Below are positions 1 through 64,000 of a DNA stretch of 64,000 bases, piece by piece. A program made the position numbers and the translations under genes. The DNA is from Pristiophorus japonicus (lineage: Eukaryota): assembly GCF_044704955.1 (NCBI RefSeq), contig NC_091981.1, positions 48,298,001 through 48,362,000 of the forward strand, written 5' to 3'. The notes beneath the pieces are model-generated. The model was not told the origin of the DNA. It ran no database searches and saw nothing but the letters and a program-made list of their open reading frames with translations. How positions within the stretch are numbered: position 1 is the first letter of the stretch; every line of letters starts with the position of its first letter.

Positions 1-69
1 CATGGTTGGATGTAACCCATCTTTGTCTACTCTGCACTCTAAGTACTCCACTGAATTTTTAAATAACTC

Positions 70-1979
70 TCACTTACGAGCAGACACTCGTACTCTGTGC
101 TTCTCTAGCTGTTTGAGGACTTCATTCAATATGTTATGATGAATTTGCCTATTTGGTGCTGAAATGAGTATGTCATCCAAATAACATACTACCCCTTCAA
201 TACCTTGCAAAATCTGATTCATCACCCCTTGGAATATGACAGGGGCGGAAGACACTCCAAACGGTAGCCTATTAAATTGATATAGGCCTAGATGAGTATT
301 TGTAGTCAAACATGACTTAGACTCCTCATCTAGTTCAAGCTGTAAGTGGGCATTTGTAAGATCCAGTTTTGAGAAGATCTGACCACCTGTCAGTGTTGTG
401 AACAAATCTTCTATATTCGGCAATGTATTGGGGACATTACCCTCTGGAACCTGGTTTACGGTTACTTTATAATCACCACACAATCTTACCTTACCATCGG
501 ACTTAGGTACAACAACAATGGGTGTAGCCCAATTACATCGATCTATCTTACAAATAATGTTCTCAGTCTCTAGTCTTTTGAGTTCTTGCTCAACTTTCTC
601 CTTGAGTGCATTTGGTACGGAACGTGGCTTGTAGTAAACCGATCTAAACCTTCTGTACCCTGATACTCGCCTTGAAGCCTTGGATCGGACTGCCCGTTTC
701 GCAGAACACCTTCGGATACTTCTTGATAACCTCATCCGTTGATGAAAATCTTGCTTCCACACAGAAAATCTTACTCCAATCCAGCTTCAGTGAGCTCAAC
801 CAATTTCTTCCTAGTAAGGCAAGCTTGTCTCCTTTCACTACTATTAGAGGCAAGTTCTGAAATTGATCTTTATATTTCACCGGTACGGTGATACGACCTA
901 CCACAGGAATTTTCTCTCCCGAGTAGCCTCGCAGCCCTATCTTGGATTTCTCCAGTTGGAAATCACGCAATTTGTCGAGGTACAGTGACTCCGGTACTAC
1001 ACTCACGGATGCACCCGTGTCAATTTCCATTGGTATCTTGAATCCCGCAACATCTATGTGGATTTTGATGCTTTCCGAATCGCTGTCCGTTAACTTCGTG
1101 CTCTTGATGACGTGTAACTCTAACATCTGTTGTTGTTGTTCCATGCTATGTAGTCTCTTGGGATTTCTACTCATAGCTTTGAACGCTGGACTCATAGCTT
1201 TGGAAGCTGGTTTACCCTTCAGTCGGCATGCCTTTGCAAGATGCCCAGTCTTCCTGCAGAAGAAACACGTATGGACAACTTTGAGCAATGTGTTGTCCCA
1301 GGCACCTATAGCACGACTTCAACGCTCTGTTAAAATTTCCACTTTCTAAGACTTTGGGCCCCCACCGTCTTTTACCTTGAACCTGCAGGTGATTTACCTC
1401 GGTTGACTGATGACCGTAATTATTATTTAATTCTCGGGAATATTGTTTGGCCATGCCCATCGGCCTCGCTGTCGGACAAGCAATCTCAAAAGTCAAGTCA
1501 TCCGTCGTCAATAACTTCCTTCTGATTGCATCATTTTTCACCCCACAAACAAAACGATCCCGTAATGCTCGATTTTGAAAGTTTCCAAAATTACAGTGCG
1601 TCGATAGCTTTTTTAATGCTACAATGTAATCACTGATACTTCATCAGCCTTTTGATTCCGAATCTCGAAACGATAGCTTTCAGCAATTTCTAACGGTTTG
1701 GGGTTATAATGCTGCTCCAGCTTCATTAAAATCTCTTTAAGTGTTGTGTCCTTTGGCTCGTCAGGCACAAGCAGATTTACAAGGGTTTCGTACAATGCCG
1801 GATCCGCCTCCGATAAGAAAATCGCTTTCTTACACTCCAATACAGCCCGGTTCTGGACTGCATTGTCTGGAACTTCGATTATGTTATTTGCAGTGAAAAA
1901 CATTTCTAGCCGATCCACATTTGCTTTAAAACGTTCCCGGTCATGTATATATTCCCCCAAATGTCCGATTACACCTGCC
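70..1979 (-). pseudogene. Gypsy gag-pol (gag, zinc knuckle, protease, RT), broken by frameshifts
   Basis: ORF track fragments 1619-2062, 1212-1541, 644-1288 and 70-762 are consecutive gag/PR/RT pieces in different frames. Confidence 0.9.
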
Positions 1980-2124
1980 ATTTTAATCTCTAGCTGTTCA
2001 CACCGTGTACTGTATTTTACCTCGGATTTTTGTAGCTTTTTTCCAAAGACAGAAACTTCCAAAGTCTCTCTGTCGGCTGGCTGAATCCTGCACCAACAAA
2101 ATGTAAGCTTTAAATCATCCGAAA

Positions 2125-2143
2125 AATCCCATCCTCGTCGTCA
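2125..2143 (-). promoter_or_regulatory. Primer binding site complementary to the tRNA-Ser(GCT) 3' end
   Basis: Plus strand AATCCCATCCTCGTCGTCA matches the vertebrate tRNA-Ser(GCT) 3' end (AATCCCATCCTCGTCG-CCA, from memory) with one mismatch, and lies 2 bp from the LTR edge. Confidence 0.8.
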
Positions 2144-2145
2144 AA

Positions 2146-2320
2146 TGTGATATTTTCACAGAGTACAACACACACAGCTTCCAACATGGCAGGCAGCTCT
2201 CTCGGAAGCCTCCGGAAATCTGCCTGGTTCTGTTTAATTATTAACTGTGCAATTCCAGTACACAATACATCCACATCCACAGTGTGGAGCTACAAACATT
2301 ACAAGCTTACAGACATTACA
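2146..2320 (-). repeat. 5' LTR of the Gypsy element (175 bp)
   Basis: TG...CA termini with an imperfect inverted repeat. Bounded by the PBS on one side and by resumption of Harbinger sequence on the other. Confidence 0.8.
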
Positions 2321-2870
2321 TCCGAGAACCTCCTCGCTCTTTTGCGTCCTCCAATGTGCTCTTCTCCCAGCTCACTGCTCTCGCCAGCATCAGTCTCCAC
2401 AGCGTGCTGTGAACCCTCCTCCTCTCCCTCCATTATAGGCCAAATTTGGGCAAATATCTGGCTGGTAACAGCTAATTTTTGTTTCCCTATTTGCTCTAAA
2501 GCTCTAAACTCTTCCTCCTTCCTCCCAAAGCAGCCACACCACACCCAGACATGCCTTCAGTCCCTCTCAGCTCCCTCTCTCTCTGTCTTCCCTTCTGCAC
2601 ATGTCATGATGACTCTTGACCTCCTGAATCACGGGAATCGACCATTGTCATTCTGTTGCTAAGGATGGCGACACTTTACGGCAGAAGGTCAGAGAGATTT
2701 AACGCTAACGCCCATTTCATATCGCTCGTGGTAACGCCCAATTTCGAAAATGGAGACGGGGGGCTTCGAGAATGGGTGACAAGCCGGCGATCTGAAAACC
2801 CATTTTTACCACCCACGCCGGAAATACAGCCCATTTTTGGGCAATCTGCACAAAAGTGTAAAATCTAGAC
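2321..2870 (-). mobile_element. Harbinger/PIF transposon end (5' part of the Myb/SANT gene plus TIR), interrupted by the Gypsy element
   Basis: Collinear with 23598-24158 of the Harbinger in this window (TCCGAGAA.CTCCTCGCT ... AATCTGCACAAAAGTG.AAA.TCTAG). Confidence 0.8.
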
Positions 2871-3618
2871 TGCTGGATGTAGGGGTGGTGGTCAGTCCAG
2901 GAGTGGACAGCGGGGAAGGTTCTGTAAAAAAAAACTGGAGAACAGGCTGTGGTTGCAGATAGTTGAGGGTGGGTCCGGGACTGATTTGTGGGGTGACAGA
3001 GTGTGTTGGCAGCTGAAGTATGAGCAGACAGTGGGGAGGAATCATGCAGAGTCAGGCCAGGAGTGGACTTGGCAGGAAGCCAAGGTGCTAGTGTGCGATC
3101 AAACGTGGTCACTTTATTATGTTTCTCTGTAATATCTGTACCTCTCACAGATCAAAAGGATGCACAGACAGGGACTGATACCTGACAACTTTTAAAATAA
3201 TATGAGGATAGATTTAACAGAGAATGAGGCTGCTCCCTCTTGTGGTAATACTCCAGCACACTTTATATTATATCTTTTAGTTCAAGCTGTTACCCTACCT
3301 ACTGTATATGTACATGGATTATTATAACATACTTTTAAGGCAAATTGAAGTAGATCTAGCAATTGCTCTAAAACTATCTCAACAATTTATTTATTTAAAG
3401 TGTGTTAATTAATTACAAATAAAGATTTTGATTGGTGCTAAAATAAGCCAAATTGGTACCAGTAATCTAGATTCTCCATTATATTAACATCATAAATAAA
3501 TGACCCGGTGGCTACCCCAGTGTAATACAATATTCAAATAAATCCCCTAACTATGGGAGGGAAATGGAAGAGAAAATCTGTGGACAGATCAGAAAGACAA
3601 GTAGGAATAGCAAATTTA

Positions 3619-4304
3619 GGGAGCAAAATTGCCCCGCGCGGGGTTTGGGGTGCAGAATTTGATTTATCCGATTTTTTATCGCCTGGTGGTAGGAGGACAC
3701 ATGAGCCCTGGAATTGGGTTCTTTTCCTGAAAAAAAAATTGGCGTTCTCGGGGCGGTCCCAGTGTGGGAGGGAGCGCGGCGCAGTGAGTCAGCGCGATGC
3801 GGATATGCCGCATTGCGCTGATGCGTCGCAACGTCGCTCCCCCTCTCTTAAATGGGAGGAATGCTGCCAAGCCTATGGCCAGTTCCGTGGTGCCCACTGG
3901 GCCACCAGGGAGGGATTCGGCCGGGCCAGCTATGAGGGGGTGCCGGGCTGCCTATTGGCGGCCCGGCCAAACCAGCATCCGCCATTGTAGGGCCGACTCC
4001 AGAGTTGGCCAAAAATTAAGATGGCGGCCACGGCGCTGGGCCCTAGGCTAGGCCCTACCCTTTAAGGGAGGCTGCAGTGCTGTGACATCGCCCACCGCAA
4101 AAGGGTTGACATCATCGCCGTGTGTGTCGCCACCCAGGGTGCCAATGACAGGACACACGGAAACCCGTTTTTGATTATGGCATCCCAGGGGTAATTCTAG
4201 CCGTGCCGCTTCCGCTGCCTGCCCCTGGGCACAAATCACTTATCGCTCTGTTAGAGCCAGCCGGACCGCTAACAGGCCTTGCACAAAGGAGCAATTTCGG
4301 CCCC
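3619..4304. mobile_element. Non-autonomous Harbinger-type MITE
   Basis: Imperfect TIRs GGGAGCAAAATTGCCCC / GGAGCAATTTCGGCCCC, TTA on both flanks, GC-rich non-coding interior. Confidence 0.7.
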
Positions 4305-4329
4305 TTATTGTTTCTGGTGGTTTTAATTA

Positions 4330-4485
4330 GCCACTCATTGATTGGAACTGGGGTAAATAAACAGAGAAAAAAGAATGGAATTTCTAAAAGGTGTGCAGGA
4401 CTCCTTTCTCAAACAAGGGAAGAGGCATTGTTAGATCCAGTTATGAGTAACGAAACAGGTAGATGACTTAAATGTGGGTGAGCAC
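4330..4485 (+). mobile_element. Old CR1 endonuclease-region fragment, left half; continues at 15244-15420
   Basis: Translates to TREEALLDPVMSNETG..LNVGEH and resumes FGSN..NMI after 15248. Compare PTRELAILDWVMCNEKG...GPLGKSDHNMV in the CR1 ORF at 25113. Confidence 0.6.
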
Positions 4486-4534
4486 TGTAATCTATGCACC
4501 TGTGAGTAAGCTCATAGGTTTTGTAGAGCTGTTG

Positions 4535-5806
4535 CTGCCTGCCTCTCTTCCGCGGTTACATCTGAGCCAGGGTGTCCCTGGAGATGGAGCACGCGGTGTC
4601 CACCGGTACGCTGTACGCTCGCAGCCTTCCGCGAGAGGTGGGCGCCGGAGGGACTGGAGTGCATCATCACCCCCGGCAACCAAATTTTAATTTGATTTTA
4701 TATGTTTTAAAGTTTAATTTGTTTTATTGCCGATTTTAGTGTCCCCCCAGTCAGGGGGCACTTACATAATTTGCCTCTCGGTGCCCTAAAAAAAACCAGA
4801 AAAAAACTCAAAAACCCCCCAAAAAAACAAAACAAAAATAAAAGGGCACCTGAAAAGTGTTTGGAGTGTCCCCCACCTTTAATAAGGGGGCACTTGATTT
4901 ATTTTTGTTTTGCAAAAGAGTTGCGGAGCTGTTGCTGCCTGCCTCTCTTCCGCGGTTACATCCGAGCCAGGGTGTCCCTGGAGATGGAGCATGTGGTGTC
5001 CACTGGTACGCTCGCGGCCTTCCGCGAGAGGTAGGCACCGGAGGGACTGGAGTGCATCATCACCCCCGGCAACCAAATTTTAATTTGATGTTTGTCTAAA
5101 GTTTAATTTGTTTATTGTGCCGGTTTTAGTATGTGTCGCCCCCCCCCCCTCCGCCCCAGCTTTTAAGCTTTTAGCCAGGGGATACTTGTATAATTTGTGT
5201 TTTTACTGCCCGAAAAAAAAGGGGCACTTGAAAAGTTTTTGGAGTGTGCCCCCCCCCCTTTGATCAGGGGGCACTTGATTATTAGTTTACAACTAAAATA
5301 GTTGTAGAGCTGTTGACTCGTGATCTTTGGGCACCCTGTGCGGAGGGGAGCGGGCAGGTCGGAAGGCCTCCTCGTAGGACTGCTCCTGGGCATGGTCAAG
5401 GGGGCCATCCGCCGGTCCAGGCAGTGGGCGGTCGAGGGGGTCGTTCAGCCCGACTGCCTGCCTCTCTTCCATAGTTACATCCGAGCCAGGGTGTCTCTGG
5501 AGATGGAGCACGCGGTGTCCACCGGTACGCTCGCGGCCTTCAGCGAGAGGTGGGCGTCGGAGGGACTGGAGTGCATCATCACCTCCAGCAATCAAATTTT
5601 AATTTGATTTTATGTCTAAATGTTAATTTGTTTAATTTGCCAGATTTAGTGCGCCCCCCGCCCTTTTAGCTAGGGGGCACTTGTATAATTTGTGTTTTTG
5701 TGCCCTCAAAAAAAAACAAGGGGGCACTTGTTTGAAAGTGTTTGGTATGCCCCCCCCCCCTTTAATCAGGGGGCACTTGATTTAACTGTTTTTCTACAAA
5801 AATAGT
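4535..5806 (+). mobile_element. Three tandem 5'-truncated Tx1 copies (4535-4921, 4935-5302, 5316-5806)
   Basis: Each has the ORF2 C-terminus (CLPLFRGYIRARVSLEMEHAVSTGTLAAFRERWAPEGLECIITP) plus 3' UTR, and each is separated by TGTAGAGCTGTTG or a variant. Confidence 0.9.
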
Positions 5807-6712
5807 TGTAGAGCTGTTGTGGGCGTGGCTTATTCACTTGGAGCTGTGACTGTGTGAAGGAAGGAGCTCCTGCAAACTGTGTACCCAGGAGAGGAGGAAG
5901 GGGTCAACTGTTATCAACACTTTGAGGGAGAAGAGGAGAGCAAGAGCTATAACACCACTGCTACCAAAGAGTTGGAGAGAGAGGAAAAGGAAAAAAAAGC
6001 TGAAACACCTTAAAAAGCAACATCATCTGTATGTAAGGAGGGAGAGCCATTATTCAACAATCTACAGGTGGGTGTATTTTGGTGCACTTTCCAAAGAGAC
6101 TTTGTTTTATCGGTGGGGGGAGGAAAGAAGATTAGTCAGAAGGCCGGAATAACGTGGGGGTGTGTGGATGTAAGTGTGTGTGGGGTTCTTGCCACCAACT
6201 AGGCCCCACACACCACTAGAAGCATAGCTCCCCATTGCCTGGCCCGGGATAGCTGGAGTTGCCTGGGTGAAGACTTGTTTTCCATCAATTAAACATTGTT
6301 GAGACTGGTGGAGGACTGTGCCTGGGTAGTTCCAGCTATCCCGGGTGAAGACATCTTCTCCCCCTGCCAGAGGACCATTCATAAGGACTTTATCTTGCCA
6401 TCAGGAGAGTGCATCCTTGCAAGCACCCACCCAACTTTGTGAGGAGTGACCTGCTTTTGCAGCCTTCCTCTTTCCCACCCCCCCCCCCTTCGCTCTCTGA
6501 CTGTCCCCTCTCTCCGAGAGGTCCCTTTCTCCTTTTTCTTAAAAAAATTAATTTAAAAAGAATTGAGTGGAGGGAAAAAGGCTCTTCCCCAATTGTTAAG
6601 CAGGGGAGAGGTGTGCCTCATTAAGAGCTACCTCTGCTCAAATAAAGGAGGCCAATTAAGATCTTTAGGCCTGAGACATTGGGGTGAGTGTTGCCCTTAA
6701 AGGGACCCTGAC

Positions 6713-7430
6713 ATGACGAGTCCATCTATGCCTGTGGCAGGGCCAGCGCAAACTTATGCGCGCATGGCGTCCACAGCCACGGCAACTTCTGCTGCTCCTG
6801 CTGTCCTGCCACTATTTAAATTACTAACTAAAAAGAATGGGGTCAAGAGCTACACTCACCCCAACATGAATATTGAGGAGTGCATGATGGCAATGGCTGG
6901 GGTAGTTGGCCCCTCGGCCATTGTTGCCGCCTCAAAAATGTATGGGAAGGCTGTGATCTTCCTGGGGCCGGAGCGGGCGGTGTCCTTGGCCCTTAGTAAG
7001 GGGCTCATGGTGGGTGGGACCTTCCTGCCGGTGGATCCCCTCGAGGCCACCACACAGAGACTCATTATTTCAAATGCCCCACCCTTTGTTCCCGGTGATC
7101 TCCTCCTCCCCCACCTTCGTCAACTGGGAGAGGTGAGGTCAGGGATAAATCCAATACCGCTCGGCTTCAGGAAGGCCAGCATCCATCATTTGTTCTCCTT
7201 CCGGCATCAGCTTTTCATTCAGCTGGCATGGGAAGAGGTAACAGAGGGAGCGTTCAAAGTGGTCCACAAGGGGACAGCCTACTGCTTATTCTGGATGTCG
7301 AACGGTGGGCGGTGCCAAGCCTGTAAGGAGGTGGGGCACATTCGCAAGAACTGCCCCGCCTCCAAGGCCGCTAAAACAGCCAAAGCGACCAAGGCTGGTG
7401 CCGCCGCCACTCCTCCCCCTGCCAGAGAGG
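6713..7430 (+). pseudogene. Tx1 ORF1 (zinc knuckle CQACKEVGHIRKNC), fused by an internal deletion to ORF2
   Basis: ORF 6713-7723 shows Tx1 ORF1-like motifs (AASKMYGKAVIFL, IISNAPPFVP) and then runs directly into endonuclease motifs (CLQETH). Confidence 0.8.
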
Positions 7431-10400
7431 CACATCGTAGATTTAACAATTTTTCGCTCTTGCAGGAGGGGAAATATGCGGTGTGCTGCCTGCAAGAAAC
7501 CCACACCGTTCCAGGAGACGAATCCATGTGGCTCCTGGAATGGCAAGGAGAGGTGGGGTGGCTATCTTGTAGGTCCCACATTTTCAGCTGGAGGTCTTGG
7601 GGGTCAAGGAACCTGTGTCACAGTTCGCCTGGGGGATGTGCCACTCCATTTAGTGAATGTGTACGCCCCCCCAGCCCGGCGCACACCAAGTGCGCTTCTT
7701 CGAAGAAGTGTCCACTCTTCTAGGCTTTGTCGACATCGGCGACTGCATTGTCCTCGGGGAGGATTTTAACTGCACCCTTGAGGCGAGGGACCGCTCTGGT
7801 GCCCCGCAGAGCATGACGATGATGGAGATGTTGAGGGACCTGGTTGGGTCCTTCGACTTGGTGGACGTCTGGCGAAATCTCCATCCCGACTCCAGCACCT
7901 GGAAGAGAATGGTCCAGAATCGACCGCCTTTGCGTGTCTCGGGCATACGTCTCCTGCGTTCCGGCGGCTTCCATGCGGCCGGCGCCGTGCTCGGGCCACC
8001 ACCTGTGTGGGCGGAACTCGCTTTGCTCCGCGCGCTGATGGGGTCTGTGTACTGGCATTTTAACAACCTGCTGCTGGAGGACGAACGGTTCCAGGGTTCA
8101 TTCCATCGGTTCTGATCCGACTGGCGAAGGAAGCAGGGGGGCTTCCCCTCCTTGAGGTTATGGTGGGACATGGGCAAGGCTCATGTCCATCTCTTCTGTC
8201 AAGACAATGCAAAGGGGTCGACCAAGAGGCGGGAGGCCAGGGTGGGGTGCCTGGAGAAGGAGGTGCTCGACCTGGAATCCCGTCTCGGTCAAGTCGTCAA
8301 GGACCCGGCCTTGCGGACGGTGTACGAAGCGAAGAAGGCCGCGCTGAAGGACCTGCAGCTTGTCGGGTCACGAGGCGCGTTCGTGAGGTCGCGGATCCGG
8401 TTCCTCCGGGACCTGGACAGCTGGAAAAAAGACAGGAGGTCCGTAAGCAGCTCTTGACGCTGCTGGCCGATGACGGATTTCTGGTCTCGGACCGGAGGGC
8501 ATCAGCAACAGGGCCCGAGACTATTACAGGGCTCTGTTCTCTCCAGATCCATCCAGCGAGGAAGCGTATAGAGTTTTGAGGGAGGACTTGCCGAAGGTTG
8601 GCCCGGAGGGCGCCGAAAATCTGGATGCTCCGCTAAGCCTGGTGGAGCTGACTGGTGCCCTCGACCAGCTCTCAAGGAGAAAGTCCCTGGGGCTGGACGG
8701 GCTGATTGTGGAGTTCCACAGGGCGTTCTGAGACGCGCGGGTCCTGGGGAAAAATCTGGCAACCGGGGAGATGCCCCTCTCTTGGCGCAGGGCAGTCATC
8801 ACCCTGCTGCCTAAGAAGGGCAATCTTTGTCTACTTAAGAACTGGTGTACGGTCTCCCTCCTCAGCACAGATTACAACATTTTTGCCAGGGTGATGTCTG
8901 CTCGCCTTGGCGCGTGCTGGACCAATCCCGACCAGTCCTACACGGTCCCGGGCCCGACAATCCACGATGACATCCATCTGGTCCGGGACCTGGTCCACCA
9001 TTCCCAGAGGACTGGTCTGTCGGTCGCCTTCCTTTCCCGAGACCAGGAGAAGGCGTTCGACAGGGTGGATTACGAGTATCTGTTCGGAATTCTGTGCGCT
9101 TTCGAGTTCAGAACGCATTTCGTCGCCCAGATCCGACTTTTGTATGCCGCCACGGAGTGTCTGATTAAGGTTAACGAGTCTTTGACGGCCCCCCTTCACT
9201 TTGGGAGAGGGATGCGCCAGCAATGCCCCATGTCCGGCCAGTTATATGCAATATGTGTGGAGCCTTTCCTGCGCCTCTTGCGGAAGAGGTTGATGGGACT
9301 GGCTCTGCAAGGGCCGGGCGTGGAGGTCACCCTCTCGGCTTACACCAATGACATGCTCCTCATGGTCGAGGATCCCATTGAACTGCGGAGGATGCGTGAG
9401 TGCCAGAAGATTTACTCGGCCACTTCCTCCGCCAGGATCAACTGGGAGAAATGTCCTGGACTCCTGGTGGGTCAGTGGCGGGTGGACTCCCTGCTGGAGG
9501 AGCTCAGGCCTTTGGCCTGGAGCACAACCCATCTCCTCTATCTGTGAGTCTACCTTAGCCCCGACGAGGAAGCCTGGCCGGCGAACTGGCAAGAGCTGGA
9601 GGCCAAGGTCGGCGCTCGCCTAGGGCACTGGACAGGACTGCTCCGAGTGCTGTCCTACAGGGGCCAGGCACTAGTCATAACCAGCTGGTGGCCGCTATGC
9701 TGTGGTATCAGTTGGTCAGTTTGACCCCTCCCCCTGCGTTTGTCGCCAAGATACAGAAGAAGCTGGTCAACTTCTTCTGGAACAACAGGAAGCACTGGGT
9801 CTCTACTGCGGTTCTGAGTCTCCCGCTTAGGGAGAGCGATCAGGCATTGCTGTGCATCAGCACCCAGCTAGCGACTTTCCGTCTTCAGACCCTGCAGAGA
9901 TACGTTGAGCCCCTCCTAGCTGGTGTGGGCTGGCAACGCATTTCTTCCACCAGCAGTACTGCCTCACCTACAACACACAGCTCCTATTTGTGAGCCTGGG
10001 GGGCGTCAGGACCGCCGTGCAGGGGCTGCCTGTCTTTTACCAGGAACTCATCAGGGTCTGAACAGAGTCGCCACCAAGCACAGTTCTCCCCCGTCTGGAG
10101 TGGCGGCTGTCCTTCGGGAGCCACTACTTAAGAATCCGTACCTCCACGACCGTGATTTTAGGTAGCAGGCGGACGAGAGCGCTGTGGCTGGCAAGGTGAC
10201 CAGGGTCAGGGACCTGCTCGATGGTGGAGGAGCGGGCTGGATGGTGCCAGACGAGTTGCTAAAAACAGCGCTGGGCCCTGACTCCGTTAGATGTGTCGAG
10301 GAGGCTGAAGCACATGGGGAGATCCAGTCCGAACTGACCCCCGTCCGGACAGAATTCCTCATCGGCACCAACCCCCGAAACCTCCCTCGGGAGCTGGCGC

Positions 10401-11100
10401 CTCACAACTTGAGCCTCCTCCGGGAAATCTCCTCCGTGCCTTTCAGTTCTGCGTGGAGGGGATTCCTGTTCGGGCTGCTCTTGCACACTCTCCACATTGC
10501 CATCTTCGTCTGCCATCCGGACACGCCATGGCGCACCATCTTGCCATCCGGAGGAGGCGGGGGGCCCCAATGGAGTGCTCTCTATGCGGGAGTCCTCCCT
10601 CTATTTATTGGGGACTTGGCCTGGAGGGTGTTGCACGAAGCAGTCCCCTGCTATAAGTTTTTAAGTTGGTTCATGGGCTCCCAGGTCGCCTGTAATTTTT
10701 GCGGTCTAGGGGAGTCCATGTTCCATGTGTATATTGAGTGTGCGAGGTTGTAGCCCCTCTTCCAATATCTGAAGGGGCTGCTCCTCAAATTCAGGTTGCA
10801 CTTCAGTCCCACACTCCTGATCTTTGGGCACCCTGTGCGGAGGGGAGCGGGCAGGTCAGAATGCCTCCTTGTAGGACTGCTCCTGGGCATGGCCAAGGGC
10901 GCCATCACCCGTTTCAGGCAGCGGACGGTCTAGGGGGTTGTTCAGCCCGATTGCCTGCCTCTCTTCCGTGGTTACATCCGAGCCAGGGTATCCCTGGAGA
11001 TGGAGCATGCGGTGTCCACCGGTACGCTTGTGGCCTTCCGCGAGAGGTGGGCGCCGGAGGGACTGGAGTGCATCATCACCCCCCGGCAACTAAATTTTAA
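7431..11100 (+). pseudogene. Tx1 ORF2 (APE endonuclease plus RT), with multiple frameshifts and stops
   Basis: ORF fragments 7657-8115, 8152-8457, 8771-9547, 9688-9993 and 10184-10753. Confidence 0.88.
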
Positions 11101-11340
11101 TTTGACCATTTAATATTGAAAGTTTAATTTGTTTAAGTTTGTCGGTTTTAGTGCCCACCACCACCCCCCCCCCCTTTTAGCCAGGGGGCACTTGTATAAT
11201 TTGCGTTTTGGTGCCCTCAGAAAAAATAAAAATAAAAAATAAAAGGGGGCACTTGATTGAAGTTATTGGAGTGTGCCCCACCCCCCTTTTAACCAGGGGG
11301 CACTTGATTGTTTGCAACTAAAATAGTTGTTGAGCTGTTG

Positions 11341-11832
11341 AGCGGGCAGGTCGGAAGGTCTCCTCGTAGGGGGCCATCACCCGGTCCAGGCAGCGGGCGG
11401 TTGAGGGGGTCGTTCAGCCCGACTGCCTGCCTCTCTTCCGCCACGGTGTCCCTGGAGATGGAGCATGTGATGTCCACTGCTATGCTCGCGGCCTTCCATG
11501 AGAGGTGGGCACCGGAGGGGCTGGAGTGCATCATCACCCCCAGCAACCAACTTTTAATTTAAGTTTACTGTCAAAAGTTTATTTTGTTTAACGTGTCGGT
11601 TTTAGTGCTCCCCTTTAATCAGGGGCACTTGTTTATCTGCACGCAGTGTCTATCGGTGCACTCTTGGTCTTCCGCGAGAGGCGGGCACCGGAGGGAATGG
11701 AGTGCTTCATCACCCCTGGCAACCAAATTTTTATTTGATCTAAGTTTCCGTTAAAGTTGCATTTGGAAATGTGTAGGTTCTAGTGCCCTTGCCAAAAGGG
11801 GGCACTTGATTTAAAGTTAGAATTAAAATAGT
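11341..11832 (+). mobile_element. Two more 5'-truncated Tx1 3' ends (11341-~11638 and ~11639-11832)
   Basis: Same ORF2 C-terminus and 3' UTR hairpins, followed by TGTAGAGCTGTTG at 11833-11845. Confidence 0.85.
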
Positions 11833-11879
11833 TGTAGAGCTGTTGAATTGTGAGTGGCTTAGCCAGTCACATGATAATG

Positions 11880-14800
11880 AGAACATAAGAAATAGGAGTA
11901 GGTCATTTGGCTCCTAGAGCATGCTCCGCCATTTTATAAGATCATGGCTGATCTGATCTTGGGCTCAGCTCCGCTTCCCTACCTGCTCCCCATAACCCTT
12001 CACTCCCTTATCGTTCAAAAATATATTCAATGACTCAGTCTCCACAGCTCTCTGGGGATTTACCACCCCCTGAGAGAAGAAATTCCTCCTCATCACAGTT
12101 CGAAATGGGTGACCCCTTATTCTGAAACTATGTCCCCTAGTTCTAGATTCCCCCATGAGTGGAAACATCCTATCTGCATCTACCTTGTTGAGCCCCCTCA
12201 GTATCTTCTATGTTTCAATAAGATCAATTCTCATTCTTCTAATCTCCAATGAGTATAGGCCCAACCTGCTCAACCTTTCTTCATAAGTCAACCCCTTCAT
12301 CTCAGGAATCAACCTAGTGAACCTTGTCTGAACTGACTCCAATGAAAGTATACCCTTCCTTAAATAAGGAGACCAAAACTGTACGCAGTACTCTAGGTGT
12401 GGCCTCACCAATAGCCTGTACAGTTGTAGTAGAACTTCCCTGCTTTTATACTCCAGCCCCCTGCAATAAAGCCCAACATTCAATTTGCCTTCATGATTAC
12501 TTGCTATACCTGCACACTAACTTTTTGTGTTTCATGCACAAGGACCCCCAGGTCCCTCTGTACTGCAGCATTTTGTAATCTCACTCCATTTAAATAATAA
12601 TTTGCTTTTTTATTTTTCCTGCCAATGTGGTAATGTCATACTTTATCACATTATACTCCATCTGCCAAATGTTTGCCCACTCACTTAGCAGCTTCTTTGT
12701 GTCCTCCTCACAACTTGCTTTCCCACCTATCTTTGTATCATCAGCAAACTTGGCTATATTACACTCGGTCCCTTCATCTAAGTCATTAATATAGATTGTA
12801 AATAGTTGAGGCCCCAGTACCAATCCCTGCGGCACCCCACTAATTACCGTTTCCCAAGTGGAAAATGACCCATTTATCCTGACTCTCTGTTTTCTGTTAA
12901 TTAGCCAATCCTCTATCCATACTAATATATTACCCCCAACCCCGTGAGCTCTTTATCTTGTGCCCTAACTTTTTATGTGGCATCTTATCGAATGCCTTCT
13001 GAAAATCCAAATACACCACATCCACTAGTTCCCCTTATCCACCCTGCTCATTACATCCTCAAAGAACTCCAGCAAATTTGTCAAACATGATTTTCCTTTC
13101 ATAAAACCATGCTGACTCTGCTTGACAGCATTATGATTTTCCAAATGTCCTGCTATTGCTTCCTTAATAATGGACTCCAGCATTTTCTCAATGACAGATG
13201 TTAGGCTAACTGGTCCATAATTCCCTGCTTTCTGTCTCCCTCCTTTTTTAAAGAGGGGCATTACATTTACAGTTTTTCAATCCACTGGGACCTCTCTCGA
13301 CTCCAGGGAATTTTGGTAGATTGCAACCAATGCATCCACTATCTCTGCAGCCACTTCTTTTAAGACCCTAGGATGCAGGCCATCAGGTCCAGGGAACTTG
13401 TCCACCTTTACTACCATTATTTTACCGAGAACTTTGTCTTTAGTGTTAGTGATAGTGATTGTTTTAAGTTCCCCCCTCCCTATAGTCCCCTGATTATTTA
13501 TTATTGGGATGTTTTTAGTGTCTTCTAAAGTGAAGATTGATACCAAATATTTGTTCAAAGTCTCTGCCATTTCTCTGTTCCCCATTATTAATTCCCCAGT
13601 CTCATCCTCTAAAGGATCCTCTTCCTTTTTATATACCTGTAGAAGCTCTTATTATCTGCTTCTAGATTTCTTGCTAGTTTACTCTCATAATCCAACTTCT
13701 CTCTCTTTATTATTTTTTTAGTCATCCGTTGCTGGTTTAAAAACATTTCCCAATCCTCTGGCCTCCCACTAATCTTGGCAACATTGTATGCATTGTTTTC
13801 AATTTGATACCATTCTTTATTTTCTTAGTTAGCTACGAATGGTTCTCCCTTCTCTTAAAGTTTTTCCTTCTCACTGGAATATATTTTTGTTGAGAGCTAT
13901 GAAATATCTCCTTAAATATCTGCCACTGCTCATCAACCGTCTTACACTGCAATCTATTTACCCAGTCCACTTTAGCGAACTCTGCCTTCATATCTTTGTA
14001 GTCGCCTTTATTTAAGGACACTGAATTGGAGGGTGAGAAAGTTGGGTCTCAAACTAATTTGAACTTCAACCATGCTATGATCACTCTTTCCTAGAGGATC
14101 CTTTACTATGAGATCATTTATTAATCCTGTCTCATTACACAGTACCAGATCTAAGATAGCCTGCTCCCTGGTTGGTTGCACAATGTACTGTTCAAGGAAA
14201 CCATCCAGAATAACTCTATGAACTCTTCCTCAAGGCTACCTTGGCCAATTTGATTTGTCCAATCAAATATTAAGATTAAAATCGCCCATGATTATTGCCG
14301 TATATTTCTTACAAGCCTCCATTGTTTCTTGATTCATACTCTGTCCAACATTGTGGCTACTGTTAGGGGGCCTATAGACTATGCCCACCAGTGACTTCTT
14401 CCCCTTCTTATTTCTGATCCCCACCCAAACTGATTCTACATCTTGATCTTCTGAGCCAATATCATTTCACTATTGCATTGATCTCATCTTTTATTAACAG
14501 AGCTACCCCACCTCCTTTTCCTTTCTGTCTATCCTTCCAAATTGTCAAATATCCCTAAATATTCAGTTCCCAGCCTTGGTCACCTGGCAACCACATGTCT
14601 GTAGTGGCTAACAGATCATACCCCTTTATATCTATTTGTGCTGTCAACTCATCTATCTTGTTATGAATGCTGTGTGCATTCAGATAAAGAGCTTTTAATG
14701 TTGTCTTTTTACCATTTTTCCCTGCTTTCTGTCCCTTCCTGTCACACTCTGGTTGTCATTTCCTCTATCACTACCCTGCTCTATTGCCTTCTCCTTTCTC

Positions 14801-15050
14801 TTTGACTTTTAAAATTTCTGCTCACCTGAACCCTCCCCCCACTATTTAGTTTAAAACCCTCTCTATAGCCCTAGTTATTCGATTCACTAGGACACTAGTG
14901 CCAGCACGGTTCAAGTGAAGCCCGTCCCAATGCAACAACAGGCGGGGCAGTGGGCGGGTCAATGCAACAACTCCCTCTTACCCCAGTACTGGTGCCAGCA
15001 CACCAGGAATCAAAACCCATTTCTCCCACACCAGACTTCGAGCCATGTGT
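11880..15050 (-). mobile_element. CR1 LINE, 5'-truncated and degenerate
   Basis: Minus-strand ORF pieces PQGLVLGPQLF, KFADDTK, QHGFMKGKSCLTNL and VRPHLEYCVQFWSP. 3' tail ...CCTATTTCTTATGTTC; approximate TSD TGATAATG/TGATGATG. Confidence 0.92.
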
Positions 15051-16079
15051 TGATGATGTTCACAAGACTCAATAAAACCCCAGCCAGTTGGGTTCAGGAG
15101 ATCCACGATGGTGGTTGTGAGCCTGGTGGATGAATTGGTAATGTGTAGTGTGATTGCTAAACCTTTGCAAATAAACCAACTAGTTCTTAAAAGCAATGTG
15201 TTGCTATGAATTCTTAAAGAACCCATGAAGCAAATACATTACAAACACTTTGGGAGTAATGAGCTTAATATGATATAGTTTACAGTCCAAATAGAAAGAG
15301 AAAAGGTTAGTATACAAACAAGGTCATCAGATTAAAATAGGGTAGATTTTAGACAGACCAAGAGTGAGCAAACAGCTAAAAAAGAAAGTTCTTTTATGTT
15401 CAAATCACAGAGGGATAGCCTGCATATTGTAAACTTATGAATGATATGTTAAATACAATGTGTAATTATCCATATAATTTGGAGTGAGATATGTGAGCAT
15501 CAAAAGGCAAGCTAATTTCGGCACTTCAGAAACCTTAAATGTTGGTAAGGTAAATTCCAATCCAATTCTCTGATGTATGCGTGTTAGAAGGGAGTCAGAT
15601 TTGTCTGATATTCTTTGACTAATATTAATATTAACTAATATTGGAATTTTATATACAATATTTCTTACGTAATTTACAGGATTTAAGGGCCGAAATTGAT
15701 GGACCGCACAATTCTCGGCGGTCTCGCGGTGGTCGGTCTATCTTCACCGCCCGGTACCGCTGGGGCGGAGTGCTGGCAACATTGGTCCGGATGATCCTGA
15801 GCGGTGCGTCAGCAGAGTGCGATGGACGGTCTGCTCCAGTGGTGCAGGGTAAGTTGTCTGGGACTTGGGACTCCTCGGGTCCTGAATTCTACGCACGCGC
15901 GCTCTTGCATCGACCGCCGTCCCCTGTCCCCCCCACCGCCGCTGAGAAGAGCAGTCCGGAGGCCAGAGACTGCCAACGTCGGGTCGCGGGTAAGTATAGA
16001 TTTTTAATTGTTTTGTGCAGCATTTTTTATTTATTTATAACACTTATATTGTTATTTATTTTTTAATTTTTGTTTTTCT

Positions 16080-17584
16080 GGGGGGGGGGGGGTGGAATAA
16101 ATCTCTGGGGGGGCGGGGATTAGATCTCTGGGTGAGAGGACTAGATCTCTGGGGGTGGGGGGGACTTAGATCTCTAGGGGGGGCGACTTAGATCTCTGGG
16201 GGGGGACTTAGATCTCTGGGGGAGGGACTTAGATCTCTGCGGGGAGGGGGATTAGATTGCTGGGGGGGGGATTAGATCTCTGCGGGGGGGGAATTAGATC
16301 TCTGCGGGGGGGATTAGATCGCTGGGGGGGGATCAGATCTCTGCGGTGGGGGATCAGATCTCTGCGGTGGGGGATCAGATCTCTGCAGGGGGGATTAGAT
16401 CTCTGCGGGGGGGGGATTAGATCTCTGCGGGGGGGGAAATTAGATCTCTGCGGGGGGGATTAGATCGCTGGGGGGGGATCAGATCTCTGCGGGTGGGAAT
16501 TAGATCTCTGCGGTGGGGGATCAGATCAATGTCGTGGGGTTCAGATCTCTGCGGGGGGGGATTAGGTCTCTACGGGGGGGACTTAGATCTCTGCAGGGGG
16601 GGAATTAGATCTCGGGGGGGGACAGATCTCTGCGGGGGGGGATTAGATCGCTGGGGGGGGGATTAGATCTCTGTGGTGTGGGATTAGATCTATGCGGTGG
16701 GGGATTAGATCTCTGCGGGGGGGGGAATTAGATCTTTGCGGGGGGGGAATAGATCGCTGGGGGGGGGATCAGATCTCTGCGGTGGGGATCAGATCTCTGC
16801 GGGGGGGATTAGATCTCTGTGGTGTGGGATTAGATCTATGCGGTGGGGGATTAGATCTCTGCGGGGGGGGGGAATTAGATCTTTGCGGGGGGGGAATAGA
16901 TCGCTGGGGGGGGGATCAGATCTCTGCGGTGGGGATCAGATCTCTGCGGGGGGGATTAGATCTCTGTGGTGTGGGATTAGATCTCTGCGGTGGGGGATTA
17001 GATCTCTGCGGGGGGGGGATTAGATCTTTGCGGGGGGGGATTAGATCACTGGGGGGGGAATCAGATCTCTGCGGTGGGGGATCAGATCTCTGCGGGGGGA
17101 TTAGATCTCTGCGGGGGGGAATTAGATCTCTGCGGGGGGGATTAGATCGCTGGGGGGGGATTAGATCTCTGCGGTGGGGGATCAGATCTATGCGGCGGGG
17201 GATCAGATCTCTGCGGGGGGGGGATTAGATCTCTGCGGTGGGGGATCAGATCTCTGCGGGGGGGGGGTTAGGTCTCTACGGGGGGGGACTTAGATCTCTA
17301 CGGGGGGGGAATTAGATCTCTGCGGGGGGGAATTAGATCTCTGCGGGGGGGAAATTAGATCTCTGCGGGGGGGAATTAGATCTCTGCGGGGGGGGATTAG
17401 ATCTCTGTGGGGGGGGAATTAGATCTCGGGGGGAGTGGGGGGGGGAAGGGATTAGATCTCTGGGTGCAAGGATTAGGACTAGATCTCTGGGGGTGGGATT
17501 AGATCTCCAGGGGGGATTATATCTCTGGAGGGCGGGGGGGGGGGGGGTTGAAGGACTAGATTGCGGGGAGGGGGGGAGGACTAT
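16080..17584 (+). repeat. G-rich minisatellite, unit about 20 bp (GGGGGGATTAGATCTCTGC); continues at 24159-24420
   Basis: Dozens of directly visible tandem units with variable G-run length. Confidence 0.95.
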
Positions 17585-18289
17585 GGGCTAGACGTTCCAC
17601 TCTTTTTGCATCGATACCGCCCACTTAACGTCCATTTTAACGCTGAGATGAGGTATAACATCCAGATATCACCCATTTAGGCACAAAAATGGAAAATAAC
17701 GTCCATGTATCGATCACTTATCGCCCAACGTTACGTTCGGCATGTAACTAACGCCGAGAATCGCCCACTTTTTTTTTGTAGTAAAGATCAGAATTGCCGA
17801 ATCTAACGCCCAAAATATCGCCGAGCGTTACCTTCGGCACCTTGCACACATATCGCCGAAATGATTTATCGCCGAAAAAACCGCTGTGAAAAAGTTGCTC
17901 TCACCTGAACTAACCACAGTGGTATGGACGCCATTTTGTAAATCACAGGTCGATTCATTTAAAAGGCTGCTTCAACTTCTGGGGAGTTTTTTTAAGGTGA
18001 TTTGAACATCTGAACAAACATCTTATCATACTGTGGATGATTGGAATTTAGTTTAGGTGTCTTAGTGGGAAAAATTATTGTCTGTGAACAATAGGTATAA
18101 TACTGATAGGCCCCATTCCAATAACTGTCATTTCTCAGCCTGTCTTGATGACCACACACACATGCTGCAGCTAGAGATGGCAGAAGGTATATTCAACAGC
18201 ATTACGTGCCCAATCTAAGACATGCCAGACTGCTGAAGAGGATGAGACCTTACACCCCACGCACTTACAGGGAGAAGCGGTCTTACCTT

Positions 18290-18494
18290 CGCTGCCTCAG
18301 GGAGCTGTGGAAGCTGGTACATTGAATAAATTTAAGACAGAGATAGACAGTTTCTTAACCGATAAGGGAATAAGGGGCTATGGGGAGTGGGCAGGAAAGT
18401 GGACCTGAGTCCATGATCGGATCAACCAAGATCATATTAAATGGCGGAGCAGGCTCGAAGAGCCGTATGGCCTACTCCTGCTCCTATTTCTTAT
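18290..18494 (+). mobile_element. CR1 3'-end fragment; second shorter copy at ~21836-21965
   Basis: GCTGTGGAAGCTGG...AGGCTCGAAG...CCTACTCCTGCTCCTATTTCTTAT, the same tail as other CR1 copies in the window. Confidence 0.8.
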
Positions 18495-21421
18495 TGTTAT
18501 ATCTTTAATATTCTTATGAATGACGAGGTCTAGTATTGTACTTGAGCTGTTGTAACCTTAGTCCCATTTATTGTAACTCCAGAGTGAGGCACAAGCATGG
18601 TGGGCAGCCTTTTATACTGGGCCCTGCACACCTATTCAGGTCTCCCACCGCAGGGCCCTCTGGTGGCACACCTTATGTGACTATATAGTTAGTATACATG
18701 GTCTGCATACATGACATCACTTCCCCCTAAGTCCTTAATACAAATTGATTCGTACATTGACGTTAACCTGGGCTTTGTTCTTCCTGGTTGACCATTGGAG
18801 GGTCGCTTCTAGCTTGGGTGGGTTGGTAGTGAGATTTGTTGCTAGTGGAGGTCCCCGTGGTTTCTGGTTGTGAGTCCATGACTACTCCATTCTCCCCACC
18901 ACACAGAGATCATGCTAATAGCTCATTACATGCAAGTTGTATTCAAGTTCATCACATGGGTTTTACATTTACATCTTGGTTGCGGGTGACCCTTCGCTCT
19001 TGGGCATTGCCGTGGTGGCGATTGGGTTTGTGGGCTGCGCCTTTTCCACCCGGGTGGTGGGCAACGGTAGCCGACTGCGAGCATTGGCGCAGTTTACTGT
19101 TTCTGGCCCGTGGCAGTTCATGCCATCGGGTGCCTGCAATGTTAAACCGATTTGAGGCAGGGTATCGCTACCGGTGCCTCTACTCTCCGGGGATCATTTA
19201 CTCTGCGGCTTGTCTACTTCTGTCAGCTGTAGGGACACTTTATGATACATCGTTCTGGTCCCGGGGACGCAGACTACAGCATTGGGTAGCCTGCTGGACC
19301 TGTATACGACCGTTAGGTGTTCGCCCGCTACATTGGCTGATTGCAATTTGCACCCGACATCGCTCAACAACATATTGCTCGTTACAGCTGGACTTTTGCA
19401 TTGGTTACCAATTTCAAGCAGTTGGGTTGCTGGCCTCCTTTAAACTGGCCTTACTACTTTTACCCCAATCATCTTCCTTGAATGGAACCATATGTCGTTG
19501 CTCCATTAGCGCTGCACCTCGTGGTTTGGACGCCATCTTTTCCCTGTCCATGATGTTAACTGCCGCGATCTTCTTTTCCAGGGATTCCGCCATTGAAGCT
19601 GGGAAGGCACCCTCAGATCCAATCTTCCTCCCCAGGAGTCCTGCTACTGAAACCAGGAAGGTGCGTTCGGCCGGGTCATTGCCACGCAGTCGTGATGAGC
19701 GGTCTGTGCCTCAGGGGCTGCACAGATCTACTCTCCAGTGCTTGGTCCAACCGAAGGTGGGGGCTTGCTCTGCCTCTGTGCATGGGGAATGTCGATCGCT
19801 GGAGGGATGAAGTCTTCCCAGTTCCAATGAATCTTCCCCATCCATCTTCTTCCAAGTGGCGTTGGTCCATCACCTGAAACAATTCACAATGGTAAATTGT
19901 GCACCGCGCCATCATGGGATACACGTACATCCGCACTACCAACAACTGATATCAGTTCCTTGGTGCAGGTGCGCAGCTTTGCCTGAACCGGGACCAGCTT
20001 GGGTCGTTCAGCTTGATCGTTCCATAGCCTCTCAAAGGCTTCCTGGCTCATTACTGACTGACTCCCCCACCCCGTGTCCACTTCCATGAAGACTGGAACG
20101 CCATTTATTGCGACTTCCATTATCGCTGGAGGACAATCTGTGGTGCAGGTATATACTCCATACACTTCGTCCTGGGAGTGAGCTGCCTTTCTAGCCATCT
20201 CCTCATAATCTGCGCTGGATTCACAGGCATCTGCTGACTCCTCTTCCACGTGGTGAGTCACAGCTCTTTTGCACATTCGCTGGAGGTGGCCCTTTGTGCT
20301 GCAGCCTTTGCACACATAGTCTCTGAATCGACACTGATGAGCCCTGTGATTACCTCCGCAACGCCAGCATGGTGCTACTCGACTTACGTTTGCACCCCTC
20401 GGCGGACTCTGAATTAAAGTACTCGGGGGGGGGGGGGGGGCCTGTATGCTCTGCCCTGGGCAGATTCACGTTCAACAGTTCTGTCTGTGAAAGGGGCCAT
20501 TCTATTTACAATACTTGCCGGGTTTGAGCCCTGAGAGTGAGTGATCATCTGCTTGGAGCTGCAGCTTGAGGTCCTGAATGCCTGGCTGATGCTGATGGCC
20601 TTCTGCAGAGTGACGGTGGTTCGGCAGACAGTAGCCTGTGAAGAAGGGCCTCATGACCAATGCCAATTATGAAGACGTCCTGCAACGCATCGGCGAGGAA
20701 TGCGCCGAATTCATATGGTCCTGCCAGCCTCCTGAGGTCGGCAGCGTACTTTGCGATTTCCTGGCCCTCGGGGCGGCGGTGTGTATAAAATCGATGCCTG
20801 GCCGTGAAGATGCTCTCCTTCGGTTTGAGTTGGTCCTGAATGAGCACTTTCAGCTCCTCGTATGACTAGTTCGTTGTTTTCTGTGGTGCAAGCAAGTCCC
20901 TGACAAGGCAGTAGACTGCAGGCCCACAACTGGTCAACAGGATAGCTCTGCACTTATCTGCCAGTGTGACCGGATCATCGCCTACCAGGTCGTTTGCTAC
21001 AAAATATTGGTTGAGCTGCTCCGTAAAGGCTTCCCAATCTTCACCCTCTGAGAACTTTTCTAATGCACCAACATTTGTCATTTTTGTGTGAAAGTTCGTA
21101 ATCACGTCGCCAGCTGTTATGTCTTTAATACACTTATGAATGACTCCACGAGGTCCAGTATTGTACTTGAGCAGTTGTGACCTTAGTCCCATTTATTGTA
21201 ACTCCAGAGTGAGGCACAAGCATGGTGGGCAGCCTTTTATACTGGGCCCTGCACATCTATGCAGGTGACCTTCAGGTCTCCCACCACAGTGCCCTCCGGT
21301 GGCACACCTTATGTGACTATAAAATTAGTATACATGGTCTACAACTCTTTTTGGGGAGTACAAAATAACATTAGATCGAGTGCCCCCCAATCTGGGGGAT
21401 ACATGGTCTACATACATGACA
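18495..21421 (-). mobile_element. Internally deleted Gypsy LTR retrotransposon with both LTRs (18495-18716 and 21115-21421)
   Basis: Paired similar LTRs TGTTAT...ATGACA, PBS TGGCGACGTGAT next to the 5' LTR, PPT AGGGGGAAGTGA next to the 3' LTR. Gag (FTARHRFY, CKGCSTKGHLQRMC) and protease (MEVDTG) remnants. Confidence 0.9.
21344..21398 (-). mobile_element. 55-bp Tx1 3'-terminal fragment inside the Gypsy 5' LTR
   Basis: Minus strand TCCCCCAGATTGGGGGGCACTCGATC...AAAAAGAGT resembles the Tx1 array tails (GGGGGCACTTGATTT...AAAAGAGT). Flanked by ATACATGGTCTACA repeats (21330-21343, 21399-21412) and absent from the partner LTR. Confidence 0.78.
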
Positions 21422-21666
21422 AAGTTGCTCTCACCTGAACTAATCACAGTGGTATGGATGCCATTTTGTAAATCGCAGATCGCTTCATTTAAAAGGCTGC
21501 TTCAACTTCTGGGGAGTTTTGAGGAACTGTGGAGTTCTTTTCAGGTGATTTGAACATCTGAACAAACATCTTATCATACTGTGGATGATTGGAATTTAGT
21601 TTAGCTGTCTTAGTGGGAAAAATTATTGTTTGTGAACAATAGGTACAATACTGATAGTTATTGGAA

Positions 21667-22702
21667 TGGGGCCTGTCATTTCTCAGCATGTCTTGATGAC
21701 CACACACATGCTGTAGACTAGAGATGGCAGAAGATATATTCAACAGCATTATGTGCCCAGTCTAAGACGTGCCAGACTGCTGAGGAGGACGAGACCTTAC
21801 ACCCCACGTACTTACAGGGAGAAGCGGTCTTATCTTCCCTGCCTCAGAGAGCTGTGGAAGCTGGAACATTGAATAAATTTAAGACAGAGATAGACAGTTT
21901 CTTAACCGATAAGGGAATAAGAAGTTATGGGGAGTGGGCAAGAAAATGGATCTGAGTCCATGATCTTACCTGAACTTGTCCGATAACATGTGCCTTAGGA
22001 GGCTGCGCTTCCACAAGGAGGTTATCAGTGAGATATGCCAGCTCATCGGGGAGATGTGTAGCCTGCCAGTACCATCAGGACCGCACTGTTCATCGAGATC
22101 AAAGTCACCGTGGCACATTCGTTCTACGCATCAGGTTCCTTTCAGGCCTCAGCTGGTGACATTTGTGGTATATTTCAGCATGCCACACATTGCTGCATTC
22201 GACGGGTCACTGAAGCCCTTTATGCACGCAGGATGGATTTTATCAGCTTCCCTATGACCAGGGAGGCACAGACGGAGAGGGCTCTAGGATTCTACCAAAT
22301 TGCTAACTTCCCCAAGGTGCAGGGAGCAATAGATCGTACGCACAGCGCCATAGAGGCACCTTTTCAGGATGCAGAGGTTTTTCGGAACTGAAAGGGATTC
22401 CACTCCCTGAATGTGCAACTCGTTGTCGACCGCCAGCAAATTATTGTAGCAGTGAATGAAAAATTTCTGGGCAGCATCCATGATGCTCACATCCTGTGTG
22501 AGAGCACTGTATCTGACTTGTTTACCAGTCAGCCACAATGTCACTGCTGGATGCTTGGTGACAAAGGATATGGCCTCGCCACCTGGCTGATGACACCCCG
22601 CTGCGTAACACCCAGACGGAAGCCGAGAAGTGATACGCGAGCCACAGAGCCACACGCAATATCGTCGAGAAAACCATTGGAGTGTTTAAGCAGCGCTTTA
22701 GA
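21667..22702 (+). pseudogene. Harbinger (HARBI1-like) DDE transposase, disrupted and 3'-truncated
   Basis: Motifs FYASGSFQ, FPKVQGAIDRTH, FRN*KGFHSLNVQLV, HDAHIL, WMLGDKGY and LKQRF. Confidence 0.88.
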
Positions 22703-22945
22703 TTTTTTTTTTTTTTTTGAAATTCGTAGCCAATCGTTCCAATTCTTTGTCAAATCACAAACGCCAGAGGTCACCTTGGGCCCATTCAAGGATCACTCTG
22801 CGCCAATGCTCTTAGCCAAAAGGCCTAGAGCCACTGCACCGTTCCTGGAAGTACTGCAATACCAGGTTCGTGCCATGGAGGTGGATGGGTCAGGTCCCCC
22901 ACACACCTCCGTGGAGGTGGATGGGTCAAGCCACCCCACCCACAG
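22703..22945 (-). mobile_element. Poly(A)-tailed retroposed fragment containing U2 snRNA-derived segments
   Basis: Minus strand carries ACCTGGTATTGCAGTACTTCCAGGAACGGTGCA (U2 3' stem-loop IV), then GGCCTTTTGGCTAAGA (U2 5' stem), about 90 nt of unique tail, and A16. Confidence 0.75.
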
Positions 22946-22970
22946 AAGCGATGATGTATACTTTACTCAC

Positions 22971-23710
22971 GTGGCATCACATCAGATTCTGCTGCTGCTT
23001 GCGTAGCTGACCGGGGGTGGCTCCCCACTAGTGCCAGCACCCGCTCCTCAATGTCAGTGAGGTCGCTGATGACTGGTGACTCGCAACCCGTTCGCCGCTG
23101 CTCGGCCCTATTCTTCAAAAGCTTCTTCTGTAAAAGGTAACACCAGCACGACATGGCATGCGATCATTGCATATGATCACTGCTAGATATTGTCACAGAG
23201 ACTGATACAACACATAATCGACAGATGTAATCATGATTATTATGAAAATTATCATTCTTTACCTAAAAACATACACGGTAAACGCAGACTTTGAATAAAA
23301 CATTCCCGGTATAAGTGCAAGACATCACATCTGATTTTAATCACTCATTACACTTACAGTTCAAATTATATAAATATATAAGTAAATGTAATACTTACTC
23401 TGGCTGATCCGCCAAGGTCGTTCCAGCACTTGCGGCACTGGTTGTCCTCACGCACCTCGTTGGTCACAGACGAGACCACCTCGGCTATGTCAGCCCATAT
23501 CTTCTGGTAGACCTTTGGGATGGGCTTCCCACGCCCACCCTGGATCAATTGACTCCAGCGTGATTAGACCCCCTGCAGGAGGGAGGTATTTGCCTCGTCC
23601 GAGAATCTCCTCGCTATTTTTTGTCCTCCCAATTGTTCCTCTCCCACCTCCCTGCTTTTACCAGCGTCAGTCTCCACAGTGTGCTGTGTCACCTCCTCCA
23701 TCCCTTCCAT
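22971..23710 (-). pseudogene. Harbinger Myb/SANT-like DNA-binding protein gene, exons ~23710-23399 and 23127-22971
   Basis: YQKIWADIAEVVSSVTNEVREDNQCRKCWNDL and NRAEQRRTG motifs, with GT/AG boundaries. Exon 3 is lost. Confidence 0.8.
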
Positions 23711-24877
23711 TGTAAAAAAAAAATTTCCCCTCAAAACTCGGTGGGAACAACGTTATTTGTGCTCTGAATTCTTTTTGCTGCTGGAAAATCTCCCTCCTAC
23801 CTCCCAAAACAGCCAAACAAGCACACACCACACCCATACACGCTTTCAGTTCCTCTCTGCTCCCTCTTTCTCTCTCTCTCCTCTTCTGCGCATGTAATGA
23901 TGACCCCTGACCTCCTGAAAGACGGGAAGCGACCGTTGTCATGCCGTTGCTATGGATGCCGACACTTTATGGCAGAAGGTGAAAAATTTAACGCTACCAC
24001 CCATTTGAGATCATTCGCGGTAACGCCTATTTTATAAAATGGAAAGTTGGGGTTTTGAAAATGGCGATAATCCGGCAATCTCAAAACCCATATTTATTGC
24101 TACGCTGGAAATAACGCCCATTTTTGGCGAATCTGCACAAAAGTGGAAAGTCTAGCCCCAAATCTCTGTGGGGGGGAGGGGAGAGAAATCGATCGCCGGG
24201 GGGAGGAATAGATCGCTGGGGTGGGATTAGATCTCCTGGGGGGGGGATTAGATCTCTGTGGGGGGAGGATGAGATCTCTGGGGTGGGATTATATCGCATG
24301 GGGATTAGACATCCGGGGGGATTAGATCTCTGGGGGTGGGTGGGAGGTATAGATCACTGGAGGGGAGGACTATATCTCTGAGGGTGAGGGGAGAGAAATA
24401 GATCGCTGGGGGGAGGAACATTGTAGATTACATACTGCCGACATACCATCGGCATGAAATCACCTTTTTTCAGACGGTGTGCAGCTCAGGTGGTATGTCA
24501 GCGGTATACTACCAATGTCGGACTTTTGGGCGGTCTGTAGGGTGCTCCATGTGGGTGAACGGTATGCATACCGCCCGGTGGTATGTCACTGATGAATTTC
24601 CCGCCGGGCGGTATGTGAGCGGTATGTAGGTATTTTATGATCAATTTCGCGATTTTGGGCAGTATGTCGGCGGTTCGCGGGCGGTATGTCCACCAATTTC
24701 GGCCCTTAATGTTCATCAATTTTCCAGTATCCTTAAAAATACAGTACGATATAGTTGGTTATTCTCTAAAGCCAGTTCACCACAGCAAGGGGGATTATTT
24801 TTGTTAATTTTCTGAGATTTGATGGTGTATAAATTAGGCAAATCTGAAACTTGCAGTTGCTTTACAGTTATGTTTAA

Positions 24878-25085
24878 CAACAATTTGCATTTTTATAGCG
24901 CCTTTAACATAGGAAAATGTCCCAAGGCGCTTCAAAGGAACGTAATCAGACAAAAGTTGACACTGAGCTAAAGATAGCTGAGCTGAGATATTAGAAGGAC
25001 TAAAAGCATGGTCAGAGGTAGGTTTTAAGGAGGGTTTTAAAGGAGGAGAGAGATGTGGAGAGGTGGAGAGATTTAAGGAGGGAAG
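24878..25085 (-). mobile_element. L2-type LINE 3' fragment, split; resumes at ~31017-31135 and 32182-32370
   Basis: TTGCATTT.TATAGCGCCTTT tail. GGAGGGAA|TTCCAGAG junction rejoins, as seen uninterrupted at 63700-63730. Confidence 0.65.
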
Positions 25086-25112
25086 GATAGGCAGAGAGGA
25101 AAAGGAGGCGGG

Positions 25113-27320
25113 GTGGCATTGCTGGTTAAAGAGGAAATTAATGCAATAGTAAGGAGGGACATTAGCCTGGATGATGTGGAATCGGTATGGGTGGAGCTAC
25201 GGAATACCAAAGGGCAGAAAACGCTAGTGGGAGTTGTGTACAGACCACCAAACAGTAGTAGTGAGGTTGGGGACAGCATCAAACAAGAAATAAGGGATGT
25301 GTGCAATAAAGGTACAGCAGTTATCATGGGCGACTTTAATCTACATATTGATTGGGCTAACCAAACTGGTAGCAATGCGGTGGAGGAGGATTTCCTGGAG
25401 TGTATTAGGGATGGTTTTCTAGACCAATATGTTGAGGAACCAACTAGAGAGCTGGCCATCTTAGACTGGGTGATGTGTAATGAGAAGGGACTAATTAGCA
25501 ATCTTGTTGTGCAAGGCCCCTTGGGGAAGAGTGACCATAATATGGTAGAATTCTTTATTAAGATGGAGAGTGACACAGTTAATTCGGAAACTAGGGTCCT
25601 GAACTTAAGGAAAGGGAACTTCAATGGTATGAAGCGTGAATTGGCTAGAATAGACTGGCAAATGATACTTAAAGGGTTGATGGTGGATAAACAATGGCAA
25701 GCATTTAAAGATGACATGGATGAACTTCAGCAATTGTACATCCTTGTCTGGAATAAAAATAAAACGGGGAAGGTGGCTCAATCGTGGCTAACAAGGAAAA
25801 TTAAGGATAGTGTTAAAACCAAGGAAGAGGCATATAAATTGGCCAGAAAAAGCAGCAAACCTGAGGACTGGGAAAAATGTAGAATTCAACAGAGGAGGAC
25901 TAAGAGTTTAATTAAGAGGGGGAAAATAGAGTATGAGAGGGAGCTTGCAGGGAACATAAAAACTGACTGCAAAAGCTTGTATAAATATGTGAAGAGAAAA
26001 AGATTAGTGAAGACAAACATAGGTCCCTTGCAGTCGGATTCAGGTGAATTTATAATGGGAAACAAAGAAATGGCAGACCAATTGAACAAATACTTCAGTT
26101 CTGTCTTCACAAGGAAAGACACAGATGTACTAGGGGACAGTGGGTCTAGTGAGAAGGAGGAACTGAAGGATATCATTATTAGGCAGGAAATTGTGTTAGG
26201 GAAATTGATGGGATTGAAGGCCGATAAATCCCCGGGGTCTGATAGTCTGTATCCCAGAGTACTTAAGGAAGTGGCGCTAGAAATAGTGGATGCATTGGTG
26301 ATCATTCTCCAAAAGTCTATCAACTCGGGATCAGTTCCTATGGACTGGAGGGTAGCTAATGCAACACCACTTTTTAAAAAAGGAGGGAGAGAGAAAACAG
26401 GTAATTATAGACCGGTTAGCCTGACATCAGTAGTGGGGAAAATGTTGGAATCAATCATTAAGGATGAAATAGCAGCGCATTTGGAAAGCAGTGACAGGAT
26501 CGGACCAAGTCAGCATGGATTTATGAAAGGGAAATCATGTTTGACGAATCTTCTGGAATTTTTTGAGGATGTAACTAGCAGAGTGGACAAGGGAGAACCA
26601 GTGGATGTGGTGTATTTGGACTATCAAAAGGCTTTTGACAAGGTCCCGCATAAGAGATTAGTGTGCAAAATCAAAGCGCATGGTATTGGGGGTAATGTAC
26701 TAACGTGGATAGAGAATTGGTTGGCAGACAGGAAGCAAAGAGTCGGGATAAACGGGTCCTTTTCAGAATGGCAGGCAGTGACGAGTGGTGTGCCGCAGGG
26801 CTCAGTGCTGGGACCCCAGCTATTTACAATATACATTAACGATTTAGATGAAGGAATTGAGTGTAATATCTCCACGTTTGCAGATGACACTAAACTGGGT
26901 GGCGATGTGAGCTGTGAGGAGGATGCTAAGAGGCTGCAGGGTGACTTGGACAGGTTAGGTGAGTGGGCAAATGCATGGCAGATGCAGTGTAATGTAGATA
27001 AATGTGAGGTTATCCATTTTGGGGGCAAAAACACGAAGGCAGAATATTATCTGAATGGCGGCAGATTAGGAAAAGGGGAGGTGCAACGAGACCTGGGTGT
27101 CATGGTTCATCAGTCATTGAAAGTTGGCATACAGGTACAGCAGGCAGTGAAGAAGGAAAATGGTATATTGGCCTTCATAGCTAGGGGATTTGAGTATAGG
27201 AGCAGGGAGATCTTACTGCAGTTGTACAGGGCCTTAGTGAGGCCACACCTGGGATATTGTGTTCAGTTTTCGTCTCCTAATCTGAGGAAGGACATTCTTG
27301 CTATTGAGGGAGTGCAGTGA
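25113..27320 (+). pseudogene. CR1 ORF2 (APE endonuclease plus RT), N-terminally truncated with a premature stop
   Basis: VYRPP, MGDFN, SDHNMV, YRPVSLTS, AFDKVPH, GVPQGSVLGP and FADDTK motifs. Confidence 0.93.
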
Positions 27321-27428
27321 AGGTTCACCAGACTGATTTCAGGGATGGCTGTCATATGAGGAGAGACTGGATCAACTGGGCCTTTATTCACTGGAGTTTA
27401 GAAGGATGAGAGGGAATCTCATAGAAAC

Positions 27429-27639
27429 TATTGTGTTCCTAACACAGATGAGGCTGTACACAGGGAGGATAAAGTAACAGTGACCTCAGTCTTTAATAAA
27501 ACCCTCCAGAGTGAGGAACAGGCCTTAGGGGCCGGCTTATATACAGTGCTCCCAAGGGATGCTGGGATCCCTTGGGACTTCAGGGGATGCACTCACTGGT
27601 GGCGGAACATGGGCGTGCATGCTTTACAGATACACAACA
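27429..27639 (-). mobile_element. Solo LTR (211 bp) inserted in CR1
   Basis: TATTGTGT...ACACAACA termini, perfect 5-bp TSD GAAAC, and the CR1 sequence rejoins (CTCATAGAAAC|GTATAAG). Confidence 0.85.
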
Positions 27640-28420
27640 GAAACGTATAAGATTCTGACGGGACTGGACAGGTTAGATGCGGAAAGAATGTTCCCGATGT
27701 TGGGGAAGTCCAGAACCAGGGGACATTGTCTTAGGATAAGGGGTAGGTCATTTAGGACTGAGATGAGGAGAAACTTCTTCACTCAGAGAGTTGTTAACCT
27801 GTGGAATTCCCTGTCACAGAGAGTTGTTGATGCCAGTTCATTGGCTATATTCAAGAGGGAGTTAGATATGGTCCTTACGGCTTAGGGGATCAAGGGTTAT
27901 GGAGAGAAAGCAGGAAAGGGGTACTGAGGGAGTGATTAGCCATGATCTTGTTGAATGGCGGTGCAGGCTCGAAGGGCCGACTGGCCTACTCCTGCACCTA
28001 TTTTCTATGTTTCTAAGTTTCTATCGGCTAGACTTTCCACTTTCTGGCTAAGGCCGAAAAAAATGGGCCTTATTCCAGCGATGTGGGACCTATCACCCGT
28101 GCTGATCGCCGGCTCAAGGCCCTTTTTCTTTTGCGATTTTCCACTCGGCCTTACCCCAGCGATGTCAAATGGGCGATGTGATTTCTCGGCGATCCCACGA
28201 TCGCCCAAAGAAAACGGAAGTGAATGGAAAAAAAAAGCTTCCCTAGCCACACATTACTGCGCATGTGCAGGTTGATTTTTTTTTTCAGGTTGATACTCCT
28301 TCCTGTGTTTTGGGAGGTCAGGGGTTATCACATCCTCAGAAGCTCTTTGAGGGTCGTGGAGAGAGAGAGAGAGAGAGGAGAAAGCATTTTGTGCTCTGAA
28401 TAATCTGATAGTAATCGATA

Positions 28421-30018
28421 ATGGAGGCATCATTTGAAAGGAGTAGGGCCAAGCCTTTCACTGAGGAGTCCAATGAGGCCCTGGTGAATGTTGTCAGCAC
28501 CAGCTGGGAGGATCTGACACGGGGTGGGCATGGGAAACCTCCACCCCGTGCATATCGAAGGATTTGGGCAGAGATTGCCGACGTGGTCAAGTCGGCAGCT
28601 AATGAAGCCCGGACACCGGACCAGTGCCGCAAGCGTTGGAACAGCCTACTGGCAGCTGCGAGAGTAAGTTGAAATTTATATTTATGTATTATTTAATGAT
28701 ATAAATAGTAACTCGAATCCGCAATGTTATTTGGTTACATTTAAACATAACTAAATTATGAATAAATTTATACAACCCAGCATAAAGTTATTTGTTGCAG
28801 TGTGAAATAAATGTCTTCAATGTCTTAAATTGCCTGATCCATTTGCTTATGCCGTGCAATGTTAACATATCATTTACAGAAGATGATCTCAATCAATAAT
28901 CGGGAGCAACGCAGGACGGGCGGGGGCTCTGCCATAATGCACACATTAAGTGCTCACAAGGAGCTCGTGGTGGCCTTGGTAGGGCCAGAAAGCCATTCGG
29001 TCACATCCCGTGGTGTGGCCGAACCTACCCTTGAGACATATGAGTCTGATATATAATGGTGATGTACTATAGATGTTCGAATGAGGTCATGTTAGGTCAT
29101 GTTAAACCTTGTGATCACCTGTGCATATGGGGTAATGAAAAGCATTGCAATGTTTTGAGTTCGAGAAAAATTGTAATGCAATGATTTGAATAGTTAATCG
29201 TTGTTTATCAAATTAAAGGTCAAGTGGTCGTTGAGTCAGTGGAGTCCACTACCACTGAACCGTCTCCACCATCGTAGGAGGCTGAAGAAGAGGAGCCACT
29301 GCAGACTCCTGCTGCTGTGCTTCAGCAGGAGGAGGAGGAGGAGGAGGAGACGGAGACGGAGGAAGAAGAAGAGAGTTTTTTTGCGGGGGGGGGTGAACAA
29401 CCTGCGGCCATCTCGGTTGAGATGGTAGAAGCACTGGGACCAAGCAATGTGCAGGTGGCGACGCCAAGACGCGTCACATTGCAAACGCCGACCCCACGGA
29501 GGTCTAGTCAGCGTGGCGAGCAATCGCCTGACTTGGAGGGCCAGACAGAGAGCTTGATTTCCCTGTGCAGGGAGACGGTCGCGATTGGTTGCGACCTTAT
29601 CCATGGATTCGAGGGATCCGAGGGATTCTCTGCGAACTGGAGCCAGTTCTCTGCAAACTGGAGCCAGTTTCCAGCATCCTGGAGCGAGTTCTGCCAGAAC
29701 TTCTCCAACTGGTCTTCTGAGCAGTCACTGACTGCAAGGGAGACTTTGGAGGCTATTCGGCAGCAGACAGCCGCAACGAATGCCCTACGGCATGCATTAC
29801 TGGCTGGACACGGCGCTGCACCCCAAGGTGTCGTGTCTGCTCGCAGCGAAACTCCGAGCACGCAAGCGAGTACGGAGGACACCTCCACCATGGCAGGAAG
29901 TCTTGACATCCCACTCTGCACGACGTCTTTTGGTGTCAGTCTGCGTAGACCAAAACGGGCGGGTGGGGTGCGAACACAGGGTAGGACAGGATCTGGAGGG
30001 AAACGTGGCCACAGGTAG
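28421..30018 (+). pseudogene. Harbinger Myb/SANT-like gene, exons 28421-28663, 28880-29039 and 29219-30018
   Basis: FTEESNEALV...IWAEIA...QCRKRWNSL and QRRTGGG motifs. The second donor is mutated (ATGAGT) and there is an in-frame TAG early in exon 3. Confidence 0.8.
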
Positions 30019-30200
30019 GGAGGGAGGAGTCCTTTTCTATGTAGTTCACTTGTTTTAAAATGTTCACTTGCTGTTATCAATTTATTATACTCCTGTTATT
30101 GTTATTGTTAATGTTACTGAATTGGCCATTTATATTCAATAGTTAAATGTTCACTTGTTCAATTTTTAGCATAAGTTAATTGTTCACTTTCCATTCTTTC

Positions 30201-30292
30201 TGAAATGGTCACTTGTTGTCATGACTGAAATGGTCACTTGTTGTCATGACTGAAATGATCACTTGATATCATGACTTAAATGGTCACTTGTT
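30201..30292 (+). repeat. 25-bp tandem repeat (TGAAATGGTCACTTGTTGTCATGAC), about 3.5 copies
   Basis: Directly visible. Confidence 0.85.
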
Positions 30293-31135
30293 CTTTAAGG
30301 TGTTCAATTTATTCTTCTTCTAACGTTTTGGGGATTTTGAGGGAAGGGTGGGTTGGTGCGGGGGGTTGGAGGGAGGGTGTTGTTCATTAGTTCTTAAAAA
30401 TATATATTTTTGTTAATAAAAAAAAAATTTCTACAACTTTTGTACCTTCTCTCTTATTTACATAAGTTTTACAACGTACAGTTCCTCATGCAGATTTGTT
30501 TGTTTATTCTGTTTCCCCATGGAATATCATTTAATAACTTCACAATGTAAAAGCTATTTACTAAATAATTCCAATATATGAGATCTATTTAGCATAAATA
30601 AGGTGATAATACCTATTTATATTCCCTGTCCCAAATTTCTGAGTACAATTTGCTTCAATTTTACTCTCTAAATAACCCAGAACAATTCTCCACCCTTCCT
30701 CAGAGGCTAAAAATGCCCGTAGTGCCCATTTCCCTCTCTAAGGCCCTGAAAAAGCAACTATTTTTGAGCACTCTTTTGAGCCTTGCATCGGCCCAGCGAA
30801 GTGCATGCTAAGTGCTGAAACTTGGGATGGGCCTTGTGTGGGCGATCATTTGGGCGATCATCTCAGCGATCAAAGTGCAAACTTGGGGGCCTATTTTTCC
30901 GGCGATATTTTAGGCCTAGTTTCCACTTTTTGCTCAAAATGGGCGATAGAGGTCCATTTTGGGCGATAGATGGGCCATAGATGGGCGATGTGAAGTGGAA
31001 AGTCTCGCCCCAAGTTTCCAGAGCCTAGATGATTGAAGGCATGGCTGCCAATGGTGGGATGAAAGGAGTGGGGGTTGTAAGAGGAATGCAGGGTTCTTGG
31101 AGGATTGTAGAGCTGGAGGACATTACAGAGATAGA

Positions 31136-32181
31136 GGGCCCAAGTTTCCACATGATTTGCGCCTGATTTTTAGGAGCAACTGGTGGAGAACGGACTATCT
31201 TAGAAATCGCAATTCTCCACATTTTTTTTTCTGCAGTTCTAGTCAGGTAGAACAGTTCTACTTTGGAACAGAATTTTTTCTTCAAAAGGGGGCGTGTCCG
31301 GCCACTGACGCCTGATTTGAAAGTTTCCACAGTGAAAACGTACTCCAAACTAAAGTAGAATGGAGCAAGTGAAGATTTTTGTAGAACTGAAAAAACCTGT
31401 TCTACACATTAAAAAATCAGGCGCAGGTTACAAATTAGGCGCCCAGAACGAGGTGGGGGGGGAGGGGGGGTGAAGGGAACACATTAAATTCTACAATAAA
31501 TCCTTATTTATACTTCTACAAATATTATACAAATAAATCCAACCTGAATAAACATTTATAAGCCAAGAAAAGATTAAATAAACCAACTTCCTACCTGTGT
31601 GAAAGTGCTTCAGCCAGGGAGAATTCTGCAGCCGTTCGTGCCGCTGAGCGGGAGAGAGAGGGGGAGGGAGGGAGAGAGAGAGAGAGAGAGGGGGAGGGAG
31701 AGAGGAGGGGGAGCGGGTGTCGGGTCGGGTCTAGTCGGCGGGGGGGGAGGGGGGGGGCGGAGAGCGGGTGTCGGGTCTGGTCCGGAGGCAGGGGGGGGAG
31801 TGGGTGTCGGGTCCGGTCGGGGGCGGGGGGGGGGGGAGCAGGAGCTGGCCGTGGGAGGAGCCTTATTCACGCAGCCCCAGTGAGGCCATTCAGCCAGGGC
31901 TAGGGGCTGCGTGCTTCGGGCCCCTCCTACACAGTTCGGGCACCTGGAGCTACTGCACTTGCGTGCCCACTGTAGCGCGCATGTGCAGAGGTCCCGGCAC
32001 TGTTTTCAGCGCAGGGACCTGGCTCCGCCCCCCCACAGCTTGTGCTGTCTGCGCCGAGGGCCAGAGGACCTGCAAGTAGGTGGAGAATACCGAGGATTTT
32101 TTTAGGCGCCGTTTTAGGCGCGAAAAACGGGCGCCCAGCTCGGAGGGGTGCCCGTTTTTTTTCTTGTGGAAACTTGGGCCC
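31136..32181. mobile_element. Harbinger-type MITE
   Basis: Perfect TIRs GGGCCCAAGTTTCCAC / GTGGAAACTTGGGCCC with a 3-bp TSD AGA. Interrupts an L2 fragment. Confidence 0.88.
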
Positions 32182-32479
32182 AGAGAGGGGCAAGGCCATG
32201 GAGGTATTTGAAAATGAGGACGTTGAAGGACCCAGAGCTAATATAGGTCAGCAAGTACAGGAGGGATGGGTGAGCGGAACTTGATGCAGGTTAGGAAACG
32301 GGCAGCATAGTTTTGGATGAGCTCATATTTATGGGAGGCCAGCCAAGAGAACATTGTAATAGTCAAAGAGCATTGTAATAAGTCAAAGATTACAAAAGCT
32401 GTTACAAGTTAGTAACAGTGAACCCAGTTACCATCAGGGCAACAATCTAGTATAGATCATTTATTGTGGATGGTTACTA

Positions 32480-32853
32480 TTCTCATCCTTTTTTTCAAAT
32501 CACTCCATGGCCTCACTCCTCCCTATCTCCTTCAGCCTCCGAGATGTCTGTTCTCCTCTAGTTCTGCCCGCTTCAGCATCCCTGATTATAATTGCTCAAC
32601 CATTGGTGGTCGTGTTTTCTGTTGTCTAGGCCCCAAGCTCTGAAATTTCCTGCCTAAACCTCTCCGCCTCTCTACCTTTCTTTCCTCCTTCAAGACGCTC
32701 CTTAAAACATATCTCTTTGACCAAGCTTTTGGTCACCTGCGCTAATTTCTACTTATGCGGCTCGGTGTCAAATTTTTATCTCATGATACTCCTGTGAAGC
32801 ACCTTGGGATGCTTCACTGCGTTAAGGGCGATATACAAATACGAGTTGTTGTT
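32480..32853 (+). mobile_element. L2-type LINE 3' end
   Basis: Reverse complement of the repeat at 63630-63900; ends AAGGGCGATATACAAATACGAG(TTG)n. Confidence 0.7.
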
Positions 32854-33146
32854 ATAAGTTTTATTTCTTTTGTTTAATGCCTTTATTTTGTTTTAAAGTT
32901 ATAACTTTCCCATTCTTAATTTATTGTGCATTTTTATATAATGTTTAATTTGTTATGAAATACTATGTCATCAGTTCCAGTGATCATGAGATTAATAAGG
33001 AAGAGCATACATTGAATTACATAGAATGTACAGCGCAGAAACAGGCCATTTGGCCCAACGAGTCTATTCTGATGTTTATGCTCCACATGAGCCTTTTCCC
33101 ACTCTACTTCCACACAAATCATTAGTTAGGCTGCAGTGAGAATATT

Positions 33147-33752
33147 GGGGGTGATTTTGACGTGTAGCGCGTATCGGGCAGGTGGTGAGCAGAGTGATCG
33201 ATGTGTCCACCCGATGTCATCACCATATATGACATTTAGATAGGTAAGCTGCCTAAGCCTTTCCAGTGTTGATAGACAGCTCGCCGATCTTGAGGAGGGG
33301 GAGAGGGGCGGAAATCTAGCAGTTCAAACTTAAATTGGAGGGCCAAGTGAATCAGGAGGTGGGGAATAGGGAGGTGCAGGCGTAAGGTGAGTAAGCAGTC
33401 AGGAGCATTTTTTTTAACGGTGCAGGAAGAGTTATTATACTCATCCAGGTCCCCCCTAAAAGGCTGCAAAAAGCATGAAGCACCTGTTTTTCTCAGTGAC
33501 CTCCAGCGATCCCTTCTGTGCTATTGGGCGACACTTGCACATCGCAGGTGTATTTACTCATCAAAATTGCATCATCATAGGACCCCGAATTGCATATAAT
33601 AATGAGGCTCCTGTTTATGTCGGAGTATTTCAACGCCCGGACTGAAAAGGGAGCTGGTGTGGATGGCAGTAAATTTTCCAATACGATTTTGGCCCCGATA
33701 CAACCTCGTTCCCACCTAAACACGGGGCCGTAGAGAACCCAAAATTGCCTGC
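33147..33752. mobile_element. Old MITE inside a CR1 remnant (CR1 pieces at 33120-33146, 33753-33885 and 34280-34510)
   Basis: Degenerate TIRs GGGGGTGATTTTG / CAAAATTGCCTGC, ATT on both flanks, and the CR1 EYCVQFW motif rejoins across it. Confidence 0.5.
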
Positions 33753-35271
33753 ATTGTGTCCAGTTTTGGTTGTCTTACTTTAGGAAGGATGTCAAGGCCA
33801 TGAAGGGGGTACAGATGAGTTTTATTAAGGTGATACCAGGGATGCGATGCTTAAGTTATGAAGAGAGATTAGAGAAACTGAAGCACATTTCGTTATCAGG
33901 TTCATCATCATCATCATCTTCTTCTATCATCCGAAGTCCTGTGACAGTCCTCCATACCTCTTTAAGGCAGGGGCTTGAAATCTGGTGTTGTGTTTCGGAC
34001 TGTCCATGGTTGATCTTTTATTGACCTTTTCTGTACTGCAGGTTATGGACACCGTTGGCTAATTCAAGGATTAGCTCACCCGCCTTTTCATGGCATTTCC
34101 TCCATCAAGGGTCCCACTCCCCTCCTCCAGCCGCTCATCTACCCAAAGTTCACTGGCACTTTCTGGAGGTGGCTGGGTTAATTAATCACTGCCCAGCACT
34201 CGGCATTGACCAGTCACAGGCAACACCATCTACTGTCATTACGGTAACCTGACCTGACACCAATTATAAGTTTAAGAGACGATCAAGTAGAGGTGTTCAA
34301 AATTATGTAGGATTTTCAAAAAGTAAACAGAGAAAAATTATCTCCATGGTGAATTGGAAACTAGAGGGCATAAATTTAAGACCATTACTAAAAAAATCAA
34401 AGGGACAGGTTAGTAGAATTTCTTTTCTTGCAGGGGTTATTGGGATGTAGAATGCCATAACAAAAAAGTGGTGGAAACAGAATCCATAATAGCTTTTACA
34501 AAATTGACTAAATATATTCCAGCTGTATAAATATAATAATTTTTGTTCTTATTGTGTGAAGAACATCCTGATGTCAGTCCTAAATTTGACTTTCACCAGT
34601 TTGGATGTGCCTGCTTGACCCAGTTTCATGGCATATTTTAAAGCAGTGCTCATTTTTCTTTACTGCATGCTGATTTGTGCTCTTGTAATACATTTGTAGC
34701 ATTCATGATTCAAATTGCTAGTCTTCGCTTATTCATACCACCAAAGTACGCTTGCCAAAGATCTCTCTAATTGTTGAGGATATTATTATGTAAAGATCTC
34801 TATTATCTTCATTCTGAGCTAGAAGGCCAAAAGTTAATCTAAGATCTTAATTTTGTTGGTGGTGCCTTTAATCTGCTGTTCTAAAATGATCCAGCGCATC
34901 AAGAAATCTGGCAAAGTACAAATATGTTGTTCAAATTGTGTACAACTCAGACCACTGAAAAATAGAGACCCTTAGCGATGTGAGTCCTATATATATATAT
35001 TCTTGGAGTTCAAGTGACAATCAGTAAACACATGACCAGCCATTTGATAGTCAGCATACAGATTAACATTTCATTCCCCCAAGTAAAAGGAAACTGTTTG
35101 TAGTTTGACAGTAAGTAACTTTGTAAAACATGTAATTAACCTTAACTTATTTCTGTTTGTTCTTCGTATTTTTGTGAAGGCAATGGTAACATTCATTCTG
35201 GAAGTTGAATCATTTTAGGTTAATGATTTTGGGCCTAAATTTTTCTCCCAGACGAGCACCACAATAAATAG

Positions 35272-35720
35272 AAAGAAAGACTTGCATTTATATAGTGCCT
35301 TTCACAACCTCAGGATGTCCCAAAGTGTTTTACAACCAATGAAGTACTTTTGAAGTGTAGTCAATGTTGTAATGTAAGAAATGTGGCATGTGCAGAGCAA
35401 GGGACCACAAACAGCAATGAGATAATGACAAGGTCATCTGTTTTTGTGTTCTTGATTGAGAGATTAACATTGGCCAGGGCACCGGGGAGAACTCCTCTGC
35501 TCTTCTTTGAAATAGTGCTGTGGGATATTTTATGTCAACTTAAGAAAGCAGACGTGGCCTTGGTTTAACATCTCATCTGAAAGACAGCACCTCCAACATT
35601 GCAGCTCTCCCTCAGTATTGCACTGAAGAGTTGGTCTAGATTATGTGCTCAAGTCTCTGGAGTGGGCTCGAACCTACTATCTTCTGACTCAGAAGTGAAA
35701 GTGCTACCCACTGAGCCATA
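35272..35720 (-). mobile_element. tRNA-derived SINE (SacSINE1/DeuSINE-like)
   Basis: Minus-strand head GGCTCAGTGGGTAGCAC...GGTTCGAGCCC (A and B boxes) and an L2-like tail. Homologous to 59510-59952. Confidence 0.75.
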
Positions 35721-36654
35721 GGCGACACGACCTAGATATATCACTTGGCAACATTTTCACCAGATTTTGAGTATTGAAATAACTGCCCCAGTACTGTCCG
35801 GGCAGGATGAACATCATTGATAATAGAGAGAAATAGCATAATCTAACTGAAAAGTAGTAGCCAGATGCACTGGCACAATGGGCCAAATGGCCACCTCCTT
35901 TGCGGTAAGATTCTTTGCAGGTCGAGATTTCTCTTGTTGCAACTCCCGAGTGCATTTCAATGTACAATTGGAGTCATGCCTCACTTGGGATAAGCGACTT
36001 GGCTTTATTCCTGTTGGCATTTAAAATTAAAAAAGCTTAAGAGATGGGTCAGTGATTTTACAGACCTTCATCTGAATTATTTATGCTGTCACTTCAATGG
36101 TAACTGATTAGGTTCAGGTTTTATGCCAACATTTTACCTGGCACTCATTCTTGTCTCTTAGTAAGTCACTTGAAAATTAATAAGTGTGTTCAGACCTATA
36201 TCTCCATTGAGAATAAAATTAATTAACTTAGCTTCCTCAAACAATTTTATTTGTTGCATAGCAATAAGAAACAACTGAGAGAACTGCAACAAAGACAGAT
36301 GTCTCACTGATTTGATCCTACTGATTGCCAGGAGCTCTTAAAGATTTGCAAAATTGTACTGAGATACCAATAGCAATTGGCAGATTTCCCATAGCCCAAA
36401 GTATGCTCCAAAAAAAAAATTCTACAAGTGATGATGAATGCTTCATAGGAGGGCCAGATTTGAGACGGTAAGGTATTCTAGAAAAGTACAAAGTCAGAGA
36501 CTGTATTTGGAGATATTCGCTCGGTATTCTGCACAGCCATTTTGGATTGTTACAGAATGTTGAGGTATGGCTGCAGTGGCTCTCATAATCCTGGCACAAA
36601 TATAGAGGTCTAGCTTAAAGGGGACAGAAAGCCTGGGAGGAGTACTTTCTGTTC

Positions 36655-37130
36655 AATAATAAATTGTATTTATATAGTACCTAAAACGTACAAAATGTCC
36701 CAAGGCACTCCACAAATAGAATGAGGAAAACTGCTGAGCCAAGAAAGGCGAGATTAGAAAGGATAAACAAAAAATTGATATAAGAGATGGGTTTTAAGGA
36801 AGTTCTTAAAAGAGGCCAAAGGGCATTAAGGAAGTAATTACAGTCAGATCTGGTGGTTGTACAGTCTGCTGCCAATGGGGGCAAAGGAAGGTGTGGGGTG
36901 GGGATGAACTAGTGGTGAGAATTATAGGAACAACGCATTTGGGGGAATATAGGACTGGAGAGGTTACAGAGATAGTGAGGGGTGAAGACATGGGGCATGA
37001 CCAGCTGATGTCGGTTAGTGAGGACAGGGAGTGACGGTCAGCAAGAACGTGGTGCAGCATACAAGCAGTAGAGTTTTGGATAAACTGGAATTTATGGAGG
37101 GTGGACGATGGGAAGCCATCGTCCACCATT
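36655..37130 (-). mobile_element. L2-type LINE 3' fragment
   Basis: TTGTATTTATATAG tail and an LHKFQFIQNSTAC motif. Confidence 0.65.
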
Positions 37131-37584
37131 AGAGTATGGATTTATGTCCAACAGGGGTACTTACCTCTAATGGGTGTGGGTGAACCCTCCACCCCCGTAA
37201 TAAAGGGGCTCCTTCACCTTGGCTGCAGCCCACCTAAGAGAAGGTACTCCAAAGATAAACTATGAGGAAGGCAATGGGAAACCAACTTAGCTACTCTTCC
37301 CTAGTAAGTGGCTCAAGAATCTCATGAGACATGAGTTAGGACCTGCCCTAAGGCAGAACACCATTGGCAGATTATATATGCTTATATCGTCTGGGAGAGC
37401 TGGCTCTTGGCATCCATGAAACTCTTGTCTTGGAGATACCTGATATATACGAGCCCTGCTGCAAGTGAATTGTTCCTTTGAGTGTCTGCTAAAAAAATAT
37501 CAATTCTATATGAGCAACTGATGATTGATATCATTCTTAGATGTAGGTAAGAGTAGACGAGAACATAAGGCATTAGGGTGATGT

Positions 37585-37826
37585 CAGGAAACACTTCTTC
37601 ACAGAAAGGGTAGTGGAATCTGGAATTTTCTCATCCAAAAAGCTGTTGAGGCTAGGTCAATTGAAAATTTCAAAATTGAGATGGATAGGTTTTTGTCAGG
37701 AAATGGTATTAAGGGTCATGGAACCAAGGTGGGTAAATGGAGTTAAGATACAGATCAGCCAAGATCTAATTGAATGGTGGAACAGGCTTAAAGGCTGAAT
37801 GGCCTACTCTTTTTCCTACGTTCCTA
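37585..37826 (+). mobile_element. CR1 3'-end fragment
   Basis: GTAGTGGAATCTGGAAT...TGAATGGCCTACTC tail. Confidence 0.7.
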
Positions 37827-40800
37827 AAAGGCAGAAGGAGCATGAGCTGCAAATATGTAGGGCTCATGACCAAGCAGGCAGAAGGGAATGAAGGAATGTT
37901 AGAAATTAATTCGCCTCAGATTGCCCTTCGTCTTTAAGCAAGTGACTGCTGAACTCACAATCTTGTAAAGGACTGACAGCCTAACTATATCTACTTAAAG
38001 TTGTAGAAGGCAGACTAACAAGTATTAGACCATGATGGGTCTGTATTATAAAAAACTAGTAAAAAAAATTGCATTAAGTAGAAAACTCAATCCATTTATT
38101 CAAGTGAAGCCATTTCAAATTGATTTTGCATATGACATGCTGAAGTGTTGTCTGAGATATGTTTTTTCTATCAGCCTAATTTAACCTTTGTTTTTAAAAG
38201 TACTTACAAAGATTGTTTTAAAGTATATGTATCTAAACTTGCAATTGTAACTATTTGTAAGGAGTGATCACCAGGAAGGCAGGTAGGAGCCGCTGTTGTC
38301 TGGCAGTGTGCCTGGCAATTGGCAGGAAAGCTGACAAGACGTTGTAGAAAAAGACCAGGCAGATAAGGATGGGGTGTCTGTTGATCAATTATACTTTGGT
38401 TACTGGTTTGACACCAGTGCAAGCACTGAATTATACTGATGGTTCCACACTGTTCTAAGTCAAGCAATATGGAGCTCTGTACGTGTGCATTTACGCACTT
38501 TCAAAGAACTCCACTCACTGACACAAAAGCCAAGTATAATTGCTAATGTTAATGAAGAGTCGACAGTCCATTCTTTGCTGAGACTAAAAAGTTTAAACAT
38601 AAAATTTAAGCTATTTGTTGCCAATTGATTAATTTTCAGTTTGTAGCCCATTTGAAGCCGAAATGGCACTAGACCATCCCCTTGAGGTAGACTTACTTCT
38701 TCCGTTAAACTGCATTGCTTCAGTTATATTGCAAATGCTGCATCAAGTTAGCACAGAACATGCAGTATAACTGGCCCATGTGTGTCTTGGTATCTGAACC
38801 ATTCACTGTAAATGAAAGCCAAATGTGGTTACTGACCATCTGACAAAAGGTCCCCTGACCAAATTAGGCATGATCCAAGACAGGTGTTGCTTATTTTTAA
38901 ACATATTGAAACATGAGCCATTTTGCTCAAACTATGCTGCAAGGACTGAAACAGAGGATCTAAATTTACTCCACTGTATTCAATTGGTCATATAATGTTA
39001 AGCTTGGAATGCCACTTACAGATGTGATTTCATTACAATCTGGAGACCATTCACCATTTTACCAATAGCTATTAGCCTTGAAATATCAAAATCACAATTC
39101 AATATTGAATTTTCAGTGACATCCTTTATTGCTGCCAAAGTACAATAATCTCAGCATTGCTGGCCATTGAAAAACTCGAGAAATACTGCAAGCAATCCAA
39201 ACCAATCTTTAATTGAGCATATCCACGGGAGATCAATTAGTCCGGTTTTAAAGATTTTATAAGTTTGTGGTTCTGCATAATGCATGCAGTCCCGTTAGTC
39301 AATCACTAACACCAAATACAATTGGCTATTGTAGACTGCTTTGCCAGTCTATAGAACTTAAGGCCAGAAGTTGCCACCCACAACTAGGTAACATTTTTTC
39401 TCAAGCTCAGGAACTATGAACTCATTGACGGGCTTTAATAACCCATATTTTCTAGAGGACAGTGGCTACTACCCAGACAGATTATCCCCTCCTTTCCTGA
39501 AGGTGCTGGCATCTCTTTAGAGTACCCAAGCCACCATTCTTTAAGCATGGGCCTAGATGTTAATAGGTTATTCAGCTACAACAGCATCACATACTCCCTT
39601 GCACAAAGGCAAACTATGGCACCTTACCCCAGCCCTAGCTGAAATCAGCACTCATAATTCTGGCTTACCATATTAAGTATATTTATCTACTGAGCTATCA
39701 GAAAGCCAAGGGTCTTAACTTAGTTCAGAATGTTGCATCTTCCTTAAAGGGGCAGTTGTCATTCTGATCTTATCTAACCTTCTGAAAAGTGTTCCTCCCC
39801 ACTCCCTTTAACCCACCATTGACAGCTTCACCTAGCTCCAATCTCTAGAATTCCCCCTAAATCTCTCTGCCTCCCTTAGATGAGTAGGAGAGCGAGGTCC
39901 AAGTAGAATGGAGAGGTTGACGACAGAAAAGGGTCGTGAGGTGGAAGGCCTCTTTACCAAAAAAAGTAGGCAGAGATAAAGGCAGCAGATGAGCTCAGCA
40001 TCACATCAAGATAGGTTCATAAGATGAAACAAAAGACAAATAATTTGGTGTCAGATAGGACTGTAAAAATAGTGCAAGGGGCGAGAATAGAGAGAGGTAA
40101 TCAAAAGAGAAAAAAAAGAGAAGGGCAACTAAGAGTTAAGATCATGGGATACATGGAAAAAGGTTTAATGCACCGGTTGAGACAAAGGATGAGGTTGAAT
40201 TGAATTGGTATTGGTTTGCATTGTGATGGCTTGTACAGGTAAACAAGGCACCAGTGTTTACACAAGATCTCAAACAGTAGTGAGCTGAATGAGCAATTAT
40301 TTATGTTTAAGGTGTTGGTTGAGGAAAATTACCTAAGACACAAGAATTCCCTGCTTATCTTTAAAGTGTCATGAATTCTTCAACTGAACCACTAAACAGT
40401 TACCACATTCAATTTAACATACCATCCCAAAGAATGGTATTTTTGATGCAGCACTCACTGCTTATGAAACTAGAATGCCAGCCTAGTTTATATGCCTAAG
40501 TGAGGCTTAAATAATCTTTTAACTAAAGTGCTACTAACTGAGTCAAGCTGACCAACACTAGCTATTTTATCTAAACCATTCATCCAAGTGGCAACAAACC
40601 AAAAACAAACCAATTCCTTGCAACTGTTTTAAGAAATTAAGTAATGACTTGGGATATCAAATGCAATTTTGAACAGCAGCATTTCTGATGAAAACAAATG
40701 CTGGAAATATGAAACTAAAAGTCCTGGAAATGCAGCCAGCTTGCCACCTTCTCTATCATATTTATGTTTGATCATTTCACACCATTTGCAAATTAATTTT

Positions 40801-41136
40801 CCCTTTCAACATCACATGGCCTCACTGCCCATCTTGTCAAAGTTTTCTATTAAGCAATTTGAAAGCCATCTCATTACATGATTGGCACAGCTGAATTCTC
40901 TCCCTTCCCTTCATATACAGTTGGAAGCCATTTATCCCAATTACCTTTTCAGTGCAGCTGGGTCAGTTCCTATGCCATGTACAATTTAGTTCAGCACATC
41001 TCTGAACAGAGGCATTTCCTCAACTGGACTTCTATAGTTGGGAACTTTACTATCTAAAAGGTTTGTTTAACTAGAGAACTGACGATCACATTGCATGGTA
41101 GGTAGTAAATAACACAGTCCACCAATTAGGAAACCA

Positions 41137-41142
41137 TTTAAT
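41137..41142 (-). terminator. Candidate GMNN polyadenylation signal ATTAAA
   Basis: About 400 nt downstream of the stop codon, after an AU-rich UTR. Position only; no transcript evidence. Confidence 0.4.
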
Positions 41143-41546
41143 ATCAAACATCACAATGGAGAAAAATTTTTACAAAAAGTAAATTACACAAAATGGTGTA
41201 TACACTAAAATGACAACTAAAAGCATAAATTCTTAAATATACAAACTCCCTGGAATGCATTCAGATACCAAAAGGACAGATTTAGTAACCTTGTCCATCA
41301 AGTTTGAGCTACCCATTAGTTCCTTACATAATTGCATGTATAGAATATTCCTTATCAAATTATGCATGGAACAAAATTCCACAAGACCGCTCATACACTA
41401 GACATGACAAGGATGGCAGTTTATACAATTGGCAGTCATTGTTTGTTGCAGCATCACAAGGTTTTTTCAGAAAACTATGCAGGGGAAATAAGTCTCCCTC
41501 CCCTTTGGTGTGTCAGCAGCTTTAAGTAGTCTAGAATATGATCAAT

Positions 41547-41678
41547 CTAATCTTCCTCATCAGACCCGATCTCAGCACTCTCATCGTGAGATTCATCTTC
41601 CGCAGCTTGTGCAGTCACCTTGGTCGACTCAGCTTCCTGCTCAGCTTTGAACTCATCAGCGCACTGTCCAGTTAGCTT
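41547..41678 (-). CDS. GMNN: Geminin last coding exon (acidic tail)
   Basis: AG acceptor; KLTGQCADEF...GSDEED then TAG; phase 0 with the previous exon. Confidence 0.88.
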   Translation of the reverse strand, partial: KLTGQCADEFKAEQEAESTKVTAQAAEDESHDESAEIGSDEED

Positions 41679-42711
41679 CTGTTTAAAGTTATATAGAAAA
41701 AGTTAACCAGAATAAGCAAGCACTCAAGACTTTGTTTATTAAACACAAAGGAATGCATCCATTATATTTGTAACTTCAAATAGTGATTATGGTTATAGAA
41801 ACTTGCTACAAATACCCAGGACAGAGTCAACTCTAGCACAGGACAAAATGACATTCCAGAGCAAATTTATTTTGTTTGCAGTCTTGCACTTATTGGGACG
41901 GTGTGCAGTGTGCATCAAACTCAAGTCATAAATTCCCTTGCATCTAAATACAGAACCTGCAATTAGTTACATGATGCCAAACTGAGGAAAAATATCAGTA
42001 GGTACTGGGTGATGCAGTCAACAAGACTTTGGCCTTTCACCTCAAGTCCAATCTAGTTTAGATTACATCAATGGAATGAATAATCTCCCATCTGTTGGCT
42101 TTTCAGGTCTTATGAGAAATCCACTTTGATCAATGTGGACAAAGTTGATCTAGTTGCAAGTAGAACTAGTTTGTTAAACTCGTGTATTACAACAGTGACT
42201 ACACCAAGTACTTCGTTATACAGCACTTTGGGACACTGATGTCATGAAAAGGGCTATATAAATGCAAGTTTTTTCCCCACTTTTCAAGAGACCCACTGAA
42301 TGGCTGGTGTAGGAAATGGGAAATTGTCACCTCATGCAGAGTGGAAAGCTTTATTCTGCACCATGCTATGTGACCTTGGAGTGCTTGTTCCCAACACTAG
42401 ATGTGTGAAATCAAAGTATTCCATTCCTTAGCAAAGAATTATTCCCATAGAATATGAAATTAACCCATCAAAACAAAGTATAGCTGTGGACAGGAAAAAA
42501 ATATTGTATTTGAAACAAGTTAGAGACAAAGCAGTTCAGTCGGTACAAGTTCAATTCCAACCATGACCATGTTTACACTCATGTACTTCAGGTAGGAAGT
42601 GGAAACTAGTTCTAAATTCTTCTCTTCACTATGAATTAAGGGATACTCTTGGCCATGGAGAGAACAAAGAGCAGTAACTGAATCACCACCTTTCTCAGGA
42701 AGTCTTCTCAC

Positions 42712-42822
42712 CTCAATCACATCAGCCATGTACTGCACATGCTCTGCTAACTCAGCTAGCTCTTGGTTCTCTTTCTGTAACTTGGAAATGTCTTCATCTT
42801 TATGTTCAATTTCTTTGTGTAA
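42712..42822 (-). CDS. GMNN: Geminin coding exon 5 (coiled coil)
   Basis: [37 protein letters not shown] with AG/GT boundaries; closely resembles the human geminin coiled coil. Confidence 0.96.
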
Positions 42823-42919
42823 CTGTAGGGGAAAGTTCAAAAGGTCACATTTCAAACATTCCCAAATTTTAGCATTAATTTGAAATGGCTGACTGCACAA
42901 AACACACAAGAGCACGCAC

Positions 42920-43002
42920 TCTTTCATTTTCTTGTAGAACCTGGAACAGCGCTTTTCTTCGCTCTTCTGCCAACTCCTTCCAGTATGTGGAACTTGGATT
43001 AG
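42920..43002 (-). CDS. GMNN: Geminin coding exon 4 (Cdt1-binding region, start of coiled coil)
   Basis: [27 protein letters not shown] with AG/GT boundaries; 83 nt, phase consistent. Confidence 0.96.
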
Positions 43003-43117
43003 CTGTAAAGAATTGACAGACCTCAGGTTAAACTAGAATTTATTTTACCATGCAACATGTTAAAATTTCTGGAAGTCTGATTTTCAAATGCTGTAAAACC
43101 AGATTAACACTACTTAC

Positions 43118-43277
43118 CTTTAACTAGAAGTTGATAAGCTTCTTTTGTCATCTTTTGACTTTCTGAATTCTCATTACTGCATTCTGTGCTGTCTTGAACA
43201 ATTTGTGCACGTGATTTCTTGCAGCTCTTTGGTTGATCATCATTCCAGTGTTTTCTTTTAGGAGTCTGCTTGTGGGA
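43118..43277 (-). CDS. GMNN: Geminin coding exon 3
   Basis: SHKQTPKRKHWNDD...TKEAYQLLVK with a basic NLS-like motif; 160 nt, AG/GT boundaries. Confidence 0.92.
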
Positions 43278-44196
43278 CTGCAAGAGGAATGCAAATGATC
43301 ACCTTGTATCCAGTGTTTTTGCTTTTAAAGATATAGATATCATATGGCAACAAAGATAATCAAAACAAATTACATGAATCATTCTTGAATGTGTTGAAAC
43401 TGCTATAACACATGCACAATTTGCACCACTTTAACAAAGTCTTCGAGGGATGGAGGTTAAGGTGGCAAAAGATCCTAATGTTTATGAAAAATTCTCATTC
43501 TCTGCTGTGTGCTAATTTTCTCTAGCATGTAATTAACAAGGGTAGAGTGACTATTTCCAGGGCAGCATAAAATGCTGGTTAAAAAAAGTTATGAATGCCT
43601 CAATACAGCCATGTAGTTTTCAGAAATAACATCCCAACATGCAATGTCATCATTAGTCACATACTTAAACAACCATGACTTGTTAAACAGCTCCCACTCC
43701 AACAATCCCTACTGAAAGTACACTTGTCAGTACTGGATAAGGACAAGAGTGTTCTGGGCATCCTCCATGATTGAATAGCTACTGTTGCTATGCTCACTCA
43801 TTATTGGAGAGCCATTAGCACTGTGGAACCACATCCTTGCATGAGAAAATCAGCAGAGATTTTTTTTGTTTGTTTTTATTTTTATTTTTTTAAAAGTGTG
43901 CCATCAGGTTGCAGAAGTGACATTTTGTCTCAAGACTAAGCGAACATATTGCTATCAAGTCTTAAACATACTTTCTACATCACCCCTTTCAATCTGGGCA
44001 AACCTCCAATTTAAAAACAAACAGCTGATAGAATACAAAACCTCCGATCAAAAGTTTCCCTTTAATTCAGCCAGCCAAAGTTCAAATTATTTTACACTAT
44101 TAAAAGCAAATGACAATAATCAAACCCAGCAGTTAATTAGACAAACTTGAATTAGTACTCACTGCTATCAAGTGGGGGAACTTGCATATGATTTAC

Positions 44197-44301
44197 CTCA
44201 TTTAGCCTGCCAACAAGTTGATTTGAAGTAGCAAGCGGTTGAATTACTTGTAAAGTTCGTCTCAGTGTAGTGTTACTCGTAACTTCGCTGGTAAAGAAGC
44301 T
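44197..44301 (-). CDS. GMNN: Geminin coding exon 2 (destruction box)
   Basis: SFFTSEVTSNTTLRRTLQVIQPLATSNQLVGRLNE; the D-box RRTLQVIQP compares with human RRTLKMIQP. Confidence 0.93.
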
Positions 44302-45835
44302 CTAATGTAGATGGAAAAAAAGAACGCATTCAAATGTTTGTTTATTAAGCTTAAACAGGTAGTTTAGTATGGTATTTCAAATATAGACAATGCTGACTAA
44401 AACTTTCAGCTGTTTTGAACAAATGCAACCGCTCTTGTAAAATTTCCTTCCCCTTCTTGCCAGTAATGTGAACCCCAACAATGGACTGGAAACTTCAGTC
44501 AGAAGCAAAGCGACAGCGATTGCCACTGACCTCAAAGAAAACAGCCAAGATCACAAGATCTCTGGTGAAAATTTTTAGCTTTCTCAACCTTAATTTCATC
44601 CCCAGGTGTACATTAGCAGTGATATCAAGGTATCCAACCAGCCAATCACACTGAAGAATCTCAGACAGCAAACCAGGAAATATAAAGCAATCAATTCACT
44701 CTTAAATTTTTTTTTTTTTTTAATACCTATTGATTTCATAATGGTCCAATTTGATATTACATAAATAAGTTAGTTTTTCAGGGCTAGGCCTGCAGTTCAG
44801 CAGTCAATATGCCATAAAATCCCCTGGTTATATCTATTCCAACAAGGCTCAACTTTTTAATGGGGCGATTAACAGTGATCAGAGTGGAAAGTTTGTACGC
44901 TCATGATTGTATGGATTTCTTGCCAAGGGGTGTTCCACAGTGCAGTCTGTGGCAGAGTAAGGAATGACTGACCACAACTTCAGGATTTCTGCATTTATCT
45001 GCTTATGCATCAAATCCTGAAGTTAGTCAGTTTCAGAAGGGTAATGACTGAACACCTACAGTTTCTCATTGGCCTGGATTTTGCACTGGTGGCAATGATT
45101 ATTATTGACAAGTACAATTCTGTTATTGCTTGACATCCAAAAATGCCCACTTCCCAGTCAGGGAAGGGGAAAGAACAGACGATTAAAATGAGCGCCAATT
45201 GCCAATACATTACTTAATATTTTAACAAGAACAAAAACTTGTATCGATATAGAACCTTTCATAGCTCAGGAAGTACTGCAGAGCCAATGTTTTGTAAGCA
45301 AATGGGTCAGCCAATTTGCATACAAGGCCCTCGAACCAAAAAAATTATAAAACCAGCTATGGTCGTGCTGATGCTTTACTTTAGATATCCTTACAGGAAC
45401 AGGCCATCCTGCCCAACTGGTCTATGCCAGCGGTTATGCTCCACACAAGCCTCCCCTCACCCTACCCACACTTTATTTCTTTCTGCCTCTGATGTACATC
45501 CAGCTTCCTTTAAAAACACAGCTATGCTATTTACCTCAACTGCTCCTTGTGGTAGTGTTCCACATTCTTACTACTTCCTGGGTAAAGAAGTTTCTCCTGA
45601 ATTCCCTATTGAATTTATTAATGACTATATTGGTTGGAGTTAGTTTAATTCTGGACACAGGTGGTGTTATAAAGTACACCGGTCACTGTGGCATTTTTCC
45701 GATTGGACAGAAGAAAGCAAAACCAAAGAGAAAACCAGCTTCAGCAGAGAAGCCAGACATCCATTTTAGCTTACACTGTCTGAAGTTTGTGATTAAAAAT
45801 GAACCTCCTGCTGTACTAAACCTTCCCAGAAGTAC

Positions 45836-46722
45836 CATAGAAACATAGAAAATAGGTGCAGGAGTAGGCCATTCGGCCCTTCTAGCCTGCACCGCCATTT
45901 AATGAGTTCATGGCTGAACATGCAACTTCAGTACCCCATTCCTGCTTTCTCGCCATACCCCTTGATCCCCCTAGTAGTAAGGACCTCATCTAACTCCTTT
46001 TTGAATATATTTAGTGAATTGGCCTCAACAACTTTCTGTGGTAGAGAATTCCACAGGTTCACCACTCTCTGGGTGAAGAGGTTCCTCCGCATCTCGGTCC
46101 TAAATGGCTTACCCCTTATCCTTAGACTGTGACCTCTGGTTCTGGACTTCCCCAACATTGGGAACATTCTTCCTGCATCTAACCTGTCTAACCCCGTCAG
46201 AATTTTAAATGTTTCTATGAGGTCCCCTCTCATTCTTCTGAACTCCAGTGAATACAAGCCCAGTTGATCCAGTCTTTCTTGATAGGTCAGTCCCGCCATC
46301 CCCGGGAATCAGTCTGGTGAACCTTCGCTGCACTCCCTCAATAGCAAGAATGTCCTTCCTCAGGTTAGGAGACCAAAACTGTACACAATACTCCAGGTGT
46401 GGCCTCACCAAGGCCCTGTACAACTGTAGCAACACCTCCCTGCCCTTGTACTCAAATCCCCTCGCTATGAAGGCCAACATGCCATTTGCTTTCTTAACCG
46501 CCTGCTGCACCTGCATGCCAACCTCCAATAACTGATGTACCATGACACCCAGGTCTCTTTGCACCTCCCCTTTTCCTAATCTGTCACCATTCAGATAATA
46601 GTCTGTCTCTCTGTTACCACCAAAGTGGATAACCTCACATTTATCCACATTATACTTCATCTGCCATGCATTTGCCCACTCACCTAACCTATCCAAGTCG
46701 CTCTGCAGCCTCACAGCATCCT
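45836..46722 (-). mobile_element. CR1 3' fragment in a GMNN intron
   Basis: ORFs 46205-46714 and 45928-46299 encode the CR1 RT C-terminus; (TTTCTATG)n tail. Confidence 0.92.
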
Positions 46723-49029
46723 GATGTTAGTAAGTAACTTCTCATCCAAATTGTTCTGAAATTGTTGTATTTGTATGATGTACAGAAAGATAAGTAACTT
46801 CTCTTGATTACTGCTTGTATTTGATTGTTAATACTGAATTACAAGAATGTTAGATCTGTCTTAATTTAACAGTTTTCACACTACATTATTAAAGGATTTG
46901 GATTCTGAAGCTCTGACCGTTGGCCATATTTCTTGGTGTAGTGTTGAAGCTAACTGGAGAATCAGAGCTATGCTTGAGTTATGCTATGCTCTGACTGAAA
47001 CCAGTACAGTGACGATCATACATCTATAACCTCTACTCTCAAAAGGCAAACATTAGAAATGTTCTAGATTGGTGACATGTAAATTGCAGTACCAATGCAC
47101 AGCATTGAAGGGACCTTAATTTTGCAGTACTGAAAGTACCTCAGCCCAATCACTCATGACAGAGCCTGGTTCAGCCAGCATGCAGGAAAGAAAGAATAAA
47201 AGGAATGAAACCGGGCATGTAGCCATTATGCTATTGATCAATCTTGGTCAAGGCATCTTCCCGTGAAAGACTCAGGAGCAGGGTACACCCACACCACACT
47301 TTTTGGCATTCATCTAATGATGCGCTAACAGGCCCCAGGTACAACTTCAGTCAGTGCCACCCAAATACTCTGATCAGTGCAACATAATGGACTTGACATT
47401 AAATGAATTTGAAGCTTTAATATTAAGCTACTTTTTCAGTATAAATATTTCAAAGTTACCAAATGCACACTCAAAACATCTGAAAATTTGAGTAAGCAAT
47501 TAGTATAGCGAATTCAGTAATACGACCACTTTACAAGAACTGCATTACAGGCTCAGATTCATAAACCCATAGCAAAGTGGCAACTACAGTGATTCAGATG
47601 GATTTAAACCTTAAAATATAAAACTATAAAATGGGAATTGGGCTTTTTCTGCTCTACATAATTTTACATTGAATTTATAGTACAGAAACAGGCCAATCAG
47701 CCCAACTGTTCTATGCTCCACAGGAGCCTCCTCCCATCAGACTTCATCTCACCCTTCTATTCCTGCCTCATGTTTATTTAGATTTTCCTAGAGTCTCTGT
47801 AGATTAATAAAGTCAACTCCCAACTTTGCAAGGCAGGTCCTTTGATTTACAAAATAAATGTTTTCACTCAGACCACAAGATCCTCATCATGCAACAGTCA
47901 TTATTGGCATGATTCCAACTAAAATAATTTGCCATTAGTTTAGAATTGTAAGTTTTCATAACAGGTACACTAATGTTCCATTGTAACCGTTAAATCTGAA
48001 AAGTAGTTCCTTCAACCGTGTAACTTTGGGTGGTGACAAGATTCCTATAAACAGAAAAAATGATGACCTCCTAGTTCTAACACTGACCACTGATTATTAA
48101 AAATCACTCAAATCCTCTAAGTCACAGCACCATATGGTCTTAAAATACCATAAGCAATATGGTCTTTTACTTAACTCAAATCAACTACATTTCACCAATC
48201 CAAGTGTAACTTGCCATTTTAAAATGATCTTCAGATCAGCTGAACACAAACTTGATTTTACTGGTCTGAGCTACACACTTCAAACACACTAGCCCCAACA
48301 ATTGAAGAAGCTATTGTGCTCTGCACTGGAGCACTGGTTTATCACTTTACCTGACCTCCGTACAAATGGCTTTTATTTACTAAAAGTTGGAATCCATTCA
48401 TTTTTCCTAATGATTAATTAAACTTCCACCATAAAACAGCAAACAAAGGTAGATTAAAGGCATGATTAGGAATGATGCAAGTTGTATTCATGCATTACAG
48501 TGGAAGCGTGGGAAAATAATTTATACTGTACTGTGTACGTGTAGCAATAGAATTCCCACGGTAAAGTTATTTCACTACAGATTATGACTCCTGTGGTGTA
48601 GGACACACCTTACCAAGCGTGGGAAAGTGCTACACAATAGGTTGTAGACATCATTAAAGATTAAACCTTACAGATTAGTTATTTTTCCCAAGGTGAATAT
48701 ATGCCAACAAATGCTGCTTCAGCAGTTAACCCATCACTTATAAAACCATACCTGGAGTACAATAACCTTAGAGCAGTACATATTTTGTTAGTTTTGTACA
48801 CATTATGCTAGGTTGACTTTTTAAAAGAGGTTGCATTTAATTCTTTATTGCAAAATCTGAATTTAACTATGACAACATTTCAGGTGAATTAAAATCCAAT
48901 TCATTAATATTGATTGAACATTGCTTCTGAACTGCAAACCAGATAAGTTTTCCCATAAACCAGCCTGCCTTGCATAAATCTATTCAAAATAATTTAAGAT
49001 AGTGCTCTTGATGGAAATGCTGGACTTAC

Positions 49030-49086
49030 CTTTATGGTTGGTGTGGGTTTATCAGCATCAAATCTGTGTTTCATATTCGTGGTCAT
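49030..49086 (-). CDS. GMNN: Geminin first coding exon
   Basis: Acceptor at 49093/49092, MTTNMKHRFDADKPTPTIK, then GTAAGT donor; phase 0. The assembled protein is 215 aa. Confidence 0.8.
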
Positions 49087-51494
49087 TGTTAGCTGGGAAG
49101 GTGGGGTGGAGGAAAGAAGAAACCAAGTCAGTAAAAAAAAAACTGTAAAAGAACAGGAAAATGTACCAACTGCTTTTGCCTTCCATATATTTTTTTTAAA
49201 TCTTATTCCCTCCTTCCATGACAAACAGTACATACAGGATGGCTGGCCCCTTTTATGTGTAGCATTTCCACAGTCAGATGCCAAAACATCTGCATTGAGC
49301 CTCAACTCCCAGAGCCACCCCATCTCTTTCAGTAAAGCAGGAGGGGTGCAGAGAGCCGAGGCGAAACAAAGCTTTTCAATACTCAGCCTCACTGACATGA
49401 TAAAATCACATGAGAAGCCAAAAATAAGAATTTTGAGAGAGGAGATTAGCAGTCTTGCTCCCTCCCCCTTAAAAAAATGATACAGCTTCTACATCCTGCT
49501 GCATGGATGTATTCTTTCAAGTATGTTCATAATCTTAAGCACACTTTAGGCTATTCACTCATCTTGTGAATGTTATGCTTTCAAAGAGGCCACAGTCCCT
49601 TTGCTGTTTTAACTTTATGGCAAAATTACAGGTGAATTGATAATTGTACATCATAATCAGAACCACCAAAATTGCAGCAATTACAAATATGGAAGTAAGC
49701 TTGCTAAAACAGACAAGATTTTGAAGAACAAACATTCACCTATACAGGCACTCATCATTCCACATGTTTACAAAAATACATAGCTATATTAAACAGGGTC
49801 TTGAATAGAAGGGGTAAACAAAACATTTATTTTACAGCTCACTAGGTGTAGAACTTGTCACCTACCCATTAAAGGGGTTATAATACAAAATCAAGGTAAA
49901 ACAGATATGCCAATTACATTTCCACATATTTTTGCAAGACCACACTGATGCACAATTATTTGGACTCATTGAAGGGCTCATCTGTGCATGGAAACAAGTT
50001 TTCCAAAACAAACAAGAAGTTGAGGAATGACCATTCAGTTTAAGCACACTTGGTAATCATCCCCCAGGTTTACAGGTTCAATACACCAATTTAAGGGAGA
50101 CAAAACAGTGGGTTAGAACACTGCCCTTTCACTGCCCAGACCTGGGTTTGAACTCAGCCCAGGCTAATGAATAGAAGGATCCCAAAAATTGCCTTGGGCA
50201 ATCTCAAGCCAGGTGCTAGTGACTGAAGTTCAGAGCACAGATCTACTGCAATTTGACACTAATTACTTAGCTTTTCAGGAAGCCTACTAGAATGGCTGGC
50301 ATGAGCTGAAATGTCACACTGGTCACAGAAATTAAGCACTGATGTAGAGGTACAGCATATTGTTTAGACAGAATAGAAGCAGCTTTGTCCCCCATCACAT
50401 TGCTAGCTGTAGTTGATGTACAAGGACACAAATTGGAAGATGTTCCAGTTCACAGCACCAACATACTTCACCTTCGTGAGCATGAAAAGAAAAGTTAATT
50501 TTAAAAAAAAAAATATCAGTAGACCAATGTTTTGGAACTGATGGTATGCCAGGACCTGCACAGTAGAATATTCACCATTTGGAGGGAAGGGCTTCTTTAT
50601 TAAAGAGGGAAAATCGGAAACAAAGCAGTAGTTGTTGACTAGTAGCAGGTTTCTTACACTACAATCTGCTCGGAGAAAATTTCCACATGACAAAAAAGCT
50701 AACTTGGTCTTAGAACGTGTACTAAATTTAAGATCTTTCATTTCATATTTTGCAAGAATGCGTTCTGCATAAATAGCCATTTTGTAAAAAGGGGTGGATA
50801 GAGAGCATGACAACTGACCACACATTTTTCTCTCAGCTCCAGAAGCAACTTTCCAAAGAAAACTCCAGGGAAGATTTTCAACCCATCTGATTCCAACATC
50901 TTGTGTACCCCTCAGGTCACATTTATCTACCGTCCGTACAAATCCACATTATTTGGAGGGATGATTCAGAAACGATATTCATCTCATTTGTTCCACACCA
51001 ACCAAAAGAAAAAGCCGTAACGTACATAAAATGCCGTTTCAACTATTAAGTGGTTCATAAAGCGTGTACAGAATAATGCTTTACATTCAAGACGGCAACA
51101 TCCAGACAGATTACAAGCACTGTGAGCACAAGTGTCACGACCCGATGTAACGTGCACTCGAGCATAAGCGATCAATCGCAGAGTCAGGGAGCGGGTCACA
51201 CGAGTAGTAACCCCAAATTATTAGGTACCACCATACTGCCCGGATTATGCGGTTTTACTGTCGCTTCAGCCAATGCAAAAAAAAAACTCACTGAAAAGGA
51301 AACAAAACTCGCAGACTCCAATCCACGATCCCGGGCAGCGATACCAGAGCCGAGGTTGCCCCACCACCGGGGTCACACACACAGTCCGGCATAGGCTCGG
51401 CCAGGCCCGGAAGGGGTCTGACTACGCCATGGACCCGCTGGGAATGGGCACCTCTATATTTTCTTTAAATCACAAAACAGTCTAGCTGACTCAC

Positions 51495-51720
51495 CACGCT
51501 CGCTCGCTCTTTTTCTTTTTTTCTCTCTCTCTCTTTCTCTTTCTCTTTCTCTTTCCCGCTGGGATTCCTTGCCCACCCCTGGGGGCTTGGCGCTGGCGGA
51601 GGCCCGTCACTCAGCCTCAGCCTGAGCCTCTCTCCGCCGGGCTCCCAACAACCGCACTCGCGCTGCTCCCCTGCCTGTTTTTTTTTGCCGCCTTTGGGTC
51701 GAGGTTAAAATATCCCCCGA
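51495..51720 (-). other. GMNN: Probable non-coding first exon of GMNN (5' end uncertain)
   Basis: GTGAGT donor at 51494-51489 within a CpG-rich island just downstream of the promoter motifs. Confidence 0.5.
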
Positions 51721-51975
51721 TCACGTGCCCACGGGTGGGCGGGGCGCGCGAAAATCCTGGTGGGTAATGGGGTGGCGGGAAGAAGATATGTCGTGTTTTC
51801 CCTTTACCCAAAACACAAAACCCACAAACGACTTTTGTTTAGCCTATAAATATAACGCATTTTGTGATAATTGAAATAGTTAAAAGTTAACTCACTAACT
51901 GTCGATATGGCCATTGGCGGGCACGCAGTGGTCACGTGACACTGACGCGCACACAACACACTTCCCGCCCTGAAC
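51720..51975 (-). promoter_or_regulatory. GMNN promoter with E2F sites, E-boxes, GC box and CCAAT
   Basis: GGCGCGCGAAAA 51743-51754, TGGCGGGAA 51773-51781, TTCCCGCC 51962-51969, CACGTG 51722, GTCACGTGAC 51931-51940 and ATTGG 51913. GMNN is an established E2F target. Confidence 0.7.
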
Positions 51976-52019
51976 CTCGCGCTTATAGTTTAAATCGAGC
52001 GGGTAAACAAAATCACACT

Positions 52020-52287
52020 ACATAGGATATACAGCAAAACATGTCGTCTGGTCGAACCAGTCCATGCAGGTGTTTTGCTCTACTCGAACATCCTTCCTAT
52101 TCTTCGAAATCTAATTATCAGCATAACCCTCTATTTCTTTCTCCCTCATGTGTTTATCTAGCCTCCCCTTCAACCACTCCCTGTAGTAATGAGTTCCACA
52201 TTCTCACCACTCTCCGGTAAAGCATTTACTTCTGAATTCCCTATTTGATTTCTTGGTGACTCTTATAGTGATGGCCTCTAGTTTTGC
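52020..52287 (-). mobile_element. Old CR1 3'-end fragment
   Basis: GAGTTCCACATTCTCACCACTCTC...CTGAATTCCCT, similar to 45390-45630. Confidence 0.6.
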
Positions 52288-52432
52288 TGGAACAAACTGG
52301 GAGCTGGGGCTTCAGGAGCAGCCACCTGATAAAACCTGGCGCAGGGTTCAGTGTTGAAAGAAACAACCCTCACCACAACAGATTGAAGGCTTCGGCCACA
52401 ATACACATCGAAAGGAGGAATCTGCAACCCGG

Positions 52433-53762
52433 ATGGCGGCCAACCGAGCGGCGAACCAGGGCGTCTGAAACACCATCCGAGTGATGGTGAAGAAAGTGGA
52501 AGGCCAGTCAACCATCAATCGGGTGAAGAAAATCCTGCTTGGAACATGTGGCATGAAAGTCGCCGACATCTTTGCCTTGCAGGACCTCCCGAAGAGAGGT
52601 TACTTCGATGTCACCTTCAGAACCGTCGCCCTCTGCCTGAAGTTCCTCAAGGGTTTGAAGGAGGCGAGTGAACCGCTGCGCTCAGTGCTAACTTGGGCGC
52701 CACTGTTCACCCTCCCGTCGCAGAGAACGCACTATCACAGTGCAGATGTACAACCCCCACATCCCGGTCATTGATGTGCTGACTTTCCTCGCCAGGTATG
52801 TCGGGGCAGGAAACAGCAGCGACGTGAAAGACTTGCACGGGATATGGACCAGCAAGCGCCAGATCCAAGTCACCATGAAGGTGGACGCCAGCGGAACCAT
52901 CCTGCACCCCTCCTCCAGCTTTGCCATTGGAGGAAGTCGGGGATACATGGTGTACGCTGGCCAACCCAACGTGTGCCGGACCTGCGGGAAGGCAGGCCAT
53001 GTGGCGGCAAGCTGCAAAACTCTCATCTGCCGAAACTGCAAGAACGAAGGCCACCAGACAAAGGACTGTAAGGAGACCAAGTGCTGCAACCTCTGTGGTC
53101 TGGCTGGGCACCTTTACAAAAACTGCCCCAAGTGCAACTTCAGCTATGCGCAGGCAGCAAAGAACATTGCACCAGAGGAGGAGGAAGCTGAGGAACACAG
53201 CGCTCCAGAGGGGAGCTACACCCTCCCCCCGACCAACGCCCCCGGGGACTCGGAACAAGTCGGCGAGGAAGAGAAGCCTGCTACGCCGAGCTGCGAGACA
53301 CCAGCAACCAGCAGCGAAGCTCTCCCCCAGCACACCGAGTCCAGCAACGAGGAGACAGCAGACGATGAAGCGGGATGGGAGACCGTCAAGAAAAAGGCCC
53401 GCAAGCGTAAGGAGAACAGGCGAGCAAGGGCCCGTGCAGAAACGACAGGGAAGAGGCGGCTAGCAACCTCGACAGACAGCAGCGGCGGCAGCTCGTCTGA
53501 TGAGGAAAGGCGAGAAAAAGCCTCTCACCACCGACACCAAAACAAGAGGCAATACGCCAACCCACAGCCACAGACGACCGGGAGCAGTGAAGCGACCAGC
53601 ACGGCCCTGCTCCAGGAACCCGTGAGCAGCGAAGTGCCCAGCGCACCCCACCTCCAGAATACCGGGAGCAACGCAGCGATCGAAGCACACCAGCTTGAGA
53701 CCGCTGCGACTGAGGAAAAGAAGGAACCACCAACACCAGGCGAGACAATGCAGAGGATATAA
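52433..53762 (+). pseudogene. Tx1 ORF1, ZCCHC3-like, three CCHC zinc knuckles
   Basis: YFDVTF, QMYNP, GIWTSKR; CRTCGKAGHVAASC, CRNCKNEGHQTKDC, CNLCGLAGHLYKNC. One early stop and one frameshift. Confidence 0.85.
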
Positions 53763-53924
53763 TGGACTTAATTACAGAACTGCAGCAGTCCCCTGGTCGA
53801 AACACCCCCACAGCAGAGGACGTCGACCACGCCAGCCCAGGTGTAGTAGACTTTGATAGTAATACCTATGCATGCTGGAACTGGTGAAGCGAAATCTTTG
53901 TAACTGTAAAAAAATAGCTTTAAA

Positions 53925-56900
53925 ATGGATTTAAAAATAGCTACTATTAACGTGTGTACCGTAAAATCTACTATGCGATGTGTTTCCACCTTGGCGTGCC
54001 TCACCAAGGTCAAAGCAAACCTGCTGTTCTTGCAGGAGTGCGGTCTGCCGCACTTCAGCAGTTACCAGCAGTGGTCACGGTGGTGGGACCATGGACCATC
54101 CATATGGTCAGGAGGCAACGACTGCCGGGTTTCCGGCCTAGGCATTCTGCTGCGGGGAGGCCACTTCACTATCACCGAAGTTAAGGAGGTGGTGGGCGGC
54201 CGCCTCCTCGTAGCAGATGTAATTTACAAAAATTCCCCTCTAAGGCTAATTAACGTGTATGCCTCGCCTCTCAGAAGCGAGCGGCTGGCCCTCTTCCAGC
54301 AGCTCCCACTGCTGCTGGCGACGTCCAGGCCGGTCATTCTGGGCGATGACTTCAACTGCATTATCGATGCGGCTGGACGATCCAGCAGAGCCGACAGCAA
54401 ACTGGACGCCACTCCTGATGGATGCGGTAAAAGACGCCAAGGGATATGGAAGCACAACGTGAAACTGTTGACTCCGGAAAACGTGGAGGAACTCAAGAGG
54501 GATTACAAAGGTTGGAGAATCGTAAAACCCCTCTGCGATTTCCCCCATGCCCTGGTGGGAAACAATCAAGACAAACATCAAGAGGTTCTTCATCCTCAAA
54601 GGTGTTCAGGAGGCGAGAGGGAGACAGAGGGAATTGTCCCAACTCCAGAAGAGCATGCAAAACCTGCTCCTGTTGCAGTCGATGGGGGTCGATGTCGTGG
54701 AGGAACTCGAAGAGGTGAAGGGCCAGCAAGCCTCGCTCTTTGCCTCAGAGTCCTCCAAAATCACTTTCCGCTCCAGAGTCCGCTCCGTCGAGCAGGATGA
54801 GACGTGTTCGAGCTTCTTCTTCCAAAAGGTACACGGGGAGCTCTGTGATCACCAGCCTAAAGGAAGAAGACGGTTCTGTGATGTTTTCGCAGCCTGACAT
54901 GCTGAGGATCAGCAAATCCTTCTATGCCAGGCTGTATGACGTCAAACCCACAGACCGCGCGGCCTCCCAGTCGTTCCTGTCGTTGATCATGGAGGTCCTA
55001 AACGACAGTGAGCGGGAGAGTCTGGATCACCCTTTAACTCTGTTCGAGATGACAAAGGCCGTCCGGTCCCTTGCGACGAGTAAAACTCCCGGAAGCGACG
55101 GCTTACCGGTCGCGTTGTATTTGGCTCTGTGGGACTGGATGGGCCCAGACCTGCTGGAAGTGTACGAGGGCATGCTTCTGGCTGGCAGTATGTCAGAATC
55201 AATGAGGAAAGGCATCATCACCCTCATCTACAAGCAGAAGGGGGAGAGGGAGGAAATCAAAAACTGGTGGCCCATTTCGCTGCTCAATGTGGACTACAAG
55301 ATCCTGTCAAAGGTCATCGCCAACAGGGTTAAAAGTCTGCTCTTGAGCTGGTGATTCACCCGGACCAGACCTGCGCTGTCCCCGGCAAGAAGATTTCTGA
55401 TAGCCTGGCACTACTCAGGGATACGATCGCCTACGTGCGGGACAGTGGGGTGGACAACTGCTTAATCAGCTTAGACCAGGAGAAGGCCTTTGACAGGATA
55501 TCGCACACGTACCTGATGGACATGCTCTCCAAAATGGGGTTTGGGGAGGGTATCCGCAATTGGATCCAACTGCTCTACAGAGACATCTGTAGCGCAGTTC
55601 TAATCAACGGGTGGGAAACTGAAAGCTTTCCGATCAGATCTGGAGTCAGGCAAGGTTGTCCTCTCTCGTCTCTCTTGTTTGTGTGTTGTGTCGAGCCCTT
55701 TGCCGGGTCCGTCAGAAAGGATGCGGGCATTAGAGGGGTGACTATCCCAGGCAGCAGAGGCGCTCAGGTCAAGACCTCCCTGTACGTGGACGACGTGGCC
55801 ATCTTTTGCTCGATCCGCAGTCGGTCCGCAGATTGCTCACAATCTGCGACCAGTTTGAACTGGCCTCGGGAGCGAAGGTCAATCGCAGCAAAAGCGAGGC
55901 CATGTTCTTTGGCAACTGGGCCGACCGATCCTTTATTCCCTTCACCGTTAAGCCAGATTACCTGAAGTTGTTGGGAATATGGTTCGGAGCGGACGGGGCG
56001 TGCACCAAAAACTGGGAAGAGCGTATCGCCAAAGTGAAGCAAAAACTGAGATGGTGGAAGCTGCGCTTCCTCTCCATGGCAGGAAAGAACCTGGTCATCA
56101 GGAGTGAGGTGCTCTCGGGGTTGCTACACGTGGCACAGGTCTGGCCCATCTCTCGCTCCTGTGCCGCGGCAGTCACCCGGGCCGTCTTCCACTTTGTCTG
56201 GAGGTCCAAAATGGAACGTGTCCGCAGAGACACAATGTACAAATCTCTGGACAGTGGAGGAAAGGATGTTCTGGACGTGGCCCTCATCCTGATGGCCACC
56301 TTTGTGTGCGGCTGCATCAAGCTGTGCACAGACCCCCAGTACGCAAACACCAAGTGTCACTACGTGCTGAGGTTCTACCTGTCCCCGGTATTGCGAAGGA
56401 TAGGCCTGGCCATGCTGCCGTGAAACGGCCCCACCAGCTGGACCATGCCTGTCCACCTGTCCTTCGTGGAAAAGTTTTTCACAAAAAACCCCTTTGACCA
56501 CAAAGCCATAAAACAGTGGTCAGCACATAACGTCCTGGATGCCCTACGAAAGAAGGAGAGGATGGACCCTGTCGGGTGGTTCCCTGAGCGGACTGTCGAA
56601 CTCATTTGGCAGAACGTCTCATCGCCAGAGCTTTCACACAAGCACCAAGACGTAGCTTGGTTGGCGGTGAGGAGGGCCTTACCTGTCAGAGCGTTCATGC
56701 ACAGCCGACGTCTCAGCAACACGGCACGGCGCCCCCGAGTCGGCTGCGGGGCGGACGAGATTGTCACCCATCTCCTTCAGGATTGCGCCTTCGCAAGGCA
56801 GGTTTGGAAAGAGATGCAATGGTTGCTCCCAAGCAGCTCCGTAACACAAGACTCTGTGCTCTACGGGCTGTTCCCAGGAACACACACCGAGACAGACATC

Positions 56901-57101
56901 ACCTGCTGCTGGAGGACCATCAACTCGGTCAAAGACGCTGTTTGGTCTTGCCGAAACTTGCTGGTCTTCCAGAGCAAGGAGATGTCCACGTCTGCGTGTT
57001 GCAGACTGGCGCAATCCAAGATCCAGGATTACGTGCTGAGGGACGCACTTAAAATTGGTGCAGCCACTGCAAAGGCATGGTGGGGAAGGGCCACAGTTTA
57101 A
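53925..57101 (+). pseudogene. Tx1 ORF2 (APE endonuclease, RT, C-terminal Cys/His motif), frameshifted
   Basis: IATINV, LQEC, GDDFNC, PISLLNVDYKIL, DQEKAFDR, GVRQGCPLS and YVDD motifs. Confidence 0.9.
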
Positions 57102-57645
57102 AGCCCTTATGCCACGGTAAACCCGGGGGCAGGAATGAGTACAAAACTCCCCTCGGGCCGTACTTGTAACTTCTTTTTTGTGTACATGGAGCACCATGAT
57201 CTGCAAATACCTATGTAGTGCCATGTACAATGCAAGGTCTGTTTCGTGATGCACGTTGAAAAAAAAATGTAAATGTACCGTCACCCATTCCGTGTACTGT
57301 ATAGTGACACATGTAATGTAACTTATTGAATGTACTACAATGTATCCCGTATTGTACCGAATTGCACTTGAAATGAAAAGCAAGGAAATGTATCGAATGG
57401 AACTGCCGTCAGCACCCAAATGTAGTGTATGGGATTGCTGACCGCAGCTAAATGTACTGAACTGCTTTTGAATGTACTGTACAAATTTTTATATGAATAA
57501 AGTATATTTTGAAATTTAAAAAAAAGAAACAACCCTCACCTCAATAACCACCATCCACATTCGTATGCTTGATTCCCTGACCCCCACCCACATTCGTACC
57601 CTCAATTCCCTGACCCACTTCTACATTCATACCCTAATTTCAGAG

Positions 57646-59410
57646 AATCATAGAATGGTTACACCACCATTCGGCCTGTCGAGCCCGTGCCGGCCCTCTG
57701 CAAGTGCACTTCAGCTAGTCCCACTCCCCTGCCCGTTCCTGATAGCCCTGCAATTTGTTTTCCTTTAGATACTTATCCAATTCCCTTTTGAAAACCATGA
57801 TTTAGCCTGCCTCCACCACTCTTTCACGCAGTGCATTCCAGATCCTAACCACTCACTGCGAAAATGAGTTTTTTCTCATATTGCCTTTGGTTCTTTTGCC
57901 AATCACCTTAAATCTGTGTTCTCTGGTTCTCGACCCTTCCACGAATAGAACAGTTTCTCTCTATCTCTTCTTCTTAGGCAGTCCCTTGGAGTCGAGGATG
58001 ACCTGCTTCCACACTAATATGAGTTCTCAGGTAACTGATGAGACCAATGCGGGATCTGGTCTCTATCACTGGTGAGGCAGGTGGTGGTTGAAGGTTCAGG
58101 TGGGTGGGGTGCTTGGGTTGTCGTGCGCTCCTTCCGCTTGGCTTCCGTGTGCTCCCGGTGAAGAGACTCTAGGTGTTCGGCGCCTTCCCAGATGCTTCTC
58201 CTCCACTTTGACCGTTCTTGGGCCAGGGATTCCCAGGTGTCGGTGGGGATGTTGCATTTTTTCAAGGAGATTTTAGGACGTCCTTGAAGCATTTCCTCTG
58301 CTCACCTGGGTCTCGCTTGCTGCGTCAGAGCTCTGAGTAGAGCACTTGTTTTGGGAGTCTAGTATCGGGCATGTGGACGATGTGGCATGTCCATCGGAGC
58401 TGATCGAGCGTGGTCAATGTTTCGATGCTGGGGATGTTGGCCTGAGCGAGAACACGGACGTTGATGCGCCTATTCTGCCAATGGATTTGCAGGTTCTTGC
58501 AGAGGCAGCGTTGGTGGTACTTTTCCAGTGCTTTGAGGTGCCTGCCTACATAGTCCATGTCTCTGAAGCATATAGGAGGGCGGGTATCACTACGGCTCTG
58601 TAGACCATGAGCTTGGTGCCAGGTTTGAGATCCTGGTCTTCAAACACTCTCTCCCTCAGGCTGCACTGCACACGACGTCTGCCCTTGTTGACAGTAGGTT
58701 CCCAAGGTATGGAAAATGGTCCACGTTGTCCAAGACCTCATCATGGATCTTGATAATCTAGACCCCTTGTGATTTTGAACCTTCTCTGCTCCAAGGAGAA
58801 CAACTCTAGCGTCTCTAGTCTATCCATGTAATTGAAGGACATCATCCCTGGAACCATTCTTGTAAATCTTTTCTGCACCCTCTCTAAGGCCTTTGTAGCC
58901 TTCATAATCGGACACAATACGCCAGTTGAGGCTGAACCAGTGATTAATAATAGTTCTTCATGACTTCTTTGCTTTTGTACTCTACTTATGAAGCCCAGGA
59001 TCCCATGTACTTTTTTAACCACTTTCTCAACCTGTCCTGCCACCTTCAACGATTTGTGTATATCTATCCCCAGGTCTCTCTGTTTATGCACCCCTTTAGA
59101 ATTGTACCCTTTAGTTTATATTGCCAATCCTCATTCTTCAGACCAAAATGTATCACTTTGTACTTTTCTGCGTTAAATTTTATCTGCCACGTGTCTGTCC
59201 ATTTCACCAGCCTGTCTATGTCTTCTTGAAGTCTATCACTATCCTCCTCACTGTTCACTATACTTCCAAATTTTGTGCCATCTGCAAATTTTGAAATTGT
59301 GCCCTGTACACCCAAGTCCAAGTCATTAAGAAAAAATCAAGAAAAGCAGTGATCCTAGTACCGATCTCTGGGGAATACCACTGTATACACCCTCCACTCC
59401 GAAAAACAAC
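57646..59410 (-). mobile_element. CR1 3' fragment interrupted by an RTE element
   Basis: KFADGTK and RDLGIDIHKSLKV motifs; 3' tail at 57646-57700. Confidence 0.8.
57966..58745 (-). mobile_element. RTE-clade LINE 3' fragment
   Basis: RHLKALEKYHQRCL...ANIPSIE...QLRW..HIVHMPDTRLPKQVLYSEL, typical of the RTE C-terminus; short (AAG)n tail. Confidence 0.82.
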
Positions 59411-59509
59411 ATTGATCCTCATCTGCATTCATACCCTCTATTCCTCTGACCTCCTCCCACACTGGCACCATCTATTCCCCTGACTGCCCACACTGGCACC
59501 CTCTGTTCA

Positions 59510-59952
59510 GCTGTTGCTCAGTAGGTAGCACACTCGCCTCAGAGTCAGAAGGTTGTAGGTTCAGGTTCAAGTCCCACTCCAGCAACTTGAGCACAGAAAT
59601 CTAGGCTGACACACCAGAGCAGTGCTGCACTGTCGGAGGTGCTGTCTTTCGGCTGAGGTGTTAAACTGAGGCCCTTTTTGCTCCGTCAGGTGGATGTAAA
59701 AGATCCCATGGCACTATTTCGAAGAAGCGCAGGAGAGTCATCCCCAGTGTCCTGGTCAATGTTTATTGCTCAATCAACATAACAAAAACAGATTATCTGG
59801 TCATTATCACATTGCTGTTTGTGGGAATTTGCTATGTGCAAGTTGGCTGCATGTTTCCCACATTACAACAGTGACTACACTTCAAAAGTACTTCATTGGC
59901 TGTAAAGTGCTTTGAGACATCCGGTGGTCCTGAAAGGCACTATATAAATGCA
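59510..59952 (+). mobile_element. tRNA-derived SINE (SacSINE1/DeuSINE-like)
   Basis: GCTCAGTAGGTAGCAC A box, GGTTCAAGTCCC B box, and L2-like tail AAAGGCACTATATAAATGCA. Confidence 0.78.
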
Positions 59953-60483
59953 CCTCCTCTTCTGCCCACCTGGGGCTCGCTTGCCATGTGGGAGTTAAGA
60001 GTAGAGGCCTGCCAAACGGAGCTGGTCGAGCATGATCAGTGCTTTGATGCTGGGGATGTTAACCTGAGCGAGAATAGTGACATTGGTGCGTCTATCCTCC
60101 CAATGGATTTGCAGGATCTTGTGGAGGCAGCGTTGGTGGTACTTCTCCAGCGCTTTGAGATGTCTGCTGTATATGCCTCAAAGTCTCCTTGATAAAATGC
60201 AACTTCCTCATGGCCCAAGACTGCCCAAAATGGAGGACAAGCATCCGGGAGGGCGCTAAGCACCTTGAGTCTCGTCGCCGTGAGCATGCAGAAATCAAGC
60301 GCAGACAGCGGAAGGAGCGTGCTGCAAACCAGGCTCCCCACCCCCTTTCCTTCAACCACTGTCTGCCCCACCTGTGACAGAGACCGTAATTTCCACCTTG
60401 GACTGTACAGCTACCTGAGAAGTCACTTTTAGAGTGGAAGCAAGTCTTCCTCGATTTCGAGGGACTGCCTATGATGATGTTGA
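59953..60483. mobile_element. 5'-inverted RTE insertion
   Basis: Minus segment 59953-~60174 plus a plus-strand segment ~60175-60483 ending in (ATG)n; 12-bp TSD TATATAAATGCA. Confidence 0.78.
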
Positions 60484-60729
60484 TATATAAATGCAAATCT
60501 TTCTTTCCCTGTTCCCCTGACCCCCCCCTCCCAACTAAAACCCTCTATTCCCCTGACCCCCTTCCCACACTGGTCATTGATGTGCCAGCGCAATGCTCCT
60601 CTTTCTTTACATTACAAGTGACCACACTTCTACGGTTTCTATGAAAAGTACCTTAATGGCTGTGAGGTGCTTTGGGACATCCTGTGATAATGAAAGGCGC
60701 TATATAAATGCAAGTCTTACTTTCTTATC

Positions 60730-61270
60730 ACATGAGAAATAGGAACAGGAGTAGGCCATACAGCCCCTCGAGCCTGCTCTGCCATTCAATAAGATCATGG
60801 TTGATCTGATCATGGATTCAGCTCCACTTCCCCACTCGCTCCCCATAACACCTTGTCGTTTAAGAAACTGTCTATTTCTGTCTTAAATTTATTCAGCGTC
60901 CCAGCTTCCACTGCTCTCTCAGGCAACGAATTCCACAGATTTACAACCCTCCGAGAGAAGAAATTTCTCCTCATCTGTTTTAAATGTGCGGCCCCATATA
61001 GAAAGCAGGAATGGGGTACTGAGGTTGCATGTTCAGCCATGAACTCATTGAATGGCGGTGCAGGCTCGAAGGGCCGAATGGCCTACTCCTGCACCTATTT
61101 TCTATGTTTCTAAGATCATGCCCTCTAGTTCTCATCTCCCCTATTAGTGGAAACATCCTCTCTGCATCCACCTCGTCAAGCCCCCTCATAATCTTATATG
61201 TTTCGATAAGATCACCCCCCATTCTTCTGAATTCCAATGAGTAGAGGCCCAACCTACTCAACCTTTCCTC
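60730..61270 (-). mobile_element. CR1 3' fragment with an opposite-strand CR1 tail (~61000-61112) inserted
   Basis: MRRNFFSRRVVNLWNSLP and RLGLYSLEFRRM pieces on the minus strand flank a plus-strand CCTACTCCTGCACCTATTTTCTATG tail. Confidence 0.75.
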
Positions 61271-61744
61271 ACCTCCCACAATAAAACCCTCCCTTCCCTC
61301 ATCACCTCCCACAATTAAACGATTCCAACCGCCTCCCACAATAAAACCCTCCATTCCCTAATCATCACAGGCAGTCCTTCGGAATTGAGTTGGCTTCCAC
61401 TCTTAGCATGGGTTCTTAGGTTATTCCCTGAATCCCCTCCCTCAATAAAATTCCCCTCACCACCTCCCGTGCTGAAATCCTCCATTGCCTGACCCTCTTC
61501 CACACCTCTGAACTTTATTCCTCCGGTTGAAGCCGCTGTTTTAATCCTCCATTCAGCAGTGAAATGATTGAATGTGAGACACGCTTTTATTTATACTGTA
61601 TTATATAAATATAAAATTCCACTGGGAGCGCACCGGTGCTTAATCACCCCGAGTCCCGCGGATTTACACGAATTAACTCAATCTAAAAGGTCAACACAGC
61701 AAGGGAACAAACAGGACTGGTTCTCGCTCGGGGGTTATAGGCAA

Positions 61745-62050
61745 AACAACACGTGACACGGCGTGACGTACACAAACATGTTTACATAGTTGGAAGCTAA
61801 ACTAGAATTTGAAGGAAAAAAATGATAATACAACACGTTGAAGTTTGTACATTAACATGATATGGTAGTTAAAAAAAAAATTTTAAATAGCAAATGTGTG
61901 GGGGCTGAGTGGGTTGTGACGTCAGTGCGGCCATCTTGCGCTGGAGTGGAGGGGACAGCGGCGGAAGTTTCTGGCGTTTGAGGAGCGGCTGCGGGAGGGA
62001 GGGAACCAGCGAAGGAGGGAGGGAGCGCGGCAGGCCCGAGCTGGGAACGA
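61745..62050 (+). promoter_or_regulatory. C6orf62 promoter/CpG island with CRE, E-box and YY1-like motifs
   Basis: CACGTG 61750, TGACGTA 61764, perfect CRE TGACGTCA 61917-61924, GCGGCCATCTTG 61927-61938, followed by CpG-rich sequence. Confidence 0.62.
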
Positions 62051-62072
62051 GAGGCAGAGAGAAAAAAGGCCG

Positions 62073-62111
62073 ATATATATATAATATATAGATAGATAGA
62101 TAGATAGATAG
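62073..62111 (+). repeat. (TA)n(TAGA)n microsatellite; another (TA)n at ~62360-62381
   Basis: Directly visible. Confidence 0.9.
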
Positions 62112-63316
62112 AGCAGGTCAGAGCTCTACATCGGACGTTGAGAGAGGGAGACAGAAAAATAAAATCTACCCGGAGGCAGACTGAAGTACCCGGGGGCCAG
62201 GCCGCTGCTTTGTGCGGTTTTCTCAAACCAATAGCCCGCTTTAAGACTATGGGTGACCGAGAGCGCAGAGAGCGCGGTTCGCTCACACTGACGGGTTTGA
62301 CCGGGTTCGTGGTCTCTTCTTGACATGGGCGGGGAGTGACATTGAACGTTGGTTTGCAATATATATATATATATATATATTAAATACAAACAGCTTAGGA
62401 AAGGAGGCAAGAGAGAAATCTAAAACAAAAAAAAAATAAGGGGAAGCAGCAGAAACTCAACAGCTGTGCCTGAGCGAGAGGGTCTGAAGGAGCAAACATG
62501 ATAAACAAATGATTTAATTTTTTTTGTTTTGTTTTTCAGTGCAGGGAAATGTCAGGAAACGGGCTAAAGGTTTGCCACCATGGTGTTGATTGAACCCGTC
62601 TCTTTGATAAAGTTAGAAATGCCTTTTGCTTGGTTTTTTGTTTGTTTCTGCCCAGGTGCCAACGAACAGCGCCATGTAGTTGATGTGCCAGTGCAATCCT
62701 CCACTTTCCCTTTTATTGTCTGTCCTTAAAAGAAAAAAATTAAAAGGAAAAAAAAAGCAACAACCTAGTCCAATATGTTTGAAGACAGCCATGTCAGAGG
62801 CTGTAGGTAGAGTTTTCAGGCTGTCTTTTGTGTAAAAAGGCAAAAACTGGCTTGTATGTAAACATGGGATGTGGCTGCATCATTTCTGTGTCGTCTTTGG
62901 GCACACACGAATTACAGTTAGGTGTTTAATTTGTTGGTTAGATTCATTGGCATCCATCATTGTAAACTAGTTTTAGTTCAACGGATTAAAATCTAGCATT
63001 AATTTGGATTGCTTTGGTTTGTAGGTTTTGTTAATGTGAATTAAAAACAAAGTCTAATTCCCTGCACTCCCATGAAACCATGTATATATAGGGACTGTTA
63101 TCATGACTGGACTCTGGCCTACATTTATCCTAAGTTTTTGCACAACACAGTTTTAGACTTTCTGGTCTAGTAGTTGTGGTAGAATTTTTTTTTTAAAGTT
63201 AGCACTACCAGACTTGTTTGTTCTGTTGCGCTGTTTTCTTTTGAGAGAAATTGCCCTTGTTAGGTTTTGTCAATTTCTGGTAAGCTAGAAAGAGGGTTGC
63301 CACTCATCCAAACAAA

Positions 63317-63445
63317 ATGGGCGACCCACACTCTCGGAAGAACCAGACTTTGAATCGACTGCGTGCTCAACTTAGAAAGAAGAAAGAATCTCTGGCAGAT
63401 CAGTTTGACTTCAAGATGTACATTGCCTTTGTATTCAAAGATAAG
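63317..63445 (+). CDS. C6orf62: C6orf62 homolog, first coding exon; gene continues beyond the window
   Basis: [43 protein letters not shown] then a GTAGGT donor. Near-identical to the recalled human C6orf62 N-terminus, and GMNN is its divergent neighbour in human. Confidence 0.9.
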
Positions 63446-63629
63446 GTAGGTAATTTATTTTATCTTGTTTTAACACATCTGTCGGCACTGAAATCTAGCA
63501 CAGTTTGTACCCACCAGACATGGAATTGTTTCATATGTGAAATGAAAGATAGTTTGACTTAACTTATTTAAAGGATGTAATGTTAGAGTGCATTTACACT
63601 GCAGTTCCTGGTCTTAGAATAGCTATACT

Positions 63630-64000
63630 ACAACAATGTATATTTATATTGAGGTAGGTTTTAAAGAACGTCTTAAAGGAGGAAAGAGAGGTGGAGAGGT
63701 TTTTTCAGGGAATTCCAGAGGTTAGGGCCTAGGCAACAGAAGGCACGGCCACCACTGGTTGAGCAGTTCTAATCAGGGATGCTCAAGAGGGCAGAATTAG
63801 GAATTTTTCATTTTTTTGGGGGGGGCATTGAAGGAGATTAGAGATAGGGAGGGCAAGGCCATGGAGGGATTTGAAAACAAGGATGAGAATTTTGAAATTG
63901 AAGCATTGCTTAACCGGGAGCCAAGGGGGATGGGTGAATGGAACTTGGTGCGAGTTAGGACACGGGCAGCTGAGTTTTGGATCACCTTAAGTTTATGTAG
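63630..64000 (-). mobile_element. L2-type LINE 3' fragment in a C6orf62 intron
   Basis: IQNSAARVLTRTK motif; homologous to 24878-25085 and 32480-32853. Confidence 0.75.

Follow-up and report, generated by a model that had tools for sequence, protein, structure and literature searches.

The window, a 64,000-nucleotide stretch of Pristiophorus japonicus DNA (contig NC_091981.1, positions 48,298,001 to 48,362,000 of the forward strand), contains a solo LTR at 4486-15243 that carries six pieces of a Tx1 element. The LTR is bounded by a 5-bp target duplication, AGCAC on the left (4481..4485) and AACAC on the right (15244-15248). Its 5' arm, a Gypsy-type segment recognised by blastn to a natural empty LTR (LTR positions 1-35), spans 4486..4521 and folds into a palindrome with a 9-bp stem that ends just 5' of the insertion site. 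A 13-mer then occurs at 4522, 4922 (two mismatches), 5303, 5807, 11328 (one mismatch) and 11833, and the Tx1 pieces lie between these repeats, all on the forward strand, like every other feature of the locus. With up to two mismatches the 13-mer has nine matches in the window against 1.34 expected, a number reached in 0 of 100 shuffles. Beyond the stack the LTR resumes at 11846..11875, to LTR position ~78, is interrupted by ~3.2 kb of unrelated repeats (11876-15052) and finishes with its remainder (15053..15243; LTR positions 74-273), ending in ...TACA.

The first 13-bp target duplication (4522..4534) retains LTR sequence upstream and would be the junction re-used by newcomers. Copy 1 (4535..4921), presumably the newest of the stack, starts at element position 5132 and has a long 3' UTR of 226 nt. 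The second duplication (4922..4934) is followed by copy 2 (4935..5302), which also starts at 5132; its 3' UTR of 214 nt is 63% identical to that of copy 1, where the background median is 64%. Duplication 3 (5303..5315) precedes copy 3 (5316..5806; start at 4994, long UTR of 199 nt), and duplication 4 (5807..5819) precedes copy 4 (5820..11327), which is near full-length at 5508 bp with a 222-nt UTR. The 5' UTR of copy 4, from 5820, is the true start of the family; ORF1 (ATG at 6713) carries a zinc knuckle, and the broken ORF2 comprises an endonuclease remnant (7436-8418), the RT (8492-9906), a C-terminal zf-RVT region (10109-11083) and a stop near 11106. After duplication 5 (11328..11340), copy 5 (11341..~11635) lacks its 3' end, with the UTR cut to 73 nt, and passes into copy 6 (~11636..11832), of an older short-UTR type (94 nt), which would be the first insertion of the stack. 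Duplication 6 (11833..11845) closes the series.

A preliminary description of this DNA had listed the six 13-mer positions, one near full-length and five 5'-truncated copies in the same orientation, and AAAA(T/G)AGT just before the 13-mer in five copies, all of which the window search (up to two mismatches) bears out. It had also placed every copy between 13-mers: the number of copies stands at six, but the intervals number five, because copy 5 joins copy 6 with no 13-mer in between. The 3' UTRs differ between copies as described, whereas the truncation points do not all differ. The start at 5132 common to copies 1 and 2 is the most informative feature of the stack.

On sequence grounds, the element is a non-LTR retrotransposon of the Tx1 clade, Tx1L lineage. 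Its RT is 57% identical to that of Xenopus Tx1L (YTX2_XENLA, E 7e-93), tblastn matches residues 18-1291 of Tx1L ORF2 in pieces, and a tree of RTs from the protein search plus one distant LINE from the window groups it with Tx1L and with ray, sturgeon and turtle sequences (support 100/99). Pfam recovers RVT_1 in copy 4 (E 8e-22), with zf-CCHC (E 0.002) and zf-RVT (E 0.003) both below cutoff; the broken endonuclease of this copy is not detected by Pfam. The architecture of the clade is present (zinc knuckle in ORF1; N-terminal APE endonuclease, RT and C-terminal zinc motif in ORF2), and 5' truncation, a fixed 3' end and a target-site duplication are all found in the family. The 3' UTR folds no better than shuffles (z -1.3). 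Literature searches gave no account of this Tx1 family, its LTR target or inherited truncation points, with Repbase Reports, where the family may be named, and most subscription papers beyond their reach.

The host LTR is ~274 bp long with TG..CA ends, and in 25 of 34 complete empty copies its 5-bp flanks, compared by eye, differ by at most one base. Host copies have in common a primer-binding-like start and an internal region; two-LTR copies exist, and a gag-like ORF, an RT tail and then integrase H2C2 and rve are present. These properties (common internal region, two LTRs, integrase) rule out a DNA-transposon MITE. In one copy, L121, which is without most of its RT, Integrase_H2C2 (E 2e-11) and rve (E 2e-13) follow the RT tail and an RNase H segment is recognised by eye. 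This RT-RNase H-integrase order suggests that the host is a Ty3/Gypsy LTR retrotransposon.

Genome-wide, the 13-mer behaves as a target-site duplication at LTR position ~35-47. It follows 21 of the 30 top 3'-end matches, so that downstream flanks are non-random, one of the points on which the preliminary proposal had been staked beforehand. It also precedes 24 of the 30 top 5'-end matches by eye, 10 times after the LTR arm and 14 times after another copy. These samples were drawn from the 40 best candidates of the DNA searches and are biased to well-preserved copies. Exact 3'-end plus 13-mer junctions number 6456, exact filled 3' junctions with LTR downstream 2417 and exact empty sites 1033. 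About 30% of sampled 3' ends lie off target, and these copies carry other duplications of 11-14 nt. The empty sites and the off-target duplications agree with the earlier view that the 13-mer belongs to the target and not to the element. A published criterion calls a family target-specific when more than 20% of its flanks fall in one sequence (PMC4494074); with fixed 3' and 5' flanks and empty sites present, this family would qualify. The LTR target rules out a family of the Keno, Dewa, Kibi, Koshi or Mutsu type (U2, tRNA array, microsatellite or 5S target), and an RNA-gene target was likewise rejected, Rfam giving only one chance-level match over three empty sites.

Roughly half of the host LTRs are filled. 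Among 60 filled sites chosen by position, 26 hold at least two copies and six hold at least five, so that a six-copy stack is not rare. Such abundance might be explained if a few filled LTR elements had been amplified with Tx1 pieces already inside, since the LTR copies are about as old as the Tx1 copies and filled LTRs occur in two-LTR elements. This explanation is barely credible: truncation points vary between loci, a tree of 92 LTRs mixes filled with empty ones (29 changes, where shuffling gives a mean of 30.9), one two-LTR copy (L122) has one LTR filled and the other empty, and no clade of filled LTRs with identical inserts was seen in the LTR sample.

The stacks have a direction. In all 29 mixed pairs the short-UTR copy lies downstream, and the short-UTR class is the more diverged (within-class identity 84.3% versus 89.7% for the long-UTR class). 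A first-versus-last age test inside arrays is not significant (14/22, p=0.14), and the Tx1 copies are old overall (84-90% pairwise identity). Arrays therefore likely grow only at the 5' junction, with the older short-UTR type left downstream. The six window copies are scattered in a tree of 99 3' ends, where a single clade is rejected (p-AU 1.9e-9), in line with the earlier claim.

Neighbouring copies frequently begin at the same nucleotide. The 5' truncation point is the same in 34 of 51 adjacent pairs, against 76 of 6121 cross-locus pairs; at the 60 position-chosen loci it is the same in 22 of 31 pairs, where 10000 permutations give a mean of 0.8 and a maximum of 6. The other 17 of the 51 adjacent pairs, including most window junctions, have no common 5' end. 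In same-start neighbours the minor variants held in common lie mostly in the first ~60-100 nt: 70 of 179 in the first 60 nt (expected 19.7), with a weak ~1.3-fold excess past 100 nt and 38 of 253 beyond 500 nt (expected 27.8). UTR identity between the same neighbours is 0.63, equal to the background of 0.63. In 11 pairs of a long-UTR and a short-UTR copy, the upstream member takes the neighbour's state at 27 of 49 head sites (expected 5.5) and at 19 of 265 body sites (expected 24.5). The identity tests used 104 of 113 units, omitting those below 60 nt, above 6 kb or with unmapped heads.

If the insertions were independent in their 5' junctions as well, common starts would have to come from RNA truncation hotspots or from microhomology with the 13-mer. 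Some starts do recur across loci, and the 76 cross-locus same-start pairs have a small excess of common variants in the first 10 nt (18/98, expected 9.9). Hotspots, however, yield 1.2% common starts across loci against 67% in neighbours, the permutation maximum of 6 falls far short of the 22 observed, and the neighbour-specific variants out to 60-100 nt are left unexplained, with no comparable excess in the cross-locus pairs. Full independence of the 5' junction is thus refuted for same-start pairs and, as a general account, highly improbable; it fits the remaining third of junctions.

Local tandem duplication, in which unequal exchange or slippage at the 13-bp repeats makes several copies of one insertion that diverge later, would readily give common 5' ends in two thirds of neighbours, as well as the A-B-A-B patterns of three arrays (L130, L154 and L188) and the near-identical UTRs of 3 of the 34 same-start pairs, which exceed the background maximum. 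Yet same-start neighbours can have UTRs of different length classes that are alike only as unrelated copies are, their common variants end after ~100 nt, the window's six copies do not form one clade, and the polarity is strict. As the main route duplication is refuted, and as an overall explanation it is quite improbable; it remains the account of roughly one pair in ten. The ~1.3-fold excess past 100 nt, together with these three apparent true duplicates, indicates that some recombination also acts. The preliminary proposal of repeated independent target-primed reverse transcription (TPRT) at a regenerated site by a sequence-specific family is supported, and none of the three conditions named as refuting it applies. 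It had lacked the Gypsy LTR as target, the growth of arrays at the 5' junction only, and the finding that insertions with independent RNA sources usually take their 5' junction from the neighbour.

The six copies in the solo Gypsy LTR are thus probably the product of repeated TPRT at one sequence-specific site, with newcomers entering on the 5' side and their ends often set by pairing with the resident. Insertion takes place at LTR position ~35 and leaves a 13-bp duplication. By analogy with Tx1L and R1 biochemistry, the APE endonuclease would recognise the upstream LTR sequence together with the 13-mer and nick the bottom strand at the 13-mer's left edge. The 3' end of the RNA would carry a few bases of target sequence (UGU/UGUA) and pair with the nicked primer, a step that the junctions partly document. 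As order and age of the copies show, the combination of upstream LTR and 13-mer is after insertion kept only at the 5' junction, so that new copies land 5' and the oldest remains 3'. At re-insertion the DNA just past the 13-mer would be the head of a homologous copy; the nascent cDNA may anneal to this head and prime second-strand synthesis there. The newcomer would then be a chimera that takes ~10-100 nt and the exact truncation point from its neighbour and its remaining sequence from another source element. Because the copies are old and ORF2 in the window is broken, the nicking, RNA-pairing and capture steps rest on pattern and analogy.

The same chimeras might arise through host repair, by cDNA invasion, a cellular polymerase and synthesis-dependent annealing, or through later ectopic gene conversion. 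In the repair version the cDNA end is extended back to the nick and the element's second-strand cut becomes unnecessary; in the conversion version the 3' part of a duplicate is replaced later. Repair would account for A-B-A-B arrays, where invasion of the second copy duplicates everything between, and for the long tail of array sizes (the six of 60 sites with at least five copies, against at most 0.7 under Poisson). Random invasion or late conversion predicts tracts across the whole neighbour, however, and most end within ~100 nt; late conversion also offers no reason for the 29/29 polarity. Taken together these routes are rather unlikely, although short-tract host repair and element-primed capture would give the same sequence pattern and cannot be separated by it.

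A more general form of the pairing model, an even bet, is that 5' truncation in APE-type LINEs is set by the first pairing of cDNA and target past the nick and not by RT fall-off, with the resident copy acting as a trap. If so, two thirds of re-insertions inherit the resident start and a 10-100-nt tract, filled sites may accept insertions more readily than empty ones and so let stacking run away, and a full-length 5' end would use the same pairing with LTR sequence past the site. Thousands of arrays would then show where second strands are primed in nature, the step of LINE integration that is least understood. As a separate observation, the full-length Tx1 5' end resembles the LTR sequence just past the site.

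Several components of this system are already published, as far as the accessible parts of the sources extend: transposon-targeting Tx1 families, including some with LTR targets, and 5'-side stacking in R1. Tx1L of Xenopus laevis, like the window family, has two ORFs, APE and RT, and a transposon target (PMC4494074, PMC1950540). That target is the DNA transposon Tx1D, a non-autonomous piggyBac (PMC4494074), whereas the window family uses a Gypsy LTR with a 13-bp duplication. The crocodilian families Tx1-Mar, Tx1-8_Crp, Tx1-4_AMi and SINEU-3 prefer other transposons, two of them LTR retrotransposons, and tandem SINEU-3 copies that sandwich the target duplication are interpreted as sequential insertions (Kojima 2015, PMC4494074). 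The crocodilian Tx1 families fall in a Keno-related group in that tree, whereas the window RT groups with Tx1L, and the accessible text makes no mention of common truncation points (PMC4494074). R1 arrays in Drosophila 28S rDNA are likewise APE-type and site-specific, with a 14-bp duplication between copies (Stage and Eickbush 2009, PMC2718515); newcomers enter the duplication at the 5' end of residents, as in the window family, 3' read-through pairs with the target, and microhomology primes the second strand. The R1 target is rDNA, subject to concerted evolution, and the microhomologies are 1-5 nt with the target gene; a neighbour's truncation inherited with a 10-100-nt tract is found in the window family and not, in the available text, for R1 (PMC2718515).

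For transposon dimers formed by double insertion, the duplication preserves the target, site-preferring elements stack, and distinct 5' truncations serve as the mark of double insertion (6/10 jockey dimers; McGurk and Barbash, bioRxiv 10.1101/158386). Double insertions of the window family mostly have the same truncation, so that by this criterion, as given in the accessible text, they would be mistaken for duplications. A truncation point common to tandem copies is no proof of duplication. MoTeR arrays at Magnaporthe telomeres also comprise head-to-tail truncated copies with identical truncation positions; as available, that account invokes a D-loop and break-induced copying of whole units, whereas the 3' parts of the window family come from different sources (bioRxiv 10.1101/845669).

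Target and stacking add one more case to known biology, a family of the Tx1L lineage for which a Gypsy LTR serves as a safe harbour; it has filled about half of several thousand LTR copies and thereby probably cripples the LTR. The completion of LINE integration is described as very poorly understood in the accessible part of one source (PMC6895275). With their polarity and age order, the arrays would be a record of cDNA capture by a homologous head just past the nick, with the 5' junction fixed within ~100 nt. The inherited start offers a testable rule for 5' truncation, with relevance to how clean 5' junctions might be designed when genes are inserted by site-specific retrotransposons.

The first base of the site influences its use. 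LTRs with G at this position account for 293 empty sites against 12 filled 3' junctions, which might suggest an immune variant; most of this skew is an artefact, since T usually stands at the 3' junction of filled G sites. Of 8 filled sites whose 5' duplication begins with G, 6 have T at a 3' junction, and 7 of 9 non-target 3' flanks start with TG, so at the 3' junction the 13-mer may owe its initial base or bases to the element RNA. LTRs with G show no clear sign of being younger (p=0.09) and do not form one clade. Counted at the 5' junction, 59 of 100 G sites and 74 of 100 T sites are, by eye, not exactly empty; in samples of these, 10 of 35 G sites and 14 of 20 T sites are filled, which puts overall filling at ~17% for G and ~52% for T. 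The G variant thus cuts use of the site about threefold.

The six 13-bp repeats lie where the preliminary description placed them (window 4522, 4922, 5303, 5807, 11328 and 11833), well over the number expected by chance. The stack it saw between them is real: six pieces of one Tx1 element, all on the same strand, with copies 5 and 6 abutting without an intervening 13-mer. Copy 4 (5820–11327) begins at the family's true start, since most of the best genome matches to 5820–6320 begin at its first base. Its ORF1 contains a zinc knuckle, and its ORF2, which is broken, spans the endonuclease, RT and C-terminal parts of Tx1L from Xenopus. The RT portion shares 57% identity with Tx1L ORF2 and falls with Tx1L in one clade (support 100/99), the closest neighbour in the tree being a ray sequence.

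Insertion is targeted. In the 5.9-Gb P. japonicus genome, the 13-mer directly follows the 3' end in 21 of the 30 best matches (20/29 without the query), and seven of the other nine flanks start with TG; it precedes 24 of the 30 best 5'-end matches, counted by eye. The flanking sequence comes from a single ~274-bp repeat that is bounded by TG..CA and whose own 5-bp flanks match with at most one mismatch in 25 of 34 complete empty copies (by eye). A subset of these repeats runs into a common internal region past a primer-binding-like start, two-LTR copies exist, and the internal region of one sampled locus (L121) has a gag-like frame, an RT tail and integrase H2C2 and rve in Gypsy order. In that region (L121:1487–4876) gag directly abuts the RT tail, with protease and the greater part of RT missing, and hosts of this type may be a non-autonomous family. 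The window host is a solo LTR (4486–15243) with its own 5-bp duplication, interrupted first by the Tx1 stack and later by a 3.2-kb stretch of other repeats. Could the 13-mer belong to the element itself, as the preliminary description allowed? Off-target copies carry their own 11–14-nt duplications starting TGTA, which excludes the 13-mer as the element's own tail. Just upstream of the target site ends a 9-bp palindrome (z about −2.2), a candidate feature with a hypothetical role. At another locus (L114), a Tx1 3' fragment lies shortly past the primer-binding-like start of the host internal region, a possible second target site. At L038 (G000:C36:21446952-21450177) three empty LTRs lie in tandem with a shared ~140-bp spacer between them; in all three the target site is a variant one.

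About half of the host LTRs are occupied, a fair figure given that the methods differ: exact patterns count 1033 empty sites against 2417 filled 3' junctions (70%), 5' junctions give about 52%, and 30 LTRs found via the 3' arm comprise 13 filled, 12 empty and 5 other. Junctions of element end and 13-mer number 6456 by exact pattern. Sixty filled LTRs, picked in positional order along contig 1, hold one copy in 34 cases, two in 14, three in 4, four in 2 and at least five in 6. This tail is longer than Poisson, which LTR age differences could cause; the window stack lies within the top tenth of the sample and is not unique. A T-to-G change at the first base of the target site (533 vs 3145 exact 5' junctions genome-wide) marks sites filled about a third as often as T sites, possibly an escape variant.

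The copies came from separate RNA sources. On a tree built from 99 3' ends, the window's six copies require six changes, and the single clade that local duplication would give is rejected (p-AU 1.9e-9), bootstrap support being not fully settled. Hitchhiking, in which filled LTRs would have been amplified with Tx1 inside, is argued against by the LTR tree, where filled and empty LTRs are intermixed.

The 3' UTRs are of two types, short (~95 nt) and long (~200–245 nt). The short-UTR copy lies downstream in 29/29 mixed pairs within arrays, and its type is the more diverged (within-class identity 84.3% vs 89.7%; p 5e-7 on nearest-neighbour identity). Growth of the arrays was therefore at their 5' junction, where the upstream part of the LTR is retained. 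Within arrays, a coarser age test of first against last copies was not significant (14/22). The same polarity has been published for R1 arrays (PMC2718515).

Truncation points were said to differ between copies; this holds for some, but copies 1 and 2 have starts no more than 3 nt apart. Such shared starts occur in 34/51 adjacent pairs vs 76/6121 pairs between loci, and in 22/31 adjacent pairs at position-chosen loci (permutation maximum 6). Neighbours with shared starts are not duplicates, as their UTR identity is at background, whose maximum is exceeded in only 3/34 pairs. In shared-start pairs the downstream copy's minor variants recur upstream at 70/179 sites in the first 60 nt (expected 19.7), at 29/121 sites at 60–100 nt (expected 17.1) and at about 1.3-fold over expectation beyond 100 nt; same-start pairs from different loci have no excess past 10 nt. 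Where a young copy lies upstream of an old one (11 pairs), the neighbour's variants occupy 27/49 sites in the head (expected 5.5), 12/53 at 60–120 nt (expected 4.0) and 19/265 in the body (expected 24.5). A short tract is thus copied, and by its variants the incoming copy is a chimera whose head derives from its neighbour. In cultured cells, L1 cDNA reportedly joins a nearby L1 copy, giving chimeras. Stacking and shared starts occur as well at an off-target site (L132).

By analogy with the Tx1L endonuclease, described as sequence-specific (PMC1950540), the APE domain would nick the bottom strand at the 13-mer's left edge. A few read-through bases of the RNA would pair with the primer, a step supported by a T at a 3' junction in 6/8 G-variant sites and by one 3' junction with an extra TGT. 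Nascent cDNA would then anneal to the resident copy's head and prime the second strand, extending the 1–5-nt microhomology priming reported in R1 and R2; alternatively, host repair with a short tract may complete the insertion. Annealing could also serve full-length cDNA, since the LTR just past the site resembles the full-length 5' end (11/13 bases, 5820–5832 vs 11849–11861). At two loci (L156, L322) 13-nt inserts consist of the element's last bases only, each with a full 13-bp duplication. At two others (L131, L154) duplications reach 40–90 nt past the 13-mer into the LTR, which fits cutting of the top strand far downstream of its normal position.

Targeted stacking, correctly read in the preliminary description, has precedents. 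Transposon-targeting Tx1 families are known, two of which use LTR retrotransposons; copies in tandem on either side of a TSD have been interpreted as sequential insertions (PMC4494074, whose supplements may name the LTRs that are targeted). Where a TSD is preserved, double insertion is a general phenomenon, with distinct truncations as its mark (10.1101/158386), and identical truncations in MoTeR arrays were attributed to whole-unit copying (10.1101/845669). Targeting and stacking are less surprising given these cases; the inherited truncation point is an under-described mechanistic feature. In the literature outside Repbase and most subscription journals, neither this Tx1 family nor neighbour-truncation inheritance was found.

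Another abundant LINE family, presumably CR1, has pieces in both orientations (11876–15052, 25077–27320, 45800–46700 and 60700–61250), one of which splits the host LTR after the Tx1 stack; 25077–27320 holds an open frame of 747 aa that weakly resembles RT. A second, distant and broken APE+RT LINE (~52700–57500) is 36% identical to Tx1L RT and falls outside the Tx1L clade. A G-rich minisatellite (~21-nt unit, core GATCTCTG, over 60 units) occupies 16086–17440 and 24196–24390.

Follow-up and report, generated by a model that had tools for sequence, protein, structure and literature searches.

A Tx1-clade LINE of Pristiophorus japonicus that probably prefers a single site in one Gypsy LTR and forms arrays with shared 5' junctions

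Results

The window, the whole 64,000-nucleotide stretch of DNA analyzed here, contains a Gypsy solo LTR on the plus strand that is interrupted by an array of Tx1 LINE units and by a second, unrelated LINE (locus 1, positions 4481 to 15248). The original prediction had rebuilt this LTR as a ~270-bp sequence, TGTAAT...ATTACA, with a 5-bp target duplication and an insertion target 36 bp from its start. TGTAAT begins at 4486 and ATTACA finishes at 15243, and the rebuilt sequence, here termed LTR-A, proved to be a real multicopy family whose empty copies are 272 to 275 nt long with the site intact. The first 36 nt (4486 to 4521) match the starts of empty copies and are followed at 4522 by the 13-mer TGTAGAGCTGTTG, which places the target where it had been predicted. 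The LTR continues in a middle part (11846 to 11878) and a right part (15049 to 15243) that ends in ATTACA and carries two AATAAA motifs (15071 and 15170). Between them lies a CR1-type LINE on the minus strand (11879 to 15048, ends approximate), assigned from its sequence, with inverted matches to CR1 at 25077 to 27927, and unrelated to the Tx1 array. The predicted duplication held in its length, 5 bp being the length typical of LTR-A, but not as a perfect repeat: the left copy (4481 to 4485) and the right copy (15244 to 15248) read AGCAC and AACAC, a match at 4 of 5 positions. Of the 51 LTRs that could be read at both ends, 32 match at 4 or 5 of 5 positions, and in these LTRs the 4-bp and 6-bp registers do not match.

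Six copies of the 13-mer, two of them with 1 to 2 changes, occur in locus 1 (4522 to 4534, 4922 to 4934, 5303 to 5315, 5807 to 5819, 11328 to 11340, and 11833 to 11845) and part five plus-strand Tx1 units of 387, 368, 491, 5508, and 492 nt. Unit 1 (4535 to 4921) is 5' truncated, has a GAGT-type tail, and shares its start position in the element with unit 2 (4935 to 5302), a 5'-truncated copy with a TAGT-type tail whose 3' UTR is 67% identical to that of unit 1. Unit 3 (5316 to 5806) is also 5' truncated with a TAGT-type tail. Unit 4 (5820 to 11327) is full length, decayed, and free of a poly(A) tail; ORF1 spans ~6701 to 7420 and holds a zinc knuckle match that is weak (E 0.002) and falls short of the Pfam cut-off, and the endonuclease and reverse transcriptase (RT; 8732 to 9544) of ORF2 lie in broken frames. 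Unit 5 (11341 to 11832), 5' truncated and adjoining the right part of the LTR, is probably the oldest. GAGT and TAGT are the two tail types found in Tx1 units, and sequence counts show precise 3' ends without a tail and duplications of 13 to 14 bp. The insertion pattern at locus 1 is far beyond chance.

By its sequence, this LINE is a Tx1-clade non-LTR retrotransposon. The RT piece is 57% identical to Xenopus Tx1 ORF2 (UniRef YTX2, P0021) over 99% of its length, and tblastn with P0021 matched residues 18 to 67, 112 to 396, 402 to 881, and 951 to 1291 in order, with the frames broken. The layout is that of the clade, with two ORFs and an AP-type endonuclease ahead of the RT in ORF2. In an RT tree of 25 of the 120 listed hits and three window proteins, with Keno, Kibi, and crocodilian rows absent, the LINE falls in a 9-row clade (support 100/99) with Xenopus, sturgeon, ray, and turtle proteins. 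The P. japonicus genome holds at least 5,156 3' ends of the element. No intact ORF2 was seen, the candidate full-length copies L351 and L352 being broken up by other Gypsy elements. No RNA record was listed for 10700 to 11880, a result that carries no information on expression.

LTR-A belongs to a Gypsy (Ty3) family. The full element L258 has two LTR-A copies 5 kb apart with a zinc knuckle, RT, RNase H, and integrase between them, and the primer site is complementary to the 3' end of a tRNA-Ser(GCT) gene seen in L230. The target combines TG...CA LTRs, a primer site, a polypurine tract, a 5-bp duplication, and the RT-RNase H-integrase order of Gypsy elements. Among the first 100 Tx1 3' ends, taken blind to their flanks, the 13-mer follows 65 (62 of 97, plus 3 others). 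LTR-A follows directly in 33 of all 100 sampled ends, or 33 of the 64 that are array terminal. Both shares exceed the bar for target specificity, which asks for a single repeat type in >20% of flanks (Kojima 2015). By hand count, 22 of 50 LTR-A copies picked blind to the site were occupied (~44%), and occupancy of intact sites was 73/100. The LTR-A insertions occupy one fixed site in the sense direction of the LTR, and the units form head-to-tail arrays.

Because the U3 region is copied at each Gypsy replication, a few insertions there could have been amplified as cargo of the Gypsy element, and two loci (L065 and L066) do have a common start and tail. These two are, however, a local duplication, since they have ~240 nt of outside flank in common. 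The 52 LTR-adjacent units have 51 different starts and so are not hitchhikers but independent insertions, and L258, the one full element seen, has its LINE insertion confined to the 5' LTR. The cargo explanation is therefore largely refuted, and we give it almost no credence.

LTR-A copies with TGTGGAG at first appeared to be overrepresented among empty copies, as an escape variant would be. Within the subfamily of such copies, 38 of 61 TGTGGAG sites and 18 of 39 TGTAGAG sites were occupied (P = 0.15, hand count), and the idea was dropped. When TGTRGA is counted as intact, the site is found in 18 of 22 occupied and 15 of 28 empty copies (P = 0.07, not significant).

At a second locus, on the minus strand, the window contains a Gypsy element with a different LTR, LTR-B. 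Its 5' LTR (21115 to 21421), which the primer site adjoins, carries a 55-nt GAGT-type Tx1 tail (21344 to 21398) with a 13- to 14-nt duplication, 9 nt inside the LTR start; the 3' LTR (18495 to 18716) is without insertion. This agrees with the original prediction, which had read the two loci together as evidence that the LINE targets the U3 start of LTR retrotransposons in general. That broader claim did not hold. The window's own copy is the only occupied one against 2,033 LTR-B sites genome-wide, with 0 of the first 100 sites occupied, and we therefore regard it as an off-target insertion. The off-target rate alone would yield about 0.1 to 0.2 occupied LTR-B copies, so that chance could account for its lying in an LTR start.

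A general mode of targeting, in which U3 starts are recognized by the LINE across many LTR families, perhaps through a protein or chromatin mark common to them, would fit the insertion in LTR-B and another that lies 11 nt inside a copy of LTR-D (L353, found through a hint in the original prediction); both are short GAGT-type tails. TGTA motifs are also present, as had been noted, near the starts of the window's two other LTRs. However, the motif of the LTR at 2146 to 2320 gave no exact junction, and that of the LTR near 27430 to 27640 gave one genome-wide. The check covered four LTR families, and occupancy well above background did not extend to several of them: the single LTR-B junction contrasts with the ~44% occupancy of LTR-A, the LTR-C motif had 0 exact junctions among 32 matches, and LTR-D had 1 junction, its copy number being uncounted. 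Among 62 of the 90 ends at noncanonical TGTAGA sites, only the window's lies at an LTR-B start; the remainder run into CR1-like DNA, other repeats, unlabelled DNA, or LTR-A variants. It is thus highly improbable that LTR starts are targeted in general. Of the predicted preference, what stands is a main target at a fixed position near the LTR start, in the sense orientation, in only one LTR family. The sister LTR of the LTR-B element reads TGCAGA at the site occupied at TGTAGA in the 5' LTR, a difference that the prediction did not mention.

Off-target insertions make up about half of the array-terminal ends (30 of 64) and lie at TGTR. Their flanks match the target at positions 1 to 4 only (positions 5 to 13, 74/270; P = 0.36), and within an off-target array the repeated 13-mer is the local one. 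The TGTR match does not by itself account for the preference for LTR-A.

Neighboring units in arrays often begin at the same truncation point. This was the case in 42 of 74 neighbor pairs, compared with 366 of 22,615 pairs between loci (1.6% by chance). The same-start pairs are otherwise dissimilar: their 3' UTRs are less than 85% alike in 38 of 41 pairs, and the tail type differs in 12 of 42. Within the first 160 nt, rare non-CpG variants of the downstream unit recur in the upstream unit in 28 of 110 cases (expected, 3.1), while beyond 160 nt they do so in 4 of 153 (expected, 5.6). Pairs with different starts share 2 of 38 rare variants (expected, 1.7). The shared variants are unevenly spread: they occur in 16 of the 34 same-start pairs left after deduplication, a single pair, L064, contributes 8 of the 28, and the pair in the window contributes none. 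The best reading of these sequence patterns is that a new cDNA joins by annealing to the resident copy and thereby inherits the resident's 5' junction. Because 32 of the 74 pairs, including three of the window's four, start differently, such inheritance would be frequent but not obligatory.

The arrays are also polar. A GAGT unit precedes the TAGT unit in 17 of 18 mixed neighbor pairs and in all 9 mixed arrays that are complete, in a sample partly chosen by one tail type (L091 to L120). Private or LTR/Tx1 hybrid 13-mers are common to the 5' block in 6 arrays, to an internal pair in 1, and to the 3' block in 0. We tried to date the tail types by divergence and found GAGT and TAGT units alike (0.051 versus 0.054; P = 0.29), so the age order of the two types is carried by the hybrid 13-mers as its one line of evidence. 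We conclude that arrays grow in the 5' direction, as Drosophila R1 arrays do. A scan for 3' transduction of LTR sequence found the left part of the LTR in 46 arrays, ran off the locus in 11, and scored it absent in 45; many of the 45 reflect the parser halting at an internal junction or at another insertion, and none was established as a transduction.

Alternatively, same-start neighbors might have formed once the units were in place, through tandem duplication at the DNA level or through unequal exchange, with gene conversion of the tail of one copy following. Unequal exchange in arrays can yield a unit with the start of one neighbor and the tail of another, and the internal pair with a common private 13-mer in L186 and the alternating unit patterns in L105 and L119 could be products of such events. 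Plain duplication, however, predicts similar tails, contrary to the UTR and tail-type differences described above. Unequal exchange would need a tail donor upstream in the array, yet the chimeric unit is often the first, directly after the left part of the LTR (L064, L076, L094, L104, L108, L110, L024, L144, and the window). Nor would random conversion place GAGT units upstream so consistently or limit shared variants to the first 160 nt. We consider an origin after insertion unlikely.

Inheritance of the junction during insertion can be set out as a series of steps. From the established chemistry of target-primed reverse transcription (TPRT), a nick in the bottom strand at the left boundary of the 13-mer would prime reverse transcription, and a second break 13 to 14 nt rightward would give rise to the duplication. 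The array data strongly indicate that new copies enter the upstream duplicate of an already occupied site and that in more than half of such re-insertions the incoming cDNA pairs with the opening stretch of the resident (tens of bases, up to ~160 nt) just to the right of the nick. The newcomer would then start where the resident starts, have the resident's private variants there, and carry its own sequence further 3'. Conceivably, RNA that reads through into LTR sequence base-pairs with the nicked strand, which might explain in part why LTR-A is used over other TGTR sites. Overall, the LINE probably has a strong preference for one 13-bp site 36 nt into one Gypsy LTR, inserts elsewhere loosely at TGTR, and forms arrays in which newcomers are often joined by annealing to the resident.

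Discussion

LTR preference in Tx1 elements has already been published: crocodilian Tx1-8_Crp and Tx1-4_AMi prefer specific groups of LTR retrotransposons (Kojima 2015, PMC4494074). The P. japonicus LINE is like these two members of the Tx1-Mar/Keno subgroup in this preference, exceeds the 20% flank bar set in that paper, and differs in host and LTR; the account of these two families there does not give the site, motif, or LTR class or mention shared truncation points. Tandem insertions with a duplication between them are described in the same report for SINEU-3 (PMC4494074). Targeting of LTRs is thus a known habit of Tx1, of which the present case, with ~44% of one Gypsy family's LTRs occupied, is a new and very large example. 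Tx1L of Xenopus laevis resembles the window LINE in its RT (57% identity, one clade), its endonuclease-RT order, and its use of a transposon as target; that target, however, is the DNA transposon Tx1D rather than an LTR (PMC4494074).

The closest parallel for the arrays is R1 of Drosophila, whose units are parted by a 14-bp duplication and which grow by insertion into the duplicate at the resident's 5' end (Stage and Eickbush 2009, PMC2718515). Species with many R1 arrays have many off-target copies, and the first nick is fixed, the second break flexible, with annealing producing precise 5' junctions (PMC2718515). These features have counterparts here: duplication spacers, 5'-ward growth, abundant off-target copies, a putative fixed nick with a flexible break, and proposed annealing at the 5' junction. 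R1 differs in its clade, in its 28S rDNA target, and in that RNA-borne 28S sequence anneals to the upstream target; the R1 arrays as treated in that paper include no account of inheriting the resident's truncation point (PMC2718515). Templated or chimeric L1 insertions offer a second parallel. In these, the cDNA pairs with homologous DNA near the insertion site, as in synthesis-dependent strand annealing, giving <250-bp duplicates within 15 bp of the insertion site (22 events in 10 tumors; bioRxiv 10.1101/2024.08.27.596794). As reported there, these events are rare and somatic and use non-L1 templates, whereas pairing in the window LINE would be the majority outcome at occupied germ line sites, with a resident of the same family as template. 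No publication on this Tx1 family, or on truncation points shared between units of LINE arrays, turned up in a search that did not extend to subscription journals, Repbase, or Dfam.

How LINE 5' ends are joined and the second strand is primed is still poorly understood (PMC6895275). The thousands of natural insertions at one site would constitute a record of 5' joining, with the start and a short tract taken from the resident and the rest from the new RNA, and one genome would suffice to measure how long the tract is and how often joining is homology directed. Re-insertion at occupied sites is predicted to yield mostly truncated copies, a point of relevance to gene-delivery tools built on site-specific LINEs. 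Going further, we tentatively suggest, at somewhat less than even odds, that homology and not the endonuclease alone decides at which sites insertion succeeds; as the sequence patterns are read here, a resident would make any site, even an off-target one, a repeated target and pass on its truncated 5' junction, and pairing of read-through RNA would explain the LTR-A preference. If this is true, occupied sites are sinks in which new cDNAs, possibly full length, end up as dead truncated copies, and read-through pairing accounts for a several-thousand-fold preference for one LTR that is beyond the reach of a 4-base nick motif.

The 5' start of the full-length unit 4 recurs at three other loci (L188, L351, and L352).

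Tx1 insertions concentrate in a single LTR family

The original prediction held that a Tx1-clade LINE targets the U3 start of LTR retrotransposons in general. The features that it noted, namely a Tx1 array, a CR1, an interrupted LTR and a Tx1 tail in a second LTR, were all present in the window where they had been placed. The interrupted LTR (4486-15243), a member of the Gypsy LTR family that we call LTR-A, is split by one CR1 and five Tx1 units, the latter delimited by six copies of TGTAGAGCTGTTG. The 5-bp duplication ascribed to it is present, though imperfect (4/5 match). Empty copies of the rebuilt LTR, proposed as a check, were found; they measure 272-275 nt and have a 5-bp duplication.

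Endonuclease, RT and C-terminal parts of the window's Tx1 lie in the expected order, with broken frames. Its RT piece shares 57% identity with Xenopus Tx1 ORF2, and the two fall within one clade (support, 100/99); the closest RT is from a ray. Across the 5.9-Gb genome, a flank-blind pattern matched 5,156 Tx1 3' ends (control, 0). Because this pattern caught only 7/22 and 3/22 occupied sites in two checks, we estimate the total at roughly 16,000-38,000 ends. Similarly, an exact LTR-A 29-mer occurs 7,930 times in the genome and is found in 6/30 copies, giving an estimate of some tens of thousands of LTR-A copies. One whole LTR-A element (L258) encodes RT, RNase H and integrase, arranged in Gypsy order, with Tx1 in its 5' LTR and an empty 3' LTR.

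Tx1 occupied 73/100 intact LTR-A sites and 22/50 scorable LTR-A copies chosen blind to the site (one copy was unscorable, and one tandem duplicate was entered once). We classified the first 100 ends listed for the flank-blind pattern, all on contig C1 (5-183 Mb) and some sharing an array. Thirty-three led into LTR-A, 32 into the 13-mer and another Tx1 unit, 4 into a different 13-mer and then Tx1, and 1 into the 13-mer followed by other DNA; the remaining 30 were off-target terminal ends. LTR-A thus received 33/64 array-terminal ends in this sample. Off-target ends were unevenly distributed, with 1/30 among the first 30 and many more later; their share is low over the first 36 Mb of G000:C1 5-183 Mb and much higher beyond, perhaps tracking LTR-A density. 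They were commoner for tails of the GAGT type (13/24) than of the TAGT type (21/76; P=0.025).

The 30 off-target flanks resembled the target at the first four positions (T, 29/30; G, 27/30; T, 26/30; A or G, 27/30), and past position 4 their match to it was at chance level. A 13-14 nt duplication was present at 6/10 off-target ends with a long upstream flank, and L191 adds a seventh. Scaling up from the window gives ~1.1e8 TGTR sites and hence an off-target rate of ~0.4-1e-4 per site versus ~0.44 for LTR-A, a several thousand-fold difference. The targeting of this one LTR family is real and strong, and of a kind already known, as Tx1 families preferring LTRs are described in a published account (PMC4494074). 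The preference for LTR-A over other TGTR sites could reflect either an endonuclease that recognizes a longer site or read-through transcripts whose LTR portion would pair with the nicked strand. Since the off-target flanks show no partial matches, we tentatively lean toward read-through pairing. Accurate reverse transcription by R1Bm is said to depend on target sequence downstream (PMC7265360).

Few Tx1 junctions at the starts of the window's other LTR families

The second Tx1 locus proved to be as described: the 5' LTR of a different Gypsy element (LTR-B) carries, 9 nt from its start, a 55-nt tail (21344-21398, minus strand) flanked by a 13-14 nt duplication. The sister LTR has TGCAGA at the corresponding site. 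This Tx1/LTR-B junction occurs once genome-wide, in the window itself, against 0.1-0.2 expected from the off-target rate. The other 29 top-scoring matches to the tail all lay outside LTR-B, and 0 of the first 100 of its 2,033 genomic sites were occupied. The motifs of the window's other two LTRs gave 0 exact Tx1 junctions genome-wide (LTR-C) and 1 (LTR-D, at L353), the latter being a junction count and not an occupancy. The claim of general targeting of LTR starts fails. A few-fold excess of Tx1 at LTR starts may exist, but any such occupancy is about a thousand times lower than at LTR-A.

Arrays probably grow upstream and inherit the resident's 5' junction

A GAGT unit lay upstream of a TAGT unit in 17/18 mixed pairs and in 9/9 complete mixed arrays, and the two tail types were not separated by divergence. 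The duplicated 13-mer of L126 and L204 is a hybrid, one half coming from the LTR and the other from the start of the downstream unit, which indicates that the upstream insertion came later. Private 13-mer variants were common to the 5' block in four further arrays, to an internal pair in one and to the 3' block in none. Drosophila R1 arrays, described as growing at the 5' side of residents (PMC2718515), share this direction.

Neighboring units had the same element start (within 3 nt) in 48/88 pairs, compared with 1.6% between different loci. When both units were complete, the count was 42/74 pairs (32/46 locus ids, a few of them overlapping). Plain duplication of units was considered and rejected: 38/41 UTR pairs were <85% alike, some values being depressed by missed junctions, and tail type differed in 12/42. 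We then examined rare variants in the 34 pairs left once the window's duplicates and six loci with overlaps had been dropped. At 28/110 sites in the first 160 nt, a rare non-CpG variant carried by the downstream unit was also present in the upstream unit (expected, 3.1), sites within one pair being non-independent and 16/34 pairs contributing. Pairs with differing tail types gave 11/38 (expected, 0.9). Past 160 nt the count was 4/153 (expected, 5.6), and in different-start pairs it was 2/38. Counts were also made with CpG sites included. Same-start arrays occur at off-target sites too, with the local 13-mer repeated (L111, L199, L205, L210-212, L215). In L007 (361-1134, minus strand), array units open with ~35-40 nt of LTR-right-like sequence before Tx1, suggesting that inheritance extends to non-LINE junction sequence.

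TPRT is the established scheme for such insertions. By analogy, a nick in the bottom strand at the 13-mer's left boundary would be followed by cDNA synthesis from the precise Tx1 3' end, and the top strand would be broken at +13 or +14. Where a site is occupied, DNA to the right of the upstream duplicate is homologous to the new cDNA. If the top strand came open or broke a few tens of bases inside the resident, it could anneal to the cDNA there and prime the second strand. The resulting unit would combine the start and first tract of the resident with the tail of the newcomer, and the intact resident would lie behind it. This predicted product agrees with the observed arrays. For R1 and R2, the top-strand break is described as flexible and annealing as taking place at 5' junctions, and L1 cDNA in tumors is reported to copy short nearby templates (bioRxiv 10.1101/2024.08.27.596794). 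A search of mostly open-access literature found neither this genome's Tx1 family nor inheritance of truncation points. We consider this array record of homology-directed 5' joining the part worth following.

Nested and neighboring elements

Two candidate full-length Tx1 copies (L351, L352) are each broken by Gypsy elements, and in L018 and L028 an LTR is inserted directly after a Tx1 fragment; nesting of Tx1 and LTR elements therefore goes in both directions. Minute insertions (~8-25 nt of tail) with the 13-mer still on both sides occur in L260, L087 and L061, the last having several tiny units in succession. At L047 (960-1700; G000:C3:322.687 Mb), two LTR-A copies ~190 nt apart enclose a primer site and purine tract; this is a TRIM-like, internally deleted element.

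In the window, a second, different L1/Tx1-like LINE (52400-57525, plus strand) encodes a ZCCHC3-like ORF1, RT and zf-RVT and ends in AATAAA and a short poly(A). It is only ~36% identical to Xenopus Tx1 and forms a long branch in the tree. The LTR-C Gypsy element (1-2320, minus strand) has a 175-nt LTR that begins with TGTAAT, as LTR-A does, and a similar primer site; in tblastx pieces its proteins are 30-70% identical to those of the LTR-A element. LTR-D is a solo LTR (27430-27640, minus strand) within a CR1 and has a 65-nt stretch in common with LTR-B (74%). A duplication of ~550 nt (93-95%) brackets the LTR-B element, at 17891-18418 and 21421-21965, and the element's own flanks in the window show no short target duplication, which suggests a local rearrangement. 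A G-rich 21-nt minisatellite of AGATCTCTGCGGGGGGG-like units (16080-17520 and 24160-24410) adjoins Harbinger-like sequence, and a DDE_Tnp_4 fragment lies at 22392-23003.

What the first reader, a model, noticed from the sequence alone, without database searches (positions are those of the whole stretch)
22703..22945. Retroposed element with permuted U2 snRNA segments (3' stem-loop, then 5' stem) and poly(A)
Seen on the minus strand: two copies of TGACCCATCCACCTCCA (resembling U2 TTGCTCCGTCCACTCCACG), then ACCTGGTATTGCAGTACTTCCAGGAACGGTGCA (one mismatch to recalled human U2 stem-loop IV), 9 nt, GGCCTTTTGGCTAAGA (U2 nt 11-26), a ~90-nt unique tail and A16. Ordinary U2 pseudogenes are collinear and usually retain the 5' end. 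Known: snRNA-derived SINEU occurs in crocodilians, and Keno and Utopia target U2. Inference: the 3' end of an snRNA-derived SINE or of a LINE whose UTR captured U2 modules, perhaps to bind U2B''/U2A' or to pair with U6.
Basis: partly seen in the sequence, partly recalled or inferred. Interest (0 to 1): 0.75.

Follow-up and report, generated by a model that had tools for sequence, protein, structure and literature searches.

The report
U2-headed SINE squatting in U2 genes
This is a truncated copy of a young jumping element built from pieces of the U2 and U1 splicing RNAs, present in hundreds of near-identical copies in what is likely a shark genome; sister copies sit exactly at the start of U2 genes, so it likely borrows the U2 promoter and likely moves with the U2-targeting retrotransposon Keno, which would answer an open question about how such elements are transcribed.

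Summary
Observation confirmed. The 241 bp is the 3' two-thirds (nt 125-349) of a 349-nt SINE: U2 1-35, U1 3-52, U2 Sm region with a doubled stem-loop III, stem-loop IV, a second U2 5' piece, tail, poly(A). It has 697 exact copies of a subfamily marker and 8-23-nt target duplications. The 'permutation' is two stacked U2 heads.

Partner: Keno (Tx1). The two share the U2 nt 38/39 site, a relaxed RRY|AW target and mixed trains.

Key result: 17 of 290 U2-array starts run straight into a sister subfamily at +1, and 12 into Keno. Dispersed sister copies match the array copies up to 342/342. This points to U2-promoter transcription, which Kojima 2015 left open.

Against: the window's own subfamily has 0 copies at +1; the 11 array copies compared are only two haplotypes; no RNA data.

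Nine paper searches showed SINEU only in crocodilians; Repbase/Dfam were not searchable. This scan earlier noted a U2-derived SINE in an arthropod. New variant of SINEU; interest 0.7.

The parts
22719..22943 (-). 5'-truncated SINEU-like copy, nt 125-349 of the 349-nt element ('family B, main subfamily')
   Evidence: 225/225 identical to full-length copy L010; family
22913..22943 (-). Remnant of first U2 stem-loop III-derived hairpin (13-bp stem in full-length copies; U2 nt 100-147 at 74%)
22876..22910 (-). Duplicated second stem-loop III-derived hairpin (absent in older single-hairpin copies)
22834..22872 (-). U2 stem-loop IV (U2 nt 153-186, 32/34), loop unvaried across copies
22807..22829 (-). 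Internal U2 5' piece (U2 nt 7-29, 21/23), remodelled stem-loop I; inferred older head
22719..22806 (-). Unique tail with a hairpin (22774-22791) whose loop varies between subfamilies; related to the family A tail
22703..22718 (-). A16 tract; the last A is probably target-derived
   Evidence: intact host copies
22944..22952 (-). 9 nt equal to element/U2 nt 1-9 at the 5' junction; the first 5 overlap host sequence (one base differs in other host copies), so either an internal deletion/template jump or chance
21964..22702 (+). Host Harbinger-type DDE transposase remnant, interrupted at its 3' end by the insertion
   Evidence: Pfam DDE_Tnp_4 E 8e-14; 89% to intact copy L108
22951..24158 (-). Host Harbinger Myb/SANT gene remnant; 1.5-1.8 kb of the host element is missing at the insertion and there is no target duplication
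   Evidence: Myb_DNA-bind_5 E 2.5e-4, just under cut-off; 3 of 3 intact copies
52380..57532 (+). Older 5'-truncated copy of the inferred partner LINE Keno, outside U2, with a target duplication of about 14 nt
   Evidence: 80-89% to Keno L054; junctions

Best explanation
It is a truncated copy of a young U2/U1-derived SINE family whose sister subfamily sits exactly at +1 of arrayed U2 genes, so the family is likely transcribed from the U2 promoter and likely copied into new sites by the Keno (Tx1) retrotransposon. Steps: (1) SHOWN: fixed mosaic structure, hundreds of copies, poly(A), target duplications. (2) SHOWN: SINE and Keno occupy the same U2 nt 38/39 site, the same relaxed RRY|AW sites and the same trains; INFERRED: Keno ORF2 does the target-primed reverse transcription. 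(3) SHOWN: in U2 arrays the element replaces the gene's 5' part, with no duplication, so that its nt 1 is U2 +1 behind an unaltered upstream region; INFERRED: the U2-identical first 28 nt drive a homology-based 5' junction, and these array copies are the Pol II source genes while dispersed copies are mostly dead ends. (4) SHOWN: the U2 branch-point region and the U1 5' arm are altered while hairpin stems are kept; INFERRED: selection for an RNA that looks like an snRNA without interfering in splicing.
For: Family: 697 exact marker copies; duplications of 8-23 nt in 47 of 89 loci. Keno: intact APE+RT ORF2 and CCHC ORF1 inserted in U2; 100%-identical endonucleases with open 1147-aa frames at many loci. 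Of 30 young Keno 3' ends, 9 are at U2 nt 39, 2 in a Keno head and 9 directly followed by this SINE, with the same duplication sandwiched between Keno and SINE in L152, L154, L155, L162. 13 of 14 pattern hits put window-type tails exactly at the Keno site of U2-like sequence. RRY|A in 24 of 38 sites against 17% background, p 2e-10. Promoter: 17 of 290 array-type U2 starts continue as SINE, 12 as Keno. 3 of 4 dispersed sister copies held are 98.5-100% identical to an array copy. 329 copies start exactly at nt 1, and the 100 listed share no 5' extension other than target sequence. Structure: z -5.3; shared substitutions in 5 of 93 paired and 15 of 56 unpaired columns, p 3.5e-4.
Against: The window's own subfamily head was found 0 times behind the last 8 nt of either U2 upstream type (one search is the positive control), and none of the 14 Keno-site copies lay behind a U2 upstream region. 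The 11 of 17 array copies compared are only two haplotypes, so they reflect one or two insertions spread by array turnover and could be a sink rather than a source. The array upstream region has no octamer within 260 nt and no clear match to the proximal element seen in 10 U1 genes, so 'promoter' rests on position before homogeneous, intact U2 genes. No tail similarity to Keno. Other Tx1/L1 families were not surveyed. The fourth dispersed sister copy is only 313/334.
Confidence: 0.68

Rival explanations
1. Keno-mobilised SINE, but transcribed by read-through from flanking promoters (host repeats, or Keno upstream in trains), as Kojima proposed for crocodilian SINEU; the array copies are only insertions.
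For: The window's subfamily has no copy at U2 +1. Trains are common (12 of 30 head-selected copies have another SINE tail just upstream) and there is a hot spot in a Gypsy pol gene (8 of 30).
Against: No shared 5' extensions in 100 listed copies that start at nt 1; 18 of 37 tail-selected copies start within nt 1-12; Keno itself sits at U2 +1 in the same way.
Confidence: 0.2
2. A true SINEU mobilised mainly by a different poly(A)-dependent LINE (another Tx1 or L1 family), with Keno only sharing sites.
For: No tail homology to Keno. Most insertions are outside U2. The 12,354 endonuclease candidates were scored only to the top 150, all 92-100% Keno.
Against: Exact use of the U2 nt 38/39 site, and alternating Keno/SINE trains with one shared duplication.
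Confidence: 0.07
3. A pile of independent U2/U1 chimeric pseudogenes made by template switching.
For: Head swaps do occur (L226 has a fresh U2 1-47 joined to the 3' part).
Against: One fixed mosaic with subfamily-diagnostic changes in 697 and 500 copies.
Confidence: 0.02
4. A functional variant snRNA gene in the U2 array whose retrocopies were scattered.
For: Strong, conserved fold and a position at U2 +1.
Against: It ends in an A tract at the Keno site and splits a U2 gene; its branch-point and 5'-splice-site arms are altered; the tail was listed in one organism only.
Confidence: 0.03

Closest known systems
SINEU-1/-2/-3 of crocodilians (Kojima 2015, PMC4494074; main text read, supplements not available)
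   Same: Under 500 nt, U1/U2-derived head, recurrent addition of U1/U2 pieces, partial internal duplication, poly(A), internal oligo-T, tandem copies sandwiching a duplication, preference for sites in other transposons, Tx1-clade partner that has its own U2 head.
   Different: Other lineage; built from this genome's own U2-array and U1 variants, so likely an independent origin. The partner is U2-targeting Keno, not Tx1-Mar. It inserts into U2 genes and sits at +1; the paper reports no such copies and leaves transcription open. It is younger: hundreds of 99-100% copies with an intact partner.
Keno (U2-targeting Tx1 LINE; PMC4640811 section 6 and passages, PMC4494074)
   Same: Same insertion site (downstream U2 starts at nt 39), APE-type endonuclease.
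   Different: Here Keno is relaxed (19 of 30 young 3' ends are at neither a U2 nor a Keno-head site), carries a variant U2 head that replaces the host 5' end, and has a non-autonomous partner; I found no such partner in the papers searched.
R2 and R2/R1 SIDEs (Eickbush & Eickbush 2012, PMC3414825; abstract only)
   Same: Non-autonomous, site-specific elements that live in a tandem RNA-gene array and rely on host-gene transcription.
   Different: SIDEs are internal deletions of the LINE, use rDNA co-transcription and a ribozyme. This element is made of snRNA pieces, would start at +1 without cleavage, and spreads genome-wide.

Membership tests
SINEU | 5' head derived from U1 or U2 snRNA | tested here: met
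   U2 1-35 at 33/35 and U1 3-52 at 81% against this genome's genes; Rfam U2 above cut-off
SINEU | Short (<500 nt), non-coding, 3' poly(A) | tested here: met
   349 nt plus A tract
SINEU | Multi-copy family with shared structure, not independent retrocopies | tested here: met
SINEU | Mobilised by a Tx1-clade LINE (shared target preference) | tested here: met
   Shared sites with Keno; genomic evidence only, no assay
SINEU | No internal Pol III promoter / Pol II transcription | tested here: inconclusive
   Internal T4-T6 runs seen; copies at U2 +1; transcription itself not observed
Crocodilian SINEU-1/2/3 (homology) | Sequence similarity of the non-snRNA 3' part to the crocodilian consensus | not testable with these tools
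Host-type U2 and U1 variants argue for a separate origin
Keno (partner LINE L054) | Insertion at U2 nt 38/39 | tested here: met
Keno (partner LINE L054) | APE endonuclease + RT, Tx1 clade | tested here: met
   Pfam; nearest named full-length relatives 37-49% in amphibians and teleosts, one named 'transposon TX1'; no tree built
U2 processed pseudogene | Collinear U2 copy without added modules | tested here: not met
   U1 segment, duplicated hairpin, second head and tail
SIDE (R2-type) | Internal deletion derivative of the partner LINE with its 3' end | tested here: not met
   Tail unrelated to Keno 3' UTR

The most novel reading that the evidence does not exclude
A promoterless Pol II SINE with a two-compartment life cycle. 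Its U2-identical 5' end lets Keno-driven insertions overwrite the start of a U2 gene, so it is reborn at +1 of a U2 promoter. Array turnover then amplifies or purges these source copies, so subfamilies replace one another, while relaxed targeting scatters dead-end copies. The RNA mimics an snRNP with its splice-site-reading arms disarmed, and the sharp truncation peak just 3' of the Sm-like site may be a footprint of bound protein.
Probability: 0.5. Interest if true: 0.82.

Novelty: new variant of a known kind. Interest (0 to 1): 0.7.

Why it matters
Kojima 2015 names SINEU transcription as an open question, because U1/U2 promoters lie upstream of the RNA and are lost on retrotransposition. 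Here the genome shows a concrete solution, insertion at U2 +1, together with an intact and recently active partner. That makes the question directly testable by 5' RACE and by a two-plasmid retrotransposition assay. It also gives a second vertebrate lineage with a likely independent SINEU, a series of intermediates showing how one is built, hundreds of young insertion markers, and a natural case of a site-specific LINE carrying short cargo into U2 arrays.

Tried and rejected
Rfam on the window copy: no U2 hit; the Prion_pknot hit (31 bits, cut-off 39) comes from the G-rich repeat and is rejected. An apparent T preference after the poly(A) in the first set (27 of 30) was a selection effect of the query; the tail-selected set gives 15 T, 14 C, 8 G. 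Tail against Keno 3' UTR: not significant. A hairpin in the Keno 5' UTR resembles the SINE's internal U2 piece, but 15 of 200 shuffles score as well, so it is not used. Search for a source copy of the window's subfamily: 0 hits behind two U2 upstream types; no U1/U2 upstream similarity in 30 + 14 flanks. The two array-type starts outside the arrays were an orphan U2 and a Keno-head chimera. Sequencing runs: no RNA holder listed. No read-level check of the array junction was obtained, so it rests on the assembly (17 copies on 4 contigs). The L028 printout is a script error (repeat of L023) and was ignored. Searches were coordinate or term slips.

Full report
OBSERVATION. The described segments are present at 22703-22943 on the minus strand. 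Against this genome's own U2 genes (fetched), the stem-loop IV piece is 32/34 and the 5' piece 21/23. A search of the 5.9-Gb own genome gave 896 candidates; the 40 scored were 99-100% identical. A 28-mer marking the window's subfamily occurs 697 times exactly. A shark-like vertebrate is my inference, from the repeat content (recalled) and from the highest-identity fragment hit of the partner LINE protein, 81% over 6% of the query, being a shark entry.

ANATOMY. Full-length copies are 349 nt: U2 1-35; U1 3-52 (81%), folded with a linker into one long hairpin; U2 100-147 (Sm-like T run and stem-loop III remodelled to a 13-bp stem); a second copy of that hairpin; stem-loop IV; U2 7-29; an 88-nt tail; poly(A). 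The window copy is nt 125-349. It lies in a Harbinger element that has lost 1.5-1.8 kb at the site in comparison with 3 of 3 intact copies, with no duplication. Two of 100 listed full-length copies sit at the same Harbinger position. A simpler family A (1,175 candidates, 40 scored) is a nearly whole U2 followed by a second U2 5' piece and a related tail. Its most U2-like form includes 5 nt of the array's 3' flank. So the apparent permutation is a stack of heads: a short U2-5'-plus-tail unit, a whole U2 added in front, and then a U1 piece replacing the middle (order inferred from the alignment; no tree).

RETROTRANSPOSITION. Target duplications of 8-23 nt flank 47 of 89 distinct loci; 44 were usable and 38 begin with A. 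Of these, 24 fit RRY|A (background 17%) and 37 have A/T at +2. Among 37 copies picked by the tail alone, 18 start within nt 1-12 and 19 are truncated, 11 of them at nt 118-126 (I re-read L107 as an internal deletion). That peak lies just 3' of the Sm-like run and at the 5' foot of the strongest hairpin. It is unexplained: a protein block, cDNA fold-back and RNA trimming all fit.

PARTNER. A full-length LINE with CCHC ORF1 and APE-RT ORF2 interrupts a U2 gene so that downstream U2 starts at nt 39, the Keno site as given in PMC4640811. It is young: many endonuclease copies are 100% identical within open 1147-aa frames. Of 30 best-matching Keno 3' ends, 9 are in U2, 2 in another Keno's head, 9 are followed within about 35 nt by this SINE, 1 by a Keno head and 9 by other DNA. 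Trains repeat one duplication between Keno and SINE units. Of 30 head-selected SINEs, 12 have another SINE just upstream (three share flanks and may be one duplicated locus) and 8 lie at one site in a Gypsy pol gene that Keno also hit. Window-type tails meet U2-like sequence at the exact Keno site in 13 of 14 pattern hits, all in dispersed family A copies or trains. The tail has no significant likeness to Keno, which fits poly(A)-type recognition. Other LINE families were not surveyed.

TRANSCRIPTION. In U2 arrays, a sister subfamily (91-92% to the window's) begins exactly at U2 +1 behind an unaltered upstream region, ends in poly(A) and is followed by U2 39-191; host nt 29-38 are gone and nothing is duplicated. 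Genome-wide, 290 array-type starts were counted: 17 continue as this SINE (4 contigs) and 12 as Keno with its variant head. In the C19 stretch 16 of 17 units are occupied; in C4309 3 of 57. The sister tail marker occurs 500 times. The 4 dispersed sister copies held match an array copy at 342/342, 335/337, 323/328 and 313/334. 329 copies of the main head start exactly at nt 1, and the 100 listed show no shared 5' extension beyond target sequences. I infer U2-promoter transcription from array copies. Against this: the window's subfamily has 0 such copies; 11 array copies compared fall into two haplotypes; the array upstream lacks an octamer within 260 nt and a clear proximal element, unlike 10 of 10 U1 genes, though a 3'-box-like and an SPH-like motif (both recalled) are visible; and transcription was not observed.

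RNA STRUCTURE. The element folds better than 100 of 100 shuffles (z -5.3). Over 101 distinct copies, substitutions shared by 3 or more copies fall in 5 of 93 paired and 15 of 56 unpaired columns of five hairpins (p 3.5e-4). Copies are related, so these are not independent events. The branch-point-pairing region of U2 is altered in the main and array subfamilies (kept in one minor subfamily), and the U1 5' arm is altered and predicted to be paired. Avoidance of splicing interference is inference.

PRIOR WORK. PMC4494074 (parts 1-4 of 5 read: all of the main text; supplements unavailable, and its alignments could bear on homology) defines SINEU, finds none outside crocodilians, assigns Tx1-Mar as partner and calls transcription an open question. 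PMC4640811: passages and section 6. PMC3414825: abstract. PMC5381603, PMC5786205, PMC4758252, PMC4370867: passages only. Searches listed no SINEU in cartilaginous fish and no SINE at U2 +1. The library lacks most subscription papers, including the original Keno paper, and Repbase/Dfam could not be searched, so a database entry may exist. Earlier scan notes report a U2-derived SINE in an arthropod and an SL-RNA-headed Tx1/SINE system in another genome; I did not test them. None exist for this genome or sequence.

VERDICT. A real, young SINEU-type family (about 0.97), mobilised by Keno (about 0.9), probably transcribed from U2-array copies (about 0.65-0.7 for the family, less certain for the window's subfamily). 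New variant of a known kind; interest 0.7.

Noticed in passing
window 52380-57532 (+): Older 5'-truncated Keno copy outside U2 with a target duplication of about 14 nt.
   Followed up: partly
L054, Keno 5' UTR, about 55 nt from its start: An octamer motif (recalled) lies just behind Keno's U2 head, while the U2 array upstream has none within 260 nt; Keno may bring its own enhancer.
   Followed up: no
G000:C19:69.62-69.73 Mb (L196-L206): A U2 array stretch in which 16 of 17 units are occupied by Keno or the SINE, against 3 of 57 in C4309.
   Followed up: partly
L167, L166, L072, L161 and others: A single antisense site in a Gypsy pol gene is a shared hot spot for SINE and Keno; why it is preferred is unexplained.
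   Followed up: partly
SINE nt 118-126: 11 of 19 truncated copies start in this 9-nt stretch.
   Followed up: partly
L056, L111-L115 (G000:C9:111 Mb): A second U2 type in 18-21-kb repeats, with Keno and family A copies nested at the Keno site.
   Followed up: partly
window 18438-21417 (-): An LTR element (gag, protease-like remnants, about 200-nt LTRs) splits the Harbinger; host sequence at 17979-18418 and 21527-21965 is duplicated.
   Followed up: no
window 16086-17590 and 24196-24390: 21-nt G-rich minisatellite, apparently at both ends of the Harbinger element.
   Followed up: no
window 25077-27320 (+): CR1-like endonuclease-RT frame of 747 aa; several other CR1-type fragments in the window.
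   Followed up: no
SINE stem-loop IV: The loop differs by 2 nt from the host array U2, so it may derive from a third U2 variant or have changed since.
   Followed up: no
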